Below, piece after piece: positions 1-64,000 of a stretch of DNA of 64,000 nucleotides. A program made the position numbers and the translations under genes. The DNA lies in the IMG/VR virus record IMGVR_UViG_3300029922_000001, positions 372,001 to 436,000 of that record. One strand, written 5' to 3'. Below the pieces are notes generated by a model. It had not been told where the DNA came from. It worked only from the letters and a program-made list of their open reading frames with translations, and searched no databases. Position 1 is the first letter of the stretch. Each line of letters starts with the position of its first letter.

Positions 1-38
1 ACGGTAAGACTAAGGAAAAGAGCATTTTTGATTATGAA

Positions 39-473
39 ATGACTACCTTTAGAAAAGCTGATAGAGATTCATATTGGAGCTATTACGGTAGCGGTCCTGA
101 ATTTAGCGTTGATTTGGCAAAGAAGCTATTAGCTGATATTGACGCTGGCATTGATTGGGATGCTATGAAGGAAATTGAAGATGATGAAGAAAGCGTGTTC
201 AATGGAACTTTTGCAACAGATCATCCAAGTGTTCCTATTGTTAAGGGTGTTCTAATTCTAAAGAATGGATCTAAGTATCCTTGGGTTGCTAATCTTAATA
301 TTAATTTGAGCGGACTAGCTAAGGTATTGGCATTCATGAAGAAATGGGAAAACAAGACAGACGAAGAAATTACAGAAGCACTCAAAATGAAACTAGAAGA
401 CGCTTTAACCTCTAGGGATTACGAATTCCGTCACAAGATGCAATCGAATCCTTTTGCTAAAAATACATATTAA
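39..473 (+). CDS. hypothetical protein
   Basis: 144-aa ORF in track; no recognisable motif. Confidence 0.7.
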   Translation: MTTFRKADRDSYWSYYGSGPEFSVDLAKKLLADIDAGIDWDAMKEIEDDEESVFNGTFATDHPSVPIVKGVLILKNGSKYPWVANLNINLSGLAKVLAFMKKWENKTDEEITEALKMKLEDALTSRDYEFRHKMQSNPFAKNTY

Positions 474-475
474 AC

Positions 476-913
476 ATGAAACAAGTACCTGATTATATTC
501 AAATTAAAAGAATCTATATTCGTTCTGCTTCTGCTGGTGTATTCAATAGACTAGCAGAATTGACTGAAGATGGTGGTTCTATGATTGATTGGCTGAATGG
601 CGCAAGAAATGGTTGTAAGAACTATATTAGTTACATGGCAATAGATACAAGGGTCAATAAAATCGTTGGCTGGGTTTGTGTAACTTCTATTTCTGATTGG
701 CATCTTTATAATGGGGAAAATAAAATTGGAACTTTCATTGATCGTGATTACCGAAGACGAGGAATTGGTTCTGCATTGGTTAGACAAGTTCAGACTAAAG
801 AAAAGAGTTTTATTTATTGGAAAGGTGAATACGATGCAAGAAATTTTTATAAGGAAAACGTGCCTAATTCAATATATTACAACAACCTATGGAATCAGGT
901 AAATCCCCAATAA
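476..913 (+). CDS. GNAT-family acetyltransferase (paralog 1)
   Basis: Acetyl-CoA motif A: IGTFIDRDYRRRGIGSALV. Confidence 0.85.
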   Translation: MKQVPDYIQIKRIYIRSASAGVFNRLAELTEDGGSMIDWLNGARNGCKNYISYMAIDTRVNKIVGWVCVTSISDWHLYNGENKIGTFIDRDYRRRGIGSALVRQVQTKEKSFIYWKGEYDARNFYKENVPNSIYYNNLWNQVNPQ

Positions 914-1096
914 GGGATTTCGAGGTATATTCTATTTATGAATGGAACCTGATGGTAATCACTATTTTAAGAATTGGTACAAGCTAACTGATAAAGGTGC
1001 TGCTATTGTATCACATTGGCTTGATCTAAAATATGATGCTAACCATATTAATTGCGGTCATCTACCTTCAAAATTAGTTCCTTTCGGATGGTTGGC

Positions 1097-1306
1097 ATGA
1101 AGTCTAAACCAATTAAAAAAGAAAAGTACATTCCAGTAATAAAGCAATGCGCTGACTGTGGTGTTGATGTAGAATTTACAGAGTATCAATTGATGTCTAG
1201 TGCAATCATGGATGATGAAACAATGTGCAATAAGTGCAGAGATGAATGGCGTATTAAAACTGGTTGGACTCCAGGCTCAACACGATATCGAAGAAAAGGT
1301 CAATAA
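1097..1306 (+). CDS. small Zn-ribbon protein
   Basis: CADC...CNKC; ATG at 1097 preferred to the track start. Confidence 0.55.
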   Translation: MKSKPIKKEKYIPVIKQCADCGVDVEFTEYQLMSSAIMDDETMCNKCRDEWRIKTGWTPGSTRYRRKGQ

Positions 1307-1488
1307 TGAACAAGAAAATCACACTTAGACAATTGACGGAAAAATATCCAGAATATCTGGATGTTCCTATTTTTATTTATAAACGGGAAGGGACACCTTA
1401 TGGTTATATAAAAGTAAATGATTTATCTATTAGATTTAATGATGATATTAACGATAAATATATTAAAGGAATTGTTATTTCCGTATAA
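1306..1488 (+). CDS. hypothetical protein
   Basis: ATG overlaps upstream stop (TAATG). Confidence 0.55.
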   Translation: MNKKITLRQLTEKYPEYLDVPIFIYKREGTPYGYIKVNDLSIRFNDDINDKYIKGIVISV

Positions 1489-1524
1489 ATCCCCAATAGG
1501 GGGAATTAAGGTATACTTACGACC

Positions 1525-1854
1525 ATGAATTGGCAAGAAAAATTTCAAAAACTGTCTAGTATAAAAATCATCAATGATAAGTTGTGGTTCTCAATTATGT
1601 GGAGCGATTTCACCAAATGTTGGTATGTATCCAATAACCCTACTATTGATCTATTTGTTGAAATGGATGGTGGCATTGTTACTTTTGCTTGCCACGAAAA
1701 AGCTATTGAAGATGCTGTAAATAAATATTGGGACATTTTCACAACTCATGAAGTCACTGTAGAGTGGCGTAATCCATCAAGTAAGAAAACACACCATATG
1801 GGTGAAATCAACTATATTAATAATGAATTTGTCGTTACAAGAAGAGGTAAATAA
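1525..1854 (+). CDS. hypothetical protein
   Basis: Leaderless start behind class-B promoter. Confidence 0.75.
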   Translation: MNWQEKFQKLSSIKIINDKLWFSIMWSDFTKCWYVSNNPTIDLFVEMDGGIVTFACHEKAIEDAVNKYWDIFTTHEVTVEWRNPSSKKTHHMGEINYINNEFVVTRRGK

Positions 1855-2288
1855 TGCAAGTTGCTCCTGATTATATCGTTATCAAAAGAATGTATGCTGA
1901 AACAATGGCTAATAACATCTATGATAAACTACTTACTCTTACAAATTACTATGGCACTATGGCTGAATGGCTCATACAGGCACGTAAAGGTGGGAAAGAC
2001 TATATTATCTATGTTGCCTTTGATAAGCGTCAGAATCAACCTGTAGGCTGGATTATGTCTACTAATATTCCTGATTCTCATTTGTATAATGGTGAAAATA
2101 AGATTGGAACTTATGTCAATGAATATTATCGAAGACAGGGTATTGGAGCTAAACTAGTAGAAGCAATGAAAAAGGTTAATCAAGAGTTTCTTTTCTGGAG
2201 AGGTAACAATCAAGCTGACAGTTTTTATGGTGCAACTATTCAGAAATCCACTGAATTTAATTATAGTTGGTCTAAGGTGAATGGTTAA
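1854..2288 (+). CDS. GNAT-family acetyltransferase (paralog 2)
   Basis: IGTYVNEYYRRQGIGAKLV; N-terminus PDYIVIKR shared with paralogs 1 and 3. Confidence 0.85.
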   Translation: MQVAPDYIVIKRMYAETMANNIYDKLLTLTNYYGTMAEWLIQARKGGKDYIIYVAFDKRQNQPVGWIMSTNIPDSHLYNGENKIGTYVNEYYRRQGIGAKLVEAMKKVNQEFLFWRGNNQADSFYGATIQKSTEFNYSWSKVNG

Positions 2289-2490
2289 TATGGAAGATTT
2301 TACACCTGATCAAATAAGAAGATTGTCAAACATTATGAGCGATTTGGCTATTTCAGCAAGACAAATGCAAGATGATAGCACCGATGATTTTGCTAAAGGT
2401 TATCAAGCTTGTGCTGATTTTGCGAATAGACGATTGGCAAAACTAAATTCTGAATTAGACAGTCTTAAAGATTTACTTGGCGTCTCATAA
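2281..2490 (+). CDS. hypothetical protein
   Basis: 69-aa ORF, coupled to upstream gene. Confidence 0.6.
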   Translation: MVNMEDFTPDQIRRLSNIMSDLAISARQMQDDSTDDFAKGYQACADFANRRLAKLNSELDSLKDLLGVS

Positions 2491-2526
2491 ATCCCCAACA
2501 TACAAAAAATAGGTATACTATCATTC

Positions 2527-2973
2527 ATGGCACAAAAGGCACCAGATTATATTAAGATTAAACGCATGTACATCAATCAGATTTCACAAAATCGAAAGTT
2601 GGAATATACACTACTCAGTTTGACGCATGGACCCTGTGCATCTATGCATCAATGGTATACCGCTCTAAAGCGAAATAAGAGTGATAATTACATTATCTAT
2701 GTTGCATTTGATACAAGAATTAATGAAGCGGTTGGTTGGTCTATGGTATCAGATGTTTCTGATGACTGGCTTAGTAATGGACAGAAGAAGATTGGAACCT
2801 ATGTTGGTATTCTGTATCGGCGTCAGGGTATTGGTGCAAGACTTGTTAAGGCTGTTAAGCGAATTGATAAGGATTGGGTTTTTTTCAAATACAATCAAGG
2901 TGCTAAGGCTTTTTATGCTGATACCATTAAGAAGTCTACTGATTACAATTACGCTTGGGGAGCAGTGAAATAA
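2527..2973 (+). CDS. GNAT-family acetyltransferase (paralog 3)
   Basis: IGTYVGILYRRQGIGARLV; leaderless behind class-B promoter. Confidence 0.85.
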   Translation: MAQKAPDYIKIKRMYINQISQNRKLEYTLLSLTHGPCASMHQWYTALKRNKSDNYIIYVAFDTRINEAVGWSMVSDVSDDWLSNGQKKIGTYVGILYRRQGIGARLVKAVKRIDKDWVFFKYNQGAKAFYADTIKKSTDYNYAWGAVK

Positions 2974-3007
2974 TCCCCAATGTGGGATTATGAGGTATAC
3001 TAAAAAC

Positions 3008-3307
3008 ATGGCTAAAATTCCACTACAAACATGGCATGAATTTTTCTCAACTGAGTCAGTTGAACGTAAAGAATTTATTAGAGGATTGATTCACAATCGT
3101 ATGGAATATGTTTTTCATCGAATTTTTAAGAATGCTACTTTTTATTTTGCAGATGCTGAAGAAGGTGAAATGGGCACATTTGAAAATTACTTAATGAAAC
3201 ATGATACGCAAATTGATTATATGTATGAACTTTTTTGTCTAGATATTGCTCCAGGTAAATCATTTACTAGCTTTTTTTATGTTTCAGATATTGTGGAGGT
3301 TGAATAA
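3008..3307 (+). CDS. hypothetical protein
   Basis: ATG 6 nt after TATACT; the track start lies inside the promoter. Confidence 0.75.
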   Translation: MAKIPLQTWHEFFSTESVERKEFIRGLIHNRMEYVFHRIFKNATFYFADAEEGEMGTFENYLMKHDTQIDYMYELFCLDIAPGKSFTSFFYVSDIVEVE

Positions 3308-3501
3308 TGATTTGGTTGGTTCTTTTTATAATAGCAACTGCGGTTGGTTTGGGGTTTGGTGGTTGGCTGATATTGCGTGGACATATTTTGATGATGTATC
3401 TATTTAGTAAGATAGGTATACCAAAAACTAAAATACTGATTGCACTCGTATCACTATTATGGGTGTTTGGATATTCCTTACTAGCAACACAGGTAAAATA
3501 A
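3307..3501 (+). CDS. small membrane protein
   Basis: Two hydrophobic segments. Confidence 0.6.
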   Translation: MIWLVLFIIATAVGLGFGGWLILRGHILMMYLFSKIGIPKTKILIALVSLLWVFGYSLLATQVK

Positions 3502-3671
3502 TTATGATTACATTAAAACCAGGCGATGAATATATTATTTTTGGTGTCTTAACTGCTGAAGTGCAAGGTATCCATTCTGTTAGTGATAATTTTACTGAAG
3601 AACAATGGTCTAGAGCAGAAGAATTACGTGCAGAATTGCAATCTATTGTGGATTCTAAGGTAGAATAAGAT

Positions 3672-4034
3672 ATGATTATTCCGATTGTAATTCTTATTAT
3701 AGGACTTATTGTTTGCTTTATAGATATAGAAAAATGTGAATATATCGTACTTGGTATTATGATTATTATGTTGGATATCGTATGGGGATTTATCCTATAT
3801 GGTCTGTCTGATATGAAACATATTGATTATGTTTTAACTAAAGACCAATACAAATATACCAAGTTTGATTCTTGTGTAGTATTTAATTTCCCACCTGATG
3901 TCTTTGTTACCAGTACAGATTATGCAATTTGTAATCATCCAGAAAAGGTAAAATTCTATAAAACGGTTCACGTCAATTATTATAACCATGAATGGACTAG
4001 TTATCACGTGGAAGCATCAACTACGACAAAATAA
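3672..4034 (+). CDS. membrane protein (paralog of 4049-4483)
   Basis: N-terminal TM hairpin; shared QY.Y..F...VVF...S.DYA...NYY pattern. Confidence 0.7.
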   Translation: MIIPIVILIIGLIVCFIDIEKCEYIVLGIMIIMLDIVWGFILYGLSDMKHIDYVLTKDQYKYTKFDSCVVFNFPPDVFVTSTDYAICNHPEKVKFYKTVHVNYYNHEWTSYHVEASTTTK

Positions 4035-4048
4035 GGTATACTAAGAAT

Positions 4049-4483
4049 GTGATAATTGCTTGGATACTTTTGATTTTAGGTTTTATATGTATTGGTAATG
4101 GTTATCAAAAAGGCGAACTAGATGGTGCTATTGAAGCGGCATTCGGAATGATGATTATCTTTTTTGATGTACTATTGGGTTTTGGTGTTTATGGTTATTT
4201 TATCTATGCAGATAAAGAAACTGTATTTATTCCTGAAAACCAATTCGAATATCAAAGGTTTACCGATGGTGTAGTGTTTAAGATTAATGGAGCAGAACCA
4301 ATTTACAGTCATGACTATGCTGTTTATAAGTTTCCACAGGAATCTTTTATCACCAAAACCACTACTAAAAACTATTATCATGTTGTAACTGATGTCAAAT
4401 ATAATGTGATTCCACCTAAGATTAAAGACATCACTATACAACCAGGATTACAGTACGTAACACCTGACAACAAAGGAAACTAA
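4049..4483 (+). CDS. membrane protein (paralog of 3672-4034)
   Basis: GTG 6 nt after GGTATACT; TM hairpin. Confidence 0.7.
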   Translation: MIIAWILLILGFICIGNGYQKGELDGAIEAAFGMMIIFFDVLLGFGVYGYFIYADKETVFIPENQFEYQRFTDGVVFKINGAEPIYSHDYAVYKFPQESFITKTTTKNYYHVVTDVKYNVIPPKIKDITIQPGLQYVTPDNKGN

Positions 4484-4604
4484 CATGTTAATACATCATT
4501 ATAATAAACCATGATTAAAGATATTAAATCACAAGTTGGAATATCTGTTGAAAATATTCATATCTGTGAAGATGATTTACAGAAAGAAGTGGTATAATCT
4601 AGTC

Positions 4605-5123
4605 ATGGAATATATCAAACTGGAAGACTGCCAACGTGGTAAAATATACCGTATTAAAGCAAGAAATTTTAGCATTGGTGTCTTCGATGGTCAACAAGGT
4701 TTTATTGGCGTTCGTAATAAATTTGATTATGAATTCTTGGCTACAGAATATCACTATGACGCTGGAGACGGAACCTGGGGAACAGCTAAACCTTTTGAAA
4801 TAGTAGGTGAAGTACCTTCTTGGATTGATCTTAAAGAAGAACTTGGTACTATTTGCACTAATTGTGGTAGACCATGTAAACACATTCCAGATCGTAAAGA
4901 ATGGGAGCATATTCCTTGGAAACAAGATACGAATCCCTTTGATTTACCTACAGATAATGAGGATGATGACGATTTAGTTCCGTTTGATTTTGGTGATTGT
5001 AAAGTTAGACCAGGATCTTTGGCTAATTCATATTTGTTTGATTTTATGTATGATTTAAAAGTGAATAAAGAGGAAAATAATGCCAAGATTATATCAGAGC
5101 AAAACACCACAACAATTAATTAA
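4605..5123 (+). CDS. hypothetical protein
   Basis: ATG 6 nt after TGGTATAAT; CTNC motif. Confidence 0.7.
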   Translation: MEYIKLEDCQRGKIYRIKARNFSIGVFDGQQGFIGVRNKFDYEFLATEYHYDAGDGTWGTAKPFEIVGEVPSWIDLKEELGTICTNCGRPCKHIPDRKEWEHIPWKQDTNPFDLPTDNEDDDDLVPFDFGDCKVRPGSLANSYLFDFMYDLKVNKEENNAKIISEQNTTTIN

Positions 5124-5295
5124 AGATGGTTCAGTTATGACCTATAAGGAATATCTAGAAGCCTGTTCGCGTCAATATCACATTAGGAAAGACCTTAAAG
5201 AATACGGTATTCAGCCAAAGAACTTTTCAGGTGTTAAGTTTGAAGAATTAATGGCGGCAATTAATGAACTAAAAGAGGCAACTAATGTGGTATAA
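5080..5295 (+). CDS. hypothetical protein (tandem paralog of 5285-5551)
   Basis: Shared KDLKEYG...KNF.G.K..E..AAI.ELKE. Confidence 0.65.
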   Translation: MPRLYQSKTPQQLIKDGSVMTYKEYLEACSRQYHIRKDLKEYGIQPKNFSGVKFEELMAAINELKEATNVV

Positions 5296-5551
5296 ACCAA
5301 TGTCAAACTATACTCAAAATGACCTAAAGAAAGCATACAATCAAGCTTATAAAGAAGTGCAAGCTTGTATGGTCACACCCGCAGAAGTGGAACGTCATGT
5401 TGAAAATATATTAACACAACAGCAAATTGATAAAGACCTTAAAGAATATGGTGTTGATCAAAAGAATTTTCCTGGCATAAAAATCATGGAAATTTTAGCG
5501 GCAATTGATGAACTAAAAGAAGTTTCGAATCAACAGGTTGTGGTACACTAA
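5285..5551 (+). CDS. hypothetical protein (tandem paralog of 5080-5295)
   Basis: Same C-terminal motif. Confidence 0.65.
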   Translation: MWYKPMSNYTQNDLKKAYNQAYKEVQACMVTPAEVERHVENILTQQQIDKDLKEYGVDQKNFPGIKIMEILAAIDELKEVSNQQVVVH

Positions 5552-5555
5552 TATC

Positions 5556-6014
5556 ATGAAAGAAGATCAATTGGCTCATATTAAAAAATTAGATAAAAAA
5601 CACACAAAATTATCTAATCAAATACATGATCTAATTGAATCTGCTTATAAAACAGTTAGCACATTAGAAGAAGCAAAATATCTTCTAGATCAATTGTCTT
5701 TGGTTCAATGCGGTGCGTGGCATAGGGTTCAATTACGCATTTGGATTAACGATTTTCCACAAGATTTTGAAAAGTTATCCAATAATCATATTCCTGTTAT
5801 TACTGATGATGAAATGATTAAACTCAAAAGGTTAGATAAACAGTGGAATAAAGTTTTTGATGATGCATATAATTTTCTAAAACCTATTGTTGAGGAAGCG
5901 ATGGCTGATGACAAATTAGGTCTAGAATTTTGTGAACAAACACTTAATATGGAAATTTGCGGATTCGAAAAATGTGAGATTCGCACAGCATTACGTAAGA
6001 AGAACTTAATATAA
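5556..6014 (+). CDS. hypothetical protein with internal duplicated domain; related to 11646-11858
   Basis: Two (Q/M)L..(I/L)K(K/R)LDK units; ATG 6 nt after GGTACACT. Confidence 0.65.
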   Translation: MKEDQLAHIKKLDKKHTKLSNQIHDLIESAYKTVSTLEEAKYLLDQLSLVQCGAWHRVQLRIWINDFPQDFEKLSNNHIPVITDDEMIKLKRLDKQWNKVFDDAYNFLKPIVEEAMADDKLGLEFCEQTLNMEICGFEKCEIRTALRKKNLI

Positions 6015-6114
6015 GGTATACTAACAAAATGAGGAAATGCCCAAATAACAAAATTCACTTTACTAAGGCATGGTTTCTAAATCCCCAATGTTCAATTTTA
6101 AGGTATAATAAAAC

Positions 6115-6594
6115 ATGAAGCAAAGTCTAGAAGAACAGGCGAAATCACTCCGAAGTGAATTAGCTAAAATCGAAGAAGAACAGAGATATCAACAATTTCC
6201 ATTATTGTATGATTACTTAAAACAAAATGGATTTAATTTTTTTGGTAATTTTGCTGATAAGATTGTTAATGAAAATTTTTCTATTATGATTAAGTTTTAT
6301 GCCTACACAATTGAAGCTTGTTTTCAGGATCGTAAAAACAAAAATTACGAAATTTATCCACTTATTTTTGCTTACGAAAAAAATGAATCTGCTAATCAAG
6401 AATTAGAAGCTATTGAAAATCTCAAGAAGTTAACACTGCCAATTAAGTATAAAATGTATTTTGATCATGATGTAGAATTTTATTACAATTCTCTTAATAT
6501 GGAAGATGCTAAGGAATCCTATCAGGAAGTGGTTAACTACATGAAAGCAAATGATTTCAAAATCACTATTCACAAAGTGTTGTCAACTGATTAA
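6115..6594 (+). CDS. hypothetical protein
   Basis: Behind class-B promoter (TATAAT variant). Confidence 0.75.
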   Translation: MKQSLEEQAKSLRSELAKIEEEQRYQQFPLLYDYLKQNGFNFFGNFADKIVNENFSIMIKFYAYTIEACFQDRKNKNYEIYPLIFAYEKNESANQELEAIENLKKLTLPIKYKMYFDHDVEFYYNSLNMEDAKESYQEVVNYMKANDFKITIHKVLSTD

Positions 6595-6614
6595 TTTCAG
6601 GTATACTAACGACA

Positions 6615-7436
6615 ATGAAACTCGAAGATTATGTAAAAGATAATATTGCTAGATATCCTGGTCTATATGTCGGATTTGATTATGAAATATCTAGATTGCA
6701 CGTTCTTGATCATACTTTTTTAGTACTCGGTAATGGCATGGAATGGGCTGAAACTGGCGATTCTAAAACTGGTGGTTATATGGTTCACCCAAAGAGTGTT
6801 AAGCGTAAAGGTGAATGGACTAGAGTAAAAGACAAGCCATATGGTAAGGAAAAATATACAGGTCCTGATATTGATAGGTTTTTTACCGATGACTGGATTG
6901 AGGTAAACATTCTTGATCCTAAAAATTTTGATTTACTTCATACTGTTTATAATGCCCAACCAGTATGGGAGGGTTTTCTTTCCGACTTGCCACAAGAACT
7001 CTTATCCGAATCTATTGAAAGAAATTACAGATATAAAGATGGCATATTTGTTCAAGACAATTCTGAGTTTCATATTAAAATTTTTGGTAAAAATGAGTTT
7101 CTATTCGCACCCGAACAATTGAATTTGGTTAACCCTAAGTATTTAATTGAAGTAGAAACCCATCGTGATTTTATTAAGCATCATGCAGGTAGTAGAAACT
7201 TTTTTGCACCTTATCCATTCTGTGAGAAATCTTGGGCATATGCTGAAATTGATCCTAAGTTGATTCAACCTGATTGGCGACAAGGGATGATTGATGTCAT
7301 GCAAGCATCTTTGGACTATTACAATAACACTCCATATGGTCATGAAAATATGGCTTATAATCAATATGCTCGTGATTTTTCAGAAAAGATTTCTGAGTAT
7401 TGTCAAAGGTGGCAAAACCGCAAAACAAATACTTAA
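6615..7436 (+). CDS. hypothetical protein
   Basis: 273 aa; ATG 7 nt after GGTATACT. Confidence 0.8.
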   Translation: MKLEDYVKDNIARYPGLYVGFDYEISRLHVLDHTFLVLGNGMEWAETGDSKTGGYMVHPKSVKRKGEWTRVKDKPYGKEKYTGPDIDRFFTDDWIEVNILDPKNFDLLHTVYNAQPVWEGFLSDLPQELLSESIERNYRYKDGIFVQDNSEFHIKIFGKNEFLFAPEQLNLVNPKYLIEVETHRDFIKHHAGSRNFFAPYPFCEKSWAYAEIDPKLIQPDWRQGMIDVMQASLDYYNNTPYGHENMAYNQYARDFSEKISEYCQRWQNRKTNT

Positions 7437-7768
7437 AGATTGGAGTTTAACACTTGAAGATGTACCTGAATTTGTTGATCTTGAATTTTCTAAAAGACGA
7501 TTTCCAGTATGTAAATCTTTCTTTAAGATGACTAGTAAGGAAAAGATGAATTCAATGAAGCCAAAACCAGAATTTGAAGAACTTGACAAGTACGGTGATG
7601 CTCTATGTAGAGGGTCTTATGAAAGAGCTAGAAAGATGCGTATTGGATTTCTTGAAGAAGCACTAACAACATTGAGGGCGATTAAATGACACCAGCCAAG
7701 TATTGAACTTACTACATTTTTAGAGAGTTTTAACACAAACTAGCCGGAATTGAGGTATAATAGCAGAT

Positions 7769-8074
7769 ATGAAAATAATTCACGTACTTAGTCTTCTAGT
7801 AAGTGTTATACTTATTACTCATGCTCTTGATAAAGCTGCATATAAACAGAATCAATCACAAGCTTTGTATTCGCAGGATAATGCTTTAAAGATGTATGTC
7901 GATCCAGATTTAAATGTTAATGATGCGGCTGTCAATCCCAAGAATTACCCCAATACTCAACTAGACGTTAATATGCATATTCCCGGTAAACAAGACACTG
8001 GCGAAAAAAACATTAGTGAAAAGGGTCCAACTAAGGTTGGGGATCGTAGTCCACGTAAAGATACAGGAAGTTAA
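7769..8074 (+). CDS. putative secreted protein
   Basis: Signal-peptide-like N-terminus. Confidence 0.6.
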   Translation: MKIIHVLSLLVSVILITHALDKAAYKQNQSQALYSQDNALKMYVDPDLNVNDAAVNPKNYPNTQLDVNMHIPGKQDTGEKNISEKGPTKVGDRSPRKDTGS

Positions 8075-8077
8075 AAT

Positions 8078-8512
8078 ATGGCGATTGTATTACTGGCTTT
8101 TGTTTTGGCACTCTTGATTGTTGTTGTACTTATTGCTTATAAGTCATATCAACAAAATCAAAAACTACTTGAAAAAGATAAGAAATTGACAGAGCAATTG
8201 GATAATTGCCAAACTTATCTTGTGGAAGGGAAATTCCATATTGGCGATATCTTAACTGCATGTTCAAATCATATGCTTGCTCCTAAAAAGGAAGAGGGTA
8301 TTAGAGAACTTGCAGAATACATGTTAGGAACAACTGTAGATATGGCTGAATTAGAATCATCTGTCGATAAAATCATTCCAGAATTGAATCATCAATTCCC
8401 TTGGATTAAGACAATTACTTTCGATGAATGCAATGAATCGAATTGGAAAGAATTTAGAGATAAATATGCCGAACAATATGGTGAATATCTCAACGTGAAT
8501 ATGGTATACTAG
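8078..8512 (+). CDS. membrane-anchored hypothetical protein
   Basis: N-terminal TM helix. Confidence 0.7.
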   Translation: MAIVLLAFVLALLIVVVLIAYKSYQQNQKLLEKDKKLTEQLDNCQTYLVEGKFHIGDILTACSNHMLAPKKEEGIRELAEYMLGTTVDMAELESSVDKIIPELNHQFPWIKTITFDECNESNWKEFRDKYAEQYGEYLNVNMVY

Positions 8513-8522
8513 GAAAGTAAAT

Positions 8523-9047
8523 ATGAAAAACTTCAAACTCACACTTCTCGCACTCTTTGCTGTTGTAGCAAGCGTTTTCGTCACTGGCTGTACATCTAAC
8601 TATAACGATGGTTATGGTAATGATGGTTATGCTTATCAGCAGCCCGTCTATGACTATAACGCCAATCCTGTCTATATTATGCAGGGTGGTTCATACGTCC
8701 GAATCTATTCTACTCCTGCTGTTGGAGTCTCCGTCTATTCTCGTAGTAGCAATGGTAGCTATGGTGTAAGTTCATCTTATACTGGTTATCGCACTCGTGT
8801 CGCACAAAGTACTACAATGGCTCGTTCTGCTGGTACTACAGGTCGTTCTTCAGGTTCCAGTTCTAGTAACGGTGGTTGGAGAGGCGGTAGTTCTTCTACT
8901 CGTAGTTCAACTCCTAGTTCAAGTGGCGGCGGTTGGCGTGGTGGTTCCTCTAGTTCTAGCTCAATGGGCGGCGGTTGGAGAGGTTCATCTAGCTCAGGTT
9001 CATCTAGTTCTAGCTCAGGTTCAAGTTCTAGGAGTGGTCGTAGATAA
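8523..9047 (+). CDS. lipoprotein with Gly/Ser/Arg low-complexity tail
   Basis: Lipobox VTGC; repeated GGWRG in the tail. Confidence 0.75.
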   Translation: MKNFKLTLLALFAVVASVFVTGCTSNYNDGYGNDGYAYQQPVYDYNANPVYIMQGGSYVRIYSTPAVGVSVYSRSSNGSYGVSSSYTGYRTRVAQSTTMARSAGTTGRSSGSSSSNGGWRGGSSSTRSSTPSSSGGGWRGGSSSSSSMGGGWRGSSSSGSSSSSSGSSSRSGRR

Positions 9048-9313
9048 TGAATTACGGCAACTTCACACTACCTCTAGGTAATAGTAACTACATTAGTGTA
9101 GAACTAACACCAGATAATAAGACTGTAACCTCAGACCTTCGTGTTGCATTCGTCAGAAATGACAATGACAACATCTGGAATGATGGAGTCAGCGTAATCG
9201 AATTCTTGGTTACTAATCTGTTTGAGCAAGGTATTGATGTTGTCGGTAATCCTGCAATCGTTGCAGCTATCGAAGAGACACTTAATAACCTTAACGGTTA
9301 CAGCTACGACTAA
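9047..9313 (+). CDS. hypothetical protein
   Basis: Coupled to upstream stop. Confidence 0.7.
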   Translation: MNYGNFTLPLGNSNYISVELTPDNKTVTSDLRVAFVRNDNDNIWNDGVSVIEFLVTNLFEQGIDVVGNPAIVAAIEETLNNLNGYSYD

Positions 9314-9365
9314 ATAAGATTGGGGTGGAAATCCCCAACACGCGAAAATCAGGTATACTCAAAAC

Positions 9366-9758
9366 ATGAACGAATTTAAAACAGGCACAAAAGTCTATTA
9401 TGCAACTCGAATTTGCGAACTTACAATTGATGCAGATAAACAAAGTATTAGTTTGCATGATGGCATTGGAATCACTGGTCTTCATATTTCGGCTTTAGAA
9501 CAGTGCCGTAATCTCACTCCATTTATTGAGCAAGTAGTTGAACTATTAAAGGGTTACAAATATCAAATGTCTGAATCCAATACACTTGATTGGAAAACAT
9601 CTTCAGTATTCAATCAGTTGGTACTTAATTTTATTGATACCTACACTAGTCTTTATGATGATGATGCAAGTGAAGCTTGGACACGTTTGTATGGCTATAA
9701 GAATCGACTATTGGCACTCAAACAAGAGTATGATCTTGAGGTAATGAAGCTAAGGTAG
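9366..9758 (+). CDS. hypothetical protein
   Basis: Leaderless behind class-B promoter. Confidence 0.75.
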   Translation: MNEFKTGTKVYYATRICELTIDADKQSISLHDGIGITGLHISALEQCRNLTPFIEQVVELLKGYKYQMSESNTLDWKTSSVFNQLVLNFIDTYTSLYDDDASEAWTRLYGYKNRLLALKQEYDLEVMKLR

Positions 9759-9806
9759 CTGAAGAAAGACGGTTGCTTAATCTTCCAATTGAGGTATAAT
9801 ACTATC

Positions 9807-10031
9807 ATGTTAGCTTGGTGTAGAAAGTGTCATAAAGACAGAGAAATAATTGATACAGGAGAATTCATTGAAGATAATGAGTTCTTCTGTAAAACTTGTC
9901 AAACTAAAATGGTTAGTAGTGATCTTACACAAGCATTATTGGATGAAGTAACCAGTTTAAGAAGTGATTTAGATGAACTTAAACAAGTAATAAATATACT
10001 TTTGCAACACTATACGAGTAGAGGATTTTAA
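9807..10031 (+). CDS. small Zn-ribbon protein
   Basis: CRKC...CKTC; TTGCTT-16-TATAAT promoter. Confidence 0.65.
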   Translation: MLAWCRKCHKDREIIDTGEFIEDNEFFCKTCQTKMVSSDLTQALLDEVTSLRSDLDELKQVINILLQHYTSRGF

Positions 10032-10033
10032 AC

Positions 10034-10318
10034 ATGAAAGAACTTAAAAAGGAAGATATTAAAAAATATTGGATTGAATATAATGGAGAATATCATTATT
10101 TTGTTGGTAAAATCCGAATAGCTAATATTTATTCTGTTGGTGATCTTTGGATTTGTGGCTGGAGTGGCTTTACAAATAGTTGTCTTTCTAGTTTATTAAA
10201 TAAAGAAATAACACATGGGTATCATAACGATTTAGAACATTTAAAACAATTGTGCGAAAAACAAATGGATGAATTCCTTAATGATATGTTTGCACAACGA
10301 AAAGTAAAATTCGATTAA
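10034..10318 (+). CDS. hypothetical protein
   Basis: ORF track. Confidence 0.65.
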   Translation: MKELKKEDIKKYWIEYNGEYHYFVGKIRIANIYSVGDLWICGWSGFTNSCLSSLLNKEITHGYHNDLEHLKQLCEKQMDEFLNDMFAQRKVKFD

Positions 10319-10354
10319 AATACCCAATGAGGGATTTCGAGGTATACTGCGATC

Positions 10355-10900
10355 ATGAATGAAAAGAACCAACCTAAGTATTTTGTCAAGTTTACAGGTA
10401 CTTATGACGAATTGGAATCTCTGAATTGGAGATATGGTAAGGCTTTTGCTCGTGAATATGAGTTCTACGCTAAAAATCCTGATGGTTCAAAGCACGGTCA
10501 AGAATTGAGAATTTGGAAACATTATGAAGGCTATGTAGAATTAGATGATTTTCATGATCTTTCTTATGTGTTTTTTCTTGCAATTCAAAATAAAGAGCAT
10601 CTTAATTGGTATCAACCTGCACCAGACAAAAATGGAGTAGAGTTTGGATGTTATTACCTATGGATGAATAAAAAAGAGGGCTATTTAAAAAACTACATCC
10701 CTGGTGACAATCCAAATAGTTTTATTTATAGAGAAGATTGGACTGATGAACAACTCAAAGAATATCACAAAACTTGGAGAGAAGCCAACATTGTCACTGA
10801 AGTTGTAGAAGAAATTGAAATGATGTTTGCAAAAGGAATGATTCAATTGGTTCCTTATGACGAATTTCCAAAGACAGAAATCCCCAATAAGGAAAATTAA
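10355..10900 (+). CDS. hypothetical protein
   Basis: Leaderless behind class-B variant (TACCCAA). Confidence 0.8.
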   Translation: MNEKNQPKYFVKFTGTYDELESLNWRYGKAFAREYEFYAKNPDGSKHGQELRIWKHYEGYVELDDFHDLSYVFFLAIQNKEHLNWYQPAPDKNGVEFGCYYLWMNKKEGYLKNYIPGDNPNSFIYREDWTDEQLKEYHKTWREANIVTEVVEEIEMMFAKGMIQLVPYDEFPKTEIPNKEN

Positions 10901-10915
10901 GGTATACTCTGATCA

Positions 10916-11296
10916 ATGAATAACTATGAAATCGGTAAGAAAGAATACGTATATACTAAAGGTAGTGCTACTTGTACAAGAAGAGTATATGAGGATGATA
11001 AATTTAATCTGTCACTAGGTTCTACAAATGGTTGGACTAAAGATGGACACAGATCAGAACCAACAGCGTGGCTTAGCTTCTGTAATGAAAGTATTATTAT
11101 CTTTGGTAAGGGTTTTGAAGTTGCTAAAAAATGTAAAACCGATGCGGAATATCGAAAATTCTGCGAAAAATCACTGATTCAAACACTAAATAAATACCCT
11201 GATCTACTGTTTACCATGCTTCAAAGAAGTGAAGATAAGGGGATTAGAGAAGGACGACAACAAATTCAAGACCAGTTTAACGCCTTAATGAGATAA
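10916..11296 (+). CDS. hypothetical protein
   Basis: Leaderless behind class-B promoter. Confidence 0.75.
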   Translation: MNNYEIGKKEYVYTKGSATCTRRVYEDDKFNLSLGSTNGWTKDGHRSEPTAWLSFCNESIIIFGKGFEVAKKCKTDAEYRKFCEKSLIQTLNKYPDLLFTMLQRSEDKGIREGRQQIQDQFNALMR

Positions 11297-11298
11297 AT

Positions 11299-11610
11299 AT
11301 GGAAACACCACAACTTAAATCGAAAATTAAAACCGTTATTGAAGTAAACGCATTTGATCTTGATGCATTCGTTAAAAGTGTCTATGGCACTAAAAGCTAT
11401 AGCTTCATTGCTGATAATGAATGTGGTAATGATAGCGTACACACCTTTACAGTGGTTAATGAACAATTAGAAGACTATGAGCAAGACGAACTAAACGAAT
11501 GGAAGGAAAATGATAGTGCAGATAATTATATGACCAGCACACTTCTTCATGACCTTTGCATTAATGGTCATATTCAACCAGGAGAATATATCATCTCGGT
11601 TTGTTGGTAA
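11299..11610 (+). CDS. hypothetical acidic protein
   Basis: ORF track. Confidence 0.7.
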   Translation: METPQLKSKIKTVIEVNAFDLDAFVKSVYGTKSYSFIADNECGNDSVHTFTVVNEQLEDYEQDELNEWKENDSADNYMTSTLLHDLCINGHIQPGEYIISVCW

Positions 11611-11645
11611 ATCCCCAACAAACCAGTTTTAGGTATACTTAAACC

Positions 11646-11858
11646 ATGACAGATGATCAACTTAAACGCTTAAAACGATTAAATAAAAGACAAAGTAAAT
11701 TGACAGATGAAATATTTAATTTATTACAGCCGTTGGTTGAAGAATCATTGACGAATTCCGATGTTGCGAAGCGATTTATTGAACAAACAATTAATATTGA
11801 TATTGCACAATATGATCGAAACACATTAATTCGATTACGTAAAAATGAGGTAAGATAA
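11646..11858 (+). CDS. hypothetical protein (related to 5556-6014)
   Basis: Leaderless behind class-B promoter. Confidence 0.7.
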   Translation: MTDDQLKRLKRLNKRQSKLTDEIFNLLQPLVEESLTNSDVAKRFIEQTINIDIAQYDRNTLIRLRKNEVR

Positions 11859-12188
11859 ATGACACACCCTGGAAAAGAAATTGACGAACTTCAAAGTAAG
11901 ATCACCAAACTGGCAACAAATTATCTAAAGGATCTTGTTGGTCAAATTCAAACTAAGTATCCATTTCTAAAGAATTTCAATAACAGTATGGGTTCTTGGA
12001 GTTTTACTACCCCAAGACCTAATAGTTATAATACATTTACGGAAAGTGATCTTAGGGATAAGGATATCTATTGTGGATGGGATACTGAACCGCACTTGTT
12101 AGAAGTCGTTAATGATCCATTATTTGTGCAATTAGTGGAATACATGGATGAATACTATGACAAGTGTAGCTACATTAGAATGAAGTGA
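11859..12188 (+). CDS. hypothetical protein
   Basis: ORF track. Confidence 0.7.
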   Translation: MTHPGKEIDELQSKITKLATNYLKDLVGQIQTKYPFLKNFNNSMGSWSFTTPRPNSYNTFTESDLRDKDIYCGWDTEPHLLEVVNDPLFVQLVEYMDEYYDKCSYIRMK

Positions 12189-12192
12189 TAAT

Positions 12193-12423
12193 ATGATTGA
12201 ATGGAAAACAAAGGAAGGCAAGCAACAAGGTTATTACAAGGATAAACTTGTTGCTTATGTTCATAAACATGGTGACACGTTTGCCGAACTTTATCCTCAT
12301 GGTTATGCTTGGCTAGTTGGTGTCAGACGATATGAGAAAGTTAAGGATTTTTGTGAAGGGAAAGATTGGTGTAACACTAATTTTGATCCTGTAGAGTTTG
12401 ATAATCATTTCTCAAATAAATAA
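12193..12423 (+). CDS. hypothetical protein
   Basis: ORF track. Confidence 0.6.
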   Translation: MIEWKTKEGKQQGYYKDKLVAYVHKHGDTFAELYPHGYAWLVGVRRYEKVKDFCEGKDWCNTNFDPVEFDNHFSNK

Positions 12424-12431
12424 GGTGAATA

Positions 12432-12746
12432 ATGGAATTAATTAAAGACGAATGGTATCATGTGAACGTTAAAAGAAATACTTATATTTCGATGCGCCAT
12501 AAAATGAAATATAAGCGAAGGCTAGTCAAGGCTAATACTTCTTTTCGCTACTCTCAAGCAGAATTTATTACCAAAGATGGCGATGCTGTGTTTTTTATTC
12601 ATGCCTTTGGGGACTATGGATACGCTTACATTAATGCGAATGATATTAAAATTAAACACATTCCACTAGATGAACTTCACCTTGGGAAAGATTCACATTT
12701 TTCCCAAACAATCAAATTTAAGGTATACTCTGATTATAATGTTTGA
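12432..12746 (+). CDS. hypothetical protein
   Basis: ORF track. Confidence 0.6.
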   Translation: MELIKDEWYHVNVKRNTYISMRHKMKYKRRLVKANTSFRYSQAEFITKDGDAVFFIHAFGDYGYAYINANDIKIKHIPLDELHLGKDSHFSQTIKFKVYSDYNV

Positions 12747-13185
12747 TGTAAGAGATTATTTTAATTCACTTGATAAAGTAGAAGTTATCGTACTTAGACG
12801 ACCTGATTTTCTGGCTGATGATTTTGAATATGAAAGCTATGTTGGATTGGGTATTATGCACAATTGTTTTAAAGAACGTATCATTAAAGATGATATTGTA
12901 AATATCACAATATCATTCCCGGAACGTTGGCTTAATATCATCGAAAGAAGAATGTTGTTTGAAAGAATTTCTTTGTATTATCCAAATCTTAAAACTCTAT
13001 TAATTAAAACACATTGTCCAATTTTAATTGGTTGTGTGCCAAATAAATATGCTTATCTGTTAACCGCAGAAAACGATATTGTGGCAACATCTGGTCGTGG
13101 AGAAAATCATGATAGAGAAACATCTATAGAAGATCCTACGGCGCTTTTTAAGGGAATTTCTGAAGGAAAACTATTTACGGCTTAA
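12739..13185 (+). CDS. hypothetical protein, possible C-terminal half of an ABC/AAA_21 ATPase
   Basis: FPERWLN...LLIKTHCPILI resembles the DEPE..LH...IITTHSP pattern; no Walker A. Confidence 0.4.
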   Translation: MFDVRDYFNSLDKVEVIVLRRPDFLADDFEYESYVGLGIMHNCFKERIIKDDIVNITISFPERWLNIIERRMLFERISLYYPNLKTLLIKTHCPILIGCVPNKYAYLLTAENDIVATSGRGENHDRETSIEDPTALFKGISEGKLFTA

Positions 13186-13203
13186 TTGAGGTATACTAAA
13201 TCC

Positions 13204-13467
13204 ATGAAAACCGCTAAAGAAGCCATACATGTTTTTATTTTTAACCCACAAGATAATGGTGGGGAACAATTATCTTTATCAACGATTTATGCAGATACAG
13301 GTGACCTAATTGATGGACTTTGTATTAATCAAGAATTAGAGTTGCAGTCTTATTGTAATTCCGTATCACTAAATCTAAATGCAGTTTGTTTTACTCCTGA
13401 AAATTTACGAAAACTAGCAGATGAACTAGAAGTATTTCGAATTAAAAACTTCCCAAACAAGGTATAA
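13204..13467 (+). CDS. hypothetical protein
   Basis: ATG 6 nt after GGTATACT. Confidence 0.7.
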   Translation: MKTAKEAIHVFIFNPQDNGGEQLSLSTIYADTGDLIDGLCINQELELQSYCNSVSLNLNAVCFTPENLRKLADELEVFRIKNFPNKV

Positions 13468-13480
13468 TCTTTCTAATCTC

Positions 13481-13855
13481 ATGATTGAAATCTTAAAAAA
13501 TGATTATGCAAAAAATGCATTGATGGCATTAAACCATAATTTGTATCATAATGTAAATTGGGGTTTGAAATCTTCATTGGAAAATCCCCAAAAGAATGAT
13601 TTTGTTATTTTAGCTTTAAATGATAAAATCCCAGTTGGTGTAATATTTGGTAAATACTATCGACATTATGATAGTTACGGATTAAGTATTTATGTAAAAC
13701 CAGAATATAGAAGAATGGGTATAGGCACCTTATTGATTAATGAAAGTAAAAAAATGGTCAACAAGGAACTAATAGGTTATCCTGGTATTGAAGAAAGTGG
13801 TGCATTCTATAAAAAACAAATTAATGTTACAAAATATGGTAGTTGGGCATCTTGA
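13481..13855 (+). CDS. GNAT-family acetyltransferase
   Basis: LSIYVKPEYRRMGIGTLLI. Confidence 0.85.
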   Translation: MIEILKNDYAKNALMALNHNLYHNVNWGLKSSLENPQKNDFVILALNDKIPVGVIFGKYYRHYDSYGLSIYVKPEYRRMGIGTLLINESKKMVNKELIGYPGIEESGAFYKKQINVTKYGSWAS

Positions 13856-13969
13856 TTTTAGATTGCTTTAACTTCCCAATAAGGTATAATAAGCCATGAC
13901 ACAAAACGCCCACAAACTAATAGTAATGGGAATTAAAACCAACAAAACATATAAGGAAATAAAAATATA

Positions 13970-14992
13970 ATGATCAAGTTTTTGGAATATCCGTCAATCG
14001 AACAATTTCGCTCCGTAATTAAAGATTTTAGTCAGGCTGAATTTATTGGTTTAGATGAAGATGGAAATAAAGTTTATGATCGCACTAAACCTAAGCCAAT
14101 TGTTACTTTTAGAGGGACAGTCAAGCTTCACGGAACCAATAGTTGCGTTGCATATCATAATGGTGAAATTGCAATTCAATCTCGTACACAAAATATTACA
14201 CCAGAGAAAGATAATGCTGGATTTGCTTCATTTGTAATGCAACATAAAGAAGCGTTTTTGAATATTTTTGATCAAATTTTAACAAATCATCCTACGGAAA
14301 AAACGATTTATATGTACGCCGAATGGTGCGGTGGCAACATTCAAAAGGGTGTAGCCATTGCTAACCTTCCTAAATCTTTCTTTATCTTTGATATTTGTAT
14401 TTCTGATACAAATGAAGAAGAGATTACTCGTGAGTGGATTGATATTACTCCATATAGAGATATTGATAATGGTATTTATAATATTTTCGATTATCCTAAT
14501 TGGACTATGGATATTGATTTTAATAACCCAGCTTTAAAACAAAATGATCTAATTGATATTACAATTGGAATCGAAGATGAATGCCCAGTTGGTAAAGCTT
14601 TTGGCTTCTCAGGTACGGGTGAAGGTGCTGTATGGTCAGCAATTCATAATGGAAAGCGTTATATCTTTAAGGTTAAAGGTGAAAAGCACTCAGTAAGTAA
14701 AGTAAAAACCTTAGCTAGTGTAGACGTTGAAAAGCTTAACGGAATTAATGAATTCATTGATTATGCTGTTACCGAAAATCGACTAGATCAAGCTATTGAT
14801 ACTGTCTGTAAAAATAGTCTAGATATTCAAAAAATGGGTGATATCATTCGTTGGGTAATGGCAGATGTAATTAAAGAAGAAACCGACACATTAGAATCTA
14901 ATGGACTTACTACTAAAGATGTTACTAGTAAAATCGCAGAAAAAGTTCGTAAAATGGTTAGTCTTCGATTGGATAAACAAAGCGGTTTATAA
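13970..14992 (+). CDS. RNA ligase, Rnl2-like family
   Basis: Motif I VKLHGTN, AEWCG, FFIFDI, GEGAVW, FKVKG. Confidence 0.85.
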   Translation: MIKFLEYPSIEQFRSVIKDFSQAEFIGLDEDGNKVYDRTKPKPIVTFRGTVKLHGTNSCVAYHNGEIAIQSRTQNITPEKDNAGFASFVMQHKEAFLNIFDQILTNHPTEKTIYMYAEWCGGNIQKGVAIANLPKSFFIFDICISDTNEEEITREWIDITPYRDIDNGIYNIFDYPNWTMDIDFNNPALKQNDLIDITIGIEDECPVGKAFGFSGTGEGAVWSAIHNGKRYIFKVKGEKHSVSKVKTLASVDVEKLNGINEFIDYAVTENRLDQAIDTVCKNSLDIQKMGDIIRWVMADVIKEETDTLESNGLTTKDVTSKIAEKVRKMVSLRLDKQSGL

Positions 14993-15038
14993 TTATTTGG
15001 GGAATCCCCAATCGAGAAAATTAAGGTATACTAAGATT

Positions 15039-15275
15039 ATGAAAGATAAATGGGGACAAATAATGTGGTATCGCATCCTAACTTTGATAACTGCTCTTTA
15101 CGGTTTAGGTACACTATTAGCTATATGTGGGGCTGCGTATATAAAACACGGATTTCAAAATTTATATCATATGCCAGCTTGTTTCGCCATTACTATTGTA
15201 CTTTTGACTACATGTGTTTTTGCAGCAAAAAAACTCTTAAAACTTGAGAAAGAATATTTTAGTGATAAACAATGA
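15039..15275 (+). CDS. small membrane protein
   Basis: Leaderless behind class-B promoter; two TM segments. Confidence 0.65.
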   Translation: MKDKWGQIMWYRILTLITALYGLGTLLAICGAAYIKHGFQNLYHMPACFAITIVLLTTCVFAAKKLLKLEKEYFSDKQ

Positions 15276-15715
15276 AACCTAAAGAAAGAATTGAAGAAAG
15301 AATTGAAAAAATAAGAACACCAGAAGAAATAAGAAATGAATTATTTCTTCGTGATCTTCTTATGTGTGGACTTTATAGCCATTTGATGGCACAGGATGTT
15401 ATTACTGTGGAATCTATTAAAAAGCAATTCTATAGTGAACTTAAATTCATGAATTTAAGTTTTTATAAACCTAGACCAGAAGAAGACGCCACTGGTTATG
15501 ATCTTTATGAATTCGATGACGCCAAACTGAACTCATTTACGGAAAACGAACTATTTTTACTTAATGGTATGTGTCATACTATATCCAATATCTATATGGC
15601 TATTAATGATGTAGAAAGACAGGCGCAAAGAGCGCAACAAACAGCCGATAATGCTTATCGTGTTGCTAATGATGCAAGATGTACAGCACAAGTTGCTGGT
15701 GGAAGAACGGTATAA
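15272..15715 (+). CDS. hypothetical protein
   Basis: ORF track. Confidence 0.7.
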   Translation: MKPKERIEERIEKIRTPEEIRNELFLRDLLMCGLYSHLMAQDVITVESIKKQFYSELKFMNLSFYKPRPEEDATGYDLYEFDDAKLNSFTENELFLLNGMCHTISNIYMAINDVERQAQRAQQTADNAYRVANDARCTAQVAGGRTV

Positions 15716-15722
15716 TCAAGTC

Positions 15723-16139
15723 ATGAATGAAGACAATCGACCTAAAGTTGGCGTAGCTGCAATGATTAAGCATAATGGCTGTGTCTTACTTGGATTAAGA
15801 GCAGGTAAAAGAGCTAATGGTAAGTGGGGTTTCCCTGGTGGTCATGTGGAATTCGCAGAACATCCAATTGATGCTATTGTTAGAGAAACGAAAGAAGAAA
15901 CCAATCTAGATGTTATCATTAGTGATAATTGGGATTTAGGATGGGCAAGCAATGTTTTCGAAAACTCACACTACATTACACTTTATATTGGTTGCGAACT
16001 AACTAATCAATGTTGGTCAACTGATGTAGTCAGAATGGAACCAGATAAATTCTCAGAATGGAAATGGTTTGATATTAATGAATTGCCAGATAATTTAATG
16101 TTCGATAATATGTACGAACTTATTAGATCGAACAAATAA
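15723..16139 (+). CDS. Nudix hydrolase (MutT-like)
   Basis: Nudix box GGHVEFAEHPIDAIVRETKEETNL. Confidence 0.9.
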   Translation: MNEDNRPKVGVAAMIKHNGCVLLGLRAGKRANGKWGFPGGHVEFAEHPIDAIVRETKEETNLDVIISDNWDLGWASNVFENSHYITLYIGCELTNQCWSTDVVRMEPDKFSEWKWFDINELPDNLMFDNMYELIRSNK

Positions 16140-16203
16140 ATCCCCAATAGGAGAATTAGAGGTATACTCTAGACAACACAATCAGGAAAATCTTCAAGAA
16201 AGC

Positions 16204-16232
16204 TTGACAAAAGACTTCAAGATAGGTATAAT
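16204..16232 (+). promoter_or_regulatory. consensus sigma70-type promoter
   Basis: TTGACA-17-TATAAT; no ORF downstream. Confidence 0.85.
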
Positions 16233-16256
16233 GAATGAGTAAGAAAGAAAGCAAGC

Positions 16257-16520
16257 GCCCGATAGCTTGGGTTAACGCAGACTTAACAAGTAGATGTCTA
16301 TATTGATTCACTCATTGCGCAATGAGAAGAATAACGGGACACGCTGAATGGAAAATAGATAACTGAGATTAACACAGTTATTTATAAAGAAGACAGTAGC
16401 ATAAAGAGAAAGCAAGTGAGGCTTAGAGTACGTAATGTTAATCACCCTCTAAGATAATGAGTAAGTAACGTAGTGGTGTTTGGTGAGTTTGATGTGTAGG
16501 TTCGATGCCTACATCGGGCT
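16257..16520 (+). ncRNA. tRNA-shaped RNA with ~190-nt insert in the anticodon arm
   Basis: Acceptor GCCCGAT/ATCGGGC; T-arm GTAGG-TTCGATG-CCTAC; stem AGACTTA/TGAGTTT followed by 5-nt GATGT. Confidence 0.7.
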
Positions 16521-16524
16521 CGCG

Positions 16525-17220
16525 TTAAATATGTCTATTGTAAATATTTTTAATTAAATTGTTTACAATAGACCAATATTCATCTTTATGAGATTGAGTT
16601 AAGTGTTTGCATTTAGATGAATCTATAGTACAAAATTCTATTCCATTTTCATTACATAAAATAGATTTTTGTTTGTCATTATTTTGAATTTTATTCAATT
16701 TATCTTGCCCGTAAATTGGTTCATAATGGAAAATACCATTAAGTTCAATAGCTAATTTCAGTGTTGGAAAATAAAAGTCTAATTCTGAATCAATCGCCTT
16801 ATGTTTATTGTATTCACAATTCAACTCTGGGTAATGTAATTGTATTTGTTCTTCAAGATAAACCTCTAATTTAGATCGTCTATTGCCATGTGTTTTGTTT
16901 TTATTGTTGTAGGTGGTGGCGCAACTATGATTACAGAAAAATCTTCCAGTATTTGATTTTTTTATTGCTCCTAATCTTACTGTTATTTTTTTACTACAAC
17001 ATGAACATTCTTTAGGAACTCTATATTTTATACTTTTTTGTGATGTCATGCACCTTGTAGAACAATAAAGTGGTTGATTTCTTTTAAGAGTTTTATTTAT
17101 TTGAGATTTCTTTCTTATAAAATATAAATTACAAGCATAACAAATTAATTCAATTTGAGGATCACCTTTAAATTGATTTAAATATTCTATTGATATATTA
17201 TTAGATAATGGAGTGTTCAT
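16525..17220 (-). CDS. Vsr/DUF559-like endonuclease with Cys-rich Zn-binding N-terminus (free-standing homing-type)
   Basis: ELDFYFPTLKLAIELNGIFHY; multiple CxxC/CxxxC motifs; the only large minus-strand gene. Confidence 0.75.
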   Translation of the reverse strand: MNTPLSNNISIEYLNQFKGDPQIELICYACNLYFIRKKSQINKTLKRNQPLYCSTRCMTSQKSIKYRVPKECSCCSKKITVRLGAIKKSNTGRFFCNHSCATTYNNKNKTHGNRRSKLEVYLEEQIQLHYPELNCEYNKHKAIDSELDFYFPTLKLAIELNGIFHYEPIYGQDKLNKIQNNDKQKSILCNENGIEFCTIDSSKCKHLTQSHKDEYWSIVNNLIKNIYNRHI

Positions 17221-17263
17221 AAATCTATCTTCTTAAAATAATCGAAGATTCCTTTTCGATTCC

Positions 17264-17292
17264 TTGACAGAGTATGAAAAACGAGGTATAAT
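17264..17292 (+). promoter_or_regulatory. consensus sigma70-type promoter
   Basis: TTGACA-17-TATAAT, driving the non-coding block up to 17913. Confidence 0.85.
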
Positions 17293-17483
17293 ACATCCAT
17301 AAGCCAACGAGATAAATATGGTCAAGTTCCGAAATGGGAACCGGAAAGGCTAATTGCATTACCTTCATCGGGTACGAGACGGATATATATACTACGTTGA
17401 TGGTAGGATGAAATTTATTTCATGAATTAGGCTGAACTCCTAATGTATATAATAGGAAAGCTGAAATAATCTTTCCTGCGCAC

Positions 17484-17582
17484 GAGAAAGAAAGCTATAA
17501 GTGGTACATAGAAAGCGCAGAAGTTTCTCTTTAAATTCAATAGAAAAAGAAGAGTGTATAGGTTCGATTCCTATCTTTCTCA
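17484..17582 (+). ncRNA. degenerate tRNA-like element
   Basis: Acceptor GAGAAAG/CTTTCTC; D-arm CTAT-AAGTGGTAC-ATAG; T-arm ATAGG-TTCGATT-CCTAT; no 7-nt anticodon loop. Confidence 0.6.
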
Positions 17583-17591
17583 CGAGAAAAT

Positions 17592-17680
17592 GGGCGTTTG
17601 CCGAAGTTGGTTAACGGCAGTTCCACTATGACATAAAGTTGTAGTGGAGCTGATCAGGGGTTCGAGTCCTCTAGCGCCCA
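17592..17680 (+). ncRNA. tRNA-like RNA with 13-bp extended anticodon stem and 5-nt loop
   Basis: GGGCGTT/AGCGCCC; D-loop AAGTTGGTTAA; GTTCCACTATGAC-ATAAA-GTTGTAGTGGAGC; T-arm AGGGG-TTCGAGT-CCTCT. Confidence 0.75.
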
Positions 17681-17750
17681 CTCCGAGTTGTAACGATGTC
17701 GTAAACCTGTTTAAATGGTAACATACTGGAACGATTTAACGGACAATTCC

Positions 17751-17913
17751 GAGAGGGAAGAATATATAAGCAGTTAGTTAATGGTTATAATAGCATAAAG
17801 TAAGCATGAAGCAATTCATGGGTGAAAGCAGTAGTGAGTTAGAGTCTCAATTATATATTTGTTTAGTAAAGTAGAATTTTAATACAGATTAGTTCGAACC
17901 TACCCTCTCTCCA
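17751..17913 (+). ncRNA. tRNA-like RNA with encoded CCA and expanded D region
   Basis: GAGAGGG/CCCTCTC-T-CCA; TTCGAAC loop; internal stem GAATATATAA/TTATATATTT. Confidence 0.55.
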
Positions 17914-17955
17914 TTTAAAATCCCCCAGCAGACATATTTAAGGTATACTATAATC

Positions 17956-18597
17956 ATGAACCACTACGCTTTTGAATATAATTGTGATTATTACTATGAA
18001 TGTCAACATGGCTCAAGTTGTTGTCAAGATGATTATTGTAGATGCGGTAAGATTGTAGATTTAGTCATTACAAAAGTTCCTAATGAAGAAATAATTAAAG
18101 AACTTAAATCAACATTAAAACCCGGTAAAAGACCTAAGCCTATTTGGTCAGATATAGAGAATTATTGTATCGAAAGATTGTTTGTTATTCATAAACTATA
18201 CAAACCAGAAAAGTACGATATCGCCATAGAAGGTGGTTATTATGGTCAAGAATTAGGTGATGCCTATTTTGCATATAACGATGATGTCAAATTTTATGAT
18301 GATGCAAGAGAAATGTTAGCTCTTAATGATAATGATAAAATTAGATTTATCTTAAATAAGGAATATGGTTATATCTCTGATGATTTAAAAAATACTGAAT
18401 TTTTTATTGAATATATTCAATATAGTGATATCTTAACACCAATTGATCTTCGAAGATGTAATGGTGAATCTTATAGTTATAGCGATATTATTGGAATATA
18501 TAAATTAATTGGTGATAAATATAGAATTATAGACGGTCATCATAGATGGCTTGCCGCTAAAGACGAAACCATAGTTAAGGTAATCTGTTATTTTTGA
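17956..18597 (+). CDS. Cys-rich protein with C-terminal ParB/Srx-like domain
   Basis: YRIIDGHHRWLAA; leaderless behind class-B variant. Confidence 0.7.
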   Translation: MNHYAFEYNCDYYYECQHGSSCCQDDYCRCGKIVDLVITKVPNEEIIKELKSTLKPGKRPKPIWSDIENYCIERLFVIHKLYKPEKYDIAIEGGYYGQELGDAYFAYNDDVKFYDDAREMLALNDNDKIRFILNKEYGYISDDLKNTEFFIEYIQYSDILTPIDLRRCNGESYSYSDIIGIYKLIGDKYRIIDGHHRWLAAKDETIVKVICYF

Positions 18598-18727
18598 AAA
18601 CTTCCCCAACAGACAAAAACTAAAAATGGAAATGGATTGCGACAACTCGAAGCTACTAGAATTTTTCAAGGTGCTAATGAAACACAACTTGAAATGATTA
18701 GACTTATGTGTGAGAATCTAAGAGAAC

Positions 18728-19048
18728 ATGAATAGTTATAAATTTATACAAGACTGGATTCAAGACGGATTCAGTATTCGTAAAGGTGTAGTCATTAGAG
18801 GCGATCTGATCGTTACTGAAACTACTGTGAGCATTAAAGGCTCAGAAAGCTTTAAAGATATTCCTATTGATATTCTTGAAGGACATCAAGATGTAGTCTA
18901 TGCTAAGAAACAGAAAATTAAAAAAACGAAAGAAAGAAAACAACAGGTAAAGAAAACCGCTGAAGAATCTGCAAGAATTTCAAGCAGAATTGATTTGTTG
19001 GCTGAAAATCTATTGACACCTACTGAAAATGTGGTACACTCTGCTTAA
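18728..19048 (+). CDS. hypothetical protein
   Basis: ORF track. Confidence 0.65.
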   Translation: MNSYKFIQDWIQDGFSIRKGVVIRGDLIVTETTVSIKGSESFKDIPIDILEGHQDVVYAKKQKIKKTKERKQQVKKTAEESARISSRIDLLAENLLTPTENVVHSA

Positions 19049-19659
19049 TGAAAACCACCAAATATATCCAAGACCTTAGCGAAAAAATTACTAAGAATAA
19101 TAAATCTTTCGCTAAAATGACCCCTGCACAACGTAGAGTTGCTGTAGCTAAGGATACACTTAAAGCTATTCAAGTTGGATTTATAAATCCAATAGTAGGA
19201 TCATATGTCCTTGCGGATTATAATTTTAATAAAGTTCAGTTTGGGGAAGATATGCAAACTATCCTTCTTGAGCTTCCTTACTGTAATTGTTGTGCTAAAG
19301 GTGCTTTATTCGTTGTAAAAGTTGCAAAGTTCAACCATTGTAAAGTGGACCAAAATCTGAAAGAGGATTTTTCAGATAGTGGAATTATTGGGGATGATGG
19401 ACTTGTCTCAAGTTTGGATGGTGTCTTTACTAGGCGACAACTTAATATAATCGAAAATGCTTTTGAAGCTAAATATCTTAACGGTAGTTTTAAAAATAAA
19501 GTATTCTATAAAGCAAGCTTTTTATATGAACATCTTGAACCAAAAGATCGACTTATTGCTATCTGTGAAAACATTATTAAAAATGATGGTGATTTCCATG
19601 TTCGACTTACTGGTAATGCCTTGAAACGATATAATGAGAAACAGCATAATGAAAACTAA
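19048..19659 (+). CDS. hypothetical protein
   Basis: CNCCAKG motif; TTGACA-16-TACACT promoter with ATG 6 nt later. Confidence 0.75.
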   Translation: MKTTKYIQDLSEKITKNNKSFAKMTPAQRRVAVAKDTLKAIQVGFINPIVGSYVLADYNFNKVQFGEDMQTILLELPYCNCCAKGALFVVKVAKFNHCKVDQNLKEDFSDSGIIGDDGLVSSLDGVFTRRQLNIIENAFEAKYLNGSFKNKVFYKASFLYEHLEPKDRLIAICENIIKNDGDFHVRLTGNALKRYNEKQHNEN

Positions 19660-20161
19660 TCCTAATCTACAGAAAACCCCAACAGTCAAAATTAATCGTG
19701 CTAAATGGAGAACAGGCTTTACAGGACAAAACCATGTCCTAGAAGACCTTTTTGGCACTACTAGCCTTGTTACAGAAAAAGGCTATATGTGTTGCCTTGG
19801 ATTTGCATGTAAGCAATTAATGCCATCATTGACTCATAAAATCATTAATGATGCTACAGAACCAGCAGAAATCGCTTTTCCACTTCCTGGTAAAAGATAT
19901 AAGAATCTTCCACTCTTTGCGGATTTTAAAGATAATAATTATAGATATTCAGATGATGAAAGTAAGTATTCGATTATTAAGAAATCTTGGATTGATGATG
20001 CCATTCGAATCAATGATAGTGCAGCTAAATCAATCGAAGCAAAAGAATTTCAACTTACTCAACTGTTTAAGGAAAATGGAATCACACTCGAATTTGTAGG
20101 AGACTACACAAAGAAACAAATTAAGGCTTTTGAACAAGCTGGGATAAAATTAAATGACTAA
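19649..20161 (+). CDS. CCLG-family paralog 1
   Basis: INRAKWRTG...GYMCCLGFACKQL...WI..AIRIND...LFKENGI. Confidence 0.8.
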   Translation: MKTNPNLQKTPTVKINRAKWRTGFTGQNHVLEDLFGTTSLVTEKGYMCCLGFACKQLMPSLTHKIINDATEPAEIAFPLPGKRYKNLPLFADFKDNNYRYSDDESKYSIIKKSWIDDAIRINDSAAKSIEAKEFQLTQLFKENGITLEFVGDYTKKQIKAFEQAGIKLND

Positions 20162-20615
20162 AGTTACAATTAATCGTGCTAGATGGAGAATGGGTGGAGA
20201 CGCTAAATCACTAGCTTATGCATTCGGTAGAACCGCTCTAGCTACAGAAAAAGGATATAAGTGCTGCCTTGGATTTGCCGCAAATCAACTGTTTCCATCT
20301 ATTTCAGTAAAACACTTGAAAACTTGTGATATGCCATATAAAATTGACTTTCCTTCGTCACCAGGAAGATATAAAAATATTGAACTAATGTTTGATCTTT
20401 ATGATGAAGGTAATGCAGTTATGGAAAAGAACTGGATTGCAGAAGCAGTTGAAATTAATGATCAACTGGATTTGACATTGCCAGAAAAAGAACAAAAACT
20501 TATTAACTTGTTTAAAGAAAATGATATTGATCTTGAATTTGTTGGCAATTATACGAAAATTCAATTACAAGCACTATACGAAAATTCAATTACAAGCACT
20601 AAAAGAATAGGATAG
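20154..20615 (+). CDS. CCLG-family paralog 2
   Basis: Same motif set; C-terminus altered by a 25-bp duplication. Confidence 0.8.
   Translation: MTKVTINRARWRMGGDAKSLAYAFGRTALATEKGYKCCLGFAANQLFPSISVKHLKTCDMPYKIDFPSSPGRYKNIELMFDLYDEGNAVMEKNWIAEAVEINDQLDLTLPEKEQKLINLFKENDIDLEFVGNYTKIQLQALYENSITSTKRIG
20551..20600 (+). repeat. 25-bp perfect tandem duplication
   Basis: ATACGAAAATTCAATTACAAGCACT x2. Confidence 0.9.
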
Positions 20616-20645
20616 GATAGGATAGGATAGGATAGGATAGGATAG
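20611..20645 (+). repeat. (GATAG)7 microsatellite
   Basis: Direct reading. Confidence 0.95.
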
Positions 20646-21083
20646 CAAAAAAAACAAGAGAAGAGATAATCCCCAATAAGGGGATTCGAGGTATACTCTG
20701 AACATGATAACCGATCTTAAAAACCTTCCTAATATTGAACTTCTGCATATCGCTAAAGAACCTATCGAAGATGCGAAAATGGAAGTTAAACTGTTGGTGG
20801 GTCCAGAAAAGGGCAATACAGTAATTGGACAATTCTGTTCCTTTAAAGGAATTAAGGAAAGAAAAAAATGAAAAATCCACAATCAACCGTTTTTACCAAA
20901 GACTATAATAGAGAAGTTGTCTATGTCTATATCAATAATAAACAATTCTGCTTCTTCGCTGAAGAAGGAAATCTTAGCAAGAATGAAGCCAATGCAGATA
21001 AATTGATTGATCTACTTAAACAAGCAGATAGTCAATCGTTTCGATAAAATCCCCAACAATCAAATTTAAGGTATACTCTAATC

Positions 21084-21605
21084 ATGAATACAAAACCAAT
21101 CCCTACAACTCCTACAGTAACAATTAATAGAACAAAATGGAGAACAGGAGGATGTTATCTAGATGAAATCTTTGGAGATACTGCACTACTTACAACGAAA
21201 GGACATATGTGCTGCCTTGGATTTGCTTGTAAACAGTTGATGCCAGAAATTAAAGAAAAAGATATCCAAGATGTCGGAACACCAGAAGATATTAACTTCG
21301 ATTATAAAAATGTGACCAAATATCGAAATAGTAAACTACTGTTTGATTTTGTTACAGGTACATCAATGGGATATTGTGATAGCAGAATTCGACCACATGA
21401 TAAACTCTGGATCACAGAGGCTTTTCTAATTAATGATAATGATTCCATTACTCAGAAAATGAGAGAACAAATGCTTACCGATCTGTTCCTGAAAAATGGT
21501 ATCAATCTTGTCTTTAAAGGCGACTATACAAAGAAACAAATTAAAGCTTTTACAGAAGCAAAGAAACAAATTAAAGCTTTTACAGAAGCAGGGATTAAAG
21601 TTTAA
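21084..21605 (+). CDS. CCLG-family paralog 3
   Basis: Same motif set; 30-bp duplication at 21531-21590 gives KKQIKAFTEA x2. Confidence 0.8.
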   Translation: MNTKPIPTTPTVTINRTKWRTGGCYLDEIFGDTALLTTKGHMCCLGFACKQLMPEIKEKDIQDVGTPEDINFDYKNVTKYRNSKLLFDFVTGTSMGYCDSRIRPHDKLWITEAFLINDNDSITQKMREQMLTDLFLKNGINLVFKGDYTKKQIKAFTEAKKQIKAFTEAGIKV

Positions 21606-22085
21606 ATGGATATAACTCCTATAACTCCTAATACTCCTAATACTCCTAATACTCCTAATACTCCTAATACTCCTACAGTGACAATTGATAGACCTAAGTG
21701 GAGAACAGGAGGGGTACGGAATTCTTACAACTTCGGTCCTACATGTCTTAGAAATCATAAAGGATTGAAATGCTGTCTTGGATTTGCTACAGAACAACTA
21801 CTACCATCGTTGTCACATAAACTAAACGAATATGTGACAATACCATCTAGAATTACTTTTCCAGAAGATTATAAACAACTTGAATTTATTAATCTCTTGG
21901 TTGATGTAGAAGATACAGGAAGGTCATTGAATTGGGTTTCGGAAGCTGTTAACATTAATGATAGTAAACTAATTACACTAGAGAAGAAAGAAGAAATGCT
22001 GACTAAACTCTTTGGAGAAAATGGTATCAATCTCGTGTTCACTGGAAAATATACTCCAGAACAAGAACAAATAAAAGCGTGTTAA
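21606..22085 (+). CDS. CCLG-family paralog 4
   Basis: Same motif set; N-terminal (I/N)TP repeats. Confidence 0.8.
   Translation: MDITPITPNTPNTPNTPNTPNTPTVTIDRPKWRTGGVRNSYNFGPTCLRNHKGLKCCLGFATEQLLPSLSHKLNEYVTIPSRITFPEDYKQLEFINLLVDVEDTGRSLNWVSEAVNINDSKLITLEKKEEMLTKLFGENGINLVFTGKYTPEQEQIKAC
21612..21675 (+). repeat. 9-bp tandem array (ACTCCTAAT-type)
   Basis: About 7 units, in frame. Confidence 0.9.
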
Positions 22086-22670
22086 GTAGAATAGAGTAGG
22101 AGTAAATGAAAACAAAAGCATAAATGATAGAAGATGCAAAATTTGGACTGATTATAGCAGTGGTTATCGCTGTTATTCTTTTTATTTTTGCAAACTAAAG
22201 AAAAGGAAATAGAATGATTATGACAACAACAGAATCTTGGGTTAATGCATGGGTTGATAAAGAACTAGCAATCATGATTGCAGAAATCGAAAGAATTGAA
22301 AACTATTACTATAAACATATTCGAAGACATGTTAGAGTTAGACCTGATTCAAAATTTCGATGTAAACTTAAAGTGAATCCTTATCAATTTAATGATCAAG
22401 ATGAATTTAAAAGACAATTGGAATATAGATTCGCTAGACCTAATAAAGTCAATATCGAAATTGATAAAGAATATGAGGGTCCGTGGTGGGTCTATGTGAA
22501 ACCAAATATTCCTGAGAAAACTACTGTGGAAAAAATGATCGAAGAACTGGATGCACTAACTGTAAAGAATGCAGATTGGAGAAAATGGTATCAATCTCGT
22601 GTTCACTAGAAAATATACTCCAGAACAAATAAAAGCGTGTTAAGTAGAGTAAAGTAGAATAGAGTAGGAG
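22012..22670 (+). repeat. ~90-bp imperfect direct repeats (22012-22103 and 22576-22670) flanking ORF 22214-22609
   Basis: TTGGAGAAAATGGTATCAATCTCGTGTTCACT...GCGTGTTAAGTAGA in both copies. Confidence 0.85.
22214..22609 (+). CDS. hypothetical protein
   Basis: ORF track; upstream AAGGA. Confidence 0.7.
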   Translation: MIMTTTESWVNAWVDKELAIMIAEIERIENYYYKHIRRHVRVRPDSKFRCKLKVNPYQFNDQDEFKRQLEYRFARPNKVNIEIDKEYEGPWWVYVKPNIPEKTTVEKMIEELDALTVKNADWRKWYQSRVH

Positions 22671-22727
22671 TTTTCAGAGTATTAGGAGTTTTCAGAGTAT
22701 TAGGAGTTTTCAGAGTATTAGGAGTAT
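22665..22727 (+). repeat. 18-bp tandem repeat x3 (TAGGAGTTTTCAGAGTAT)
   Basis: Contains the reverse complement of ACTCCTA. Confidence 0.9.
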
Positions 22728-22773
22728 TTACTAGGTCTTTAGGAAATCTAGTAAGCGAGATAGTATAATTATT

Positions 22774-23094
22774 ATGATGACCGCCAATACAACCAATACA
22801 ACCAACACTATTAATATTGATGACTTCATAGGACAACAAGCACTGAAAGCTAAAGCTAAACAAGAACTTGAAGTGCAAATGAAAATGAATAAGATTATTC
22901 AACATGTTGATAAATACATGGATAGGTATATTAAAGAATATCCTATGAATCCTTACTTCCGATTGCAAACACCAATCAGTGATCAAGGATTCTATCAAGT
23001 TATTCAATGGAACCAATTTGATAATGTGGCATTTACTGATGAACTACATGAAATGATTAATTCAGAAAATGGAGAAGATCAAGAAGACTCCTAG
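22774..23094 (+). CDS. hypothetical protein
   Basis: ATG after AGTATAAT; NTT repeats. Confidence 0.65.
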   Translation: MMTANTTNTTNTINIDDFIGQQALKAKAKQELEVQMKMNKIIQHVDKYMDRYIKEYPMNPYFRLQTPISDQGFYQVIQWNQFDNVAFTDELHEMINSENGEDQEDS

Positions 23095-23190
23095 AACTCC
23101 TAGAACTCCTAGAACTCTTAGAACTCCTAAAACTTTCTGGGAAAATCCTGGGCGAATCTGGGAATTTCATGGGAAAAACATGGGAATAAA
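23087..23190 (+). repeat. ACTCCTAGA x5 followed by five phased TGGG(A/C) units
   Basis: TGGG at 23138, 23149, 23159, 23170 and 23181. Confidence 0.85.
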
Positions 23191-23663
23191 GTTGATATAA
23201 AATTCAACTCCGAGACGTTGAAGTTTATATAATTTTATAGATTTGCTGAGAATGTATTAAAAATAGTATTAATTTAAGCTTGAGTGATCTAAAAAATGAT
23301 ATTACTGATATGAACTAAGATAATAAATTTTTTGAAATTAAGGTATCAAGAGAATATAACTGCGAAAACGTTGTTTTTTCAAAAAATGAGAGAAAGTTTT
23401 CAAAAATAACTTTAATAGATGCTACCGGAGCAATTTTAATGTAATTTTTTGAATTGACTATATAAAAATGAACTTGTTACTGTTAAAGTTTTTCAAAAAA
23501 CAATATTGAATTTCGAAAGACTGGATAAGGTTTTTGAGAGGTTGTTTTTATATAAACTTTGTAAGTTTTTTGGAGTTCTTGGGTACTTTTCGTGTTCACC
23601 GTAAAAAATTAAAAAACACACGATGGTCTGATATCGAAAGTATTAATCTGTATAAAGTAGAAT

Positions 23664-24146
23664 ATGGCAATAACTGATACAGTAGAATCACTTTCACAAC
23701 AATTGCAGGACTTAAAAAATGAGATGGCTCAGCAAATTGGCACAATAAGTGGTAATCAGCAAAATGCTATTAATTCTGCCATTAGTGTTTATGTTACTGA
23801 TTTACAAAATGCAATAGATACTCATGTTGCTGAAATTGCCGCTTTAAATTCCGCTCATGCTGCTGAGATATCAAAGTTAAAATCAGACTATGATAAAGAG
23901 ATATCCTTAATAGAATCATTACGTTGTGAGGAACGTAATGCGCTTCAGACTACGTATAATAATATGGTCATTCAGAAAGACGCAGCGAAAGCGAATGTTG
24001 AATTTACGTTAGGAACTCAAATAGATAATTTAAAGAACAGTGTTATTGAGTTAAGTAATTCGGTCACAAAATTAAATAATGTTATCAAGGGTAAAGATTC
24101 GAAAATCATTGAGTTATTGAACGCATCTAAGGTAAATCTTAGTTGA
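23664..24146 (+). CDS. coiled-coil protein
   Basis: Heptad-like, helix-rich composition. Confidence 0.75.
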   Translation: MAITDTVESLSQQLQDLKNEMAQQIGTISGNQQNAINSAISVYVTDLQNAIDTHVAEIAALNSAHAAEISKLKSDYDKEISLIESLRCEERNALQTTYNNMVIQKDAAKANVEFTLGTQIDNLKNSVIELSNSVTKLNNVIKGKDSKIIELLNASKVNLS

Positions 24147-24162
24147 TTGAACCTATAATAGA

Positions 24163-24510
24163 TTGATGATGTTAACAGACTTCGGAGTTTTCCCCACCTT
24201 ACAAATCCTTGAAGGTGTATGGCTAGAATTACGAAATTCGAAAGGAGTTACTAAATTATATCCTCTTTTAGAGGACGAATTAATATCCTCAGATTACACA
24301 GCACTAGATCCAATAGTATTACATCCTGGTAAATATTGGATAACGATATTCAATGACAGTACACCTATTGTTAATGATATCTTATCTATTGATGTTGAGT
24401 GCATATTGTTTAATTACAAGATAGATTATCAAAAAGATCGTGAAGTAACTTTAAGTAAGAGTTTATTTATAGGTACTGAGGAAGAGTGGTATTGCGAAAT
24501 GGAGATTTAA
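24163..24510 (+). CDS. hypothetical protein
   Basis: ORF track. Confidence 0.65.
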   Translation: MMMLTDFGVFPTLQILEGVWLELRNSKGVTKLYPLLEDELISSDYTALDPIVLHPGKYWITIFNDSTPIVNDILSIDVECILFNYKIDYQKDREVTLSKSLFIGTEEEWYCEMEI

Positions 24511-25145
24511 GTTTGGGTAGTTTTCAATTACATTCAGAGATTAGTAAATCTTTTGTAAATGGTCCAACTGAGAGTGGTCGTTATGTATTCTGGGTACAGG
24601 GTTGTCCCTTTGCGTGTCCTGGTTGTTTCAATCCTAGTACTTGGGCATTTACTGGTGGTTATTTAAAGACAGTAGAAGAGTTAGTAAAAGATATATTAGC
24701 GAGTGGTTGTGATGGTTTAACTATTAGTGGTGGTGAGCCATTATTACAGCGAGAGGCGTTATTGGAATTAATAATTCAATTAGAGCCATATGTATTACAA
24801 GGAATATTAAAATACGGAATTATTTGTTATAGTGGTTTTGAGATCGAAGAGGTTGAGAAATTCGAAAGATCGGAAGAACTACTAGGACTGCTTGATGTTT
24901 TAATTGACGGGAAATTTGTAGAAAATTTAAAGACAGTAGATTCTATAGCTGGAAGTTCTAATCAACGATTTCATTTTTCGAAAAAGGAAGATAGGGGTAA
25001 TTGTATTATTACTTTATCTGACATAGAAGAAATTGATAAAGGTGTTGAAATTCATTCTAGTTCTTTAGAAAAAACTGTACAAATAACAGGCTTCCCCAAT
25101 ATAGACCGCAGATTTTTAAAGTCAATAGGTTTAACAGTGAAGTAA
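24486..25145 (+). CDS. radical SAM protein, NrdG-activase-like
   Basis: GCPFACPGCFNP; ISGGEPLLQ; DVLIDGKF; GSSNQR. Confidence 0.85.
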   Translation: MVLRNGDLSLGSFQLHSEISKSFVNGPTESGRYVFWVQGCPFACPGCFNPSTWAFTGGYLKTVEELVKDILASGCDGLTISGGEPLLQREALLELIIQLEPYVLQGILKYGIICYSGFEIEEVEKFERSEELLGLLDVLIDGKFVENLKTVDSIAGSSNQRFHFSKKEDRGNCIITLSDIEEIDKGVEIHSSSLEKTVQITGFPNIDRRFLKSIGLTVK

Positions 25146-25153
25146 GGAAAATA

Positions 25154-26047
25154 ATGAAAAATAATTCAAAGATACGTGGTATCATAAAATCCGAAGGGGA
25201 TCAAGCCCCTTATCAAGTAAAGGGTTTCCCTACTAGTTACAGCAATCACATTCCAGGTGCTAATGTTTTAGCGACGATGAAAGATATAGAAGTATGGTAT
25301 CATTTCATTCGTTGGTATGATCATCCAAATGGTCAAATTGCTTTACAATACTTAGTTCAAAAGTATGATCGTTTTTTTCACAAGACTGCTCACAAGTTAA
25401 GTCATTCTAATCCCCATGAATTTGAGTATGCGGATTTCGTAGGTTTTGCAAGTCAGGGATTTTTATATGCTCTTTTAACTTACGATTTCGAAACAGGAAT
25501 TGAGAAGGGTAGTAGTTTAAACACATGGATTCATAGCAACGCTTATCCATTTGCAAACAACCAGCGTTATTCAGCCAGGATGGTAAGTTCCAATTCTCAT
25601 TTACGTCAAGACATTAAATATGCTGCTGGTGGTTATGATAGTGATCCTGAGAAGAAAGAGTTATTTGAGCGTCAGCGCAATTGGGTAAATGACAGTGACA
25701 TTGCATTAGCTTTACAGCGTGTAAAGTTATTAGATTCTCCAGCTATGTTTTCTGATTTAATGGATAATGATGATGAAGAGTCCCATGAATTATTAATTGA
25801 AGATCCAAACGTTTTAAATGAGGAACAATTAACATTGCGGATTTTGATTAATAACATGAAAGAAACATTTTCAGATGTTGAGCGTAAGATATTCGAATAT
25901 CATTTTGAGCAAGAGATGAATGCTCAAGAGGTAGCATCAGAGTTATCTTTAGATTATCGCAAGACATTAAATTTGATTCGCAAGATCAAAGAGAAGAGTG
26001 TTGCATATTACAATCAGAGTGAACAAGAGTTAGCATTGGTTGTATAA
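25154..26047 (+). CDS. RNA polymerase sigma factor (group 3-like, divergent)
   Basis: Region 2-like YLVQKY...D.VG.ASQGFLYAL.TYDFE.G...TWI; region 4 HTH FSDVERKIF...EMNAQEVASELSL. Confidence 0.75.
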   Translation: MKNNSKIRGIIKSEGDQAPYQVKGFPTSYSNHIPGANVLATMKDIEVWYHFIRWYDHPNGQIALQYLVQKYDRFFHKTAHKLSHSNPHEFEYADFVGFASQGFLYALLTYDFETGIEKGSSLNTWIHSNAYPFANNQRYSARMVSSNSHLRQDIKYAAGGYDSDPEKKELFERQRNWVNDSDIALALQRVKLLDSPAMFSDLMDNDDEESHELLIEDPNVLNEEQLTLRILINNMKETFSDVERKIFEYHFEQEMNAQEVASELSLDYRKTLNLIRKIKEKSVAYYNQSEQELALVV

Positions 26048-26071
26048 TCAGATTAGGGAAAATAGGAGATT

Positions 26072-26341
26072 ATGTTACTCAAGAAAGAGATTAAGAATCT
26101 ATATGAATATACTGCTGTGTGCAATGATGAAACCACAGCAGTAGATTTCGAAAACTTTTTAAAGTCATTAGACACTAAGTATTATTTTCGTCAAGGTCAA
26201 AATGTATATTTCATTTGTTCTAAGATGGAAGGATTACAAATAGCTAAACCTTTTATAAAAGAGTTATTAAATAAAAGTAAACTTCTAGAAAGTGAAAATT
26301 CGAAAGAATCGAAAGATAAAGTCATTGAAGATACGGTATAA
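26072..26341 (+). CDS. hypothetical protein
   Basis: SD AGGAG upstream. Confidence 0.7.
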   Translation: MLLKKEIKNLYEYTAVCNDETTAVDFENFLKSLDTKYYFRQGQNVYFICSKMEGLQIAKPFIKELLNKSKLLESENSKESKDKVIEDTV

Positions 26342-26350
26342 TAGGTTTGT

Positions 26351-26713
26351 ATGTTAGTAGCAGATCCCCACGTTAAAGTAAGACCAGGAATTGAGGATTT
26401 TGAAAATACTCCAAGCGGCTTTGATAGTTTGTTTGGTCCATCATTTCCCAACCATGTATATTTGATTGAGTACCCTGGCAATTTATATGCATTATATTTC
26501 CATAAGGGTGATCGTGGTATAGCTTGCTTTTCGTCAGAAGGTCGTGCTATAATGTACATGGATCACTTAGTTGGGGATGTTCCACCTGGGAGTAAGGTCA
26601 CTAAATTAACATTAGATGATGCTTTAGATAAAGCTAAAGCTAAGGGCGATCCAATTGTTGGTATTTTCTTATTAGATAATATTGACAATCCTCAAATTCA
26701 GTATGTAGTTTAA
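26351..26713 (+). CDS. hypothetical protein (paralog of 56571-56930)
   Basis: Shared P.GF...LY...G.A.F...A...A.A....I..IFL...(Q/H)(Y/F)V pattern. Confidence 0.7.
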   Translation: MLVADPHVKVRPGIEDFENTPSGFDSLFGPSFPNHVYLIEYPGNLYALYFHKGDRGIACFSSEGRAIMYMDHLVGDVPPGSKVTKLTLDDALDKAKAKGDPIVGIFLLDNIDNPQIQYVV

Positions 26714-26755
26714 CTCACTACTGAATTATAATAAGATACGGAGAAAAATAAAAAC

Positions 26756-27259
26756 ATGAATAAATTAAGTCTCGTTGCAATCGCTACACTCGCGTTGTCA
26801 GCTATGGGTTTTGCCCAAACAACAACCCAAACCACAACAACCACAACAAAGGTTGTCACGACCACAACAAATGCTAAGCCAACTGTTTATGTTGCTAAGT
26901 CAAATCAACAAGTCAAGGAACAGTCTATTGCTGTTACCACTAATTCTAATGGAATTAGTCTAACCTATCTTCATGATGGTTATCAAGGTATGGTTGGTGT
27001 AACTGGTCAAGTTACACAATTGCTTCCTCGTTTGAGCCTAGATGCTCTAGTTGTTACTCCATTGGTTAAGACAGGTACTACAAGTCAAGCTTGGGTTGGT
27101 GGTGCTTTACAGTACGATCTTTTAGGCAAGCCTCTAAGTGGTTGGTCAGTTAATCTACTTGGTGGATATAAGGGTTGGGACGTTACTCAGCCATTCTCAG
27201 CGCAAACTCTTAAATTCCAGAACTTTGTTGTTGGATTCACAGTAGGACGCCAGTTCTAA
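26756..27259 (+). CDS. secreted, probable outer-membrane beta-strand protein
   Basis: Signal peptide (SAMGFA-Q), Thr-rich linker, alternating beta strands, terminal Phe (VGFTVGRQF). Confidence 0.65.
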   Translation: MNKLSLVAIATLALSAMGFAQTTTQTTTTTTKVVTTTTNAKPTVYVAKSNQQVKEQSIAVTTNSNGISLTYLHDGYQGMVGVTGQVTQLLPRLSLDALVVTPLVKTGTTSQAWVGGALQYDLLGKPLSGWSVNLLGGYKGWDVTQPFSAQTLKFQNFVVGFTVGRQF

Positions 27260-27322
27260 GAACTCTTAGAGTTCTAATTTAGATTTTCGAAAATCGAAAG
27301 ATTTAGAAATTCGAAAATTCGA

Positions 27323-27362
27323 AAAGACCCTAACTAGGATTATCTAGTTAGGGTCTTTGTGT
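27323..27362 (+). terminator. intrinsic terminator
   Basis: AAAGACCCTAACTAG/CTAGTTAGGGTCTTT. Confidence 0.85.
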
Positions 27363-27374
27363 TTATAATAGAGT

Positions 27375-27983
27375 ATGAATGATATTGGTATTTTACCTGG
27401 AAGTATTGAAGAAAAATTTTGTCATTATATGACAACTCTTAATGGACGTGTATTTTTAGCTCAATCATTTTGTAAACGAATTAATGAAGCAATGGAGCCT
27501 TATTTAAAAGCATTAGATTGTATATTAGGTAATACTCATTTTGAGTATGCCACTAATGCAGATAGAGGTAAAGTTCTTCCATTAGTAGAAATTGCTTGTT
27601 ATCCCACAGTTAAATTTGATGATAAAGAGAACTGGGTAAAGCTTTGGAATAATCATGGTGTAGAAAGAGTTAAGAATTCTTTATTAAGACAATTATTAGC
27701 TAAGTTTACTGAAGCTGCAAATAAAGCTGGTTATGAAATTAATTTTTCAGATGCGGAAACTATCACTACTGATGAAATTGTCAAAAATTCACAATTAGGA
27801 ATGAGTGGTAAAATCCACATTAATGAAATTACTTGTTTACCTGCTGATTCTCAAGGTGGAATTAAAGAACATTACAATGATGAAACAGGTGAATTAATAT
27901 GGCGTAGTGAAACCCCACGTCCTGCAACATTAGGTCATGTTAATTATTTTGAGGTTGGAATTATTATAGAGGATAAAAAATAA
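27375..27983 (+). CDS. hypothetical protein
   Basis: 202 aa; ATG shortly after TATAAT. Confidence 0.75.
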   Translation: MNDIGILPGSIEEKFCHYMTTLNGRVFLAQSFCKRINEAMEPYLKALDCILGNTHFEYATNADRGKVLPLVEIACYPTVKFDDKENWVKLWNNHGVERVKNSLLRQLLAKFTEAANKAGYEINFSDAETITTDEIVKNSQLGMSGKIHINEITCLPADSQGGIKEHYNDETGELIWRSETPRPATLGHVNYFEVGIIIEDKK

Positions 27984-28276
27984 TGGAATTATTTGGATTT
28001 TTAGCTAGAAAGAATAGATGGTCAAAAGAAACATTTCCAACAGTTACTGTTGATGGTGTTCTCAATCATATTGTAGAAGAGATAAAAGAGATTAAAGCTA
28101 AACCTGATGACTTAGAAGAATGGATTGATTTAATACTATTAGCATTTGATGGAGTACATAGGGCAGGTTTCACGCCTCATGAGTTAATTAAAATGTTAGA
28201 GTATAAGCAAGATAAGAACACTAAGCGCAATTGGAATGCGGTTAATTCAGAAGGTTATCATAAACACGTTGAGTAA
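27983..28276 (+). CDS. MazG-like dATP/dGTP pyrophosphohydrolase (DUF550-like)
   Basis: NHIVEEIKEI...DLEEWIDLILLAFDG.HRAG. Confidence 0.75.
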   Translation: MELFGFLARKNRWSKETFPTVTVDGVLNHIVEEIKEIKAKPDDLEEWIDLILLAFDGVHRAGFTPHELIKMLEYKQDKNTKRNWNAVNSEGYHKHVE

Positions 28277-28371
28277 TAAGTGTATAGATAAAATCATTTA
28301 GGGGAAATGGGGAAACTCATTCATCTTCATCCCTTTCCGACCATCCCAGAATACTAATAGCTAGAGCTTCC

Positions 28372-28491
28372 CTAATTTTTACAATTGGTTACGTATCGTG
28401 CATCTTTAAGTAAAATAGCAGTAGATCCTACCACATTAGATGGTTCCAATAGATCATAGAGTCTCTGAAGTTTTTTTAGTTGTTCGTTCAT
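28372..28491 (-). CDS. 39-aa micro-protein behind the only minus-strand class-B promoter
   Basis: MNEQLKKLQRLYDLLEPS...; ATG 6 nt after TATACT (promoter 28498-28528, minus strand). Confidence 0.6.
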   Translation of the reverse strand: MNEQLKKLQRLYDLLEPSNVVGSTAILLKDARYVTNCKN

Positions 28492-28549
28492 GATATAAGT
28501 ATACCTTAATTTTGAGTGTTGGGGATTTTTAAAAAAGTCAATAAAAGTA

Positions 28550-28577
28550 TTGACAAATGATTAATTTGTGGTATACT
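28550..28577 (+). promoter_or_regulatory. sigma70-type promoter, tandem with a class-B promoter at ~28624-28655
   Basis: TTGACA-16-TATACT. Confidence 0.75.
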
Positions 28578-28664
28578 AAAAACAATCTCATGCGGGGATG
28601 TTCGGAAGTCAAGGCGACTAAAGAAAATCCCCAACACAAAAATTTGAGGTATACTGGACACACA

Positions 28665-29147
28665 ATGGAAAATACTACAACTGTTACGGAAAAGTCTCGA
28701 CGTGGGCGAAAGCCTCTAACCTTCATCGGTTTTCTCTCATTTGCGGATGCAAAGGCATATGTACAGGGTCTAAATATCACTTCTATCAAGGCATGGAATG
28801 AGTGGTGCAAGACTGATGCGCGACCTGAGAGTGTACCTGCTGCTCCTGGTCTAACTTATCGTGAGGATGGTTGGGTTGGAATGCCTGATTTCCTTGGTTA
28901 CACTGCTTCTGGTCGTGGTCGTCCTCTTGGTAGCAAGAACAATACAGTAGTTGATGTAGTCACTACTGAAGTTCTCAACGCTGCTGATACTTATGCTGCT
29001 TCTGTAGTTGTTGGAGATGAAGCTGCTGAAGTTGCTACTGGTGATGTTACGACTATTGAGGATGCTGTTCTTATCAATCTCATTGATAATATTCCTGACG
29101 TAGTTGCTGAAGTTCTTGCTGAGCAAGAAGCTGCAAACGTCGCCTAA
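28665..29147 (+). CDS. putative DNA-binding protein: integrase-repeat-like unit, AT-hook-like motifs, acidic tail
   Basis: FLSFADAKAYVQGLNITSIKAW...RPESVPAAP...GW.GMPDFLG; RRGRKP and GRGRP. Confidence 0.7.
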   Translation: MENTTTVTEKSRRGRKPLTFIGFLSFADAKAYVQGLNITSIKAWNEWCKTDARPESVPAAPGLTYREDGWVGMPDFLGYTASGRGRPLGSKNNTVVDVVTTEVLNAADTYAASVVVGDEAAEVATGDVTTIEDAVLINLIDNIPDVVAEVLAEQEAANVA

Positions 29148-29168
29148 TCAAGCGTAAATAACAACAAT

Positions 29169-29211
29169 AAAGTGCAAGCTAGGGATTAAAAAAATTCTCT
29201 ACTTGCACTTT
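29169..29211 (+). terminator. hairpin terminator
   Basis: AAAGTGCAAG/CTTGCACTTT. Confidence 0.7.
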
Positions 29212-29402
29212 ACTATCTCATTGGGGTATAATAATAGAAGTTATTAATTTATTAGTAACTAATCTTTATCAATGAGGATAGGGATAGCACACAAAAGAAT
29301 ATGAACGACGCTCCCAGGTAAGTGAGTGTTGTCATATCAGTGTTGCACAACAATATGATTTAATTTCGATTATAAGAAGTTGGATCAAACGATAGGAGAA
29401 CA

Positions 29403-29984
29403 ATGAAATTGACAAAATTTTTACCAGTGGTTGCATTATTGACATTATCTTGTGGAAGTACCTTGTCCGAAGGTCAAACACATAAATTATCATTTACTGC
29501 TCATCCAATAAAGAAAACGCATTTACTCTATGAGAAGTTAACTTCTAAAGTTGTAAAGATAGATGACCGTAAAACATTCGACAAGCGCAAGAACATTGCC
29601 AAGAAGATTGAGTTACGGTTTCGTAAGAGAGGTATTAATGACAAGAGGGCTATTATAGGCGCTTGGGTTAATGCTTGGCATGAATCTGAATTTAATCCAA
29701 AAGATGAATATTACGGTTGTAAGGGGTTATTCCAATTACTAAGTGATCATTCTGATCATTGGTTATACAATGCAGATCGCAACATAGATATTTTACTTAA
29801 TGAGGAACCTTATAAGCCACGTATTGACAAGTGGTACATATGGGTAAAGAAACATCCTCATGCTTCTGTTAGAGAAGTTACAGTGAAATTTGCTACAGAT
29901 GTAGAACGCTGTGCAAAACGATTTAGAGCAAGAAGAGGGGTTACCGCTATTCATTGGATGAAGGTAATCAATTCTGAATCATAA
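29403..29984 (+). CDS. exported lysozyme/lytic-transglycosylase-fold protein
   Basis: Signal/lipobox LTLSC; NAWHESEFNP...KGLFQL; SD AGGAG. Confidence 0.7.
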   Translation: MKLTKFLPVVALLTLSCGSTLSEGQTHKLSFTAHPIKKTHLLYEKLTSKVVKIDDRKTFDKRKNIAKKIELRFRKRGINDKRAIIGAWVNAWHESEFNPKDEYYGCKGLFQLLSDHSDHWLYNADRNIDILLNEEPYKPRIDKWYIWVKKHPHASVREVTVKFATDVERCAKRFRARRGVTAIHWMKVINSES

Positions 29985-29999
29985 GACTTATAATAAGTC

Positions 30000-30329
30000 A
30001 TGAACATTGATTTATACGACGTTAAAGAATCTTCAGTGCAGCCAAATTGTATTAGAATTTGGCATCCTGAAGATCAACCTTATGATTTTCCTTTTGGAGA
30101 TTATCCAAATAAAGATAGAAAATGTCTTTGGGTAATTGAGTCACCTAAAGACTTTGGTGGTTTCCCAGGTACTGAGTATTTATTCTATTCTGGTTTAGGT
30201 GGTGATACTGATAAACTAGAGATGGAAGATTCTATTATCTACTTTGTGTATGATCGTAGTAATAGAAGTGTTTGCGGTGATAATTGTCCATTTGAGATTT
30301 CTAATGATGATTGTTGTTGTAGTATTTAA
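30000..30329 (+). CDS. hypothetical protein
   Basis: ORF track. Confidence 0.65.
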   Translation: MNIDLYDVKESSVQPNCIRIWHPEDQPYDFPFGDYPNKDRKCLWVIESPKDFGGFPGTEYLFYSGLGGDTDKLEMEDSIIYFVYDRSNRSVCGDNCPFEISNDDCCCSI

Positions 30330-30394
30330 AATCCCAATAAGGAAAATCTAGGTATACTCTATTCATATGATGAATCTTTGTTTGAGGCAGAATA

Positions 30395-30685
30395 ATGATT
30401 AGAGTGACCTTTGAAATTCCTGATGGGAATTTTGTAATCCCCAAGAAACAAAAGGTATATACAAAAGGTGGTGGACAACACATGAAAGATGATGCTTTGT
30501 GTGGTGTTATCCAACATATAGATGAATATCTTAATTCGGCTAAAACATATCAACTTCTACAAGCAATGAAATGGTTAGCTAACGATAGTGTTGATAAAGA
30601 AGTGCGTGATGACATGGCTAAAATGCATACTGATATGTATGAACGCATGAAGGATCTTACAATTCTTAGAATTGAAGTCGATTAA
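30395..30685 (+). CDS. hypothetical protein
   Basis: ORF track. Confidence 0.65.
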   Translation: MIRVTFEIPDGNFVIPKKQKVYTKGGGQHMKDDALCGVIQHIDEYLNSAKTYQLLQAMKWLANDSVDKEVRDDMAKMHTDMYERMKDLTILRIEVD

Positions 30686-30769
30686 TAAAAATCCCCAACA
30701 CCCTGATTTGAGGTATACTAAACAAAAGGATATATCGAAATTGGGATATAGAAAAGGCGATGACAACAA

Positions 30770-31822
30770 ATGTTTAATGTAGAAAATCTTGAGAAAATGG
30801 TTACTGAGGGATATATTCACAAGATTCCTCATGAAAATGGATTATATCATCTATTAAATTATACGCCTTTGGCTGCGTTCAAAAAGGTGTGGAATTTTGA
30901 AACTCTTAATAGTCGTGGTACGGTTATTGATAATGAATACAATATCATTTCAAAACCTATGGAAAAATTTTTTAATGATTTCGAAGTCACTGAAGGTTTA
31001 ATTCCTTATCATCTTCCATTTGATGCATTTACAAAATTGGACGGTTCTTGTATCATTGTGAGACGATTAGGTGATGAACTTCTTGTGAACACTCGTGGCT
31101 CATTTAAATCACCGCAATCACAAATGGCTCATTTATTGTTAAAAGAAAAGTATAACATTAATGATTTTGATCCAAATTACACTTATATTTTCGAATATAT
31201 CGGGTTAGAAAATCGTATTGTGGTGTTATATAAAGAAAGCGATGTTGTTCTTTTAACAATGTATGATATGCGAACATTAGAAGAAGTTGAATATGATCAA
31301 TTCCCTAAACATTTCAATATTGTTAAGCGATATGATGGTCTTGATATTGAAACAATGAAATCATTAGACATTCCAAATGAAGAAGGTTTTGTTGTTAGAT
31401 TTTCTAACGGTTTCCGTATGAAACTGAAGATGAAAACTTATATGTCACTTCATGGAATTGTTACAGGATTGAGTTCTAGAAAAGTTTGGGAATTAATGAA
31501 AGATGGAAAATCTCTAGAAGAAATTGCATCTGCTTTACCAGATGAATTTTATGAATTCGCAACTAAAACAAAAACACAACTTCAGGATAAGTTTGATGCA
31601 ATTGAAAGCAAGGTGCAGATTGCTCAGATGGGACTTGCGTTCGCAGGTTTAACTGAGCGAAAGGATAAAGCATTGTGGATTCAGGCTAATGCTAAGGATG
31701 TTGCACCATACATGTATGCATGGCTTGATGGTAAGGATTTCACCGCTGGTATTTGGAAGTCAATCTATCCTCCATATATCAGCCCTTTTGAAGAAAGAGC
31801 TAAGTTAACAGGAGAGAACTAA
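30770..31822 (+). CDS. rnlA: RNA ligase 1 (T4 RnlA-like)
   Basis: SRGTV...KFFN, motif I KLDGS, FEYIG.ENRIVV.Y, EEGFVVRF...RMKLK. Confidence 0.85.
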   Translation: MFNVENLEKMVTEGYIHKIPHENGLYHLLNYTPLAAFKKVWNFETLNSRGTVIDNEYNIISKPMEKFFNDFEVTEGLIPYHLPFDAFTKLDGSCIIVRRLGDELLVNTRGSFKSPQSQMAHLLLKEKYNINDFDPNYTYIFEYIGLENRIVVLYKESDVVLLTMYDMRTLEEVEYDQFPKHFNIVKRYDGLDIETMKSLDIPNEEGFVVRFSNGFRMKLKMKTYMSLHGIVTGLSSRKVWELMKDGKSLEEIASALPDEFYEFATKTKTQLQDKFDAIESKVQIAQMGLAFAGLTERKDKALWIQANAKDVAPYMYAWLDGKDFTAGIWKSIYPPYISPFEERAKLTGEN

Positions 31823-32154
31823 TGCAACAGTGGGAATATATAATTTTAAGAATGGGCTATGTTGAACTAAGTTCAACAATTGATGAAGTGGGTAAAAATG
31901 GTTGGGAACTAGTAAATGTAGTTAGTTTTAGTGATTCAACTGCATTAATGGCATTTTTTAAACGACCATTGGTTGTAGTTGAAGAAGTTGAAGAAAAGGC
32001 TTTAACTCACCGATCAGATAAGTTCATTTGGTATCATGATGAATCATTTTGCAATCGTGCAGATTTGGACAAGTTCGGAGATTGTCCAGTATGTAAAATT
32101 CATCCAGATACACAATCAGTTTGTGGTAGACACAACCCAAACTATACAGAATAG
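31822..32154 (+). CDS. hypothetical protein (DUF4177-like N-terminus)
   Basis: WEY...G..GWELV.V...AFFKRP. Confidence 0.6.
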   Translation: MQQWEYIILRMGYVELSSTIDEVGKNGWELVNVVSFSDSTALMAFFKRPLVVVEEVEEKALTHRSDKFIWYHDESFCNRADLDKFGDCPVCKIHPDTQSVCGRHNPNYTE

Positions 32155-32221
32155 GGTATAATAAAATCATCATCGCAAGAACTCTGAGATGAAATCTAAA
32201 AGCAGGTAAAAACAAAACAAC

Positions 32222-32428
32222 ATGGCATCCAATCTAAAAGCAGATTCGTATTCGTTCTTCTATCGACTTCCAAAGGACAGTCCTGACATCGCCTTGATTC
32301 TTGAGGTACTTGAGTATTCCAAGCTTGAAGGTGGTCCAATCCCTTATCGTGTTACTCCAAAGGAAACGGTAACTGAGATTTGGCTTGACTCGACTCGTCT
32401 TGAGGATGCACGAAAGTTCGTCTATTAA
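32222..32428 (+). CDS. hypothetical protein
   Basis: ORF track. Confidence 0.65.
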   Translation: MASNLKADSYSFFYRLPKDSPDIALILEVLEYSKLEGGPIPYRVTPKETVTEIWLDSTRLEDARKFVY

Positions 32429-32469
32429 TTTGATTTCCCCAATGGGGGAAACCGAGGTATACTTTGCTT

Positions 32470-32670
32470 ATGGATCGTATTAAACAGAATCGCTTAGATA
32501 ATCAGCGTGATAATTCCACCTTAGACCAAACTCAACGCAAGAGATTAATGGGAACAACACATTGGTTTGCTTTTGTTTCAGGTTGGATTAATGCAGCAGA
32601 AGCTATAGATATTCTTAATGTCTATGCACGAATTGATGAAGCTAATGCGCGTTTTGGATTTCCCCAATAA
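32470..32670 (+). CDS. hypothetical protein
   Basis: Leaderless behind class-B promoter; ends FPQ*. Confidence 0.7.
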   Translation: MDRIKQNRLDNQRDNSTLDQTQRKRLMGTTHWFAFVSGWINAAEAIDILNVYARIDEANARFGFPQ

Positions 32671-32694
32671 AGGAATAAAAGGTATACTCTAATC

Positions 32695-32889
32695 ATGGAT
32701 AAACCATTTTCAGTAATTGATGAATTCGAAAACTGCTATTCTCAACATGGAACAAAAGACAAAGCACAAGACAGTATCTATGATCTAGTTGGAGTCTTTA
32801 TTGGTGTTCCTTTTGAGATTACTGAAAAATTAGATTGGAATGAAGGTGGTACTAAGTTTCAATATGACAAAATGGCGGTGACACTATAA
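32695..32889 (+). CDS. hypothetical protein
   Basis: Leaderless behind class-B promoter. Confidence 0.7.
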   Translation: MDKPFSVIDEFENCYSQHGTKDKAQDSIYDLVGVFIGVPFEITEKLDWNEGGTKFQYDKMAVTL

Positions 32890-33092
32890 TGACAGGACTA
32901 TCTAAATCTCAAATTAAACGGCTTGATAATCTCCTAGTTAGTGAAAAGGATCATCTAGGATATATCACACGTAGTGAACGTATTCTTAAACGGATTAGAG
33001 CGCGAATTGAGGAAATTCAAAGGTATTGCATTCACGAATTCAATGATGGTGAGAACGTGTGTATTCTTTGTGGGAAGAAAATTCCCCAATAA
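32889..33092 (+). CDS. small coiled-coil/Zn-finger protein
   Basis: C.HEF...C.LCG; similar to 40309-40527. Confidence 0.65.
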   Translation: MTGLSKSQIKRLDNLLVSEKDHLGYITRSERILKRIRARIEEIQRYCIHEFNDGENVCILCGKKIPQ

Positions 33093-33299
33093 GGAAAATC
33101 AAGGTATACTCTGATCGTGGACCCAAACTTGACCCACGGTATTTTCCCTCAAGAGTGCAATAGAACTCCTATTGGATTCATTGAATTAAAAAGGGATAAT
33201 CAAAGGCATTTATATACTTCGCTCACAAAATAGGTTGCAAATCACGAAAAGCGTGATATAATAAATCCATAAGCCGAAAGGATCGGCAAGGAGAATCTA

Positions 33300-33737
33300 A
33301 TGGAAAACACTCTCAAACCAAATACTCAGCAACTAGGCGAAAGTCTTATTATCAGCATCAAGGGGAAGGGGTATGCAGTGACCTCTGTCGAAGAGGTTTA
33401 CAATTTGTGCGCTAAGTCAGCAGCGGCAATCAAGAATGTTCTCACTGAACTTGAACGAGCTGAAAATGCACTCGAAAATGATGCTGACGAAACCGTAATT
33501 CGAGTAACTTGGAGCAAGCCAACTCGCCGATACCCTTCGAAGCCTTGCATGGAATTGGTAAAGATCGTGTGCTTTAATTCAAGCCCAAAGTTTGCAACCA
33601 CAGTGCAGGGAGAACAAGTCGGCAGATCAACACTTTACAGAATGCCCAAAAAGGCTCGAATTGCAAACATTTTTGCAAAACGCAATGAGGCTTATTACAA
33701 GAGAGCGGAATTGATTCAAGACAGTGCATATAATTAA
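33300..33737 (+). CDS. hypothetical protein
   Basis: SD AAGGAG; TTGCAA-16-TATAAT promoter. Confidence 0.8.
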   Translation: MENTLKPNTQQLGESLIISIKGKGYAVTSVEEVYNLCAKSAAAIKNVLTELERAENALENDADETVIRVTWSKPTRRYPSKPCMELVKIVCFNSSPKFATTVQGEQVGRSTLYRMPKKARIANIFAKRNEAYYKRAELIQDSAYN

Positions 33738-33775
33738 ATAATCCCCAATAGGGGAAACCGAGGTATACTAAGACT

Positions 33776-33961
33776 ATGAAAAAAGCGAAGGTCGAAAAAC
33801 GAGGGAAAACCCTAATCATCAAAATTACTGTTGATCCATTTGCTGGTGGATCGCACACTACTTACAGCGGTTACGGTCTTCATGTTAAGGGAACTAGCAA
33901 GCATAATCGTGTTAGCAATCGACTTGAAGCAAGAAAGGCACAAAGGGGAGATTATGATTAA
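33776..33961 (+). CDS. small basic protein
   Basis: Leaderless behind class-B promoter. Confidence 0.65.
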   Translation: MKKAKVEKRGKTLIIKITVDPFAGGSHTTYSGYGLHVKGTSKHNRVSNRLEARKAQRGDYD

Positions 33962-34157
33962 ACTTACTGTAGATAAGAATTCGACAATGGCATCTATCAC
34001 TAGAAGATTGAATGCACTTTTCCCTGGAGAGGATGTTGCACTCATTTTTGATGATAAGCCAACTAAACGTCATTTTGTCTATATGGGTTCTGGTAATCAT
34101 CCAGAAGGTCATCCTTTTATGTATATTAAGAGTGATGAAGTATATAGTAAGAATTAA
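33954..34157 (+). CDS. hypothetical protein
   Basis: SD GGGGAG upstream of 33954. Confidence 0.55.
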   Translation: MIKLTVDKNSTMASITRRLNALFPGEDVALIFDDKPTKRHFVYMGSGNHPEGHPFMYIKSDEVYSKN

Positions 34158-34336
34158 AAAGACCATTGTGCAAGAAACTAGAATTGTAGTTGATGTATTT
34201 CAAGACGATCCAGAAAATACGATTTTCGAAGATATTACATTAGATGCAATACACAGAGAATTACCAGGTGTGGATTGGCTAACAGTTGATGTATACTATG
34301 AAGTGCTTGCAAAAACAGAAGAACAAGGATAATGAA

Positions 34337-34600
34337 ATGGCTAATATCTATGTAATCGAACGTTTATCTCTACATAACAAGGTAAGATTTACAAGTAATG
34401 ATCTAACTATAGAGCTAGACTATAATTTGAAAAATCGAAATTTGCCTGTTAGTTATGAGCAGATAATAGATGATTTAATTGAATTTAGTCCAGAATTCGA
34501 AGAAACACTACATGAGATTATCAACACCCAAAGAACTTTAGATTTTTGTTCAGGTCAGCAATTTTGGGCTGATGATATCAAACGTTTTTTAAGACGGTAA
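34337..34600 (+). CDS. hypothetical protein
   Basis: ORF track. Confidence 0.6.
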   Translation: MANIYVIERLSLHNKVRFTSNDLTIELDYNLKNRNLPVSYEQIIDDLIEFSPEFEETLHEIINTQRTLDFCSGQQFWADDIKRFLRR

Positions 34601-34602
34601 AA

Positions 34603-34800
34603 ATGGCTTTTAGAACAGATTTAATTATTGAAGCATGTAGATTGACATTGGAAGAAATTCGAGTTCCTACCGAAGATGAACTAAAACATATTATTCCAGC
34701 TATTATTGAATATGCAAATTTTGCTCATTGTCCAATTAATGAAGTAGCACCTTCACTAATTTGTGCTACTCGTTATGCTTTACTTGAAAATCCCCAATAG
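34603..34800 (+). CDS. hypothetical protein
   Basis: Ends ENPQ*. Confidence 0.6.
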   Translation: MAFRTDLIIEACRLTLEEIRVPTEDELKHIIPAIIEYANFAHCPINEVAPSLICATRYALLENPQ

Positions 34801-34824
34801 ACAAACAAGAGGTATACTCCCAAT

Positions 34825-35310
34825 ATGAAAAGAGTGACTGAAATGAACGGCAATAGGGCTAATGGTATTCGTGGATGTAGAATCACAATTTGGGATAACA
34901 ACAGCAATATTATAGATCGTTTTGTTGTTCCTTCTATGTTTGGTGGAGTTAATTATTGCAAAAAATATCCTAATGGTATATATGGTAAAAGATTTTATAA
35001 TGCTTTAAAAGAAATCCCCAATACTGGGATTCGAGGTATACTCCCAGTATGGAGAATAGTCATGTTTCGAACTTATGCGTACATTTTAAAATTAGATGCT
35101 AATTACACAAATGGTGTTATTGATAGGGAATTCACGGAAGTATCTAATGAAGAAATTCAGTTCTTAACAAAGAAATCATCTAAGGAAAAGCCACTCACTC
35201 CATTACAATTTAAGTTTGGTGATATGTTCACTTCTAATATCTATTTAGATGGTGATGAATACATTAACACAGAAGATGGTTTAGTTCCTATTGAAGAAAT
35301 CATTCAGTAA
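34825..35310 (+). CDS. hypothetical protein (reads through an internal class-B element at ~35013-35042; may be two genes)
   Basis: Leaderless start; internal promoter encodes EIPNTGIRGIL. Confidence 0.55.
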   Translation: MKRVTEMNGNRANGIRGCRITIWDNNSNIIDRFVVPSMFGGVNYCKKYPNGIYGKRFYNALKEIPNTGIRGILPVWRIVMFRTYAYILKLDANYTNGVIDREFTEVSNEEIQFLTKKSSKEKPLTPLQFKFGDMFTSNIYLDGDEYINTEDGLVPIEEIIQ

Positions 35311-35442
35311 GGGAAAGTCTCAGCGTTGAGATCTCCTTTATTTTCCCTATTTCCTTGGATGGTGTTTATCTATACACTAATTAATTGAATTATTCGAACA
35401 ATTCGAAATCCCCAATAGAAGAAATTGAGGTATACTCTGATC

Positions 35443-36405
35443 ATGAAAACAAAAACATTTTCTCGTGAAATTAGTTTAATTAAAGCAGCTAATGAAGTTT
35501 ATTCTTTATGTGATAGCTACGGTATTAAAAAAGGATGTTTAGGTGCTTTTGATAAAAACATTAAGCCTTTTGGTTTAAAGAGAGAAGATCTTAAAGAAAT
35601 TTTGAAATATGTTTCTATTCAAAACAAAATTAGAACAAATAGATATAATTTAAGTTTAAAGATAAATTCTAAAAAACAGGGATATACTTTAGTTCCAAAT
35701 ATAGTTAAGAAACTTAATGATTTAAAAATTAGGACTATTAGTTATAATGTTAAAAATGTTCTTAGAACATCTAATCTAAAAATTGTATTATCTAATAACC
35801 CAAATAAGTTTAATGCAACTCATACTTCTACTACTGATTATGGTGGAAGATACCCAGAGACAACACATTATAACACTATTACAGTACCTAGTAATTGGCG
35901 ACTAAGAGTGGATAAGTTAGGAATTAGTAATTTAGGTAACATGTTTACATTAGACGCTTTTCCTTGTGAAACCAAAGGTGATTTTAAATTATATTCTGCA
36001 ATGTGGATTTCTCAAGGTCGTGGTTATAATTTAAATGTCCATAAAGGTTTTATTGCGGTAAAAGACAATGAATCATGTCATGCATTGACATCTAGTTCTG
36101 CTATTTCTGGATTAAAAAGAAAATTATCTTTAACTAAAGAAGAAAAATTAGCAATGGGATTAAAACTTATTAATTCATCGTTGTCAAAAAAAGTAAAACA
36201 AAATAATCATCTTTATGTTACTCTTCAAGATGCTTATACTGTAGGTTCCTGTGATAGCGGAATTAGATCATGGTGTAATCATGTGGGTTTAAATTATTAT
36301 GATGGTAAAGCGCCGATTGAATTAGTTATGAAAGGTTATGAATTAGCACCATTATCAGAAGTTAGAAGAACACTTTTATATACACTTAGAAATTCTCCCC
36401 AATAG
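35443..36405 (+). CDS. hypothetical basic protein
   Basis: 320 aa; leaderless; ends NSPQ*. Confidence 0.8.
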   Translation: MKTKTFSREISLIKAANEVYSLCDSYGIKKGCLGAFDKNIKPFGLKREDLKEILKYVSIQNKIRTNRYNLSLKINSKKQGYTLVPNIVKKLNDLKIRTISYNVKNVLRTSNLKIVLSNNPNKFNATHTSTTDYGGRYPETTHYNTITVPSNWRLRVDKLGISNLGNMFTLDAFPCETKGDFKLYSAMWISQGRGYNLNVHKGFIAVKDNESCHALTSSSAISGLKRKLSLTKEEKLAMGLKLINSSLSKKVKQNNHLYVTLQDAYTVGSCDSGIRSWCNHVGLNYYDGKAPIELVMKGYELAPLSEVRRTLLYTLRNSPQ

Positions 36406-36429
36406 AAGAAATTGAGGTATACTCGAAAC

Positions 36430-36678
36430 ATGAAGATTTTTAAAGACCAATTAATTAATTTATCAGGTTGTAATCAACCTGGTAAAGTCAGAGTTATGAC
36501 TACCATTACTCAGTATGACTTGCGTTATAAGATTTTTGACGCCATTAAGGAAGAGTTAGGTTTACCTGAACTTTCTTTAGAGGTTAGTGCAATTAGCATG
36601 GATGAAACTGGAAATTGGCATATTGATCTTAATATACCTATTGGCGTTGCAAAAGAATTAGTCGGAAATATTGCCTAG
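36430..36678 (+). CDS. hypothetical protein
   Basis: Leaderless behind class-B promoter. Confidence 0.7.
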   Translation: MKIFKDQLINLSGCNQPGKVRVMTTITQYDLRYKIFDAIKEELGLPELSLEVSAISMDETGNWHIDLNIPIGVAKELVGNIA

Positions 36679-36741
36679 AAAATCCCCAATAAGGAAAATT
36701 GAGGTATACTAAACACAACGAACGGAGAATACGAAAACAAA

Positions 36742-37692
36742 ATGATTCAACAACTAGCATATACAATCGCCCGAAACGGCAACATTACAGTTTATGTGAA
36801 CTTCAATCCTTATCATGTTAACGCTGAAGCGCCAAACTATGAGAAGGTTATGGAAATTCTCAAAAGCGATACCGCGACTAAGATTGATGATCTACTTGTC
36901 GCACTTGACGTAAGAGCGGCTTTGACCAGTCATCTCAGTAACTACATTACCATTGTTGACAATGAGTTGTATTACAAGGATACCGTCATCAACACAACCT
37001 TGGCGGATCGTATTGTAGAATTCTTTCATAAGGGATATGCGATCAGCAACCTTATTAAGTTTTTCGAACGACTTCAAGCTAACCCTTCAGAAAGGGCACA
37101 AATTGAACTTTTCAACTTTCTTGAGAAGAACGACTTGCACATTACCGATGATGGTTACTTCCTTGCATATAAGAAGGTAAGGTCTAATTACACTGACTTG
37201 CGAACCGGTACGTTTGACAATAGTGTAGGTGCAACACCTTGGATGGATCGTAACGAATGCGACGATAATGCAGATGAAGATTGTTCTCATGGACTTCATG
37301 TTGGAACTTACAAGTTTGCTTATGGGTTTAGTAACAATTATGACAATAAGCTTATTCTTGTAAAGGTAGACCCAACGGATTGTGTATCTGTACCTAAGTC
37401 TGATGCAGGAAAGATGCGTGTATGTCAATACTTGGTTATTGCTGATGTCACTGGAAAGGACGGGGTAACTCCTGCTTTTGTTGCAGAATCAACAGTAACA
37501 CAATTGGCTCCAACTCCTACTCCAGTTGTTGCAACTGAAAAGAAGTTGTATCGGGACAAGCAGGGGCACTTTATCTCTAAGGAAAAATATGATGCACTTC
37601 ATGTTGTCACTAACCAATTCCCTAATGGGGTAACACTGACAACAAATAAGTTGCCACAACGTGACAGTAAGGGTAGGTTCCTACCTAAGTAA
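36742..37692 (+). CDS. rIIB: rIIB-like protein
   Basis: ITDDGYFLAYKKV...DNSVG...CS.GLHVG...LVKVDPTDCVSVP...KMRVC; RDSKGRF tail. Confidence 0.85.
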   Translation: MIQQLAYTIARNGNITVYVNFNPYHVNAEAPNYEKVMEILKSDTATKIDDLLVALDVRAALTSHLSNYITIVDNELYYKDTVINTTLADRIVEFFHKGYAISNLIKFFERLQANPSERAQIELFNFLEKNDLHITDDGYFLAYKKVRSNYTDLRTGTFDNSVGATPWMDRNECDDNADEDCSHGLHVGTYKFAYGFSNNYDNKLILVKVDPTDCVSVPKSDAGKMRVCQYLVIADVTGKDGVTPAFVAESTVTQLAPTPTPVVATEKKLYRDKQGHFISKEKYDALHVVTNQFPNGVTLTTNKLPQRDSKGRFLPK

Positions 37693-37770
37693 AAATCCCC
37701 AATGGGGAAAATCAAGGTATACTGGGAATGTAAGAAACATTCTCAGTAACGAGAAGAAAAATAGGAGACT

Positions 37771-39963
37771 TTGAACGGTACTATTAATATGATTCAAAAA
37801 GACACAGCAGGTAACGCAACAGTAGTAGGAATGAACGCGCAATCAGGATTTGCAATCCTTGCATCCGCGAAAGCATTCAAGATTTTGTCATCGGGTATTT
37901 ATAAGAATAAGATTCTTGCCCCAATTCGTGAACTTAGCACTAATGCAATTGACATTCATCGCAAGTTCAATGTTGACCGTCCTTTCGAGGTTCAACTTCC
38001 TAACAATCTTAATCCTCATTTCGTGGTCCGTGACTTTGGACCAGGTTTGTCTAAACTGCAAATTATGGGCGATAAGGAATTGGACATTCAAGGAATTTAC
38101 ACTACGTATTTTCTTTCAACTAAGGAATCTGAGGCAGATCAGATTGGTTGTCTTGGATTGGGTACTAAATCCCCATTTGCTTATGTTACGTCTTTCACTG
38201 TAACCTCTTACTTTGATGGTCTAAAATCAGTGTACGCTATGTACCTTGATGGTGATATGCCAAACGTTAACCTAGTCGGTAGTGAACCTTCTGATGAACC
38301 CACCGGATTGGAGGTAAGCTTTGGAGTCAATGTCTACGACTTTGGTACGTTCCGAAACGAACTACAGAAACTTTATTCCTTCTGGACTGAGGCTGAGCGT
38401 CCTGTAGTAACTGGACAAACGGTATCTTATACCAATTACATGGAAGGTAAAACTAAGGGTAACGGTTGGTTCCTGTCAGATCAGACATACGGTAATCTGT
38501 TTAGTCGTGGTTACTTCCATGTAGTAATGGGGAATATCGCCTATAAGGTGAACTGTTATGATGGTCCTAATAAGGCTTTTGAAGAGATTGCAGAATATAG
38601 CAATTTGATCTTCGAATGCGATCTTGGCGAAGTCAACTTTACTGCATCTCGTGAAGAGTTGGAGTTGGACAACAACACGGTTGCCGCAATTGTCAAGCGA
38701 ATTGAAGACTTTAAGCAGAGCATTGTTGTTTCATTAGAGGAACAGGTTAACAATGCCGGTAGTCTTTGGAAAGCTAGACATCTTGTTGCAGATTTCAAAA
38801 AGTCTCACTCTCTGGTTAAGCGACATGATTTCAAATATCACGGTATGACTCTACTCTGGAATAATCGTGTTAAGTTCACTAAGACACCAATGGTACTTTA
38901 TGTCCGAAATCACGATCAGAAGCTTCACAAGAAACAGGATATTACAAGTTTCTATATCGGAGATTCGTCCCGTAATACAACGTTCTATTTCAATGATCTT
39001 GAAAAGCCACAACATACGCATAGTCGAATGAACTTCCACCTTAGAACTCATAAGACTTCAAATGAAGTAGTATTGATTGACGGGGTAAGCTTCAGGGATG
39101 CTAAAAGAATCTTTGGACTGTCAAAAGATCAGATCACTAGGGTTTCAACGCTTGACATTCCTGTAAGAACTCCACGAATGCGACGGGATAAGAATTTGGA
39201 CTTTGATGATCAAATCGAATTCTGCAATAAGCACATTATGAAGTTAAGCTACTATCGTTGGGACGACTGCGTTCTACCTAAGAGCGAACCGGTTTACTAC
39301 TTTGTTGACCTGAAGGGACAAAAGCCACAATTTGAAGATGAAGAGATCACTAGTTTCGATAACGTAGTGCGATTTATGAGAGAATGCACTAGCTACGATG
39401 TTACAACAGTGTATGGCGTTCGTGGTCCTGCTAAGAAGCTAGTCGAAAATTCAGATGCTTGGGTAAACATTTATGATCTTTTCAAGGTGGAACTAAAGAA
39501 GTATCTTGATAAGTATCCTCTTGCGGAATATGCAAGTAAGGACTATCTCAAGACTAATGTAATTAAAGAATTGTTGAAGATCAAAGAAGTGTTGGCTTTG
39601 AATCCGGTTACTGAGAATGGTGACATATGCAAGAAGATTACAAAGATTGAGGCTGACGTTATCGTTCCTTCAACCTGGGAATGGAAGATGGATTACTACA
39701 CTTTCCAGCGATTGGCTTATAAGATCGGAGTGAGTTTGCCAGAATCACACAATAAGGACACTACAACTCTTTCACAAGATGTTAAAGATATCCGTGTTGA
39801 ATATGCTACACAATTCCCACTAATGCAGCATCTTAGCTATTCAGTTGAGGGTAAGAAGGAATACCTAAGACTTTGGGTAGTCGATCAAGAAGCTAAGGCA
39901 CTTGCAAATACAGTTCAAGAATCAAAACTAGAGGATACCGTTCAAGTCTCACTGACAGTCTAG
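37771..39963 (+). CDS. rIIA: rIIA-like protein (GHKL ATPase N-terminus)
   Basis: FKILSSGIYKNKILAPIRELSTNAID; VRDFGPGL; IGCLGLGTKSPFAY. Confidence 0.85.
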   Translation: MNGTINMIQKDTAGNATVVGMNAQSGFAILASAKAFKILSSGIYKNKILAPIRELSTNAIDIHRKFNVDRPFEVQLPNNLNPHFVVRDFGPGLSKLQIMGDKELDIQGIYTTYFLSTKESEADQIGCLGLGTKSPFAYVTSFTVTSYFDGLKSVYAMYLDGDMPNVNLVGSEPSDEPTGLEVSFGVNVYDFGTFRNELQKLYSFWTEAERPVVTGQTVSYTNYMEGKTKGNGWFLSDQTYGNLFSRGYFHVVMGNIAYKVNCYDGPNKAFEEIAEYSNLIFECDLGEVNFTASREELELDNNTVAAIVKRIEDFKQSIVVSLEEQVNNAGSLWKARHLVADFKKSHSLVKRHDFKYHGMTLLWNNRVKFTKTPMVLYVRNHDQKLHKKQDITSFYIGDSSRNTTFYFNDLEKPQHTHSRMNFHLRTHKTSNEVVLIDGVSFRDAKRIFGLSKDQITRVSTLDIPVRTPRMRRDKNLDFDDQIEFCNKHIMKLSYYRWDDCVLPKSEPVYYFVDLKGQKPQFEDEEITSFDNVVRFMRECTSYDVTTVYGVRGPAKKLVENSDAWVNIYDLFKVELKKYLDKYPLAEYASKDYLKTNVIKELLKIKEVLALNPVTENGDICKKITKIEADVIVPSTWEWKMDYYTFQRLAYKIGVSLPESHNKDTTTLSQDVKDIRVEYATQFPLMQHLSYSVEGKKEYLRLWVVDQEAKALANTVQESKLEDTVQVSLTV

Positions 39964-40010
39964 ATTCTAAGAAAATCCCCAACAATGGGGATTCGAGGTA
40001 TATTAATTTT

Positions 40011-40271
40011 ATGAAGAATTCTAAAGTGATTGATTATTTACTATGTTTGTTTGATGGATATCAACATTGGGGAAGAAATCACGAAAAAGATAAATCCGAT
40101 AATAAAATTACTGTTATTCAATTTTATTATCCAAGTACATTTGATAAGTTAATGAATTCTTTATCTAATGGCATTGAAGATGGTGGTCAAATAATTAATA
40201 TTACAGATGAAATTATTGAATTACAACGTTCAGAAGATTTAATCACTATGACTGTTCAGGGTTGGATTTAA
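40011..40271 (+). CDS. hypothetical protein
   Basis: Leaderless behind class-B variant (TATATT). Confidence 0.7.
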   Translation: MKNSKVIDYLLCLFDGYQHWGRNHEKDKSDNKITVIQFYYPSTFDKLMNSLSNGIEDGGQIINITDEIIELQRSEDLITMTVQGWI

Positions 40272-40308
40272 AAATCCCCAATAGAAAAATTCGAGGTATA
40301 TTTATTTT

Positions 40309-40527
40309 ATGGGACATATGAGATTAACCTTTGAACAGAAGCAATTGATTAAGAAGCTAGATAAGCAATTGATTGAATTGTCTAAAAATCAAAAAGAGAA
40401 TAAGAGAATCATCAATGACACTCTTAAACAGATTAATAATCTGTATAGCTTTTGCGACCATCAATATAAACATTTTAATCATACTGGAGAGTTGATATGT
40501 GCTTATTGTGGTCACGTTCATGAGTGA
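40309..40527 (+). CDS. small coiled-coil/Zn-finger protein
   Basis: CDH...CAYCG; leaderless. Confidence 0.7.
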   Translation: MGHMRLTFEQKQLIKKLDKQLIELSKNQKENKRIINDTLKQINNLYSFCDHQYKHFNHTGELICAYCGHVHE

Positions 40528-40570
40528 TTTTAAAAATCCCCAATAAAGAATTAAGAGGTATACTGCCAAC

Positions 40571-41275
40571 ATGAAAACACTTAGATCGGTTGCAGCAATT
40601 GAAAAATCGTCCAACTCGAAAATTGGAATTGCATCTACTACTTATGCTTCGCAAGAATCTTGTCCTAAGACTTGTATGTTCTATAATAACGGTTGCTATG
40701 CAGGTTTGGGTCTAACAGGTATTCACACTAAACGATTAAACCGAAGTGGCGTTACTGACATTGTTGAGATTGCTAAGGCAGAAGCTGAAGGAATCCGGTC
40801 TTTGACAGGTTGTTACAATCTAAGAATCCATACGGTTGGGGATTGTAAGACTGATGAAACAGCTAAGATTGTTTCAGATGCGGCAAAGGATTTTATGTCA
40901 AAAGATGGCAAAATCGCTTGGACCTATACTCATGCTCATGATGTTAAACGTGAGTCATGGGGTAGCGTGAGTATCTTACGTAGTTGTGAGACTATCGCGC
41001 AAGTCAAGCAAGCACATAGCGATGATTATGCAAGTGCAATGGTTGTATCTGAGTTTGAATCTGATAAGCCTTATGATATAGGTGAGGGATTCACCGGTAT
41101 CCCTTGTCGCAATCAAGTTAATAAAGAGATTACTTGCACTAAGTGTAAGCTATGCTTTAATGATAAGGTCTTGCACAAGTCCAAAAGAGTCATCTTGTTC
41201 GCTAGTCATGGCACAATGAAGGGTACAGTTAATAAAACACTAAAAGTACTTAATCTCCCAAATGACAAAAACTAA
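40571..41275 (+). CDS. Gp88-like Fe-S/Cys protein
   Basis: SCPKTC...GCYA; LRIHTVGD; WTYT; C-terminal C..C.KC.LC. Confidence 0.65.
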   Translation: MKTLRSVAAIEKSSNSKIGIASTTYASQESCPKTCMFYNNGCYAGLGLTGIHTKRLNRSGVTDIVEIAKAEAEGIRSLTGCYNLRIHTVGDCKTDETAKIVSDAAKDFMSKDGKIAWTYTHAHDVKRESWGSVSILRSCETIAQVKQAHSDDYASAMVVSEFESDKPYDIGEGFTGIPCRNQVNKEITCTKCKLCFNDKVLHKSKRVILFASHGTMKGTVNKTLKVLNLPNDKN

Positions 41276-41277
41276 GA

Positions 41278-41311
41278 TTCAGGGAATGCAAATTCCCTGA
41301 ATTAATTTTTT
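41278..41311 (+). terminator. intrinsic terminator
   Basis: TTCAGGGAAT-GCAA-ATTCCCTGAA plus T tract. Confidence 0.85.
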
Positions 41312-41603
41312 AGCTTTTTATTGAGAACCATCTACTCTATTAGTGTATAGATAAAAGGTTTCCCCGAAAATGGGGAAACCTCCGAAATCCCAGCATTGAT
41401 AAGTCAATTACTCACAGCTAAAGCAGTGGGCTTGTTTTTGGTCGTGATAGGGGTTGCAGTCAGCACCATGACAATATTAGTATTGGGTTGGGTTGTAGGC
41501 ATTGGGGTATTATTATTATTGTTTGCTATGGTTAACTGGTTTGTCAACATCTGTTGTCCACGTAAAATCCCCAATAGGTGAATTGAGGGTATACTAGAAA
41601 CTT

Positions 41604-41676
41604 GTCCCGGTAGCTCAGTGGATAGAGCAACAGCCTTCTAAGCTGTGGGTCGCAGGTTCGAATCCTGTTCGGGACG
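41604..41676 (+). tRNA. trnR: tRNA-Arg(UCU)
   Basis: Complete cloverleaf GTCCCGG...ACAGC-CTTCTAA-GCTGT...GCAGG-TTCGAAT-CCTGT-TCGGGAC-G; CCA not encoded. Confidence 0.95.
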
Positions 41677-41700
41677 CGAGATTTATGGTATAATAACATC

Positions 41701-41943
41701 ATGACAAAAAAAGTATTTGCCTTCGTTATGACTATTAGCATTATTGGTGCTTTGCTATTTGGTTGTAGTTTTGGTACTCAAGATTCCGTTAATGTAACAC
41801 CGATAATTTACACCTTTACCATTGATGGTAGAACCTATCAGTATCAAGATTGCACTTTCTATGAAAGTGGTCTTGCCCAATGTACTGATGATAAAGGTAA
41901 ACAAGTTGATATTAGCGGTAGCTATAAATCAGTGGAAAATTAA
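41701..41943 (+). CDS. small lipoprotein
   Basis: Lipobox LFGC. Confidence 0.7.
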   Translation: MTKKVFAFVMTISIIGALLFGCSFGTQDSVNVTPIIYTFTIDGRTYQYQDCTFYESGLAQCTDDKGKQVDISGSYKSVEN

Positions 41944-41977
41944 TCCCCAATAAAAAAATAACAGGTATACTCTGATC

Positions 41978-42106
41978 ATGAACACACACATTGAAGATAA
42001 GATTTGGTCAAACGATGATCCAAAGATGAAGAAGGTTTTGACAATGGTTTGGGCTGTTAGTTTGGTGATCGCAATCGCCATTGCTTTGGTTACGCTTATT
42101 GGTTAA
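41978..42106 (+). CDS. 42-aa single-pass membrane micro-protein
   Basis: Leaderless, bounded by class-B elements on both sides. Confidence 0.6.
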   Translation: MNTHIEDKIWSNDDPKMKKVLTMVWAVSLVIAIAIALVTLIG

Positions 42107-42140
42107 TCCCCAACGATTGGATTAAAGGTATACTGCACTT

Positions 42141-43247
42141 ATGAGTTCAAGATTCCACGTTGGAACCCTAACCAAAGCAAAACTTAAATCTCCACAGGTA
42201 GTACTACCTGTGAAGCAGAAGAAACTAGCCACCTTTCAAGAACGGGATACAATTCCTTCTACTGGTAATAAGGTAAGTTATCTTAACTCAATTAAGGGTC
42301 AAGAAAATCTAAAGGAGATGTTACAAATTCAAATAGATGCCTATAACAACTCTAAGGGTAGTGTAGGGCACTGGCTATTCACTGGTCCTTCAGGATTGGG
42401 TAAGACAAAGTTTGCTAACGCTTTTGCGGCTGATTTAGGACTGCCATTCTATCCGATTTTAGGTAATCGTATTAAGAAGTGGTCTGAAGTGGTCGCACTG
42501 CTTTCTAGAGTTCAAGAGAATGATATTATCTTCATTGACGAAATTCATGCTCTTAGACCTATGTTCCAAAATAACTTTTATAACATCTTACAGAATTTTA
42601 CTTTTGATGATATCGTTGAAGGTAGTGCTATAACCTATAAACTGCCTAAGTTTAGTTTATGGGGTGCCACTACTCATGTAGGTGATCTAAATGAAGCCTT
42701 AAAGAACCGTTTTACTGACATTGCGGAAATGGTCCCTTACACTCGAAATCAACTTACTAACATTATCGTAGAAACTGCTGCGAGTGAATTCGATGTTAAT
42801 ATTAATAATGAACTGGCTTATAAGATGTCTAATCTAGTGCGTGGCACTCCTAGATACGCTGTAAACATGATTCGGACGTTAGTTAAGGTGTCGAAAGCAT
42901 ATCAAACCGAAATTGATATAAAGGTTCTTACTAAAAGCTTGCAATTGAAGAATTTAGATCCGTTTCTAGGTTTAGATTTTACTGCACGTAAGTATCTCTT
43001 TGCTTTGTATGATAATGGGTCTATGGGAACGGCATCCATTGGTATCCACATTAATGAAGAAGAAAAAACTGTGATTGCATTAGAAAAATTCTTATTCTCT
43101 TATTTTGAAGTACCAGAACTTAACATTAAGGGACCATTGATTGTTAAAGGATTGGGTAAGAAACTTTCCCCTAATGGATTTAAGTACATTGATGGAATTC
43201 GAAAGTTAAAACAGAGTGGGTGGTTTCTAGCTGAGAACTGGGATTAA
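42141..43247 (+). CDS. ruvB: RuvB-like Holliday-junction branch-migration ATPase
   Basis: GQE.LK; GPSGLGKT; IFIDEIH; GATT; LKNRF; RGTPRYA. Confidence 0.85.
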   Translation: MSSRFHVGTLTKAKLKSPQVVLPVKQKKLATFQERDTIPSTGNKVSYLNSIKGQENLKEMLQIQIDAYNNSKGSVGHWLFTGPSGLGKTKFANAFAADLGLPFYPILGNRIKKWSEVVALLSRVQENDIIFIDEIHALRPMFQNNFYNILQNFTFDDIVEGSAITYKLPKFSLWGATTHVGDLNEALKNRFTDIAEMVPYTRNQLTNIIVETAASEFDVNINNELAYKMSNLVRGTPRYAVNMIRTLVKVSKAYQTEIDIKVLTKSLQLKNLDPFLGLDFTARKYLFALYDNGSMGTASIGIHINEEEKTVIALEKFLFSYFEVPELNIKGPLIVKGLGKKLSPNGFKYIDGIRKLKQSGWFLAENWD

Positions 43248-43293
43248 AAATAGGATATTTCCCCAATAGGGGAATTCGAGGTATACTAAATCT

Positions 43294-43509
43294 ATGGAAA
43301 AAATAGAACGTTATAATTCAATCGTTAAAATCGGTTATAAGCAACCACTACCACAGAACGGTGAAGTTTTCAGACTTGTTAAAAATGTTTTCCATGATGG
43401 TTTTAGTGTACATCAAACAAATATTGTAAATTCGAAAATCACCTATGATAGTGTGTTGCGAAAATCTAAAACTAAAAACCCATGTCAAAAGTTTTTCGAT
43501 AATCTTTAA
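43294..43509 (+). CDS. hypothetical protein
   Basis: Leaderless behind class-B promoter. Confidence 0.6.
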   Translation: MEKIERYNSIVKIGYKQPLPQNGEVFRLVKNVFHDGFSVHQTNIVNSKITYDSVLRKSKTKNPCQKFFDNL

Positions 43510-43527
43510 GGGTATAATATATTCATT

Positions 43528-44232
43528 ATGAATGTCGTACACTGTTCCCTTGTTGGTAGTCGAATGCATGGATTAAATACCGAAAATTCTGATTATGATT
43601 ATCGAACGATTTATAAAATGGATCTGAAAGATATTCTTGATCCTTTTATTAAACCTGAAGAAAAAAAGGTATTAGAAGATGGACAAGATGTTGAAGAATT
43701 TGAATTAAGGCATTTTTTGAAGATGTTATGTGGAGGCAACGGTACCGCATACGAAATCCTTTGGAGTGATCAATACACAACGTCACCAGACTTTCAAGTA
43801 TTCAAAGACAATAAGCACTGGTTCTTGAATACAAAGGGTATCTGTAATGCTCATATTGGTTATGCCGATTCTCAGCTAGAAAACTTTTTAGAGAAAGTCG
43901 AAAAAGATCCTACCGCATTAGATAAGTCTAATGCAAGGAATCGAATTCGAAAAGCTTCTGTAGCTGGTATCCGTATTCTATGTCAAGCAGAACAGTTGCT
44001 ATTGACAGGTGATTTTGCACCAAAGATTGCTGACTATAATAAGAATGTAGCAGATTATCTATTGGAACAGAAGTACACTCCTGATGATCAGATTAATGCA
44101 GATTTTATCACTAGGAATATTGAGATAATCGAAGGACTGAAATTTGATGTAAAGAAACTCCATGAGAATGTTCCTGTAGTTCTGCCTCAATATGATCAGA
44201 TTGTTGAAGCTTTGGTCGCAATTTATTCATAA
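43528..44232 (+). CDS. Pol-beta-superfamily nucleotidyltransferase (RlaP-like)
   Basis: VGSRMHGLNTENSDYDYR; ELRHFLKML..GN..AYEILWS. Confidence 0.8.
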   Translation: MNVVHCSLVGSRMHGLNTENSDYDYRTIYKMDLKDILDPFIKPEEKKVLEDGQDVEEFELRHFLKMLCGGNGTAYEILWSDQYTTSPDFQVFKDNKHWFLNTKGICNAHIGYADSQLENFLEKVEKDPTALDKSNARNRIRKASVAGIRILCQAEQLLLTGDFAPKIADYNKNVADYLLEQKYTPDDQINADFITRNIEIIEGLKFDVKKLHENVPVVLPQYDQIVEALVAIYS

Positions 44233-44399
44233 TATTAGGTATACTAAACATATGACAAAATTTTTAACGAATCTTTTGATTTTCTTGATTTGTGTTGCTA
44301 TTGCTTTAGGCATTTCGTTCTATACACTTTGTTGTATTCTAGATCATAGAATCATTATGTAAAATTCCCCAATAGGGGAAACCGAGGTATACTCAGATT

Positions 44400-44615
44400 A
44401 TGGTTAAAATCGAATGGAAAGAGATTATTCATCCTAATAATTTTAGAGAAATGACAACAACAATTAATGGGGATAATTGGAGTGTGTATCAATTAACTTG
44501 GAGAACAAAATTTAAAGCACATAAAAACAAAACAAGTCAAAATCCAATTTGTTATCAACCTTTTGATTCTGAAGAAAAAGCAATTCAATTTGTAGAGAAC
44601 AAATATAATGGCTAA
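44400..44615 (+). CDS. hypothetical protein
   Basis: Leaderless behind class-B promoter. Confidence 0.65.
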   Translation: MVKIEWKEIIHPNNFREMTTTINGDNWSVYQLTWRTKFKAHKNKTSQNPICYQPFDSEEKAIQFVENKYNG

Positions 44616-44877
44616 CAATAGACGTAAGTGGCATTGCCTTGATTGTGGTAAAGATTGTGGATCAAAAGGTTTGTGTGAACATTATTTTATTCACACCAAC
44701 CTATGGATGCAAGCAGTTGGTAGCAATAAGGGAATGTTATGTGTTCAAGATCTTGAAAAAAGATTAGGTAGACAATTAACTCCTGCTGATTTTACAGATT
44801 GCCACATAAACGATCCTAAAAAAAACACAATGTCCCCTAGACTTTTATCAAGAATCAGGGGTAAAATCCATGCATGA
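44608..44877 (+). CDS. Cys-rich hypothetical protein
   Basis: CLDC...LC...LE.RLGR.LTPADF. Confidence 0.7.
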   Translation: MANNRRKWHCLDCGKDCGSKGLCEHYFIHTNLWMQAVGSNKGMLCVQDLEKRLGRQLTPADFTDCHINDPKKNTMSPRLLSRIRGKIHA

Positions 44878-45287
44878 TTGTGTATCGCGTAGAGACAGTT
44901 AGCGGGGTAGGACCCTACATAGAACGTAATGCACCACAAATACTTTATGATGCTGTAACCCATCCTTCATGCAGAAATGATGAATTGCCAGGATGTAACA
45001 ACTATAAGAAGGTAGAAGATAAACATTATTGGGGATTTCGAACGATTGAACAGTTGCATGATTGGTTCCATTACATTTATGAAAAATTTGAAAGACATAG
45101 TTATGTAGTGGCTATATACAATGTCTCTAAAGATTATGTCTTGGAGTTTAAATCACAGTTAGTGTTTGAAAAAGATAAATCAGAATTGCAAGAAACATTT
45201 CGTGTCAATAATTTCTTTGAGGCATTTAGTGGTGAGCATCAACTCTATTTGAATCTCCCCAACACAAAAATTGTAGGTATACTCTAA
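44874..45287 (+). CDS. hypothetical protein
   Basis: VYRVE...GPY...GF...QL.DWF. Confidence 0.7.
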   Translation: MIVYRVETVSGVGPYIERNAPQILYDAVTHPSCRNDELPGCNNYKKVEDKHYWGFRTIEQLHDWFHYIYEKFERHSYVVAIYNVSKDYVLEFKSQLVFEKDKSELQETFRVNNFFEAFSGEHQLYLNLPNTKIVGIL

Positions 45288-45289
45288 CA

Positions 45290-45523
45290 ATGAAAGGTAT
45301 TTTTGAAATTGAAACCAATGATCTTACTCAAATGATTCTATCAATGGGACATAAAGATTCATTAATGGTTTCATCTCAAAATGGTGATGATGGTGCATAT
45401 GAATTTTATTGTATTCATGATTGTATTTTTATTTTCGATGATAATTTAGAACTTATTTTCTCTGTTAATAAAAATAAATATGAATTAACAATGTCAATCA
45501 ATGAAATTAAAAAATGGACTTAA
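45290..45523 (+). CDS. hypothetical protein
   Basis: Leaderless behind class-B promoter. Confidence 0.65.
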   Translation: MKGIFEIETNDLTQMILSMGHKDSLMVSSQNGDDGAYEFYCIHDCIFIFDDNLELIFSVNKNKYELTMSINEIKKWT

Positions 45524-45559
45524 AATCCCCAACACCAAAAAGAGAGGTATACTAGGAAC

Positions 45560-45769
45560 ATGATGATTTTCGAACTTTACAGGCGTTCTACTGGAATCAC
45601 GGTAGTAATAGCAAACACACTAGAAGAAGCAATAATTATGATTCGAAAAAGTGAGTTTGGTTATTTGTGGGACAATTTTGATGATAAGGAATTAGTTTCA
45701 CATATAACAATCAGCAATTTTGTTGGATCTGGTATGGTTTTTGGTGAAAATACAAGCGATAGAGATTAA
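45560..45769 (+). CDS. hypothetical protein (paralog of 46348-46551)
   Basis: Shared G.T.V.A.T.EEA...IR...YLW. Confidence 0.7.
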   Translation: MMIFELYRRSTGITVVIANTLEEAIIMIRKSEFGYLWDNFDDKELVSHITISNFVGSGMVFGENTSDRD

Positions 45770-45820
45770 TGGGATAATTTAGATAATCCCCAACACCAAA
45801 AAGAGAGGTATACTAGGAAC

Positions 45821-46348
45821 ATGAATACAATTCAAAATAAAGTACACGACAATAAGCCTTACAATGCGACTGCCGCATCTGCAAACGTGATTCGAGACAC
45901 CCGCGCTAAGAATGCTACTACAAAATTCTTGACTTCGCTTGGTTACACGATCACCGACAACTTGGAGCGATACGCAAAGTACGACCTTGCGGCAAATCAC
46001 CCTACATTTGGTACTGTAAAGATTGAATGCGAAGATCGTCTAATCCGTGATTGGACTAATATGGTCACTCGTTCTTTCAATAAGTTCCGAATCTATAAGC
46101 GAAAGATTAATAAAGAATCTGAATGGTTGTTGTATGTGGCAACTTGTGGCGATGATTCTAATCTGATCTTGATTACGACTCATGATGCAATTAGCAACTC
46201 TAAGGTAGTTATGATTACCAATAAGGGTTGGGGACAATTGGAACCGGTTTATGAAGTCGAACATACTGATTGGGTTTGCTACAATATGACAACTCAAAAG
46301 GTTGAATGGGGTGATAATCCTATCATCATGGGACTTCTAGGTAAGTAA
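45821..46348 (+). CDS. possible PD-(D/E)xK nuclease-fold protein
   Basis: YDL...KIECED pattern only. Confidence 0.45.
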   Translation: MNTIQNKVHDNKPYNATAASANVIRDTRAKNATTKFLTSLGYTITDNLERYAKYDLAANHPTFGTVKIECEDRLIRDWTNMVTRSFNKFRIYKRKINKESEWLLYVATCGDDSNLILITTHDAISNSKVVMITNKGWGQLEPVYEVEHTDWVCYNMTTQKVEWGDNPIIMGLLGK

Positions 46349-46551
46349 TGAATATTTACACAATCGAAAAAACGTCAAAAGGTTACACTTCTGTACTTGC
46401 TGAAACTCCAGAAGAAGCAGTACAGTACATTAGGGATACCACAAATCCTTATGCTTATCTTTGGAGTTGTTACCCTGATGATGAAATTATTATATCATTT
46501 AAAGTTACCCCTTTCAAGGGTGGTGTATTGTCAAATATTGACTACTATTAA
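46348..46551 (+). CDS. hypothetical protein (paralog of 45560-45769)
   Basis: See paralog. Confidence 0.65.
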   Translation: MNIYTIEKTSKGYTSVLAETPEEAVQYIRDTTNPYAYLWSCYPDDEIIISFKVTPFKGGVLSNIDYY

Positions 46552-46607
46552 GTATTGAGGGATTCGAAAGAATCCCCCAATACGAGTTTAAGAGGTATAC
46601 TTAGATC

Positions 46608-47036
46608 ATGCTAGATGAAGCATTTTATTCAGCTTTCACAAGAAAAAAACTATTTAGCAGTTATATTAAAATAGGAGATTATTCTTTTCAAGAAGGTGCT
46701 GATCTAGTGTTAAACAAAACACGATTGGAGTTTACCTATCGTATGGGGAAAAATCCTTATAACGTAGTATTCCAAGCTAAGAAACTATCACGTACAGGCA
46801 AAAGACTACTAATATCTCATCCCTATTGCAAACATTGTGGAATAGAGGGTGTTAAGTGGGGATTAGAAGCTAAAAAATACCATGTTCAAATGATTCTGTA
46901 TTCTGAGAACAATGTACCTCTAACCATTGATCATATTCTACCCAGATCAAAAGGTGGTTCTGATAGTCCAAAGAATTATCAAGTGCTATGTTATGCTTGT
47001 AATCAACGTAAAGCTGACTTTGAAAATCCCCAATAA
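46608..47036 (+). CDS. HNH endonuclease
   Basis: CKHCG...[30 protein letters not shown]. Confidence 0.9.
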
Positions 47037-47060
47037 AGAAATTTGAGGTATACTCTTATC

Positions 47061-47483
47061 ATGGAAAACGCACAACTTTTTGCACAACGAGCTTATGGAT
47101 ATGTCGGCAAGCAAACAGATCGTCCTAATAGTATAACTGATGAATGTGTAACTATTAATATTAATCATCAGGTAATAAAACGCCTTATTTGTATATTACG
47201 TGATCATCCAAAGTATTCTATGACTGATAGATATTCTGAGTTTATCAGTGATATGATTGATAAAATCATTATGAATAAAACAACATTAAAAGGACTTTAT
47301 ATACCCAAAGTTACAAAATCATTTTTTGTTATATCTCCAAATGGTGAAATTATTATAGTTAGCAATCAATCGAAATTTTGTAAAGATAACAATTTAGACT
47401 CAACAAGTTTTAGTAGAATGCTTAACGGTAAAAGAAAATCATCTCAAGGTTGGACTAAATATATCCCCAATAAAGAAATTTAA
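47061..47483 (+). CDS. protein with NUMOD1-like HTH tail
   Basis: VISPNGE...SKFCKDNNLD...SRMLNGKRK..QGW. Confidence 0.55.
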   Translation: MENAQLFAQRAYGYVGKQTDRPNSITDECVTININHQVIKRLICILRDHPKYSMTDRYSEFISDMIDKIIMNKTTLKGLYIPKVTKSFFVISPNGEIIIVSNQSKFCKDNNLDSTSFSRMLNGKRKSSQGWTKYIPNKEI

Positions 47484-47497
47484 GGTATACTCTGATC

Positions 47498-47758
47498 ATG
47501 AAAGTAAGAGCTAATTCGAGTTATATTTATCACCCTTGTCTTTTGGATGTTTGCGATGGTAGAACAGACCTAGTAAAAGGTGATCTTGTGGTAGTTAAGA
47601 ATCTACCAGGTTGTCCTAAGTGTAATATAATGAATCATGCACACGTCTATAAAGATGATAAATTTGCTGGTCTAGTTTGTTGCGCTTCATTGTATTCTCC
47701 AAAGGAATACCCTAAGTTGCTTGCCGAATGGGAAGCAAGGAATGCACAAAATGCTTAA
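47498..47758 (+). CDS. hypothetical protein
   Basis: Leaderless behind class-B promoter. Confidence 0.7.
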   Translation: MKVRANSSYIYHPCLLDVCDGRTDLVKGDLVVVKNLPGCPKCNIMNHAHVYKDDKFAGLVCCASLYSPKEYPKLLAEWEARNAQNA

Positions 47759-47987
47759 AAAAGTACATAACTTCACCATTAAATTGGTGATTACTATTAT
47801 ATTGGGAGTAATGTTACTGCCAATGATTGCATCTTGTGTTAAAGTGATTCCAGCTTTGCATCCTTGGGGAATTGGACCATTAAAATGTCACTATCTTGTG
47901 ACTATAATCCCAAAGTATGAGCAAAGAAAAATTGTTGATGAATTGGAACAACCAGGACCATGTTATCACAATAACCATAAGAAGTGA
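47751..47987 (+). CDS. membrane-anchored hypothetical protein
   Basis: Hydrophobic N-terminus. Confidence 0.5.
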   Translation: MLKKVHNFTIKLVITIILGVMLLPMIASCVKVIPALHPWGIGPLKCHYLVTIIPKYEQRKIVDELEQPGPCYHNNHKK

Positions 47988-48002
47988 TGTATAACGGAAT
48001 AT

Positions 48003-48185
48003 ATGAAGAAGAAAAAAACTCATATATTCCGTTTTCATTTTGATGCAACATTAGTAGATGTTGATGTAGAAGCTTTAAACATTAGAGAAGCTTTTCGTAT
48101 TATGAACAAAGAACATCCTGAGTATAGTACAGGATTTATGATATTACGAAAAGATGAATCAGGATCTTGGATTCAGATTGATTAG
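48003..48185 (+). CDS. hypothetical protein
   Basis: ATG after TATAAC. Confidence 0.55.
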   Translation: MKKKKTHIFRFHFDATLVDVDVEALNIREAFRIMNKEHPEYSTGFMILRKDESGSWIQID

Positions 48186-48260
48186 TGTATAGATGAAAGG
48201 TTTTCCTGAAAATGGGGAAACATAAATCCCCATTAATCAAAATTAAGGTATACTTTGTTT

Positions 48261-48761
48261 ATGATTACGTTTACACATGAAGATGGGAATGTTTTACACC
48301 TATCAACTGTTACAGATAAGGAATTCTATCTCAAACATAAAGAAGTTTACTTTGATGATGAGCCAGAAATCATACCTCATTGTAGTGGTGTTATTATTAG
48401 GCATGGTCACGATATTTGGATTGTAGAACCTTTTAATCACTTTAGCGGATATCACTATTCATTCGCTAAGGGGAGGCTAGAAAAGCATTTAACACCCCAA
48501 CAGAATGCACTTAAAGAAGTATGGGAAGAAAGCGGTTTAATTGTCACTATTGATGGTTATGTTGGCGATGTTCTCAATAATAGATTTTACACTGGTGTTG
48601 CAATTGGTGGAAGTCCCAATAAGTTTGATTGGGAAACTCAAGCTGTTCATTTAGTCGATATTCCAATGGCTAGAAGTTTATTTGAGCATCAAGGTAAGCC
48701 TATTCCGATTCAAGGACTAGAATTATTTGAACAGTGGCTAGAAAGAAATCCCCAACCATAA
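48261..48761 (+). CDS. Nudix hydrolase
   Basis: FAKGRLEKHLTPQQNALKEVWEESG. Confidence 0.85.
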   Translation: MITFTHEDGNVLHLSTVTDKEFYLKHKEVYFDDEPEIIPHCSGVIIRHGHDIWIVEPFNHFSGYHYSFAKGRLEKHLTPQQNALKEVWEESGLIVTIDGYVGDVLNNRFYTGVAIGGSPNKFDWETQAVHLVDIPMARSLFEHQGKPIPIQGLELFEQWLERNPQP

Positions 48762-48782
48762 AATTTGAGGTATACTAAGATT

Positions 48783-49049
48783 ATGAATTGGAAAGTACGT
48801 TATTGGATTTTATCTGCTGCTTTACTTCTTAGTATTGTTACATCTTTGGGTTGTGGAGATGAATCACGATCAACATTCAGCCTTACACTAGCTAACACTC
48901 TTTTCCCAACTGCTCAAAATAAGGTAGTAGAAGGTGAAGGTGTGACATTTGAAGTTATTCTAGGAAATAAGATAAGAAAGTTATTCCTAGTAGACTATAA
49001 CAGTAATCCTATTATTACCTGTATTGAAGGTTGTGGAGAAACACGATAA
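48783..49049 (+). CDS. lipoprotein
   Basis: Lipobox SLGC; leaderless. Confidence 0.65.
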   Translation: MNWKVRYWILSAALLLSIVTSLGCGDESRSTFSLTLANTLFPTAQNKVVEGEGVTFEVILGNKIRKLFLVDYNSNPIITCIEGCGETR

Positions 49050-49342
49050 TGTTGAATTTTATCAAAGCTAATAAATGGAATTTAGTTATCATGGCATTTG
49101 TAATTGTGATTGCGATTAATCTTGCTGGATATATTAAACAACATGGTCCTATCTTACCTATTCCTTTACAAGTTAGCAACCGTGGTAGGACGTTTAGAGA
49201 ATTAAGTGTAGAATATACAGATGTAAAATCATCAATGATAGAAGATGAAAATGAAATGAAATATCATCTTCAGGATATTAAAACTGGCGAACGATTCTGG
49301 ACTTATGATTTGAATGGTGATGGAGCATTGTATCCAGAATGA
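49049..49342 (+). CDS. membrane-anchored hypothetical protein
   Basis: N-terminal TM segment. Confidence 0.6.
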   Translation: MLNFIKANKWNLVIMAFVIVIAINLAGYIKQHGPILPIPLQVSNRGRTFRELSVEYTDVKSSMIEDENEMKYHLQDIKTGERFWTYDLNGDGALYPE

Positions 49343-49554
49343 AAGTACTTTATAGCTACATTGATCAGTATGGCACCAAATTTGAAATAAGGGAAGCACT
49401 TCCTGAAGGTTATTCTTGTTGGCTAATTCTATCTGAAAAAGACGGTGGAATTACTAGACAATGTGGTTTTCCTTTGGAAAAGATTCTTGAGTTAATTGAA
49501 GAGAATAATCAAATGCAAGGAATTATTAAAAAATTAATGGAGAATAAGAAATAA
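49339..49554 (+). CDS. hypothetical protein
   Basis: ORF track. Confidence 0.6.
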   Translation: MKVLYSYIDQYGTKFEIREALPEGYSCWLILSEKDGGITRQCGFPLEKILELIEENNQMQGIIKKLMENKK

Positions 49555-49748
49555 TGTTTATTTATCATCTGTTTAAAAACATCGTTTACAATGCAACTAT
49601 TACGGTATGTGTCTCTATTCTAATGCTAGGTGTCTATAGTATTAAAATTGCATTTACTAGTTTCTTGATTTTTCTATGTGTTTTGTGTCTACTTGATGGC
49701 ATCATTGGTTACTATAAAGAACGTAGAAAATCCCCAACAAAGAATTAA
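49554..49748 (+). CDS. small membrane protein
   Basis: Two TM segments. Confidence 0.55.
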   Translation: MFIYHLFKNIVYNATITVCVSILMLGVYSIKIAFTSFLIFLCVLCLLDGIIGYYKERRKSPTKN

Positions 49749-49764
49749 AAGGTATACTTTGATC

Positions 49765-49947
49765 ATGAACTTATGGAAAATCTTTAAAAAATATTTTTTC
49801 TCAAATTTGCGTTTTAAATTTATCGCTACGCTATTTTTGTCAGCAATTCTTGCTGCTTGTGGTTTACATTTAATTGACATAATTATTGTTGCCACTATTT
49901 ATTTTATTGTATGGTGCTTTTGTGGTGTTTTGGCAATGCTTTTATAG
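49765..49947 (+). CDS. small membrane protein
   Basis: Leaderless behind class-B promoter. Confidence 0.6.
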   Translation: MNLWKIFKKYFFSNLRFKFIATLFLSAILAACGLHLIDIIIVATIYFIVWCFCGVLAMLL

Positions 49948-49970
49948 TTATCAAAAAGGAGTGAATAATA

Positions 49971-50297
49971 TTGGAAATTTCTAACGATTACATGGTTTTG
50001 CTTTTTAATGCCCAACATCAATATCGTCGTAACTGGTTGGGAAGTGGTACAGATCAAAAGGTATATAATCTAAAATATCAAGGTAAAACCTTTAGCGAGA
50101 TTCAAGAACAATTTAAAAATTGTAAAATCTATGTTTATAACAAAACTAAAAATATGGATGTTCTAATTTATGACAAAAATGGTAATGTCCTTAGTCGTTT
50201 TGGTAGTAATTACCAATTAAGCGAATTTGAAGTATTAATTGAACCTATTGACACAAGTGTTAAATACTTTGTGTGGTTTGGTAAAAAATTACAATAA
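49971..50297 (+). CDS. hypothetical protein
   Basis: SD AAGGAG. Confidence 0.65.
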   Translation: MEISNDYMVLLFNAQHQYRRNWLGSGTDQKVYNLKYQGKTFSEIQEQFKNCKIYVYNKTKNMDVLIYDKNGNVLSRFGSNYQLSEFEVLIEPIDTSVKYFVWFGKKLQ

Positions 50298-50339
50298 TTT
50301 TAAAACCCCCAACACTCGAATAAGAGGTATACTCCTAAT

Positions 50340-50774
50340 ATGAGAACGGATTTACCAGATTTTTCTAATATTTTATGGATACCAATTGAAGATATTTTTA
50401 ATTCATGGTTATCAATTGATAGTTCTAAAATTAAGTTAGGTCCGCAAGAACGAACCTATGAAGAGTGGATGAACTTACTTAATTATAAAAGAAAAAATAG
50501 GGGATATGAAACAGTTTTACCTTTGTTGACTGAAACAGGTTTTCTTCGTCCTTTAGCTTTCCGAACATACAATAAAAATTTATATTTACCTAATGGTCAT
50601 CATCGTTTAACAGCGGCGTATGATTTGGGTTACAAGTATATACCATTTGTTGAAGCTGTAGATGGACAATCAGCATACTATGATATACATGAATTTGAAG
50701 ATTCAGAATTGTGGTCTTTGATTCATCCTGAAAATCCATTGCCTACAAATCCAAAAATCCAAAAACCCCAATAG
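50340..50774 (+). CDS. ParB/Srx-like paralog A
   Basis: WIPIEDI...GFLRPL...NGHHRLTAAYDLGYKYIP. Confidence 0.75.
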   Translation: MRTDLPDFSNILWIPIEDIFNSWLSIDSSKIKLGPQERTYEEWMNLLNYKRKNRGYETVLPLLTETGFLRPLAFRTYNKNLYLPNGHHRLTAAYDLGYKYIPFVEAVDGQSAYYDIHEFEDSELWSLIHPENPLPTNPKIQKPQ

Positions 50775-50798
50775 CGGAATAAGAGGTATACTAAGATC

Positions 50799-51086
50799 AT
50801 GATAATCGGTCAACGACTTACAGATTTTCGGAAAGACTATGAAAATCCTAATATTGTAGATTTTCTATGGGAAAATCGAAAACATTTTCTCACAAACAAC
50901 TCAATAGATACTAGTGATCAATGGGGTTTGGTTACAAAGATTGAAGGACCATATTCTTCACCAATCTACAATGAATCTGTAAAGTACAAATATGTAAAAG
51001 AAGCACTATCGGATCAGGGTATCATCATGGAATTTATCCGTCATAATGGCAAACTTCGATTCACAATTTCCCCAACACTCGAATAA
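50799..51086 (+). CDS. hypothetical protein
   Basis: Leaderless behind class-B promoter. Confidence 0.7.
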   Translation: MIIGQRLTDFRKDYENPNIVDFLWENRKHFLTNNSIDTSDQWGLVTKIEGPYSSPIYNESVKYKYVKEALSDQGIIMEFIRHNGKLRFTISPTLE

Positions 51087-51102
51087 GAGGTATACTCAGA
51101 TC

Positions 51103-51609
51103 ATGCCACGCGGAAGAAAACCACTAGATTTCACTTTTATGTCTTACCAGGATGCTAAAGTTTATGTTCGAAAGAACGGTATCCGAAGTCTCGCCCAATG
51201 GCAGGACTTTTGCAGTAAGAACAAACGACCTGACAATATCCCTGCCGCTCCCAATATTAAGTATAAGGACGAATGGGAAGGCTTTCCTGAGTTTCTAGGC
51301 TATACTGCCAGTGGTCGCGGACGACCAGCAGGTAGCGTAAATCGTCCTAAAGAAGAAAGGGATCAAGATAAAGAAAGTACCAATATCTTCGAAGATCGCC
51401 CAATTAATACAGTAATGTATACTTACGAAGAGGCTAAGGCATGGTGCTATAAGTTGCGCTACACTAAGGCTATGTACAAGAAGTTCATTACTGATTACAC
51501 CTATCAGGTTCCAGGTTCTTGCAGTTCCAGACTTCCTAAGAATCCTTCGGAGTTCTATCCTGAATTTGATGCAAATGACTTCTATTACACTGAAGGGGAT
51601 AATGTCTAA
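51103..51609 (+). CDS. putative DNA-binding protein, paralog of 28665-29147
   Basis: RGRKPL.F.SY.DAK.YV...RPDNIPAAP...W.GFPEFLGYTASGRGRP; second degenerate unit. Confidence 0.75.
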   Translation: MPRGRKPLDFTFMSYQDAKVYVRKNGIRSLAQWQDFCSKNKRPDNIPAAPNIKYKDEWEGFPEFLGYTASGRGRPAGSVNRPKEERDQDKESTNIFEDRPINTVMYTYEEAKAWCYKLRYTKAMYKKFITDYTYQVPGSCSSRLPKNPSEFYPEFDANDFYYTEGDNV

Positions 51610-51829
51610 AAAGATCAATACTAATAATGCAACCTTCTCTAAAAAGAGGGTTGCAAAAGCTTGTCTTAATACACCACAATATGCTTTTAAGACTATTAAG
51701 GTTAAAATAAGACCTAAAAAAGTTATGGATACTGTACAATCTCCACAACCAAAACAACTTAATCTGTTGGAATTTTTGCTAAAGATTTTTTAAAATCCCC
51801 AACGAGTAAATAAGAGGTATACTCAGATC

Positions 51830-52081
51830 ATGGAAACAATTAATCAAACAAATTTTCAAGCTGTTTTTGTTAATACAAATAAAGCTCCAATTGAAACACA
51901 ACATATTTACTGGTACACTAGAGAAATTAATCTCGTTGGTGATTCTCCAAAGATTGCGTTAATTGAAGTAGTGCGTGAAAAATATCAACATCCTGACGCT
52001 GAAAATGATGCAGTTATTTGGCTTCTCAATGAACATCAACGTCAAATTACAGATAAATACAATGGAGAGGATTTATTCTAG
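51830..52081 (+). CDS. hypothetical protein
   Basis: Leaderless behind class-B promoter. Confidence 0.7.
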   Translation: METINQTNFQAVFVNTNKAPIETQHIYWYTREINLVGDSPKIALIEVVREKYQHPDAENDAVIWLLNEHQRQITDKYNGEDLF

Positions 52082-52188
52082 GATTGCATCATGCTCAAAA
52101 TACTACTTGCGATTCAGTAAAGGTGTATTAATACTGGATGCGCGCCATAAATCCCCAACGAGTAAATAAGAGGTATACTAAAAACACA

Positions 52189-52443
52189 ATGAACGAATTC
52201 CCACAGTTTCCAGCTTGGATGATGCCTTCAAAGGCTGTAATGCTCACTGCTATGAAAACCGCGAACAGCATTCTTTGGACATTCATTTTTTTCGCCCTTG
52301 CTTTCACTTTGAAAGAAACGTCTCTTGCACATGACGTGCAATATGCATATCAATTCGGTATGTTCACAATGGCTTGTACTGTACTTGCTTGGATGGCGGT
52401 ACTGCATCAAGTTTGGACTGATCCAAAGTCCAAGACAGAGTAA
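52189..52443 (+). CDS. membrane protein
   Basis: Two TM segments; behind class-B promoter. Confidence 0.7.
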   Translation: MNEFPQFPAWMMPSKAVMLTAMKTANSILWTFIFFALAFTLKETSLAHDVQYAYQFGMFTMACTVLAWMAVLHQVWTDPKSKTE

Positions 52444-52527
52444 GTGCATTAAAATTAATCTTTGAATTATAATAAATCAAGGATTAGAGAAAATCCCCAA
52501 TAGAAAATTAAGAGGTATACTAAAAGC

Positions 52528-52797
52528 ATGAGTAAGCGAACAGAAACCTTTAGCAGAGATTTGGTACTCAAATTGATTAATAATCATTTGAGACAAATTA
52601 AACAATGGAAGTCATTGAGTAGTCTAGAATTAGCTATTAAATGTCGTGAAAACGCAACAGCTTTGATTGAGATGCTAGAGTCAGAAGATTGTGGTTCTTG
52701 GGGTGGACATGATCCAGAAGATCCAAAATGTGGCAAACACGCTGATATTTATTCTCGTTATGAGTGGTTAAGAGATAGACCAAAAAATCCCCAATAG
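52528..52797 (+). CDS. hypothetical protein
   Basis: Leaderless; ends KNPQ*. Confidence 0.7.
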   Translation: MSKRTETFSRDLVLKLINNHLRQIKQWKSLSSLELAIKCRENATALIEMLESEDCGSWGGHDPEDPKCGKHADIYSRYEWLRDRPKNPQ

Positions 52798-52824
52798 AAA
52801 ATTAAGAGGTATACTAGGAGTACA

Positions 52825-53295
52825 ATGAAAACAATTTCACGAAATGCGATTGCTGAAAAGCTAAAGGACACTGCAAAGGGAACACGGATCATCGGAGTGC
52901 AATATACTACCGAACCAAAGGTAAAGAAGTCTTGCCCGTTCGCAAATCTTCAGAAGCATACTCAAAGTACGGTTATGCTTGGTGTTAACTACGCTAACCG
53001 TTTGGCGGCTAAAGGTGAACAACCTGCTGGCGTAGACCCTTACTTTGAGGACATTGACGGTCAAAACTGGCTTGTTCGCCATAAGACCAACGGTACAGAA
53101 TACTTGCGGGTTTCACCAACTGGTAACAACTTTGCAAAGTCATTCTACACTTCTGATGGTGTAGATGTTGACTCAGACTTGGTAAAGGAACATCTTTACG
53201 CTAAGGCTGAAGGGGTACCTGAAGTATTCTTGATCAAACTTGCAAACATTCGTAACATCTCACTCAATGGTGAGCAGTACCAGATTGTAGGTTAA
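52825..53295 (+). CDS. hypothetical phage protein
   Basis: 156 aa; followed by a terminator. Confidence 0.8.
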   Translation: MKTISRNAIAEKLKDTAKGTRIIGVQYTTEPKVKKSCPFANLQKHTQSTVMLGVNYANRLAAKGEQPAGVDPYFEDIDGQNWLVRHKTNGTEYLRVSPTGNNFAKSFYTSDGVDVDSDLVKEHLYAKAEGVPEVFLIKLANIRNISLNGEQYQIVG

Positions 53296-53309
53296 GCCAC
53301 AATCTAACG

Positions 53310-53347
53310 AAATGAGACTGAGGGAATAATCTCTCAGTCTCATTTTT
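53310..53347 (+). terminator. intrinsic terminator
   Basis: AATGAGACTGAG/CTCAGTCTCATT plus T tract. Confidence 0.85.
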
Positions 53348-53420
53348 ATATATTTAAGCGTATAATTCAAATCCTTTATACGTTTTAGTGTATAGATCGA
53401 AGTGATAGACGAAAATGGGG

Positions 53421-53460
53421 AAATCTCCGACAACATGCTAAAATCTCCGAGAACATGCTA
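53421..53460 (+). repeat. 20-bp tandem repeat
   Basis: AAATCTCCGA(C/G)AACATGCTA x2, abutting a class-C element and a TATAAT. Confidence 0.85.
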
Positions 53461-53469
53461 TAATAAAGT

Positions 53470-53859
53470 ATGGAACTATTTATTTCAATCACAGGTCAAG
53501 CGGCAACAGGTAAGACCACAATAGCTAAAATCATAGAAGATGCTCTACGCGATAAAGGCTTTAAAGTCATTCAGAACGACATAGATTTGACTGGTGATGT
53601 AATTAAACCCGATGGATGGGTAGAACGTAACACAGAAGGAATTAAGGGCAAAGAAACCACTATTAGCATTGATACAGTAGGTGTACGTAGAGGAAGAGAG
53701 AAGGTTACTTGTCCAAAATGCGGATATTGCCCAAAATGCGGTTGGGATACAACAGAAGAAGATCTTTGTTTGTTTTGCGGTGGTGTTCTTGGATCACCTA
53801 AACGCAGTGCTGACATTGGAGTAACCACTGACAAAGAGATTATCTTAGGTATGGGATAA
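53470..53859 (+). CDS. P-loop protein with Zn ribbon
   Basis: ISITGQAATGKTT; CPKC.YCPKC...CLFC. Confidence 0.65.
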   Translation: MELFISITGQAATGKTTIAKIIEDALRDKGFKVIQNDIDLTGDVIKPDGWVERNTEGIKGKETTISIDTVGVRRGREKVTCPKCGYCPKCGWDTTEEDLCLFCGGVLGSPKRSADIGVTTDKEIILGMG

Positions 53860-53893
53860 TCCCCAATAACCAAACCAGAGGTATACTTAATTC

Positions 53894-54388
53894 ATGGAAA
53901 CAATCCCTAAGAGAGATATATGGGATCAGAAATTAGCTGATCATATTTTAGAGACAGTCAAGAAATATATTCCTACTTTGCCAGAAGGGACCACTGTTTA
54001 TAAGTATAGTGGTATGTGCATGAATGCCAAAGAAGGTAGGCATTCATTTGTGTATCTTATGAGTACTGGTTGGAATGAGACTTTTATCGTTACCTTGAAA
54101 ATACCTGGTGCTTCAATTAAGCTTAAAACTGAGGCTATTTATATTCCAGTTAAGGATATTACTTTGCCAACACCACAATACTATCCTAATGAAGAAGTGG
54201 TTTACAAGCGAAAATATAGCGATAAGAAAAAAGCTAGGATCAAATATGTCACTGCAATTTGTTGGGATTGGATACAGGAAAAGCATGGTAAACCTTGGTT
54301 ATTGCGTTATCAAATGTCTAGCAATGGTCATGACACAATCGAAGATGAAGATGTTCTACGTGCCAAGCAAGAATCCCCAACAGAATAA
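53894..54388 (+). CDS. hypothetical protein
   Basis: Leaderless behind class-B promoter. Confidence 0.75.
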   Translation: METIPKRDIWDQKLADHILETVKKYIPTLPEGTTVYKYSGMCMNAKEGRHSFVYLMSTGWNETFIVTLKIPGASIKLKTEAIYIPVKDITLPTPQYYPNEEVVYKRKYSDKKKARIKYVTAICWDWIQEKHGKPWLLRYQMSSNGHDTIEDEDVLRAKQESPTE

Positions 54389-54407
54389 TTAGAGGTATAC
54401 TTAGATC

Positions 54408-54686
54408 ATGGTTAAGATTACTAGAGGCGATATCACCACCTACACTTTCAACGTAGAAGTACCAGAAGAATTGGTTGACAGTGTGAAGCGTAAGAAAGCT
54501 TTTAAGCAATGGATTGAAGTTCATCTAGGCATGAACAGTAAGGCAGAATGGTCTACTATGTTCCCAACTCGACTTCAGCTTACAATTGCAACTGGTTGGA
54601 ACGAACAAGAAATCACTGAAAAGGTGAATGCATTTGTCACTGGTGAATACAACAGGACTATGAAAACCCCTCTCGCTCAACTTTGA
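54408..54686 (+). CDS. hypothetical protein
   Basis: Leaderless behind class-B promoter. Confidence 0.7.
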   Translation: MVKITRGDITTYTFNVEVPEELVDSVKRKKAFKQWIEVHLGMNSKAEWSTMFPTRLQLTIATGWNEQEITEKVNAFVTGEYNRTMKTPLAQL

Positions 54687-54915
54687 GGTACAATAAAAAC
54701 ATGGAATACATTCGACTACAATTAGCTTTCGACATCGCAGAAGCAACCGGAGCAAACATAGAAGATGATTAGTATACCGATTTGGTTATTTGTTATTTTG
54801 GTATTGCCATGTACTATCCTCGTATTGTATCTCAGCTTTTTGGCTTTTGTTATCTTTTTTTCTTGGATTTTCGATTTATGTGTGTGATCACCTATCTTTA
54901 TGTATAATAGAATAC

Positions 54916-55548
54916 ATGAAGATACGTCTCCTAAGTGATATACACGGTTTTATACAACCAGTAATCTATAATTACGCTCAGCGTGATGATACTATCAAGG
55001 GTTATGATCTTCTAATTCAATTGGGAGATTTTGGATTTCGCGATACATATAAACATCTTAATAAATTTGATCCTGCAAGATTAAGAATACTTGGTGGTAA
55101 TCACGATGATTATGGCGCTATGAGATCACTTGATATTATTCCTTATTTCCTTGGTAATTTTGGATTATTACCTGAAAGTGATGGTAAAGTCTTTTTTGTG
55201 CGTGGTGCATGGTCTATAGATCGTGACAGAAGGATTGAAGGATGGAATTGGTGGAAAGAAGAAGAATTATCATGGTCACAAATGAATGATTGTTTAGATT
55301 TATGGGATCAAGTTAAAGACGGTGTTGAGGTTGTTTTGTCACATGAAGCCCCAATGAATTTTGCTTCAGTATTATTTGGTAGTTATCCTATTGAAACTAA
55401 TACAGGAAAATTACTATACGAAATGTGGAAAATGCACGAACCTAAAAGATGGTTTTGCGGGCATTGGCATATGCAAAAAACATGGAAATTTGGCAATACA
55501 GAATTCCGTTGTTTAGCTATTAATGAATCTATAAATATTGAAGTCTAA
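54916..55548 (+). CDS. calcineurin-like metallophosphoesterase
   Basis: SDIHG, LGDFG, GNHD, SHEAP, GHWH. Confidence 0.9.
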   Translation: MKIRLLSDIHGFIQPVIYNYAQRDDTIKGYDLLIQLGDFGFRDTYKHLNKFDPARLRILGGNHDDYGAMRSLDIIPYFLGNFGLLPESDGKVFFVRGAWSIDRDRRIEGWNWWKEEELSWSQMNDCLDLWDQVKDGVEVVLSHEAPMNFASVLFGSYPIETNTGKLLYEMWKMHEPKRWFCGHWHMQKTWKFGNTEFRCLAINESINIEV

Positions 55549-55562
55549 GGTATAATCTGATT

Positions 55563-55751
55563 ATGGAACTTTCCGCAGAAATGATAGTTAAACTCGAAAA
55601 ATTAGCCACAAGAAAAATTTGGAGTGATAATCCCGATTTTATGATTGATGATTATGCTGGTGGTCAAACTGATGATGCTTTTTATGGTGGATCTGATGCT
55701 GGAGAAACACTCTTAGCAAGAGAAATTTTAGGTCTTCAATTTCCCCAATAA
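55563..55751 (+). CDS. hypothetical protein
   Basis: ATG 6 nt after GGTATAAT; ends FPQ*. Confidence 0.65.
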   Translation: MELSAEMIVKLEKLATRKIWSDNPDFMIDDYAGGQTDDAFYGGSDAGETLLAREILGLQFPQ

Positions 55752-55775
55752 GGGGAATCGAGGTATACTTTATTT

Positions 55776-56165
55776 ATGGAAAACTTGACGATTGAACAAC
55801 TTGAAAAGAAACTTGGAATTAGATTCGTAACGGATTGCCATTATTCGATTACAGAAACGCGAGTTTATATGCCAAAGTCTAATGACTATCTACGAATTGT
55901 TATTGATTGGAAATCAAATAAACATTGTACTAATAAATATGTTCATTTTCTTTATGATCTATCTTCTAGTCTTGGACATCATATTCACTTCTTTCGCGCT
56001 CCAAGGGGAAAAAAGTTTTATATAGGACTTGAAGATTTGAAAGAAAATTCAAATAAACATAATAATTGGGAATATATTGGATTTAGCAATTTGAAGTATA
56101 GTGTAGAACTTACCTATATTAGTCGCAAACATTCTACAACAATGTATAAGGAGGAAAGAGAATGA
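55776..56165 (+). CDS. hypothetical protein
   Basis: Leaderless behind class-B promoter. Confidence 0.7.
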   Translation: MENLTIEQLEKKLGIRFVTDCHYSITETRVYMPKSNDYLRIVIDWKSNKHCTNKYVHFLYDLSSSLGHHIHFFRAPRGKKFYIGLEDLKENSNKHNNWEYIGFSNLKYSVELTYISRKHSTTMYKEERE

Positions 56166-56570
56166 TTATATGTACTATTTTTTTCTTATGTGTTGTTGCG
56201 TCTGTGGTTATCAGTAGACGTAATATTCCAATTGGAACTAAAGCCTTTAATCTATCTTGGGGTATACTTTTTGCCATTATATTTATTGGTGAATTAGTTG
56301 CATTGTATTGTTGCGCTCACAATATTCTCATTCCATAATCCCCAATAAAGGGATTCGAGGTATACTAAATCTATGGAACGTACATACACCTATAAAGAAG
56401 TATTGGCTTTGATTAAACAAGCTTATGTGGAAGGTCATGGTCAAGGTATTACTGATGGTCATTCGATGAATAAATACCGTGATCCGAAAGGTCTTTTTGA
56501 GGATTCTTACGTATTAGATGATCTTAATGATTTGTTAAGATGATACACATTGAGGTATACTATAGGCAAT

Positions 56571-56930
56571 ATGATTAAACACACTCCAAACCCACCTGGA
56601 TTTATAAAGCTATCAGATAGAAGCACTGATGATATTTTATCATCTTCATTGACTAATTTTCCAGAACAGTTAGTGTTGCTATATTTAGGTGATGGAAATT
56701 ATTTATCTATTGCAAGTCCACAATCTGAATTTGACACTTCACTCTTAGGATTGGCTACATTCATTAATTCTGAGGAAGCAATTATCTTTAGAGAAGATAA
56801 CAATGTAATTGCGGATCTTTCTCGTAAGAGTTTTGAAGAAGCAAGAGAGATTGCTATTGCTAACCCTGATGTTCAAGCACTATTCTTGATTTTCGGAAAA
56901 AAGATTACAGAAACTCATTTCGTGAGATAA
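56571..56930 (+). CDS. hypothetical protein (paralog of 26351-26713)
   Basis: See paralog. Confidence 0.7.
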   Translation: MIKHTPNPPGFIKLSDRSTDDILSSSLTNFPEQLVLLYLGDGNYLSIASPQSEFDTSLLGLATFINSEEAIIFREDNNVIADLSRKSFEEAREIAIANPDVQALFLIFGKKITETHFVR

Positions 56931-57521
56931 GGAAAGGAGATAATCCCCAATAAGAAATTCGAAGGTATACTCTAATTATGATTAAATGCTTCAATAAGAT
57001 TCTAAAAGATCATCGTCCTGCTGATCAAGTTTTTAGTGCTGATGAACTTTTTTGGATTACTTGTCTATTGGAAAATCAAAAGCAATATGAAGATCAATGG
57101 CATGTTGTCTATAAAAATGTAGTGCTTACCACTGAAAACTGCCTTGTAATTTAAAATCCCCAATAAGAAATTCGAAGGTATACTCTGATCATGCTTACAG
57201 TGATTTTTATTTTCTCAGCGGTTTGTTTTGTGCTATCGTGTAGACCTAAGCCTATTACAAACTTTCAGAAAATCTTTACTGCGCTTTTCTGGATTAGTTT
57301 TGTTGCTTATCTTGTCTGTTTGGTATTTGGAGTTAAATGAATAATATTATCATTAGTTTTATATTGACTATTGTAGGTATGCTTTTTATGCTAGGAAACT
57401 TTATGTTTACTGACAAAAATAATAAACCTGCATCTACTTTTTGTTTTGGTATTTCCATGCTTTTATTTGGAGTTGCATCGGGTTTGATTTTTGGCTCAAT
57501 TTAACATTAAGGTGATGGTTT

Positions 57522-57926
57522 ATGAAGTCTCGAAAGAAAATTCATTGGATATCAATTACGGAAATTTTAAGCACTTGGGGAAGTTGTGATAGCGAATGTG
57601 CTGGAGAAAACTACCCTGACAATAAGATGCTTACTGAATCAGAATGGCAAGTACTTCTAGATTACAAACGTAAAGAACTTAAATATAAAGAACTCTATGA
57701 GATTATTAAAAAAGAGGGTTTTAATGAGCCACTTGTCTTTTGCAATAATTGGGGAAGAATACTCCATCTAGATGGTCATCATCGTTTAACTGTTGCTATT
57801 GATTTAGGATATAAATACATTCCCTATATCAAACGATCTAAAGTAAAAGATATTTGGGTGGATTTTTATGAGGATTTTAGTCACTTTAATTTTGCTCATC
57901 CTGAAAATCCCCAACCAATAAATTAA
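57522..57926 (+). CDS. ParB/Srx-like paralog B
   Basis: WISITEI...EGFNEPL...DGHHRLTVAIDLGYKYIP. Confidence 0.75.
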   Translation: MKSRKKIHWISITEILSTWGSCDSECAGENYPDNKMLTESEWQVLLDYKRKELKYKELYEIIKKEGFNEPLVFCNNWGRILHLDGHHRLTVAIDLGYKYIPYIKRSKVKDIWVDFYEDFSHFNFAHPENPQPIN

Positions 57927-57941
57927 AGGTATACTCTATTC

Positions 57942-58241
57942 ATGGATACAGTTAAAGAACAGAATGAAGTGTTTGATGAACACGTTAGTAGACAACTTAA
58001 ATCAAGGCTTACCTTTGGTCTTAAAGCGTGGATTCTACTTGAAGTTACCCGAAATACCAGTGGATTAGTAGACCTTGAAGGTTATCCTTGGCATGAGTTT
58101 CGGAATCCTTTTGATATCTACATGAGCGATGTTGAAGAGTTTGGGCAAAAGATTGGCGTCTTGAGTCTATATGAAGATCAAACTTATCACATTAATGATG
58201 CCAAACGTCATGAACTGCTTGAATGGATGGAATACGCATAA
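57942..58241 (+). CDS. hypothetical protein
   Basis: Leaderless behind class-B promoter. Confidence 0.7.
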   Translation: MDTVKEQNEVFDEHVSRQLKSRLTFGLKAWILLEVTRNTSGLVDLEGYPWHEFRNPFDIYMSDVEEFGQKIGVLSLYEDQTYHINDAKRHELLEWMEYA

Positions 58242-58275
58242 TCCCCAATACTTGAACTAGAGGTATACTCTATTC

Positions 58276-58686
58276 ATGTCAAGGTTAATTGAACGAATAG
58301 AGTGGATTTCCATCGAAGATATTACCGAAAATGGTTGGGGTAGTGTTGATAGTAAAGAAATTGATATTGATTTTCAAAGATACATTATGCTTAACGAAAG
58401 AGAATGGAAACAACTTCTTGACTTGAAGCGGGAAGATAAAAAGTACCCCAAACTTCTAGCTAGTGTTAAGGCAAATGGCTTATTAGTGCCAGGTAATTAC
58501 ATTATCCACGAGGGAATGTATTTTCACGGCAATGGTCATCACCGCCTAGCGGCGGCAATTGATTTAGGTTTCAAAAGACTACCTTATATTCAAGTACCAG
58601 GACCTAGACAACTTGCATGGCATTGGAGTAAGAAGATGTTTGAAAAAGCAAATTTAATGGAATATGCTCATGGATTTCCCCAATGA
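58276..58686 (+). CDS. ParB/Srx-like paralog C
   Basis: WISIEDI...NGHHRLAAAIDLGFKRLP. Confidence 0.75.
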   Translation: MSRLIERIEWISIEDITENGWGSVDSKEIDIDFQRYIMLNEREWKQLLDLKREDKKYPKLLASVKANGLLVPGNYIIHEGMYFHGNGHHRLAAAIDLGFKRLPYIQVPGPRQLAWHWSKKMFEKANLMEYAHGFPQ

Positions 58687-58713
58687 GAAAATCGAAGGTA
58701 TACTTAACACAAC

Positions 58714-58977
58714 ATGAAGAACATGACGAATTTTAAGAACATTCTCGCCACTGCCAACTCTTTCACCGCGAAGCGATCTCGTGGTAATGCCGCTCTCAAG
58801 GGACTTCTCGCTTTGGTAGTCATTGCGGTAGTTATTTTCCTGTGCTACATTGGTCCGATTTGGACAATCGGCGCTCTCAACCTCCTGTTTGGACTCCATA
58901 TTGCGGTAACGCTTCAGACTTGGCTTGCTACCTTATGGCTTATGATTGTAGTCGCCGCTAAGAACTACAGCAAGTAA
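58714..58977 (+). CDS. membrane protein
   Basis: TM segments; visibly higher GC; followed by a terminator. Confidence 0.7.
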   Translation: MKNMTNFKNILATANSFTAKRSRGNAALKGLLALVVIAVVIFLCYIGPIWTIGALNLLFGLHIAVTLQTWLATLWLMIVVAAKNYSK

Positions 58978-58995
58978 ATCACCTTTGACAAAATC

Positions 58996-59028
58996 GAAAG
59001 GGTACCCGATGGTACCCTTTCTCTATTT
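58996..59028 (+). terminator. intrinsic terminator
   Basis: GAAAGGGTACC-CGAT-GGTACCCTTTC. Confidence 0.8.
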
Positions 59029-59063
59029 GTCCCCAATAAAAGAATTAGAGGTATATTTAGATC

Positions 59064-59519
59064 ATGCTTGAATCGAAGATTAAATGGAGAGATGCATTTG
59101 GTAACGAAGGTTATCATAGAGATGTAAAAGTTGCATACGTTCATCAACATGGCAACTTCACCGCTTTTGTGTATCCTACTGGAAAACCTTCTTATGCATC
59201 ACCACTAGATCAAATTAAGTCCTCTGTCAGAAATATTGAAGAAGGAAAATTGTGGTGTGAACAAAATTTTGACATTGATGTTTTCGAAAAAGCAAACTTA
59301 ATACCTTTGTGTTTTTCAGAAACCCATAGAGCTATTATGGTGGAAAAAAGAGAAGTCTATATTCCTACATTTGGGATAGTTTGGATTAACGAAAATCGAA
59401 CAGATCAGATTGTGGAAATTACAAAAACTTCGAATTTACTCACTCTAGAACAATATCAAGAACGATATCCAGATACAATATTATTGGGTTATGGTCGTCG
59501 GATTTATAATCCCCAATAG
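59064..59519 (+). CDS. hypothetical protein
   Basis: Leaderless; ends YNPQ*. Confidence 0.75.
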   Translation: MLESKIKWRDAFGNEGYHRDVKVAYVHQHGNFTAFVYPTGKPSYASPLDQIKSSVRNIEEGKLWCEQNFDIDVFEKANLIPLCFSETHRAIMVEKREVYIPTFGIVWINENRTDQIVEITKTSNLLTLEQYQERYPDTILLGYGRRIYNPQ

Positions 59520-59543
59520 AAAAATTTGAGGTATACTAGCATC

Positions 59544-59918
59544 ATGAACGTAATTCACACTTATCGACAGAACCTTAAAGAGATTGCCACAGAAGGTGAA
59601 ATTCTCATTAGCCTTTGGCGAATGGCTCACCGATCTGACTACATTCCGCGATTTGGTATCGAACACTATAAGCTAACCATTACAGAAATTTGGGTACAGC
59701 TTGATGTTCTCTATCGAACTTATGGTATCAATTATAATCCTGATATTCGATTCCGATATCTGGAAGATTATTACTTTCATGAAATTGATGCAATGAATTT
59801 TGAGTTCTCAGTTTCTTATGATCCAGATGACGAACTCAGTAAGATAAAGTGTGTGACTACTGCACTTTTATCACAGCTATATGGTAAGCCTTGTTATTTC
59901 TTGATCCCACAAGAGTAA
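59544..59918 (+). CDS. hypothetical protein
   Basis: Leaderless behind class-B promoter. Confidence 0.75.
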   Translation: MNVIHTYRQNLKEIATEGEILISLWRMAHRSDYIPRFGIEHYKLTITEIWVQLDVLYRTYGINYNPDIRFRYLEDYYFHEIDAMNFEFSVSYDPDDELSKIKCVTTALLSQLYGKPCYFLIPQE

Positions 59919-59924
59919 AAGAGT

Positions 59925-59951
59925 AACCGGAGAGAATCCGGTTTTCTTTTT
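59925..59951 (+). terminator. intrinsic terminator
   Basis: AACCGG-AGAGAAT-CCGGTT plus T tract. Confidence 0.75.
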
Positions 59952-60066
59952 GCTTCCACGATTCATAATTCCTATATATTAGTGTATAGATGCATAGGAA
60001 TTATGAAAATGGGGAAATAATGATCAGTAAAAATCCCCAATGATCAAAAATGAGGTATACTAAGAT

Positions 60067-60468
60067 CGTACAAGACGGTAAGGTGGCTGAAAGGAAATCC
60101 CCAAAAGTCTATAAACTAATTTAGAATTGAATACATATAGTAACTTTCAGGGTGTGCGGTGACGGGTTAAAATCGTACACACCTTTCAATGTACACGATA
60201 AATCTTTGTGGCTCAACGAATAAGATGCAGTGAGAGTTTTATCCCGTTTTAGAATCTACCCTAGTGAATAAGGTCAAAATCCCCAATGAGATGGCAAATC
60301 TCCCAGATAAGGTAATCCATGTATATCCATGATATGATCGTTGACCACGTATCGTCTAAATGTGTAAAGAACTGATGAAGATCCTTTAGCCCATTTATGG
60401 GTTATAAATAGAAAGGTAATGAGGGTTGTTGTGCGGCTTAAATCGTATAGTCAGCCCTTTAACTTTTT
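60067..60468 (+). ncRNA. candidate ~400-nt structured non-coding RNA
   Basis: Class-B promoter with no ORF behind it; several hairpins; 5'/3' complementarity; terminator-like 3' hairpin 60421-60468. Confidence 0.65.
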
Positions 60469-60503
60469 ATCCCCAATAAAAGAATTACAGGTATACTCCA
60501 ATT

Positions 60504-60692
60504 ATGAGATTCAAGACAACAGTTAGCAAGTTTGAGAATGGTGAATGGACTATCATTGAGGGTTCAGTTTATCGTAATTGGTCAAAGCAACCAACTGAGA
60601 AAATGATCAGCAATGCAATTGCCAGTATCTTGAAAGACCTACAGACTATCATTCCTGGTTTTAGGGAATATGGAGTGGAGAAGATCATTTAA
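60504..60692 (+). CDS. hypothetical protein
   Basis: Leaderless behind class-B promoter. Confidence 0.7.
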   Translation: MRFKTTVSKFENGEWTIIEGSVYRNWSKQPTEKMISNAIASILKDLQTIIPGFREYGVEKII

Positions 60693-60920
60693 GAATCCCC
60701 AATAGGGGAATTAAGGTATACTCTAAATGTGATGAATAGTTATCATCCAAAAAGATAAGGGTTTAAGTTTATTTTTGCAAAAGCTGTACGTTGGTTAGTA
60801 ACCAATAAAAGAATATTCTAATAACTAAAGAAGAAAGATTGATAGAGTAGCGTCTATTAAAATAAATGTATATCCTTATCACATTTTCCCCAACACTCAA
60901 ATTAGAGGTATACTATATCC

Positions 60921-61169
60921 ATGAAAACATACAATCTTGGAGATTTGGTTATTGTCAAAGGAACAACGAATAATCCATATGTAACTGGTGGAATTTCAGG
61001 ACCTGATAGAGCAAGGGTCATAAACTCTCTAAAAGAGCAAAAGACAGTAAGTGACGATTATGAATTCTGGATTGCTCCTACTAATGGTGGTGCATTTAAA
61101 GTGCAACAGCATCTTATCTCTTTCCAAAATCCAATAGTGTTGCAGATTCATGCTCAAAATCCCCAATAA
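60921..61169 (+). CDS. hypothetical protein
   Basis: Leaderless; ends QNPQ*. Confidence 0.7.
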   Translation: MKTYNLGDLVIVKGTTNNPYVTGGISGPDRARVINSLKEQKTVSDDYEFWIAPTNGGAFKVQQHLISFQNPIVLQIHAQNPQ

Positions 61170-61193
61170 AAGAATTAGAGGTATACTAGAAAC

Positions 61194-61577
61194 ATGGAAA
61201 ACTTTAATCAGAAACTTCAAGACTTTCTCGCTCTAGCTGAAAAGGAAACTCAACACCGAATGCATATGGAAGGTTATGACAGTCTTCTAGCAAGTGCGGA
61301 AAAGGCAGGACGACGGGCATACTATTACTTTACCTGTGAACCAGGATTGAAGTTTGTCAAAGTGTGGAAAGAAGCACAAGGTGACAAGTTTATTCACAGT
61401 TTTGTTGAAAAAAATACTGGAATCATCTATGGCGCGGATAGTTGGAAGAAACCCAATTTTAAGAGAGCATACGGCACTCTAGACACCATTAATGATTGGT
61501 ATTGGGGTGATTATTACGGGGTAAGTAAGACAGGGGTTAATACACTAGTACCAAAAGAAAAGCGTCGTAAGCCTTGA
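61194..61577 (+). CDS. hypothetical phage protein
   Basis: KFVKVW...FIHSFV...TG.IY.A.SWKKP. Confidence 0.75.
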   Translation: MENFNQKLQDFLALAEKETQHRMHMEGYDSLLASAEKAGRRAYYYFTCEPGLKFVKVWKEAQGDKFIHSFVEKNTGIIYGADSWKKPNFKRAYGTLDTINDWYWGDYYGVSKTGVNTLVPKEKRRKP

Positions 61578-61615
61578 TAAATCCCCAATAGGGGGAATTA
61601 AGGTATACTACCGGT

Positions 61616-61846
61616 ATGGAAAACTTCAATACCGGTGGGTCTGTTTCTCTAGCCGCTTTACATCAACGTCAAGCGGCTACTAAGGCTTTATTAGAGTCGT
61701 TGTATGGTGAAGTCTTAGCTAAAAAGGTTCACACTGATCGTAAATATTTAAATTTACTATTACATGTTCTTGATTCTGATGGTAAAGATCTAGAAGCAGT
61801 GGAGAATTTACGTACAATGCTTGAAAAGGATCTGGTATACTACTAA
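61616..61846 (+). CDS. hypothetical protein
   Basis: Leaderless behind class-B promoter. Confidence 0.7.
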   Translation: MENFNTGGSVSLAALHQRQAATKALLESLYGEVLAKKVHTDRKYLNLLLHVLDSDGKDLEAVENLRTMLEKDLVYY

Positions 61847-61995
61847 CATGAGTGACGCAAGAATCGAATAGATTGGTTTAATCTGTGGAACCTTAATTGC
61901 AGCATTGGCTGCTGGCTTTGGATTGAATATCCTTTTAGCTTTGATTTTAGGTCTTTAAAAATACCCAATAAGAAAATCGAAGGTATACTCTATAT

Positions 61996-62313
61996 ATGAA
62001 ACAACATGAACTGTATGATGAACTATGTTTGACTGAAGCATCACAAGCAGAAGGACTTAGCTTTGATGTTGGTTTTCATTCAGATTTAATTGAATTATAT
62101 AGACTTGATGTTAAATCTGAGTTTAGATGGCAAGGACGCGCTACTAGATTCTTAAAGGAATTAACTGCAATTGCTGATAGGAATAATTTACCTATTGAGT
62201 TAGAAGTTGGTTCTGGTACTGATGAAATAGACATAGTAGAGGATCTTCCAGCTTTTTACAATAAGTTTGGTTTCGAGTGGGTGGATACTTATATGCGTAG
62301 AATCCCCCAATAA
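61996..62313 (+). CDS. minimal GNAT-like protein
   Basis: LYRLDVKSEFRWQGRATRFLKEL...AD...LPIEL...FYNKFGF. Confidence 0.7.
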   Translation: MKQHELYDELCLTEASQAEGLSFDVGFHSDLIELYRLDVKSEFRWQGRATRFLKELTAIADRNNLPIELEVGSGTDEIDIVEDLPAFYNKFGFEWVDTYMRRIPQ

Positions 62314-62337
62314 AAAAATTAGAGGTATACTCTAAAT

Positions 62338-62571
62338 ATGAACATTCTAAAGAAGATTCTCAAAGCTATTGGATGTAAACAATCTACGCTTTGTAAATTT
62401 GGTTATCATACACTAGCTTGGTATTCAAAAGCTGATTGTGAAATGTATTTCATTCAGAAGCGCAAATTTGGTCCTTTAGTAGAGTGCGGTTGTTGTCGTA
62501 AGATTTTACATATTGAAGAAGTTAACGTTGATGAGGTTGAGTATCTTCATGGATTATATCCAATAAATTAA
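62338..62571 (+). CDS. hypothetical protein
   Basis: Leaderless behind class-B promoter. Confidence 0.65.
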   Translation: MNILKKILKAIGCKQSTLCKFGYHTLAWYSKADCEMYFIQKRKFGPLVECGCCRKILHIEEVNVDEVEYLHGLYPIN

Positions 62572-62611
62572 GAATTATCCCCAATAGGAATTTTAAAGGT
62601 ATACTCTAAAC

Positions 62612-62977
62612 ATGAAAGTTTTAATATCTGATGATGACCAAAATCTTTTAGATAGTATGGTTCGCTATTTAGAGCGTTATGATATCGAAGTACATGGTTT
62701 TCTTTACAATGATCTTGCTATGAATGATCTTGAGGCAGGTTTTACACCTGACTTCATTTTGACAGATTATGACTATGGTTGCGGACGACGAAATGGAGTA
62801 GATTATATTAAAGCACTTAGGTCAAAACATTTTACTGTACCTATCGCTTTAGTTTCAGGTTCAAGTAAACAACAATTAATGAAGGAAATCGAAGGTATTG
62901 ACAATGTTGTTGTAATTGAAAAATCAATGAATTTATGTAAAATGATTTTTAGGTTTCTTAATTTAAATCCCCAATAG
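62612..62977 (+). CDS. stand-alone response-regulator receiver (CheY-like)
   Basis: VLISDDD; ILTD phospho-site; VSG; IEK. Confidence 0.85.
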   Translation: MKVLISDDDQNLLDSMVRYLERYDIEVHGFLYNDLAMNDLEAGFTPDFILTDYDYGCGRRNGVDYIKALRSKHFTVPIALVSGSSKQQLMKEIEGIDNVVVIEKSMNLCKMIFRFLNLNPQ

Positions 62978-63001
62978 GAATTTTAGAGGTATACTCTAAA
63001 C

Positions 63002-63202
63002 ATGATTAAAAAGACTCTTCGACAAGGATTCATTGTTGACAAGCACGGTGTTCAACGATGGTATAAGGATGATTTTATGCATAATCTTAATGGTCCTGCG
63101 GCTGTTTTCCCTGATGGTAGGGTAGCTTACTACATTAACGGTACACGAATTCCACGTAAGACGTTCGGACAAATGCTGGCTAAAGCAAGGAAAAAGAAGT
63201 AA
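63002..63202 (+). CDS. MORN-variant-like small protein
   Basis: RWYK...HNLNGPAAVFPDG..AYYING. Confidence 0.65.
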   Translation: MIKKTLRQGFIVDKHGVQRWYKDDFMHNLNGPAAVFPDGRVAYYINGTRIPRKTFGQMLAKARKKK

Positions 63203-63429
63203 TGCCAGAAACCCCACCGCCAATTACAAGTATGCAACTTCAAGCTTTTTGCTTACTATTTCAACAATCTCTTACTTAATGTATTGGGGAACAAATTCGA
63301 AACAAGATACTTGTTTTCTTGTTCTTACTATTGCATTTTTGGTGTTGGGTCTAAGTGTACTTATGTGCAAATACCTGATACCACCAGACTAGTTTTCCCC
63401 AATAAGAAAATCGAAGGTATACTCTTTTC

Positions 63430-63864
63430 ATGGCTAATTTTCCTACTCTGCAAGACGTGCATTGGGTTTCAATTGAAGAGATTTTAAACTCTTGGCTTTC
63501 AATTGATAGTAAAGCACTTAAAACATCTACGGACATTTCAAAAGAGTTGACCTATAAAGAATGGGAGATACTACTTACAAGAAAACGTGAAGAGTGTGAA
63601 TATGAAGAGATTAGACCTATCATTGAACAAGAGGGGTTTAGAATGCCTTTGGTTTACGAAATTCAAGATCGAACTGGAAAATTCTGTCATTGTCAGGGAC
63701 ATCATAGACTAGCTTGTGCAATAGATTTAGGATATAAATATTTGCCATACGTTCATTATCAATGGGCTGATGGTGGTTGTTGGCACATTGCTGATTTTGA
63801 GTGGGATACATTAATCCATCCTGAAAATCCCCTGCCTACTAATCCAATTTTGACTGATAAATAA
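63430..63864 (+). CDS. ParB/Srx-like paralog D
   Basis: WVSIEEI...QGHHRLACAIDLGYKYLP; tail LIHPENPLPTNP shared with paralog A. Confidence 0.75.
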   Translation: MANFPTLQDVHWVSIEEILNSWLSIDSKALKTSTDISKELTYKEWEILLTRKREECEYEEIRPIIEQEGFRMPLVYEIQDRTGKFCHCQGHHRLACAIDLGYKYLPYVHYQWADGGCWHIADFEWDTLIHPENPLPTNPILTDK

Positions 63865-63901
63865 AAATCCCCAATGGGGAAAACCGAGGTATACTTAGAA
63901 C

Positions 63902-64000
63902 ATGAAAACACTTTCAACACAGACAAGAGATCGAAAAGGACTACTCACTGCTTACGGATTTGTCGATGGTGGCACCGAAACAAGACAAAAGGATAATACA
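63902..64000 (+). CDS. 5' part of a gene running off the window
   Basis: Leaderless ATG behind class-B promoter. Confidence 0.6.
   Translation, partial: MKTLSTQTRDRKGLLTAYGFVDGGTETRQKDNT

What the first reader, a model, noticed from the sequence alone, without database searches (positions are those of the whole stretch)
45524..45824. Neighbouring promoter copies are identical across the variable spacer: a signature of duplicative cassette insertion
Seen: 40-bp identity 45524-45563 = 45785-45824; 32 bp 56942-56973 = 57155-57186; 31 bp 51793-51823 = 52149-52179; 33 bp 52490-52522 = 52784-52816; 29 bp 35409-35437 = 36396-36424; 39 bp with 1 mismatch at ~62578 and ~62967; near-identical pairs at ~47024/47462 and ~50306/51070. 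Distant copies usually differ in the N13 spacer. Each pair brackets a gene or short run of genes unrelated to its neighbours. Inference: new genes enter with a duplication of the local element (Campbell-type integration of a circle, or template switching), or local gene conversion is at work. Flanked genes could also be excised as circles.
Basis: partly seen in the sequence, partly recalled or inferred. Interest (0 to 1): 0.78.

Follow-up and report, generated by a model that had tools for sequence, protein, structure and literature searches.

The report
Recombining early-promoter repeats in huge phage
In a roughly 520-kb uncultivated peat phage, more than 100 copies of one early-promoter-like motif act as short recombination sites where small genes are gained, lost and swapped and where neighbouring copies overwrite each other, a known kind of phage genome plasticity seen here with a new motif.

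Summary
The window is part of an array of 103 same-strand copies of (A)ATCCCCAAY-N12-GGTATACT-N6-ATG. Six adjacent pairs have identical 13-nt spacers where permutation expects 0.27 (p<5e-5), and near-identity falls steadily with distance.

- **Cassette gain and loss at the elements is real.** A 244-bp cassette is duplicated 90 kb away, with both junctions in GGTATACT boxes. A 1,162-bp segment is present or absent in the population, and the form lacking it has a hybrid promoter. One well-assembled contig lacks exactly one cassette plus one promoter copy. In a diverged relative (80-97% nucleotide identity), eight of ten differences have at least one junction in an element, five of them both.
- **Spacer identity is not a reliable mark of duplicative insertion.** Four of the five datable indels are flanked by unlike promoters. 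At a locus whose two genes are syntenic in both phages, different promoter pairs are identical in each phage. This shows short-tract conversion between neighbours.
- **The one robust empty site is probably a derived deletion.**

The closest known system is the PeSL cassettes of T4-type phages. This case has a different promoter motif, usually lacks the stem-loop, and adds neighbour conversion. Circles could not be tested.

The parts
905..63895 (+). Window part of an array of about 87 promoter-like elements, (A)ATCCCCAAY-N12-(A/G)GGTATACT-N6-ATG. Each usually heads one small ORF. The array runs on both sides of the window (genome 341.5 kb to beyond the record's end).
45524..45563 (+). Left copy of the 40-nt identical pair. 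It heads the 69-aa ORF 45560-45769.
45785..45824 (+). Right copy of the 40-nt pair. It heads the 175-aa ORF. It is orthologous, including about 20 nt of upstream flank, to the single copy in relative R (L084:9968).
45564..45784 (+). 221-nt cassette body (69-aa ORFan). The cassette plus one promoter copy (261 nt) is precisely absent in contig L011 from JGI sample 3300029911.
35409..36424 (+). Identical 29-nt pair (35409-35437 / 36396-36424) around the 320-aa ORF 35443-36405. An empty allele is seen only in a 537-nt MEGAHIT contig (L035) and may be an assembly collapse.
47026..47503 (+). Near-identical pair (1 spacer mismatch) around the 140-aa ORF 47061-47483, which has a PHROG HNH-endonuclease-like C-terminal part. 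Relative R has a single promoter and no such ORF here.
50307..51097 (+). Identical 28-nt pair Px/Pz around the 144-aa (ParB-like) and 95-aa ORFs, with the unlike promoter Py (50766) between them. Both genes are syntenic in R, where Py=Pz instead. This is the evidence for conversion.
51793..52179 (+). Identical 31-nt pair around the 83-aa ORF 51830-52081.
52490..52816 (+). Identical 33-nt pair around the 89-aa ORF 52528-52797. A third identical spacer lies 13 kb downstream. An empty allele is seen only in a Logan k=31 contig (L024 = run X4) and is weak evidence.
56942..57186 (+). Identical 32-nt pair around the 58-aa ORF 56978-57154. No variant is seen in the contigs that span it.
62577..63005 (+). 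39-nt pair with 1 mismatch around the 121-aa response-regulator-receiver ORF 62612-62977.
61599..61842 (+). 244-nt cassette (76-aa ORF), bounded on both sides by GGTATACT. It is duplicated at 97.5% identity at genome 342853-343096, where it has no -35 box upstream.
40011..40308 (+). 86-aa ORF plus a following promoter, absent in R. The junctions lie in GGTATATT-N6-ATG. The promoter after it carries the spacer that R has one gene further downstream.
49732..50306 (+). 575-nt segment (two small ORFs) absent in R. Both junctions lie in the CCCCAA box.

Best explanation
The elements are the early promoters of a T4-like-in-part, roughly 520-kb phage. Their -10 box TATACT sits 6 nt before ATG, so most early mRNAs would be leaderless. 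That they are promoters is inferred from sequence and position, not shown.

More than 100 copies lie head-to-tail at intervals of 0.2-1 kb. Their two conserved boxes (AATCCCCAA, about 9 nt, and (A/G)AGGTATACT, about 9-12 nt) and the ATG act as dispersed microhomologies for the phage's own homologous-recombination and replication machinery. Three outcomes follow.

1. Crossovers or template switches in a box delete, insert, duplicate or replace the gene cassettes between elements. They leave hybrid promoters: the -35 box and spacer of one element joined to the N6 and gene of another. This step is shown.
2. Short-tract, non-reciprocal exchange between nearby elements, anchored in the boxes, overwrites the 13-27 nt between them. 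The result is identical neighbouring cores, with a frequency that decays with distance. This is shown comparatively at two loci. The enzymology is inferred.
3. The resulting 29-40-nt perfect direct repeats are efficient substrates for precise deletion of the cassette between them, possibly as a circle. The deletion is shown for one pair. The circle is inferred.

Some identical pairs may also arise when a cassette enters by two switches at different boxes, which re-copies the target promoter.
For: Array and statistics.

Intragenomic cassette copy with both junctions in GGTATACT.

Population indel of 1,162 bp. The short form has a hybrid promoter (spacer TAAAAAATCAAGA of the left element with N6 CTGATC and the 147-aa gene of the right element). 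The crossover lies within the shared AAGAGGTATACT, and the flanks are 100% identical. The short form is in at least 6 assemblies. The long form is in the 521-kb ENA contig. The repeat is only 12 nt, so this is not an assembly artefact..

L011, an 8.8-kb JGI contig, lacks exactly 261 nt between the 40-nt repeats.

Every structural difference among about 60 population contigs (at least 99.97% identical) maps to an element.

Relative R (80-97% nucleotide identity, same motif):
- Five indels have both junctions inside an element. Three lie in the -10 region (the 110-aa ORF, the 119+97-aa ORFs, and the 86-aa ORF in -10/N6/ATG). Two lie in the -35 box (the 140-aa ORF present only in R, and the 60+108-aa ORFs).
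- Three further differences have at least one junction in an element.
-.

Conversion:
- Of 7 promoters with both flanks orthologous, 5 differ by 0-1 nt in the spacer. The other 2 have replaced cores that equal a neighbouring promoter in one of the genomes. These are Py in R, which equals Pz of R at 26 of 27 positions, and the R DUF7227 promoter, whose spacer equals our promoter 262 nt upstream.
- Our Px=Pz and R's Py=Pz occur although the 144-aa and 95-aa genes are syntenic (79% and 87% aa identity).
-.

A RecA/UvsX-like recombinase is encoded and no tyrosine integrase is found.
Against: - No RNA data, so promoter function and leaderless starts are unproven.
- The conserved (G/A)AGGT could double as a ribosome-binding site.
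- Insertion and deletion cannot be polarised with two genomes.
- No circle or read-level junction was observed (one search gave contigs only).
- Two of the three population 'empty sites' (L024, L035) could be low-coverage assembly collapses, because the repeats are as long as or longer than the smallest k.
- At 47028/47465, 45527/45788 and 359985/360293 the identical or near-identical pairs do coincide with lineage-specific genes, as duplicative insertion predicts.
- Conversion across only 6-12-nt anchors is unusual and its mechanism is not shown.
Confidence: 0.68

Rival explanations
1. Duplicative cassette insertion. Each identical pair is the scar of one insertion in which the target promoter was copied on both sides of the incoming gene. 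The route would be template switching at the -10 box out of the target and back in at the -35 box, or staggered breaks with fill-in.
For: - The identity tracts run from the -35 box to the -10 box, as this model predicts.
- The flanked genes are unrelated ORFans.
- R has a single promoter and no 140-aa ORF where our phage has the pair 47028/47465. Both our copies are 1 nt from R's spacer.
- The pairs at 45527/45788 and 359985/360293 also lie in segments that differ from R.
- An older 312-nt duplication (82% identity) that ends exactly at GGTATACT brackets an unrelated 177-aa gene.
Against: - The pair 50307/51070, and R's own pair 13956/14260, bracket genes that are syntenic in both phages. Those identities arose without insertion.
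- Four of the five simple indels between the phages, and the 1,162-bp population indel, are flanked by unlike spacers. Orthologous spacers change by only 0-1 nt at this divergence.
- At 45788 the right copy and its upstream flank are the ancestral ones. The event there looks like a promoter copy placed before an ORF, not a gene dropped into a promoter.
- The L011 empty site is probably derived.
Confidence: 0.22
2. Tandem duplication of promoter plus gene by unequal crossing-over, followed by divergence of the gene copies.
For: - Unequal crossing-over in the -10 box would give two promoters with the same spacer.
- Dispersed paralogue families exist: 50340/58276/63430, 28665/51103, and the D/D' pair at genome 365.1/366.0 kb.
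Against: - No gene bracketed by an identical pair is similar to its neighbour.
- Coding sequence could not diverge beyond recognition while 29-40 nt of largely unconstrained promoter stays identical.
Confidence: 0.03
3. Chance or selection. Spacers are drawn from a narrow functional consensus, so identical neighbours are coincidental or selected for co-regulation.
For: The spacer has a soft consensus (T-A-A/G-...-A-A-T-T-x-G-A).
Against: - Expected identical pairs from column frequencies are 0.3 against 14 observed.
- Adjacent identical pairs are 0.27 expected against 6 observed.
- Identity includes non-consensus bases and sometimes N6.
Confidence: 0.02
4. The presence/absence alleles are assembly artefacts, with repeat collapse at short direct repeats, and there is no real cassette polymorphism.
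For: - L024 is a k=31 Logan contig that crosses a 33-nt repeat, while the 'missing' segment still has depth in the same run.
- L035 is a 537-nt contig that crosses a 29-nt repeat.
- Many Logan contigs break at the repeats.
Against: - The 1,162-bp indel rests on a 12-nt shared box. It occurs in long contigs from at least 7 assemblies.
- L011 is an 8.8-kb multi-k JGI contig across a 40-nt repeat, and no cassette-bearing contig was recovered from that sample.
- The differences from R cannot be artefacts.
Confidence: 0.05

Closest known systems
PeSL (promoter-early stem-loop) cassettes of T4-type phages (Arbiol et al. 2010, PMC2839356; Comeau et al. 2014, PMC4122927)
   Same: - Many copies of an early-promoter motif lie in hyperplastic regions full of small ORFans.
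- Insertions, deletions and replacements between close relatives have their junctions inside the motif.
- Recombination between nearby copies removes a single ORF.
- The proposed carrier of transfer is a mini-circle.
- The phage carries T4-like early genes (rIIB, RNA ligase 1, Y00F, Y07B) and a RecA/UvsX-type recombinase.
   Different: - The motif is not sigma-70-like. It has a CCCCAA box centred near -30, a 13-nt spacer and GGTATACT, and no TTGACA.
- Most copies have no adjacent terminator stem-loop.
- Genes start 6 nt after the -10 box, which suggests leaderless mRNAs.
- The copies form one 100+-kb single-strand array in a roughly 520-kb genome.
- Crossovers map to 6-12-nt boxes.
- Homogenisation of neighbouring promoter cores was not mentioned in the passages of the first PeSL paper that I read; I read only the abstract and outline of the second.
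- Mini-circles are not shown here.
Integron gene cassettes (attI/attC with IntI)
   Same: Promoter-proximal array of single-gene cassettes bounded by a repeated site.
   Different: - No tyrosine recombinase is found in the 441-kb record.
- The repeat is a promoter, not an imperfect inverted repeat that folds as attC.
- Junction positions vary between the -35 box, the -10 box and the ATG, so this is homology-driven, not site-specific.
- Every cassette has its own promoter.
T4 middle promoters (MotA box at -30 plus a sigma-70 -10 box; sigma appropriation), Hinton 2010, PMC2988021 (title/abstract only; box geometry recalled from general knowledge)
   Same: A -10 hexamer of the TAnnnT type is combined with a non-sigma-70 box centred near -30.
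   Different: - The box sequence differs (CCCCAA, not TGCTT).
- No MotA or AsiA homologue was detected, although the controls show these Pfam searches had no positive control.
- The class and timing of transcription are unknown.
Concerted evolution / gene conversion of short dispersed repeats (for example bacterial REP/BIME elements, rRNA spacers)
   Same: Neighbouring copies are more alike than distant ones, and lineage-specific homogenisation occurs at orthologous sites.
   Different: The tract is only about 13-27 nt between 6-12-nt anchors, in a lytic-phage-like genome, and it is coupled to cassette turnover.

Membership tests
PeSL cassettes (T4-type phages) | Repeated motif contains a consensus sigma-70 early promoter (TTGACA-17-TATAAT) with an AT-rich upstream region | tested here: not met
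   The -10 box TATACT fits TAnnnT and the upstream region is A-rich. The -35 position holds CCCCAA. Sigma-70-type matches are not enriched: 72 found against 86.6 in shuffles. Motif alignment.
PeSL cassettes (T4-type phages) | Stem-loop (terminator) directly next to the promoter | tested here: not met
   18 terminator-like sites in 20 kb against 9.5 expected. Of the + strand sites, only the one at 58996-59021 lies directly upstream of an element (59031). About 18 copies have a short hairpin formed by the -35 box and the spacer. That hairpin is not followed by a T-run.
PeSL cassettes (T4-type phages) | Located in hyperplastic regions among small non-conserved ORFs | tested here: met
   The array has 103 elements heading ORFs, nearly all of 38-370 aa. 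Most have no Pfam or PHROG match. About a quarter of the genes differ between our phage and relative R.
PeSL cassettes (T4-type phages) | Indels and replacements between close relatives have their junctions inside the motif | tested here: met
   Five indels against R have both junctions in the boxes and three more differences have one. The 1,162-bp population indel leaves a hybrid promoter, and the 244-nt intragenomic copy ends in boxes on both sides.
PeSL cassettes (T4-type phages) | Mini-circles formed by recombination between flanking motifs (inverse PCR) | not testable with these tools
   Only Logan contigs of the runs are held, not raw reads. The 'goes back' joints have 32-33-nt sides and are k=31 repeat effects.
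Integron | IntI-type tyrosine recombinase next to the array | tested here: not met
   PF00589 has no match in the 441-kb record, while the controls ring in 14 of 14 genomes. The remaining 78 kb of the genome was not searched.
Integron | attC: an imperfect inverted repeat that folds and is cut at a fixed position | tested here: not met
   Junctions fall in the -35 box, the -10 box or at the ATG in different events. Most elements have no inverted repeat.
Bacterial/phage promoter read by a sigma-70-family holoenzyme | Transcripts start a few nt downstream of the -10 element | not testable with these tools
   No RNA run was laid, because the single read-laying run went to DNA contigs. Position only: in 77 of 103 elements the ATG begins 7 nt after the last base of TATACT.

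The most novel reading that the evidence does not exclude
The promoter array is an integrase-free, integron-like gene-capture system. The promoter core itself would be the attachment site, actively broken or copied. The -10 box carries the palindrome GTATAC, and free-standing HNH and GIY-YIG nucleases sit in the array. Repair would both install foreign ORFs with a ready-made leaderless promoter and homogenise neighbouring cores. On this reading promoter identity is a by-product of a dedicated acquisition mechanism, not of passive recombination.
Probability: 0.1. Interest if true: 0.85.

Novelty: new variant of a known kind. Interest (0 to 1): 0.6.

Why it matters
Huge phages carry hundreds of small genes of unknown function, and how they acquire and turn these over is poorly understood.

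This case shows, from natural population variants and a sister phage, that one repeated regulatory motif organises that turnover in a roughly 520-kb phage. Genes move as promoter-bounded cassettes, and the junctions can be read to the base.

It adds a point I did not find in the PeSL text I read. Neighbouring promoter cores overwrite one another, which creates perfect repeats that then make the enclosed gene easy to lose. Such identities should therefore not be read as insertion scars.

It also gives a defined new promoter motif with apparently leaderless genes. With a cultured host or RNA data, that motif could identify the polymerase or factor that reads it.

Tried and rejected
- **BLASTN of 8 kb against GenBank phages:** no match.
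- **Pattern scan of IMG/VR for the motif:** only 8 single, chance-level hits, so no other catalogued phage uses it.
- **JGI metagenome scan with the AAA ATPase:** returned only the same phage and two 34-38% relatives without the motif.
- **IMG/VR scan with a 63% homologue (P0003) of the 175-aa protein:** nothing.
- **Read laying:** gave only Logan contigs. It confirmed the 294-nt skip in one run but cannot separate a real allele from a k=31 collapse. The 'goes back' and 'opposite strand' joints are repeat effects.
- **Exact-protein look-ups of the 69-aa and 320-aa cassette proteins:** no second genomic context, so no donor was identified.
- **The 1,162-bp segment:** has no paralogue in the record.
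- **Apparent extra divergence beside the 1,162-bp indel:** this was an alignment effect of the hybrid spacer. The flanks are identical.
- **HNH 142-aa and the neighbouring 140-aa ORF:** not paralogues. The 86-aa and 72-aa ORFs are not paralogues either.
- **Pfam searches in the record:** no RNA-polymerase subunits and no T7-type polymerase. The MotA, AsiA and Gp23 searches found nothing, but their controls show they prove nothing.
- **Literature searches for the motif or for leaderless jumbo-phage early promoters:** nothing specific.
- **Three contigs that all start at 56933/4:** suggested another variant there, but none was found.

Full report
**What the window is**

The window is bases 372001-436000 of a 441,498-bp IMG/VR virus record from a peat metagenome. 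The record is not the whole genome. It ends inside one of the elements, and a 78,352-bp contig from the same JGI sample overlaps that end by 127 nt. An independent ENA assembly gives one contig of 521,591 bp. The last 100 kb of the record is coded on one strand only and is made of small ORFs. Pfam hits there include T4-type early genes: rIIB next to a 724-aa ORF, RNA ligase 1, Y00F and Y07B. Elsewhere the record encodes a RecA/UvsX-like protein and one ORF with sigma-70 region 2. No tyrosine integrase and no RNA-polymerase subunits are recognisable by Pfam.

**The element**

I found 103 copies on the + strand and 2 on the - strand, all between 341.5 and 441.5 kb. At least eleven more lie in the ENA extension.

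- The consensus is (A)ATCCCCAA, a 13-nt spacer with only a soft consensus, then GGTATACT.
- In 77 of 103 copies exactly 6 nt follow before an ATG that opens an ORF.
- If TATACT is a -10 hexamer, the CCCCAA box is centred near -30 and transcription would start at or next to the ATG, giving leaderless mRNAs.
- The motif is not sigma-70-like at -35, and sigma-70-type matches are not enriched.
- Promoter function is inferred from sequence and position only.
- The motif was not found as an array in any other IMG/VR contig.

**Check of the observation**

| Measure | Observed | Expected |
|---|---|---|
| Adjacent pairs with identical spacer | 6 | 0.27 (order permutation; never more than 4 in 20,000) |
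| Adjacent pairs with at most 1 mismatch | 8 | 0.90 |
| All identical pairs in the genome | 14 | 0.3 (column frequencies) |

The share of near-identical pairs falls from 14.6% below 0.5 kb to 0.3% above 32 kb. The identical tract is confined to the element. It runs from a few nt before CCCCAA to GGTATACT, and in two pairs on through N6 to ATGA. The bracketed genes are not paralogues of their neighbours.

**Evidence that the elements mediate cassette turnover**

1. *Intragenomic copy.* A 244-nt cassette (76-aa ORF, window 61599-61842) has a 97.5% identical copy at genome 342853-343096. Both ends of the shared segment are GGTATACT boxes. The distant copy has no -35 box upstream.
2. *A robust population indel.* About 60 contigs from other samples are at least 99.97% identical to the record. 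The only structural differences among them lie at elements.
   - Just past the record's end, a 1,162-bp segment (two ORFs, three promoters) is present in the 521-kb ENA contig and absent from at least six other assemblies.
   - The short form has a hybrid promoter: the -35 box and spacer of the left element joined to the N6 and gene of the right one.
   - The crossover lies inside the shared AAGAGGTATACT, and the flanks are 100% identical.
   - With a 12-nt repeat this cannot be an assembly collapse. It also explains why the JGI assembly broke there.
3. *Empty sites at identical pairs.*
   - L011, an 8.8-kb JGI contig, lacks exactly 261 nt: the 69-aa ORF plus one copy of the 40-nt repeat. No cassette-bearing contig was recovered from that sample.
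   - L011 shares the SNP 51062 C>G with L013, which carries the cassette. The empty allele is therefore most simply a derived deletion.
   - Two further empty alleles are weak. L035 lacks 987 nt at 35410/36397. L024 lacks 294 nt at 52495/52789. They are a 537-nt MEGAHIT contig and a k=31 Logan contig across repeats of 29 and 33 nt. In the second case the 'missing' segment still has depth in the same run.

**A diverged relative**

Exact-protein look-ups brought in scaffolds of a second peat phage, R, from the ENA GROS21 assemblies and Logan ERR11443616. R has 80-97% nucleotide identity in shared genes and the same promoter motif. About 17 kb could be compared.

| Difference between our phage and R | Junctions |
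|---|---|
| 110-aa ORF present only in R | both in the -10 box |
| 682-nt segment (119-aa + 97-aa ORFs) only in ours | both in the -10 box; R's promoter has the spacer of our promoter 682 nt upstream and the N6 of our downstream one |
| 86-aa ORF only in ours | both in GGTATATT-N6-ATG |
| 140-aa ORF only in R | both in the CCCCAA box |
| 575-nt segment only in ours | both in the CCCCAA box |
| 140-aa ORF only in ours (pair 47028/47465) | R has one promoter, 1 nt different from each of our two copies |
| Three replacements | at least one junction in an element |
| GIY-YIG gene in R | clean insertion away from any element, a different (homing-type) event |

Not every difference involves the boxes. 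A 2.1-kb indel inside the R population has one junction 17 nt before a -35 box and the other inside a gene.

**Why spacer identity is not an insertion scar**

- At this divergence, orthologous promoters keep their spacers. Of 7 promoters with both flanks orthologous, 5 differ by 0-1 nt.
- Four of the five simple indels above, all but the 47028/47465 case, are flanked by promoters with clearly different spacers. So is the 1,162-bp population indel. This is what a reciprocal crossover in a box gives. It is not what a duplicative insertion gives.
- The locus Px-144aa-Py-95aa-Pz is decisive. Both genes are present and syntenic in both phages (79% and 87% aa identity).
  - In R, Py and Pz match at 26 of 27 positions, including the rare GGTATATT variant and N6, and Px differs.
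  - The flanks of Py are conserved between the phages right up to CCCCAA and from the ATG on, but the 27 nt between differ at 10 positions.
  - The core was therefore overwritten from a neighbour without any change in gene content.
- A second case: the promoter of the DUF7227 gene in R has exactly the spacer that our phage carries 262 nt upstream, while our own DUF7227 promoter has another spacer.
This looks like a promoter core copied in front of a gene.

**Mechanism proposed**

The array offers many short, identically oriented microhomologies at close range to a phage that encodes its own recombinase.

- Crossovers or template switches in the boxes give deletions, insertions, duplications and replacements, with hybrid promoters. 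This is shown.
- Short non-reciprocal tracts anchored in the boxes homogenise neighbours. This is shown comparatively, and the enzymology is inferred.
- Perfect 29-40-nt repeats then favour precise loss of the enclosed gene. This is shown once, and the circle is inferred.
- Duplicative entry by two switches at different boxes remains possible for some pairs, for example 47028/47465, but it is not needed.

**Comparison with what is known**

The system works like the PeSL cassettes of T4-type phages. In those, repeated early-promoter/stem-loop motifs in hyperplastic regions are the crossover points of ORFan indels between close relatives and give mini-circles (PMC2839356; PMC4122927).

It fails two defining features of PeSLs as described: the sigma-70 consensus promoter and the adjacent stem-loop. 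It meets two others: a hyperplastic ORFan context and junctions inside the motif. Circles are untested. It is not an integron, because it has no integrase, no attC-like fold and variable junction positions.

I therefore file it as a new variant of a known kind. It is promoter-mediated modular shuffling with a new motif, in a roughly 520-kb phage, with neighbour conversion as an added feature.

**Limits**

- No transcript data.
- No raw reads.
- Only two genomes for polarity.
- The 78 kb of genome outside the record was not searched for enzymes.
- The relative is known only from scaffolds of at most 18 kb.

Noticed in passing
whole array, e.g. window 45527-45562: In 77 of 103 elements the ATG starts exactly 7 nt after the last base of TATACT, so most early genes would be leaderless. 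The conserved (G/A)AGGT before TATACT could act as a ribosome-binding site on read-through transcripts. Long genes outside the array show weak Shine-Dalgarno use (27%).
   Followed up: partly
end of the genome record (window coordinate about 69472, outside the window); L036, L049, L051: The 441,498-bp record rated 100% complete is not the whole genome. It stops inside a polymorphic promoter. A 78,352-bp contig overlaps it by 127 nt, and an ENA assembly gives 521,591 bp. The extension holds a UvrD-type helicase and more elements.
   Followed up: partly
e.g. window 33740-33765, 43258-43283, 44364-44389, 63866-63891: About 18 elements have a spacer beginning (T)(A/G)GGGG(A/T)TT that is complementary to the AATCCCC box. 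This forms a short hairpin over the -35 box. It may be a subclass with different regulation.
   Followed up: no
e.g. window 36397-36405, 52789-52797, 62969-62977: CCCCAATAG and CCCCAATAA often supply the stop codon of the upstream ORF, so cassette ORFs read into the next promoter.
   Followed up: no
window 46608-47036 and 47061-47483; L084:6361-7035; L078:2293-2961: Free-standing homing-endonuclease-type genes lie inside the array. Our phage has an HNH gene (142 aa) and a 140-aa ORF with an HNH-like PHROG hit. The relative has a GIY-YIG gene on the opposite strand and a 222-aa HNH gene next to a tRNA-like sequence. Our phage has tRNA-Leu(UAA) at genome 359405-359485.
   Followed up: partly
window 56933-56934: Three independent assemblies (L063, L065, L068) start their contig 8-9 nt before the 56942 repeat. 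This suggests an unresolved variant at that promoter, but none was found.
   Followed up: partly
window 19600-23150: A tandem family of 4-5 paralogous genes carries runs of a 9-nt repeat (ACTCCTAAT / ACTCCTAGA), which would encode Thr-Pro-rich linkers.
   Followed up: no
window about 28490-28530, minus strand: One full element lies on the minus strand (genome 400524), near the + strand element at 28629. It may be a divergent promoter pair in an otherwise one-strand array.
   Followed up: no
genome 365111-365422 and 365964-366278 (upstream of the window): A 312-nt segment (an 83-aa ORF plus a promoter) is duplicated at 82% identity around an unrelated 177-aa gene. The duplication ends exactly at GGTATACT. 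The two spacers differ at 6 of 13 positions, more than the ORF does.
   Followed up: partly
window 62612-62977: One cassette encodes a stand-alone response-regulator receiver domain (Pfam PF00072, E 2e-9), an unusual early phage gene.
   Followed up: no
all elements: The -10 box contains the 6-bp palindrome GTATAC, a possible nuclease or methylase target. No test was made.
   Followed up: no

What the first reader, a model, noticed from the sequence alone, without database searches (positions are those of the whole stretch)
60067..60468. Orphan ~400-nt structured RNA cassette with its own promoter and terminator
Seen: a class-B promoter followed by no ORF in a region where nearly every other promoter has an ATG at +1. 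The 5' AAGGTGGCTGA (60080-60090) can pair with the 3' TCAGCCCTTT (60451-60460), mutually exclusive with the 60421-60459 terminator-like hairpin. Two related stems GTGCG-G...TTAAA(A)T-CGTA lie at 60152-60180 and 60429-60450, with hairpins GAGAT-GGCAA-ATCTC and TAGCCCA-TTTA-TGGGTTA. Two -10-less copies of AAATCCCCAA lie inside (60095, 60277). Inference: a novel ncRNA, possibly a switch or a decoy for the factor that reads CCCCAA. Its 3' CGGCTTA...GTCAG superficially recalls the RNase P RNA 3' end.
Basis: partly seen in the sequence, partly recalled or inferred. Interest (0 to 1): 0.72.

Follow-up and report, generated by a model that had tools for sequence, protein, structure and literature searches.

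The report
Conserved abundant noncoding RNA, peat megaphage
A 441-kb phage from peat carries a self-contained gene for a non-coding RNA of about 320-400 nt that matches no known RNA family, is far better conserved than the protein genes beside it, and is the only part of the locus seen in soil and peat metatranscriptomes; it is a real phage RNA under strong selection, and what it does is still unknown.

Summary
A consensus TCCCCAA-N13-GGTATACT promoter (60034-60061) is followed by about 400 nt closed in all six frames, ending in a strong hairpin (60421-60459) with a U-rich tail. New evidence makes it a real RNA gene. Metatranscriptome contigs from peat, rhizosphere and soil cover only 60068-60381, none of the flanking ORFs, and one starts exactly at the predicted +1 (60068). 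A related soil phage contig (L028) has the whole cassette. Against 17% divergence at four-fold sites of the flanking genes, the 5' domain (60068-60268) differs by 2.5% and a 3' domain (60363-60426) by 3%. The linker (60269-60362) drifts at 20%. Conservation begins exactly at +1, and the downstream gene differs in L028, so the cassette is autonomous, not a leader. Rfam gives no match, including RNase P, 6S, Y RNA, ROOL and GOLLD. The second CCCCAA box is not conserved. Global folding energy is unremarkable and no fold has convincing covariation support (one compensatory pair, contradicted by another variant). Best reading: a new family of stable, trans-acting phage RNA made with the takeover genes; its partner is unknown.

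The parts
59925..59952 (+). Intrinsic terminator of the upstream 124-aa ORF (7-bp GC stem plus T-run). It insulates the RNA gene from read-through.
   Evidence: terminator scan. Conserved in L028.
59962..60007 (.). Perfect 14-bp inverted repeat with an 18-nt spacer between the terminator and the promoter. Unique in the genome and not conserved in L028, so probably not essential.
   Evidence: (z -4.6).
60034..60061 (+). Promoter of the phage's CCCCAA class (TCCCCAA-N13-GGTATACT).
   Evidence: Both boxes are conserved in L028 while the spacer and the 6 nt after TATACT differ.
60068..60068 (+). Transcription start (G), at the position where the A of the leaderless ATG sits in the other cassettes.
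   Evidence: A peat metatranscriptome contig (X19) starts exactly here. Conservation with L028 starts exactly here.
60068..60268 (+). 5' conserved domain of the RNA. Differs from L028 at 5 of 201 positions, 4 of them in one hairpin tip.
   Evidence: Covered by RNA contigs from four runs.
60095..60104 (+). Orphan AAATCCCCAA box 1, with no -10 element. Conserved in all variants seen.
60104..60147 (+). Predicted hairpin with a variable tip. The base of the stem is kept (U-A to U.G in two variants). Indels and substitutions are confined to 60120-60141.
   Evidence: It is thermodynamically weak.
60149..60184 (+). Core hairpin (12 bp with one bulged base, 11-nt loop) inside an 85-nt stretch that is invariant in every variant.
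   Evidence: (-14.9 kcal/mol, z -3.3).
60269..60362 (+). Freely evolving linker: 20% divergence from L028, replaced beyond alignment in run X22, length kept within about 5 nt. It holds orphan box 2 (60277-60286, not conserved) and the small hairpin 60288-60302 (stem kept, loop varies).
60363..60426 (+). 3' conserved domain (2 of 64 positions differ), including hairpin 60387-60404 whose only change is in the loop. RNA contigs end within it, at about 60373-60385.
60421..60468 (+). Terminator-like hairpin (16 bp, one bulge) with a U-rich tail. The 3' strand is invariant. The 5' strand carries 5 changes in L028, 4 of which turn G.U or U.G into A-U or C-G.
   Evidence: (-24.4 kcal/mol, z -5.7).
60470..60497 (+). 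Promoter of the next cassette (the leaderless 62-aa ORF 60504-60692). It marks the end of the RNA gene.

Best explanation
This is an autonomous phage gene for a stable non-coding RNA of a new family.

Shown:
- It has a strong promoter of the phage's CCCCAA class.
- RNA contigs begin at G60068.
- Nothing in it is translatable.
- The RNA is detected in many peat and soil metatranscriptomes, while the neighbouring leaderless mRNAs, driven by near-identical promoters, are not.
- It has two sequence-constrained domains (60068-60268 and 60363-60426), joined by a linker of about 94 nt that drifts at the neutral rate.
- It ends in a hairpin whose stem is maintained by wobble-to-Watson-Crick changes.

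Inferred:
- The primary transcript ends at the 60421-60468 terminator, and the abundant species is trimmed to about 60381.
- The RNA acts in trans, as RNA, during the phase in which the roughly 90 small takeover genes of the same promoter class are expressed.
- It most likely works by occupying a conserved partner: a host machine such as RNA polymerase, the ribosome or an RNase, or a phage protein such as the phage's own Ro60. In that case it would be a decoy or scaffold rather than an antisense regulator.
- The partner is not identified.
For: Promoter and lack of an ORF.

Expression:
- All sampled words held by RNA runs fall inside the cassette: 0.09 of 177 words for the 1701-nt stretch equals 0.42 of 38 words for the cassette alone.
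- 11 runs labelled RNA, plus one run of unknown kind, from about 10 studies in total (peat, permafrost, soil, rhizosphere, wetland) hold it.
- Contigs from four runs lie only on 60068-60381, with zero depth over 58500-60020 and 60489-62000. One contig begins at 60068.

Non-coding drift: 1-nt indels in the natural variants.

Selection, window against L028:
- 5' domain 5/201 differences.
- 3' domain 2/64.
- Four-fold sites of four flanking ORFs 23/135 (P = 1e-10 for the 5' domain).
- First and second codon positions of three of the four flanking ORFs 5-6% (10-13% in the 62-aa ORF).
- Linker 19/94.
- The 6 nt before +1 differ at 5 positions and the 52 nt after it at none.

Autonomy:
- In L028 the genes downstream are different.
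- An upstream terminator is conserved.

Terminator hairpin.

Not cellular: core 22-mers are absent from 185,579 species genomes.
Against: - No convincing covariation supports any fold. The conserved domains do not vary, so they cannot be tested.
- Natural variants break six pairs of the MFE model of the 3' half, and L028 abolishes the predicted 5'/3' closing helix 60073-80/60350-57.
- The folding energy of 60068-60385 equals that of shuffles.
- Logan contigs carry no strand and only crude depth. The + strand and the 3' end near 60381 are therefore inferred from the promoter and from where contigs end. The 'higher abundance than the mRNAs' rests on presence or absence, not on counts.
- Only two DNA lineages and three or four partial RNA variants are known.
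- High sequence conservation without a strong structure would also fit a DNA-level element.
- The trans-acting decoy or scaffold mechanism has no direct evidence.
Confidence: 0.7

Rival explanations
1. It is a DNA-level element, such as a replication origin activated by transcription, a packaging site or an array of regulator-binding sites. The RNA would be a by-product.
For: - Near-total sequence invariance without covariation and with ordinary folding energy.
- Pieces derived from promoters are repeated inside: a 16/17 copy of the -35 region, a 14/16 copy of a -10/start region, and three copies of TAA(G/A)ATCGTA.
- Orphan CCCCAA boxes are enriched.
- T4 origins are middle promoters without a dedicated ORF (my own knowledge).
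Against: - Conservation starts exactly at the RNA's first base, while the 6 bp before it are free to vary.
- A discrete RNA accumulates in many metatranscriptomes while the neighbouring mRNAs do not.
- Box 2 is not conserved.
- GC skew shows no switch here.
- The terminator stem is kept by pair-preserving changes, which is an RNA-level signal.
Confidence: 0.1
2. It is the Y-RNA-like partner of the phage's own Ro60 protein. It would tether Ro60 to a host exonuclease for RNA turnover.
For: - The phage encodes a full Ro60 (TROVE plus Ro60 vWA; G000:14878-16542).
- Phage Ro60 proteins bind phage Y-like RNAs and host PNPase (PMC12135203).
- The invariant core holds a CGAA (60217-60220).
- Y RNAs are stable and abundant.
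Against: - No hit to the Y_RNA or YrlA models.
- It is 320-400 nt against 80-130 nt for Y RNAs.
- It lies about 24 kb (across the contig ends) from the Ro60 gene, while reported bacterial and phage Y RNAs lie within 4 kb on the same strand (PMC4201824).
- The motif GNCGAAN0-1G is not met.
- The UUGACC strand that could have formed a Ro-type helix reads GUGAUG in L028.
- A better placed candidate, a 376-nt ORF-free stretch with its own promoter and terminator, lies directly upstream of the Ro60 gene.
Confidence: 0.07
3. It is a cis-acting leader or attenuator. Pairing of 60080-90 with 60451-60 would prevent the terminator from forming and let transcription run into the downstream genes.
For: - The two pairings are mutually exclusive, and the duplex is -14.2 kcal/mol.
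- The terminator's 3' strand is invariant while its 5' strand drifts, as if the 3' strand had a second partner.
Against: - The duplex is no better than shuffles (42/300).
- The downstream ORF has its own consensus promoter and a leaderless start.
- In L028 the cassette is followed by other genes.
- RNA contigs are discrete and stop near 60381.
- A 370-nt sensor for a 62-aa ORF that has its own promoter makes little sense.
Confidence: 0.06
4. It is a divergent member of a known RNA family: RNase P RNA, 6S RNA, tmRNA, ROOL, GOLLD or a self-cleaving ribozyme.
For: - Short words recall RNase P RNA (GGAAAUCC, AGGGUG.GCGGU, AAGGUCAAAAU, CGGCUUA; from memory, a lead only).
- CUGAUGA at 60372-78 recalls hammerhead and C-box motifs.
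- The phage invests in translation RNAs: 24 tRNAs and a tmRNA.
Against: - No Rfam 15 family reaches E <= 10 on the cassette.
- RF00010 finds nothing in the whole phage, while it is found in 11 of 14 control genomes.
- The P4 and P5 equivalents cannot pair (by eye).
- CUGAUGA reads CUGAUAA in L028.
- ARAGORN finds the phage's tmRNA elsewhere.
Confidence: 0.04
5. It is non-functional: the decayed remains of duplicated promoter and ORF units, still transcribed because one promoter survives.
For: Internal copies of promoter pieces and an internal duplication. No excess folding stability overall.
Against: The 5' domain is about seven times better conserved than four-fold sites of the neighbours, and better than their first and second codon positions. 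The same pattern of conserved, variable and conserved segments recurs in the RNA variants from other biomes.
Confidence: 0.03

Closest known systems
6S RNA (bacterial; RNA polymerase decoy)
   Same: A stable, abundant, untranslated RNA with its own promoter and end that acts in trans on a core machine. A promoter-related sequence box lies inside the RNA.
   Different: No match to the 6S models. The length is 320-400 nt against about 185 nt. The predicted fold is branched, not a rod with a central bubble. Conservation here lies in the sequence, whereas 6S conserves shape. Binding to RNA polymerase is untested.
Y RNAs with Ro60, including the phage Yrl1 and Yrl2 of Thermus phage phiLo (PMC12135203, PMC4201824)
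   Same: A phage that encodes Ro60. The RNA is stable and non-coding and has its own transcription unit.
   Different: Its size, its distance from the Ro60 gene, the missing GNCGAA motif and the missing tRNA-like module all fail. No model matches.
phi29 pRNA (packaging RNA)
   Same: A phage RNA made from an early promoter starting at +1. It has two domains joined by a dispensable linker, with a larger 5' domain, and it is abundant.
   Different: There is no Rfam match to Phage_pRNA. pRNA is confined to small phi29-like phages that package with a terminal protein. This phage has a terminase. pRNA conserves structure rather than sequence.
GOLLD and ROOL (large phage- or prophage-associated RNAs of unknown function)
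   Same: Large untranslated RNAs carried by phages, often near tRNAs, and highly expressed. Their function is unknown.
   Different: No model matches. This RNA is smaller (GOLLD about 800 nt, ROOL about 580 nt). Those families are defined by rich covariation, which is not available here.
T4 stable RNAs C and D (species 1 and 2)
   Same: Small stable phage RNAs of unknown function, made alongside phage tRNAs.
   Different: The T4 RNAs are 120-140 nt and are cut out of the tRNA cluster transcript. This RNA is a separate unit with its own promoter.

Membership tests
RNase P RNA (bacterial types A and B, archaeal) | Match to the family covariance model (conserved P1-P4 core with the universal nucleotides) | tested here: not met
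   No RNase P family at E <= 10 on 59900-60950 or on 60062-60472. RF00010 finds nothing in the whole phage but is found in 11 of 14 control genomes.
RNase P RNA (bacterial types A and B, archaeal) | P4 helix between the 5' GGAAAGUCC-type strand and the 3' GGCUUA-type strand, closed by P1 | tested here: not met
   By eye, AAAUCCCC against GCGGCUU leaves two mismatches in 8 bp. The CCCC that would form P5 faces another CCCC. RNA contigs end about 70 nt before the supposed 3' strands.
6S RNA | Covariance-model match; a rod of about 185 nt with a large central bubble | tested here: not met
   No hit. The MFE and centroid structures are multibranched.
6S RNA | Binds the RNA polymerase holoenzyme and templates pRNA synthesis | not testable with these tools
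   Needs biochemistry.
Y RNA / YrlA | Covariance-model match; 80-130 nt; a 5'/3' stem with the GNCGAAN0-1G motif; a tRNA-like module | tested here: not met
   No hit. The length is 320-400 nt. Only AACGAAU is present at 60215-21. ARAGORN finds no tRNA-like element here. Criteria are taken from PMC4201824.
Y RNA / YrlA | Encoded within about 4 kb of the Ro60 gene on the same strand | tested here: not met
   Ro60 lies at G000:14878-16542. The cassette lies at G000:432068-432468, about 24 kb away across the contig ends.
Self-cleaving ribozymes (hammerhead and others) | Covariance-model match; conserved CUGAUGA core | tested here: not met
   No hit. CUGAUGA (60372-78) reads CUGAUAA in L028.
ROOL, GOLLD, OLE, raiA and other large bacterial or phage ncRNAs in Rfam 15 | Covariance-model match | tested here: not met
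Riboswitch or attenuator leader | Controls the gene directly downstream, with which it is co-inherited | tested here: not met
   The downstream ORF has its own promoter and a leaderless start. The downstream genes differ in L028.
Independent ncRNA gene (generic) | Own promoter, defined start, no ORF, terminator, transcript detected, purifying selection | tested here: met
   The strand and the exact 3' end are inferred, not measured.
Structured RNA (generic) | Compensatory base changes, or folding energy beyond shuffles | tested here: inconclusive
   - Local z-scores are -2.6 (60086-60190), -3.3 (core hairpin) and -5.7 (terminator). The global z-score is 0.05.
- There is one compensatory pair, 60319/60330 A-U to G-C in L028, contradicted by A.G in X24.
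- Four wobble-to-Watson-Crick changes occur in the terminator stem.
- The conserved domains do not vary.

The most novel reading that the evidence does not exclude
This is a previously unknown class of phage RNA whose 200-nt, almost invariant 5' domain engages a universally conserved host machine: the ribosome, RNA polymerase or an RNA-decay or RNA-repair complex. Alternatively it is itself catalytic. It would be a key takeover factor of a lineage of soil megaphages that express nearly all their genes as leaderless mRNAs. It is abundant enough to be picked up in bulk soil, peat and permafrost metatranscriptomes from several biomes.
Probability: 0.25. Interest if true: 0.85.

Novelty: new variant of a known kind. 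Interest (0 to 1): 0.62.

Why it matters
Very few phage-encoded non-coding RNAs other than tRNAs have a known role, and almost nothing is known for jumbo and megaphages; a 2026 review only notes that phiKZ expresses some (PMC13282480).

- Here an uncultivated 441-kb phage devotes one of its strongest promoter slots to an RNA that selection holds almost invariant.
- That RNA is the only product of the locus visible in environmental RNA from peat, permafrost, soil, rhizosphere and wetland.
- This makes it a concrete, synthesisable handle on how such phages take over their hosts. It can be tested by pull-down, structure probing and binding assays.
- It is also a sequence marker for the activity of this phage lineage in soil metatranscriptomes.

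Tried and rejected
Known families and motifs:
- Rfam at gathering and at E <= 10: nothing. RF00010 on the whole genome: nothing. ARAGORN: nothing in the cassette.
- No reverse transcriptase and no rnpA gene in the phage.
- The Y-RNA-type helix (GGUCAA/UUGACC, or GG-C-UCAACGA/UCGUUGACC) is not kept in L028 or X24.
- The hammerhead, C-box or k-turn reading of CUGAUGA is not conserved.
- The MFE closing helix 60073-80/60350-57 and the helix 60221-27/60245-51 are contradicted by natural variants.
- A 9-nt identity and an 8-nt complementarity to the 16S rRNA 1400 region (recalled from memory) are at the level expected by chance for these lengths, and I dropped them.
- The idea that UAAGGU repeats act as an anti-Shine-Dalgarno sponge is not significant. 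Shine-Dalgarno sites are rare in this phage anyway (AGGAG upstream of 7% of ORFs).

Coding:
- Six frames, and TAG read through because the phage has two CUA-anticodon tRNAs: still closed.
- A pseudo-protein search with the longest open frame found nothing.

Paralogues and other targets in the phage:
- No paralogue and no significant antisense target in the phage genome.
- The second ORF-less cassette (60723-60886) is not related to this one (z 0.7).

Homologue hunts that failed:
- Core 22-23-mers in IMG/VR.
- Core 22-mers in 185,579 species genomes.
- JGI metagenome contigs: only the source contig.
- The promoter pattern in IMG/VR, and TerL in IMG/VR.
- INPHARED phages by blastn.
- The flanking 62-aa and 124-aa proteins. 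Ten contigs carrying the 124-aa protein all hold an identical cassette.
- The covariance model R1 of the 5' domain against more distant relatives that share the promoter type (L030-L037): best E 0.11.
- More contigs of the L028 lineage are identical to L028.

Other:
- Pfam on nine neighbouring proteins gave nothing that points to RNA binding.
- GC skew shows no origin signal here.

Full report
CONTEXT

The window is bases 372001-436000 of a single 441,498-bp virus contig with 33.9% G+C. Its DNA is found in peat metagenomes.

The phage encodes:
- DNA polymerase III alpha, an intein-bearing ribonucleotide reductase, a terminase and a Mu-type portal;
- 24 tRNAs, two of them with a CUA anticodon, and a tmRNA;
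- a complete Ro60 protein;
- two sigma-like proteins.

The last 100 kb carries 92 copies of a very uniform two-box promoter, CCCCAA-N13-GGTATACT, all on the + strand.
- In 70 of them an ATG lies exactly 6 nt after TATACT, and in 10 more within 4-9 nt. These units therefore give leaderless mRNAs for small ORFs.
- Of the rest, three have Shine-Dalgarno-led ORFs, one starts with GTG, and one drives tRNA-Arg.
- Only two cassettes have no ORF at all: the one under study and a 164-nt one two genes further on (60723-60886).

THE OBSERVATION

- The promoter 60034-60061 is a full consensus copy.
- The following 400 nt are closed in all six frames: the longest stop-to-stop frame is 58 aa, on the minus strand. 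Reading TAG through does not open a frame.
- The cassette is bracketed by a canonical terminator behind the upstream ORF (59925-59952) and by its own strong hairpin 60421-60459 with a U-rich tail (-24.4 kcal/mol, z -5.7).
- The two 'related stems' are real and unique in the genome. They belong to a roughly 70-nt internal duplication.
- The two orphan AAATCCCCAA boxes are two of only about seven such orphans in 100 kb. The second is a 16/17 copy of the cassette's own -35 region.

IT IS TRANSCRIBED AS A DISCRETE RNA

- Eleven runs labelled RNA, plus one run of unknown kind, from about ten studies in total hold 31-mers of the cassette. The biomes are peat, permafrost, soil, rhizosphere and wetland.
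- For the 1701-nt stretch that includes both flanking ORFs, the same runs hold the same absolute number of words (0.09 x 177 against 0.42 x 38). Every word they hold therefore lies inside the cassette.
- I laid the contigs of four RNA runs on 58500-62000. Depth is zero everywhere except 60021-60488. The pieces span 60068-60268 (running on about 39 nt further), 60082-60268 (running on about 110 nt further), 60133-60381 and 60089-60373.
- One contig begins exactly at 60068. That is the base where the A of the ATG sits in the other cassettes, and so the predicted +1.
- Three contigs end within 60373-60385.
- DNA contamination would have covered the flanks, and it did not.
- Caveats: these are assembled contigs without strand information and with only crude depth. 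The + strand is inferred from the promoter and from the coincidence at 60068. The 3' end near 60381 is inferred from where contigs stop.

IT IS UNDER STRONG SELECTION, AS RNA

A neighbouring DUF7717 protein has a 90% identical homologue on a 7.6-kb soil contig, L028. This contig has the 124-aa ORF, the terminator, the promoter and a full-length copy of the cassette.

Divergence between the two lineages:

| Region | Differences |
|---|---|
| Four flanking ORFs, nucleotide level | 8-22% |
| Their four-fold degenerate sites | 17% (23/135) |
| First and second codon positions (three of the four ORFs) | 5-6% |
| First and second codon positions (the 62-aa ORF) | 10-13% |
| RNA 60068-60268 | 5 of 201 (2.5%; P = 1e-10 against the four-fold rate); four of the five in the tip of one hairpin |
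| RNA 60363-60426 | 2 of 64 |
| Linker 60269-60362 | 19 of 94 (20%) |
| Terminator region 60427-60468 | 9 of 42 |

- The 6 nt between TATACT and +1 differ at five positions, and the next 52 nt at none. Constraint therefore begins with the first transcribed base.
- The RNA variants from other biomes show the same pattern. 60142-60226 is invariant in all of them. In run X22 the linker is replaced beyond alignment while 60133-60268 and 60360-60381 stay 98% alike. One-base indels occur throughout the variable parts, which no ORF could tolerate.
- In the terminator stem, four of five changes in L028 turn G.U or U.G into A-U or C-G, while the 3' strand is invariant.
- The genes behind the cassette differ between the two phages. 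L028 has a 47-aa and a 164-aa ORF there, and it lacks the second ORF-less cassette. The RNA gene is therefore a self-contained module and not the leader of a particular gene.

WHAT IT IS NOT

- Rfam 15 gives nothing at E <= 10 on either strand.
- The RNase P model finds nothing in the whole phage, and there is no rnpA gene.
- The words that recall RNase P RNA cannot form P4 or P5, and the RNA contigs stop before the supposed 3' strands.
- CUGAUGA is not conserved.
- Y-RNA criteria fail on size, motif, model and distance from the Ro60 gene. A better placed Y-RNA candidate lies right upstream of that gene.
- There is no reverse transcriptase in the phage.
- Core 22-mers are absent from 185,579 bacterial and archaeal species genomes and from IMG/VR. 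The RNA is therefore not a captured cellular RNA of any sequenced lineage.

STRUCTURE

Evidence for a defined fold is limited.
- The 318-nt abundant species folds no better than shuffles (z 0.05).
- The subdomain 60086-60190 (z -2.6), the core hairpin 60149-60184 (z -3.3), the hairpin 60387-60404 (z -2.8) and the terminator hairpin (z -5.7) do stand out.
- Natural variation fits the hairpin 60104-60147 (stem kept, tip free to vary), the small hairpins 60288-60302 and 60387-60404 (changes only in the loops) and the terminator.
- It gives one compensatory pair (60319/60330), which X24 contradicts.
- It contradicts the MFE helices 60221-27/60245-51, 60213-19/60338-44 and the 5'/3' closing helix 60073-80/60350-57.
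- The conserved domains are too invariant to test.

MECHANISM

Shown:
- a promoter, a start at 60068 and the absence of any ORF;
- the RNA is detected where the neighbouring mRNAs from equally good promoters are not;
- two constrained domains joined by a neutral linker of conserved length;
- a maintained terminator stem;
- independence from the downstream gene.

Inferred: the RNA acts in trans during the phase in which the takeover genes are expressed.

Such dense sequence constraint, tighter than on protein-coding positions, is what one sees in RNAs that make extensive contacts with a conserved machine. I therefore favour a decoy or scaffold that occupies a host complex (RNA polymerase, ribosome or RNase), at roughly 35% of my belief.

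My remaining belief is spread as follows:
- an RNP with a phage protein such as Ro60: about 10%;
- a base-pairing regulator: about 10%;
- a ribozyme: about 5-10%;
- DNA-level or cis roles: about 15% together;
- a known family or no function: under 10% together.

Box 2 is changed in L028 and in the contigs from X19, X21 and X24.

VERDICT

This is a real, expressed, strongly conserved phage ncRNA gene of a new family. The switch and RNase P readings are not. The function is open but testable.

Noticed in passing
window 1-64000, and the genome from 340 kb to its end: The phage uses leaderless mRNAs throughout. In 70 of 92 CCCCAA-class promoters the ATG lies exactly 6 nt after TATACT. Many ORFs end in ...NPQ* because the next -35 box AATCCCCAATAG is read as Asn-Pro-Gln-stop. 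In the rest of the genome a (T)GTATAAT box 6-8 nt before the ATG is the most enriched upstream motif (23-29% of ORFs), while AGGAG occurs before only 7%.
   Followed up: partly
window 60723-60886: A second ORF-less cassette lies behind a CCCCAA promoter (60696-60722). It is 164 nt, closed by a GATAAGGG../..CCTTATC stem, with z -2.85. It is unrelated in sequence to the first cassette, absent from the relative L028, and not seen in the four RNA runs laid.
   Followed up: partly
window 41568-41677: tRNA-Arg(TCT) is driven directly by a CCCCAA-class promoter. The predicted start lies only 2 nt before the mature 5' end.
   Followed up: no
window 16142-17590: A CCCCAA promoter with no ORF behind it is followed within 40 nt by a textbook sigma-70 promoter (TTGACA-N17-TATAAT). 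About 1.4 kb without a + strand ORF then leads up to tRNA-Ser(ACT) at 17592. A 231-aa ORF lies on the opposite strand.
   Followed up: no
G000:C1:14878-16542 and the 376 nt upstream (L025:9502-9877): The phage encodes a full Ro60 (TROVE plus Ro60 vWA). Directly upstream is an ORF-free stretch with a sigma-70-like promoter, a CGAA motif and a strong terminator. This is a candidate phage Y RNA that Rfam does not recognise.
   Followed up: partly
G000:C1:172128-172200 and 353602-353673; tmRNA at 293574-293927: There are two tRNAs with a CUA anticodon (amber suppressors) and a phage tmRNA (tag GKSYAYVG). TAG is still used as a stop in 9 of 86 leaderless ORFs, so any recoding would be partial or confined to a particular phase.
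   Followed up: partly
G000:C1:257308-258891: A 527-aa protein with WGR, PARP-regulatory and PARP-catalytic domains. This is a eukaryote-like poly(ADP-ribose) polymerase architecture in a phage.
   Followed up: no
end of the contig (G000:C1:441471-441498): The contig ends with a complete CCCCAA promoter at its very last base, so the record is cut inside a cassette or is circularly permuted. The 124-aa neighbour protein is also recorded on a contig of 521,591 bp, so a longer assembly of this or a near-identical phage exists.
   Followed up: no
window 59962-60007: A perfect 14-bp inverted repeat lies between the upstream terminator and the RNA promoter. It is unique in the genome and is one of about ten such palindromes in the 100-kb region. 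It is not conserved in L028.
   Followed up: yes
L030-L037 (peat and soil contigs of 15-69 kb): More distant relatives share the same CCCCAA-N13-GGTATACT promoter type and the same arrays of small leaderless ORFs. They have their own ORF-free gaps (for example L030:13250-13676 and 17106-17637, and L032:3059-3465) that may hold other RNA genes. None matches the covariance model of this RNA.
   Followed up: partly
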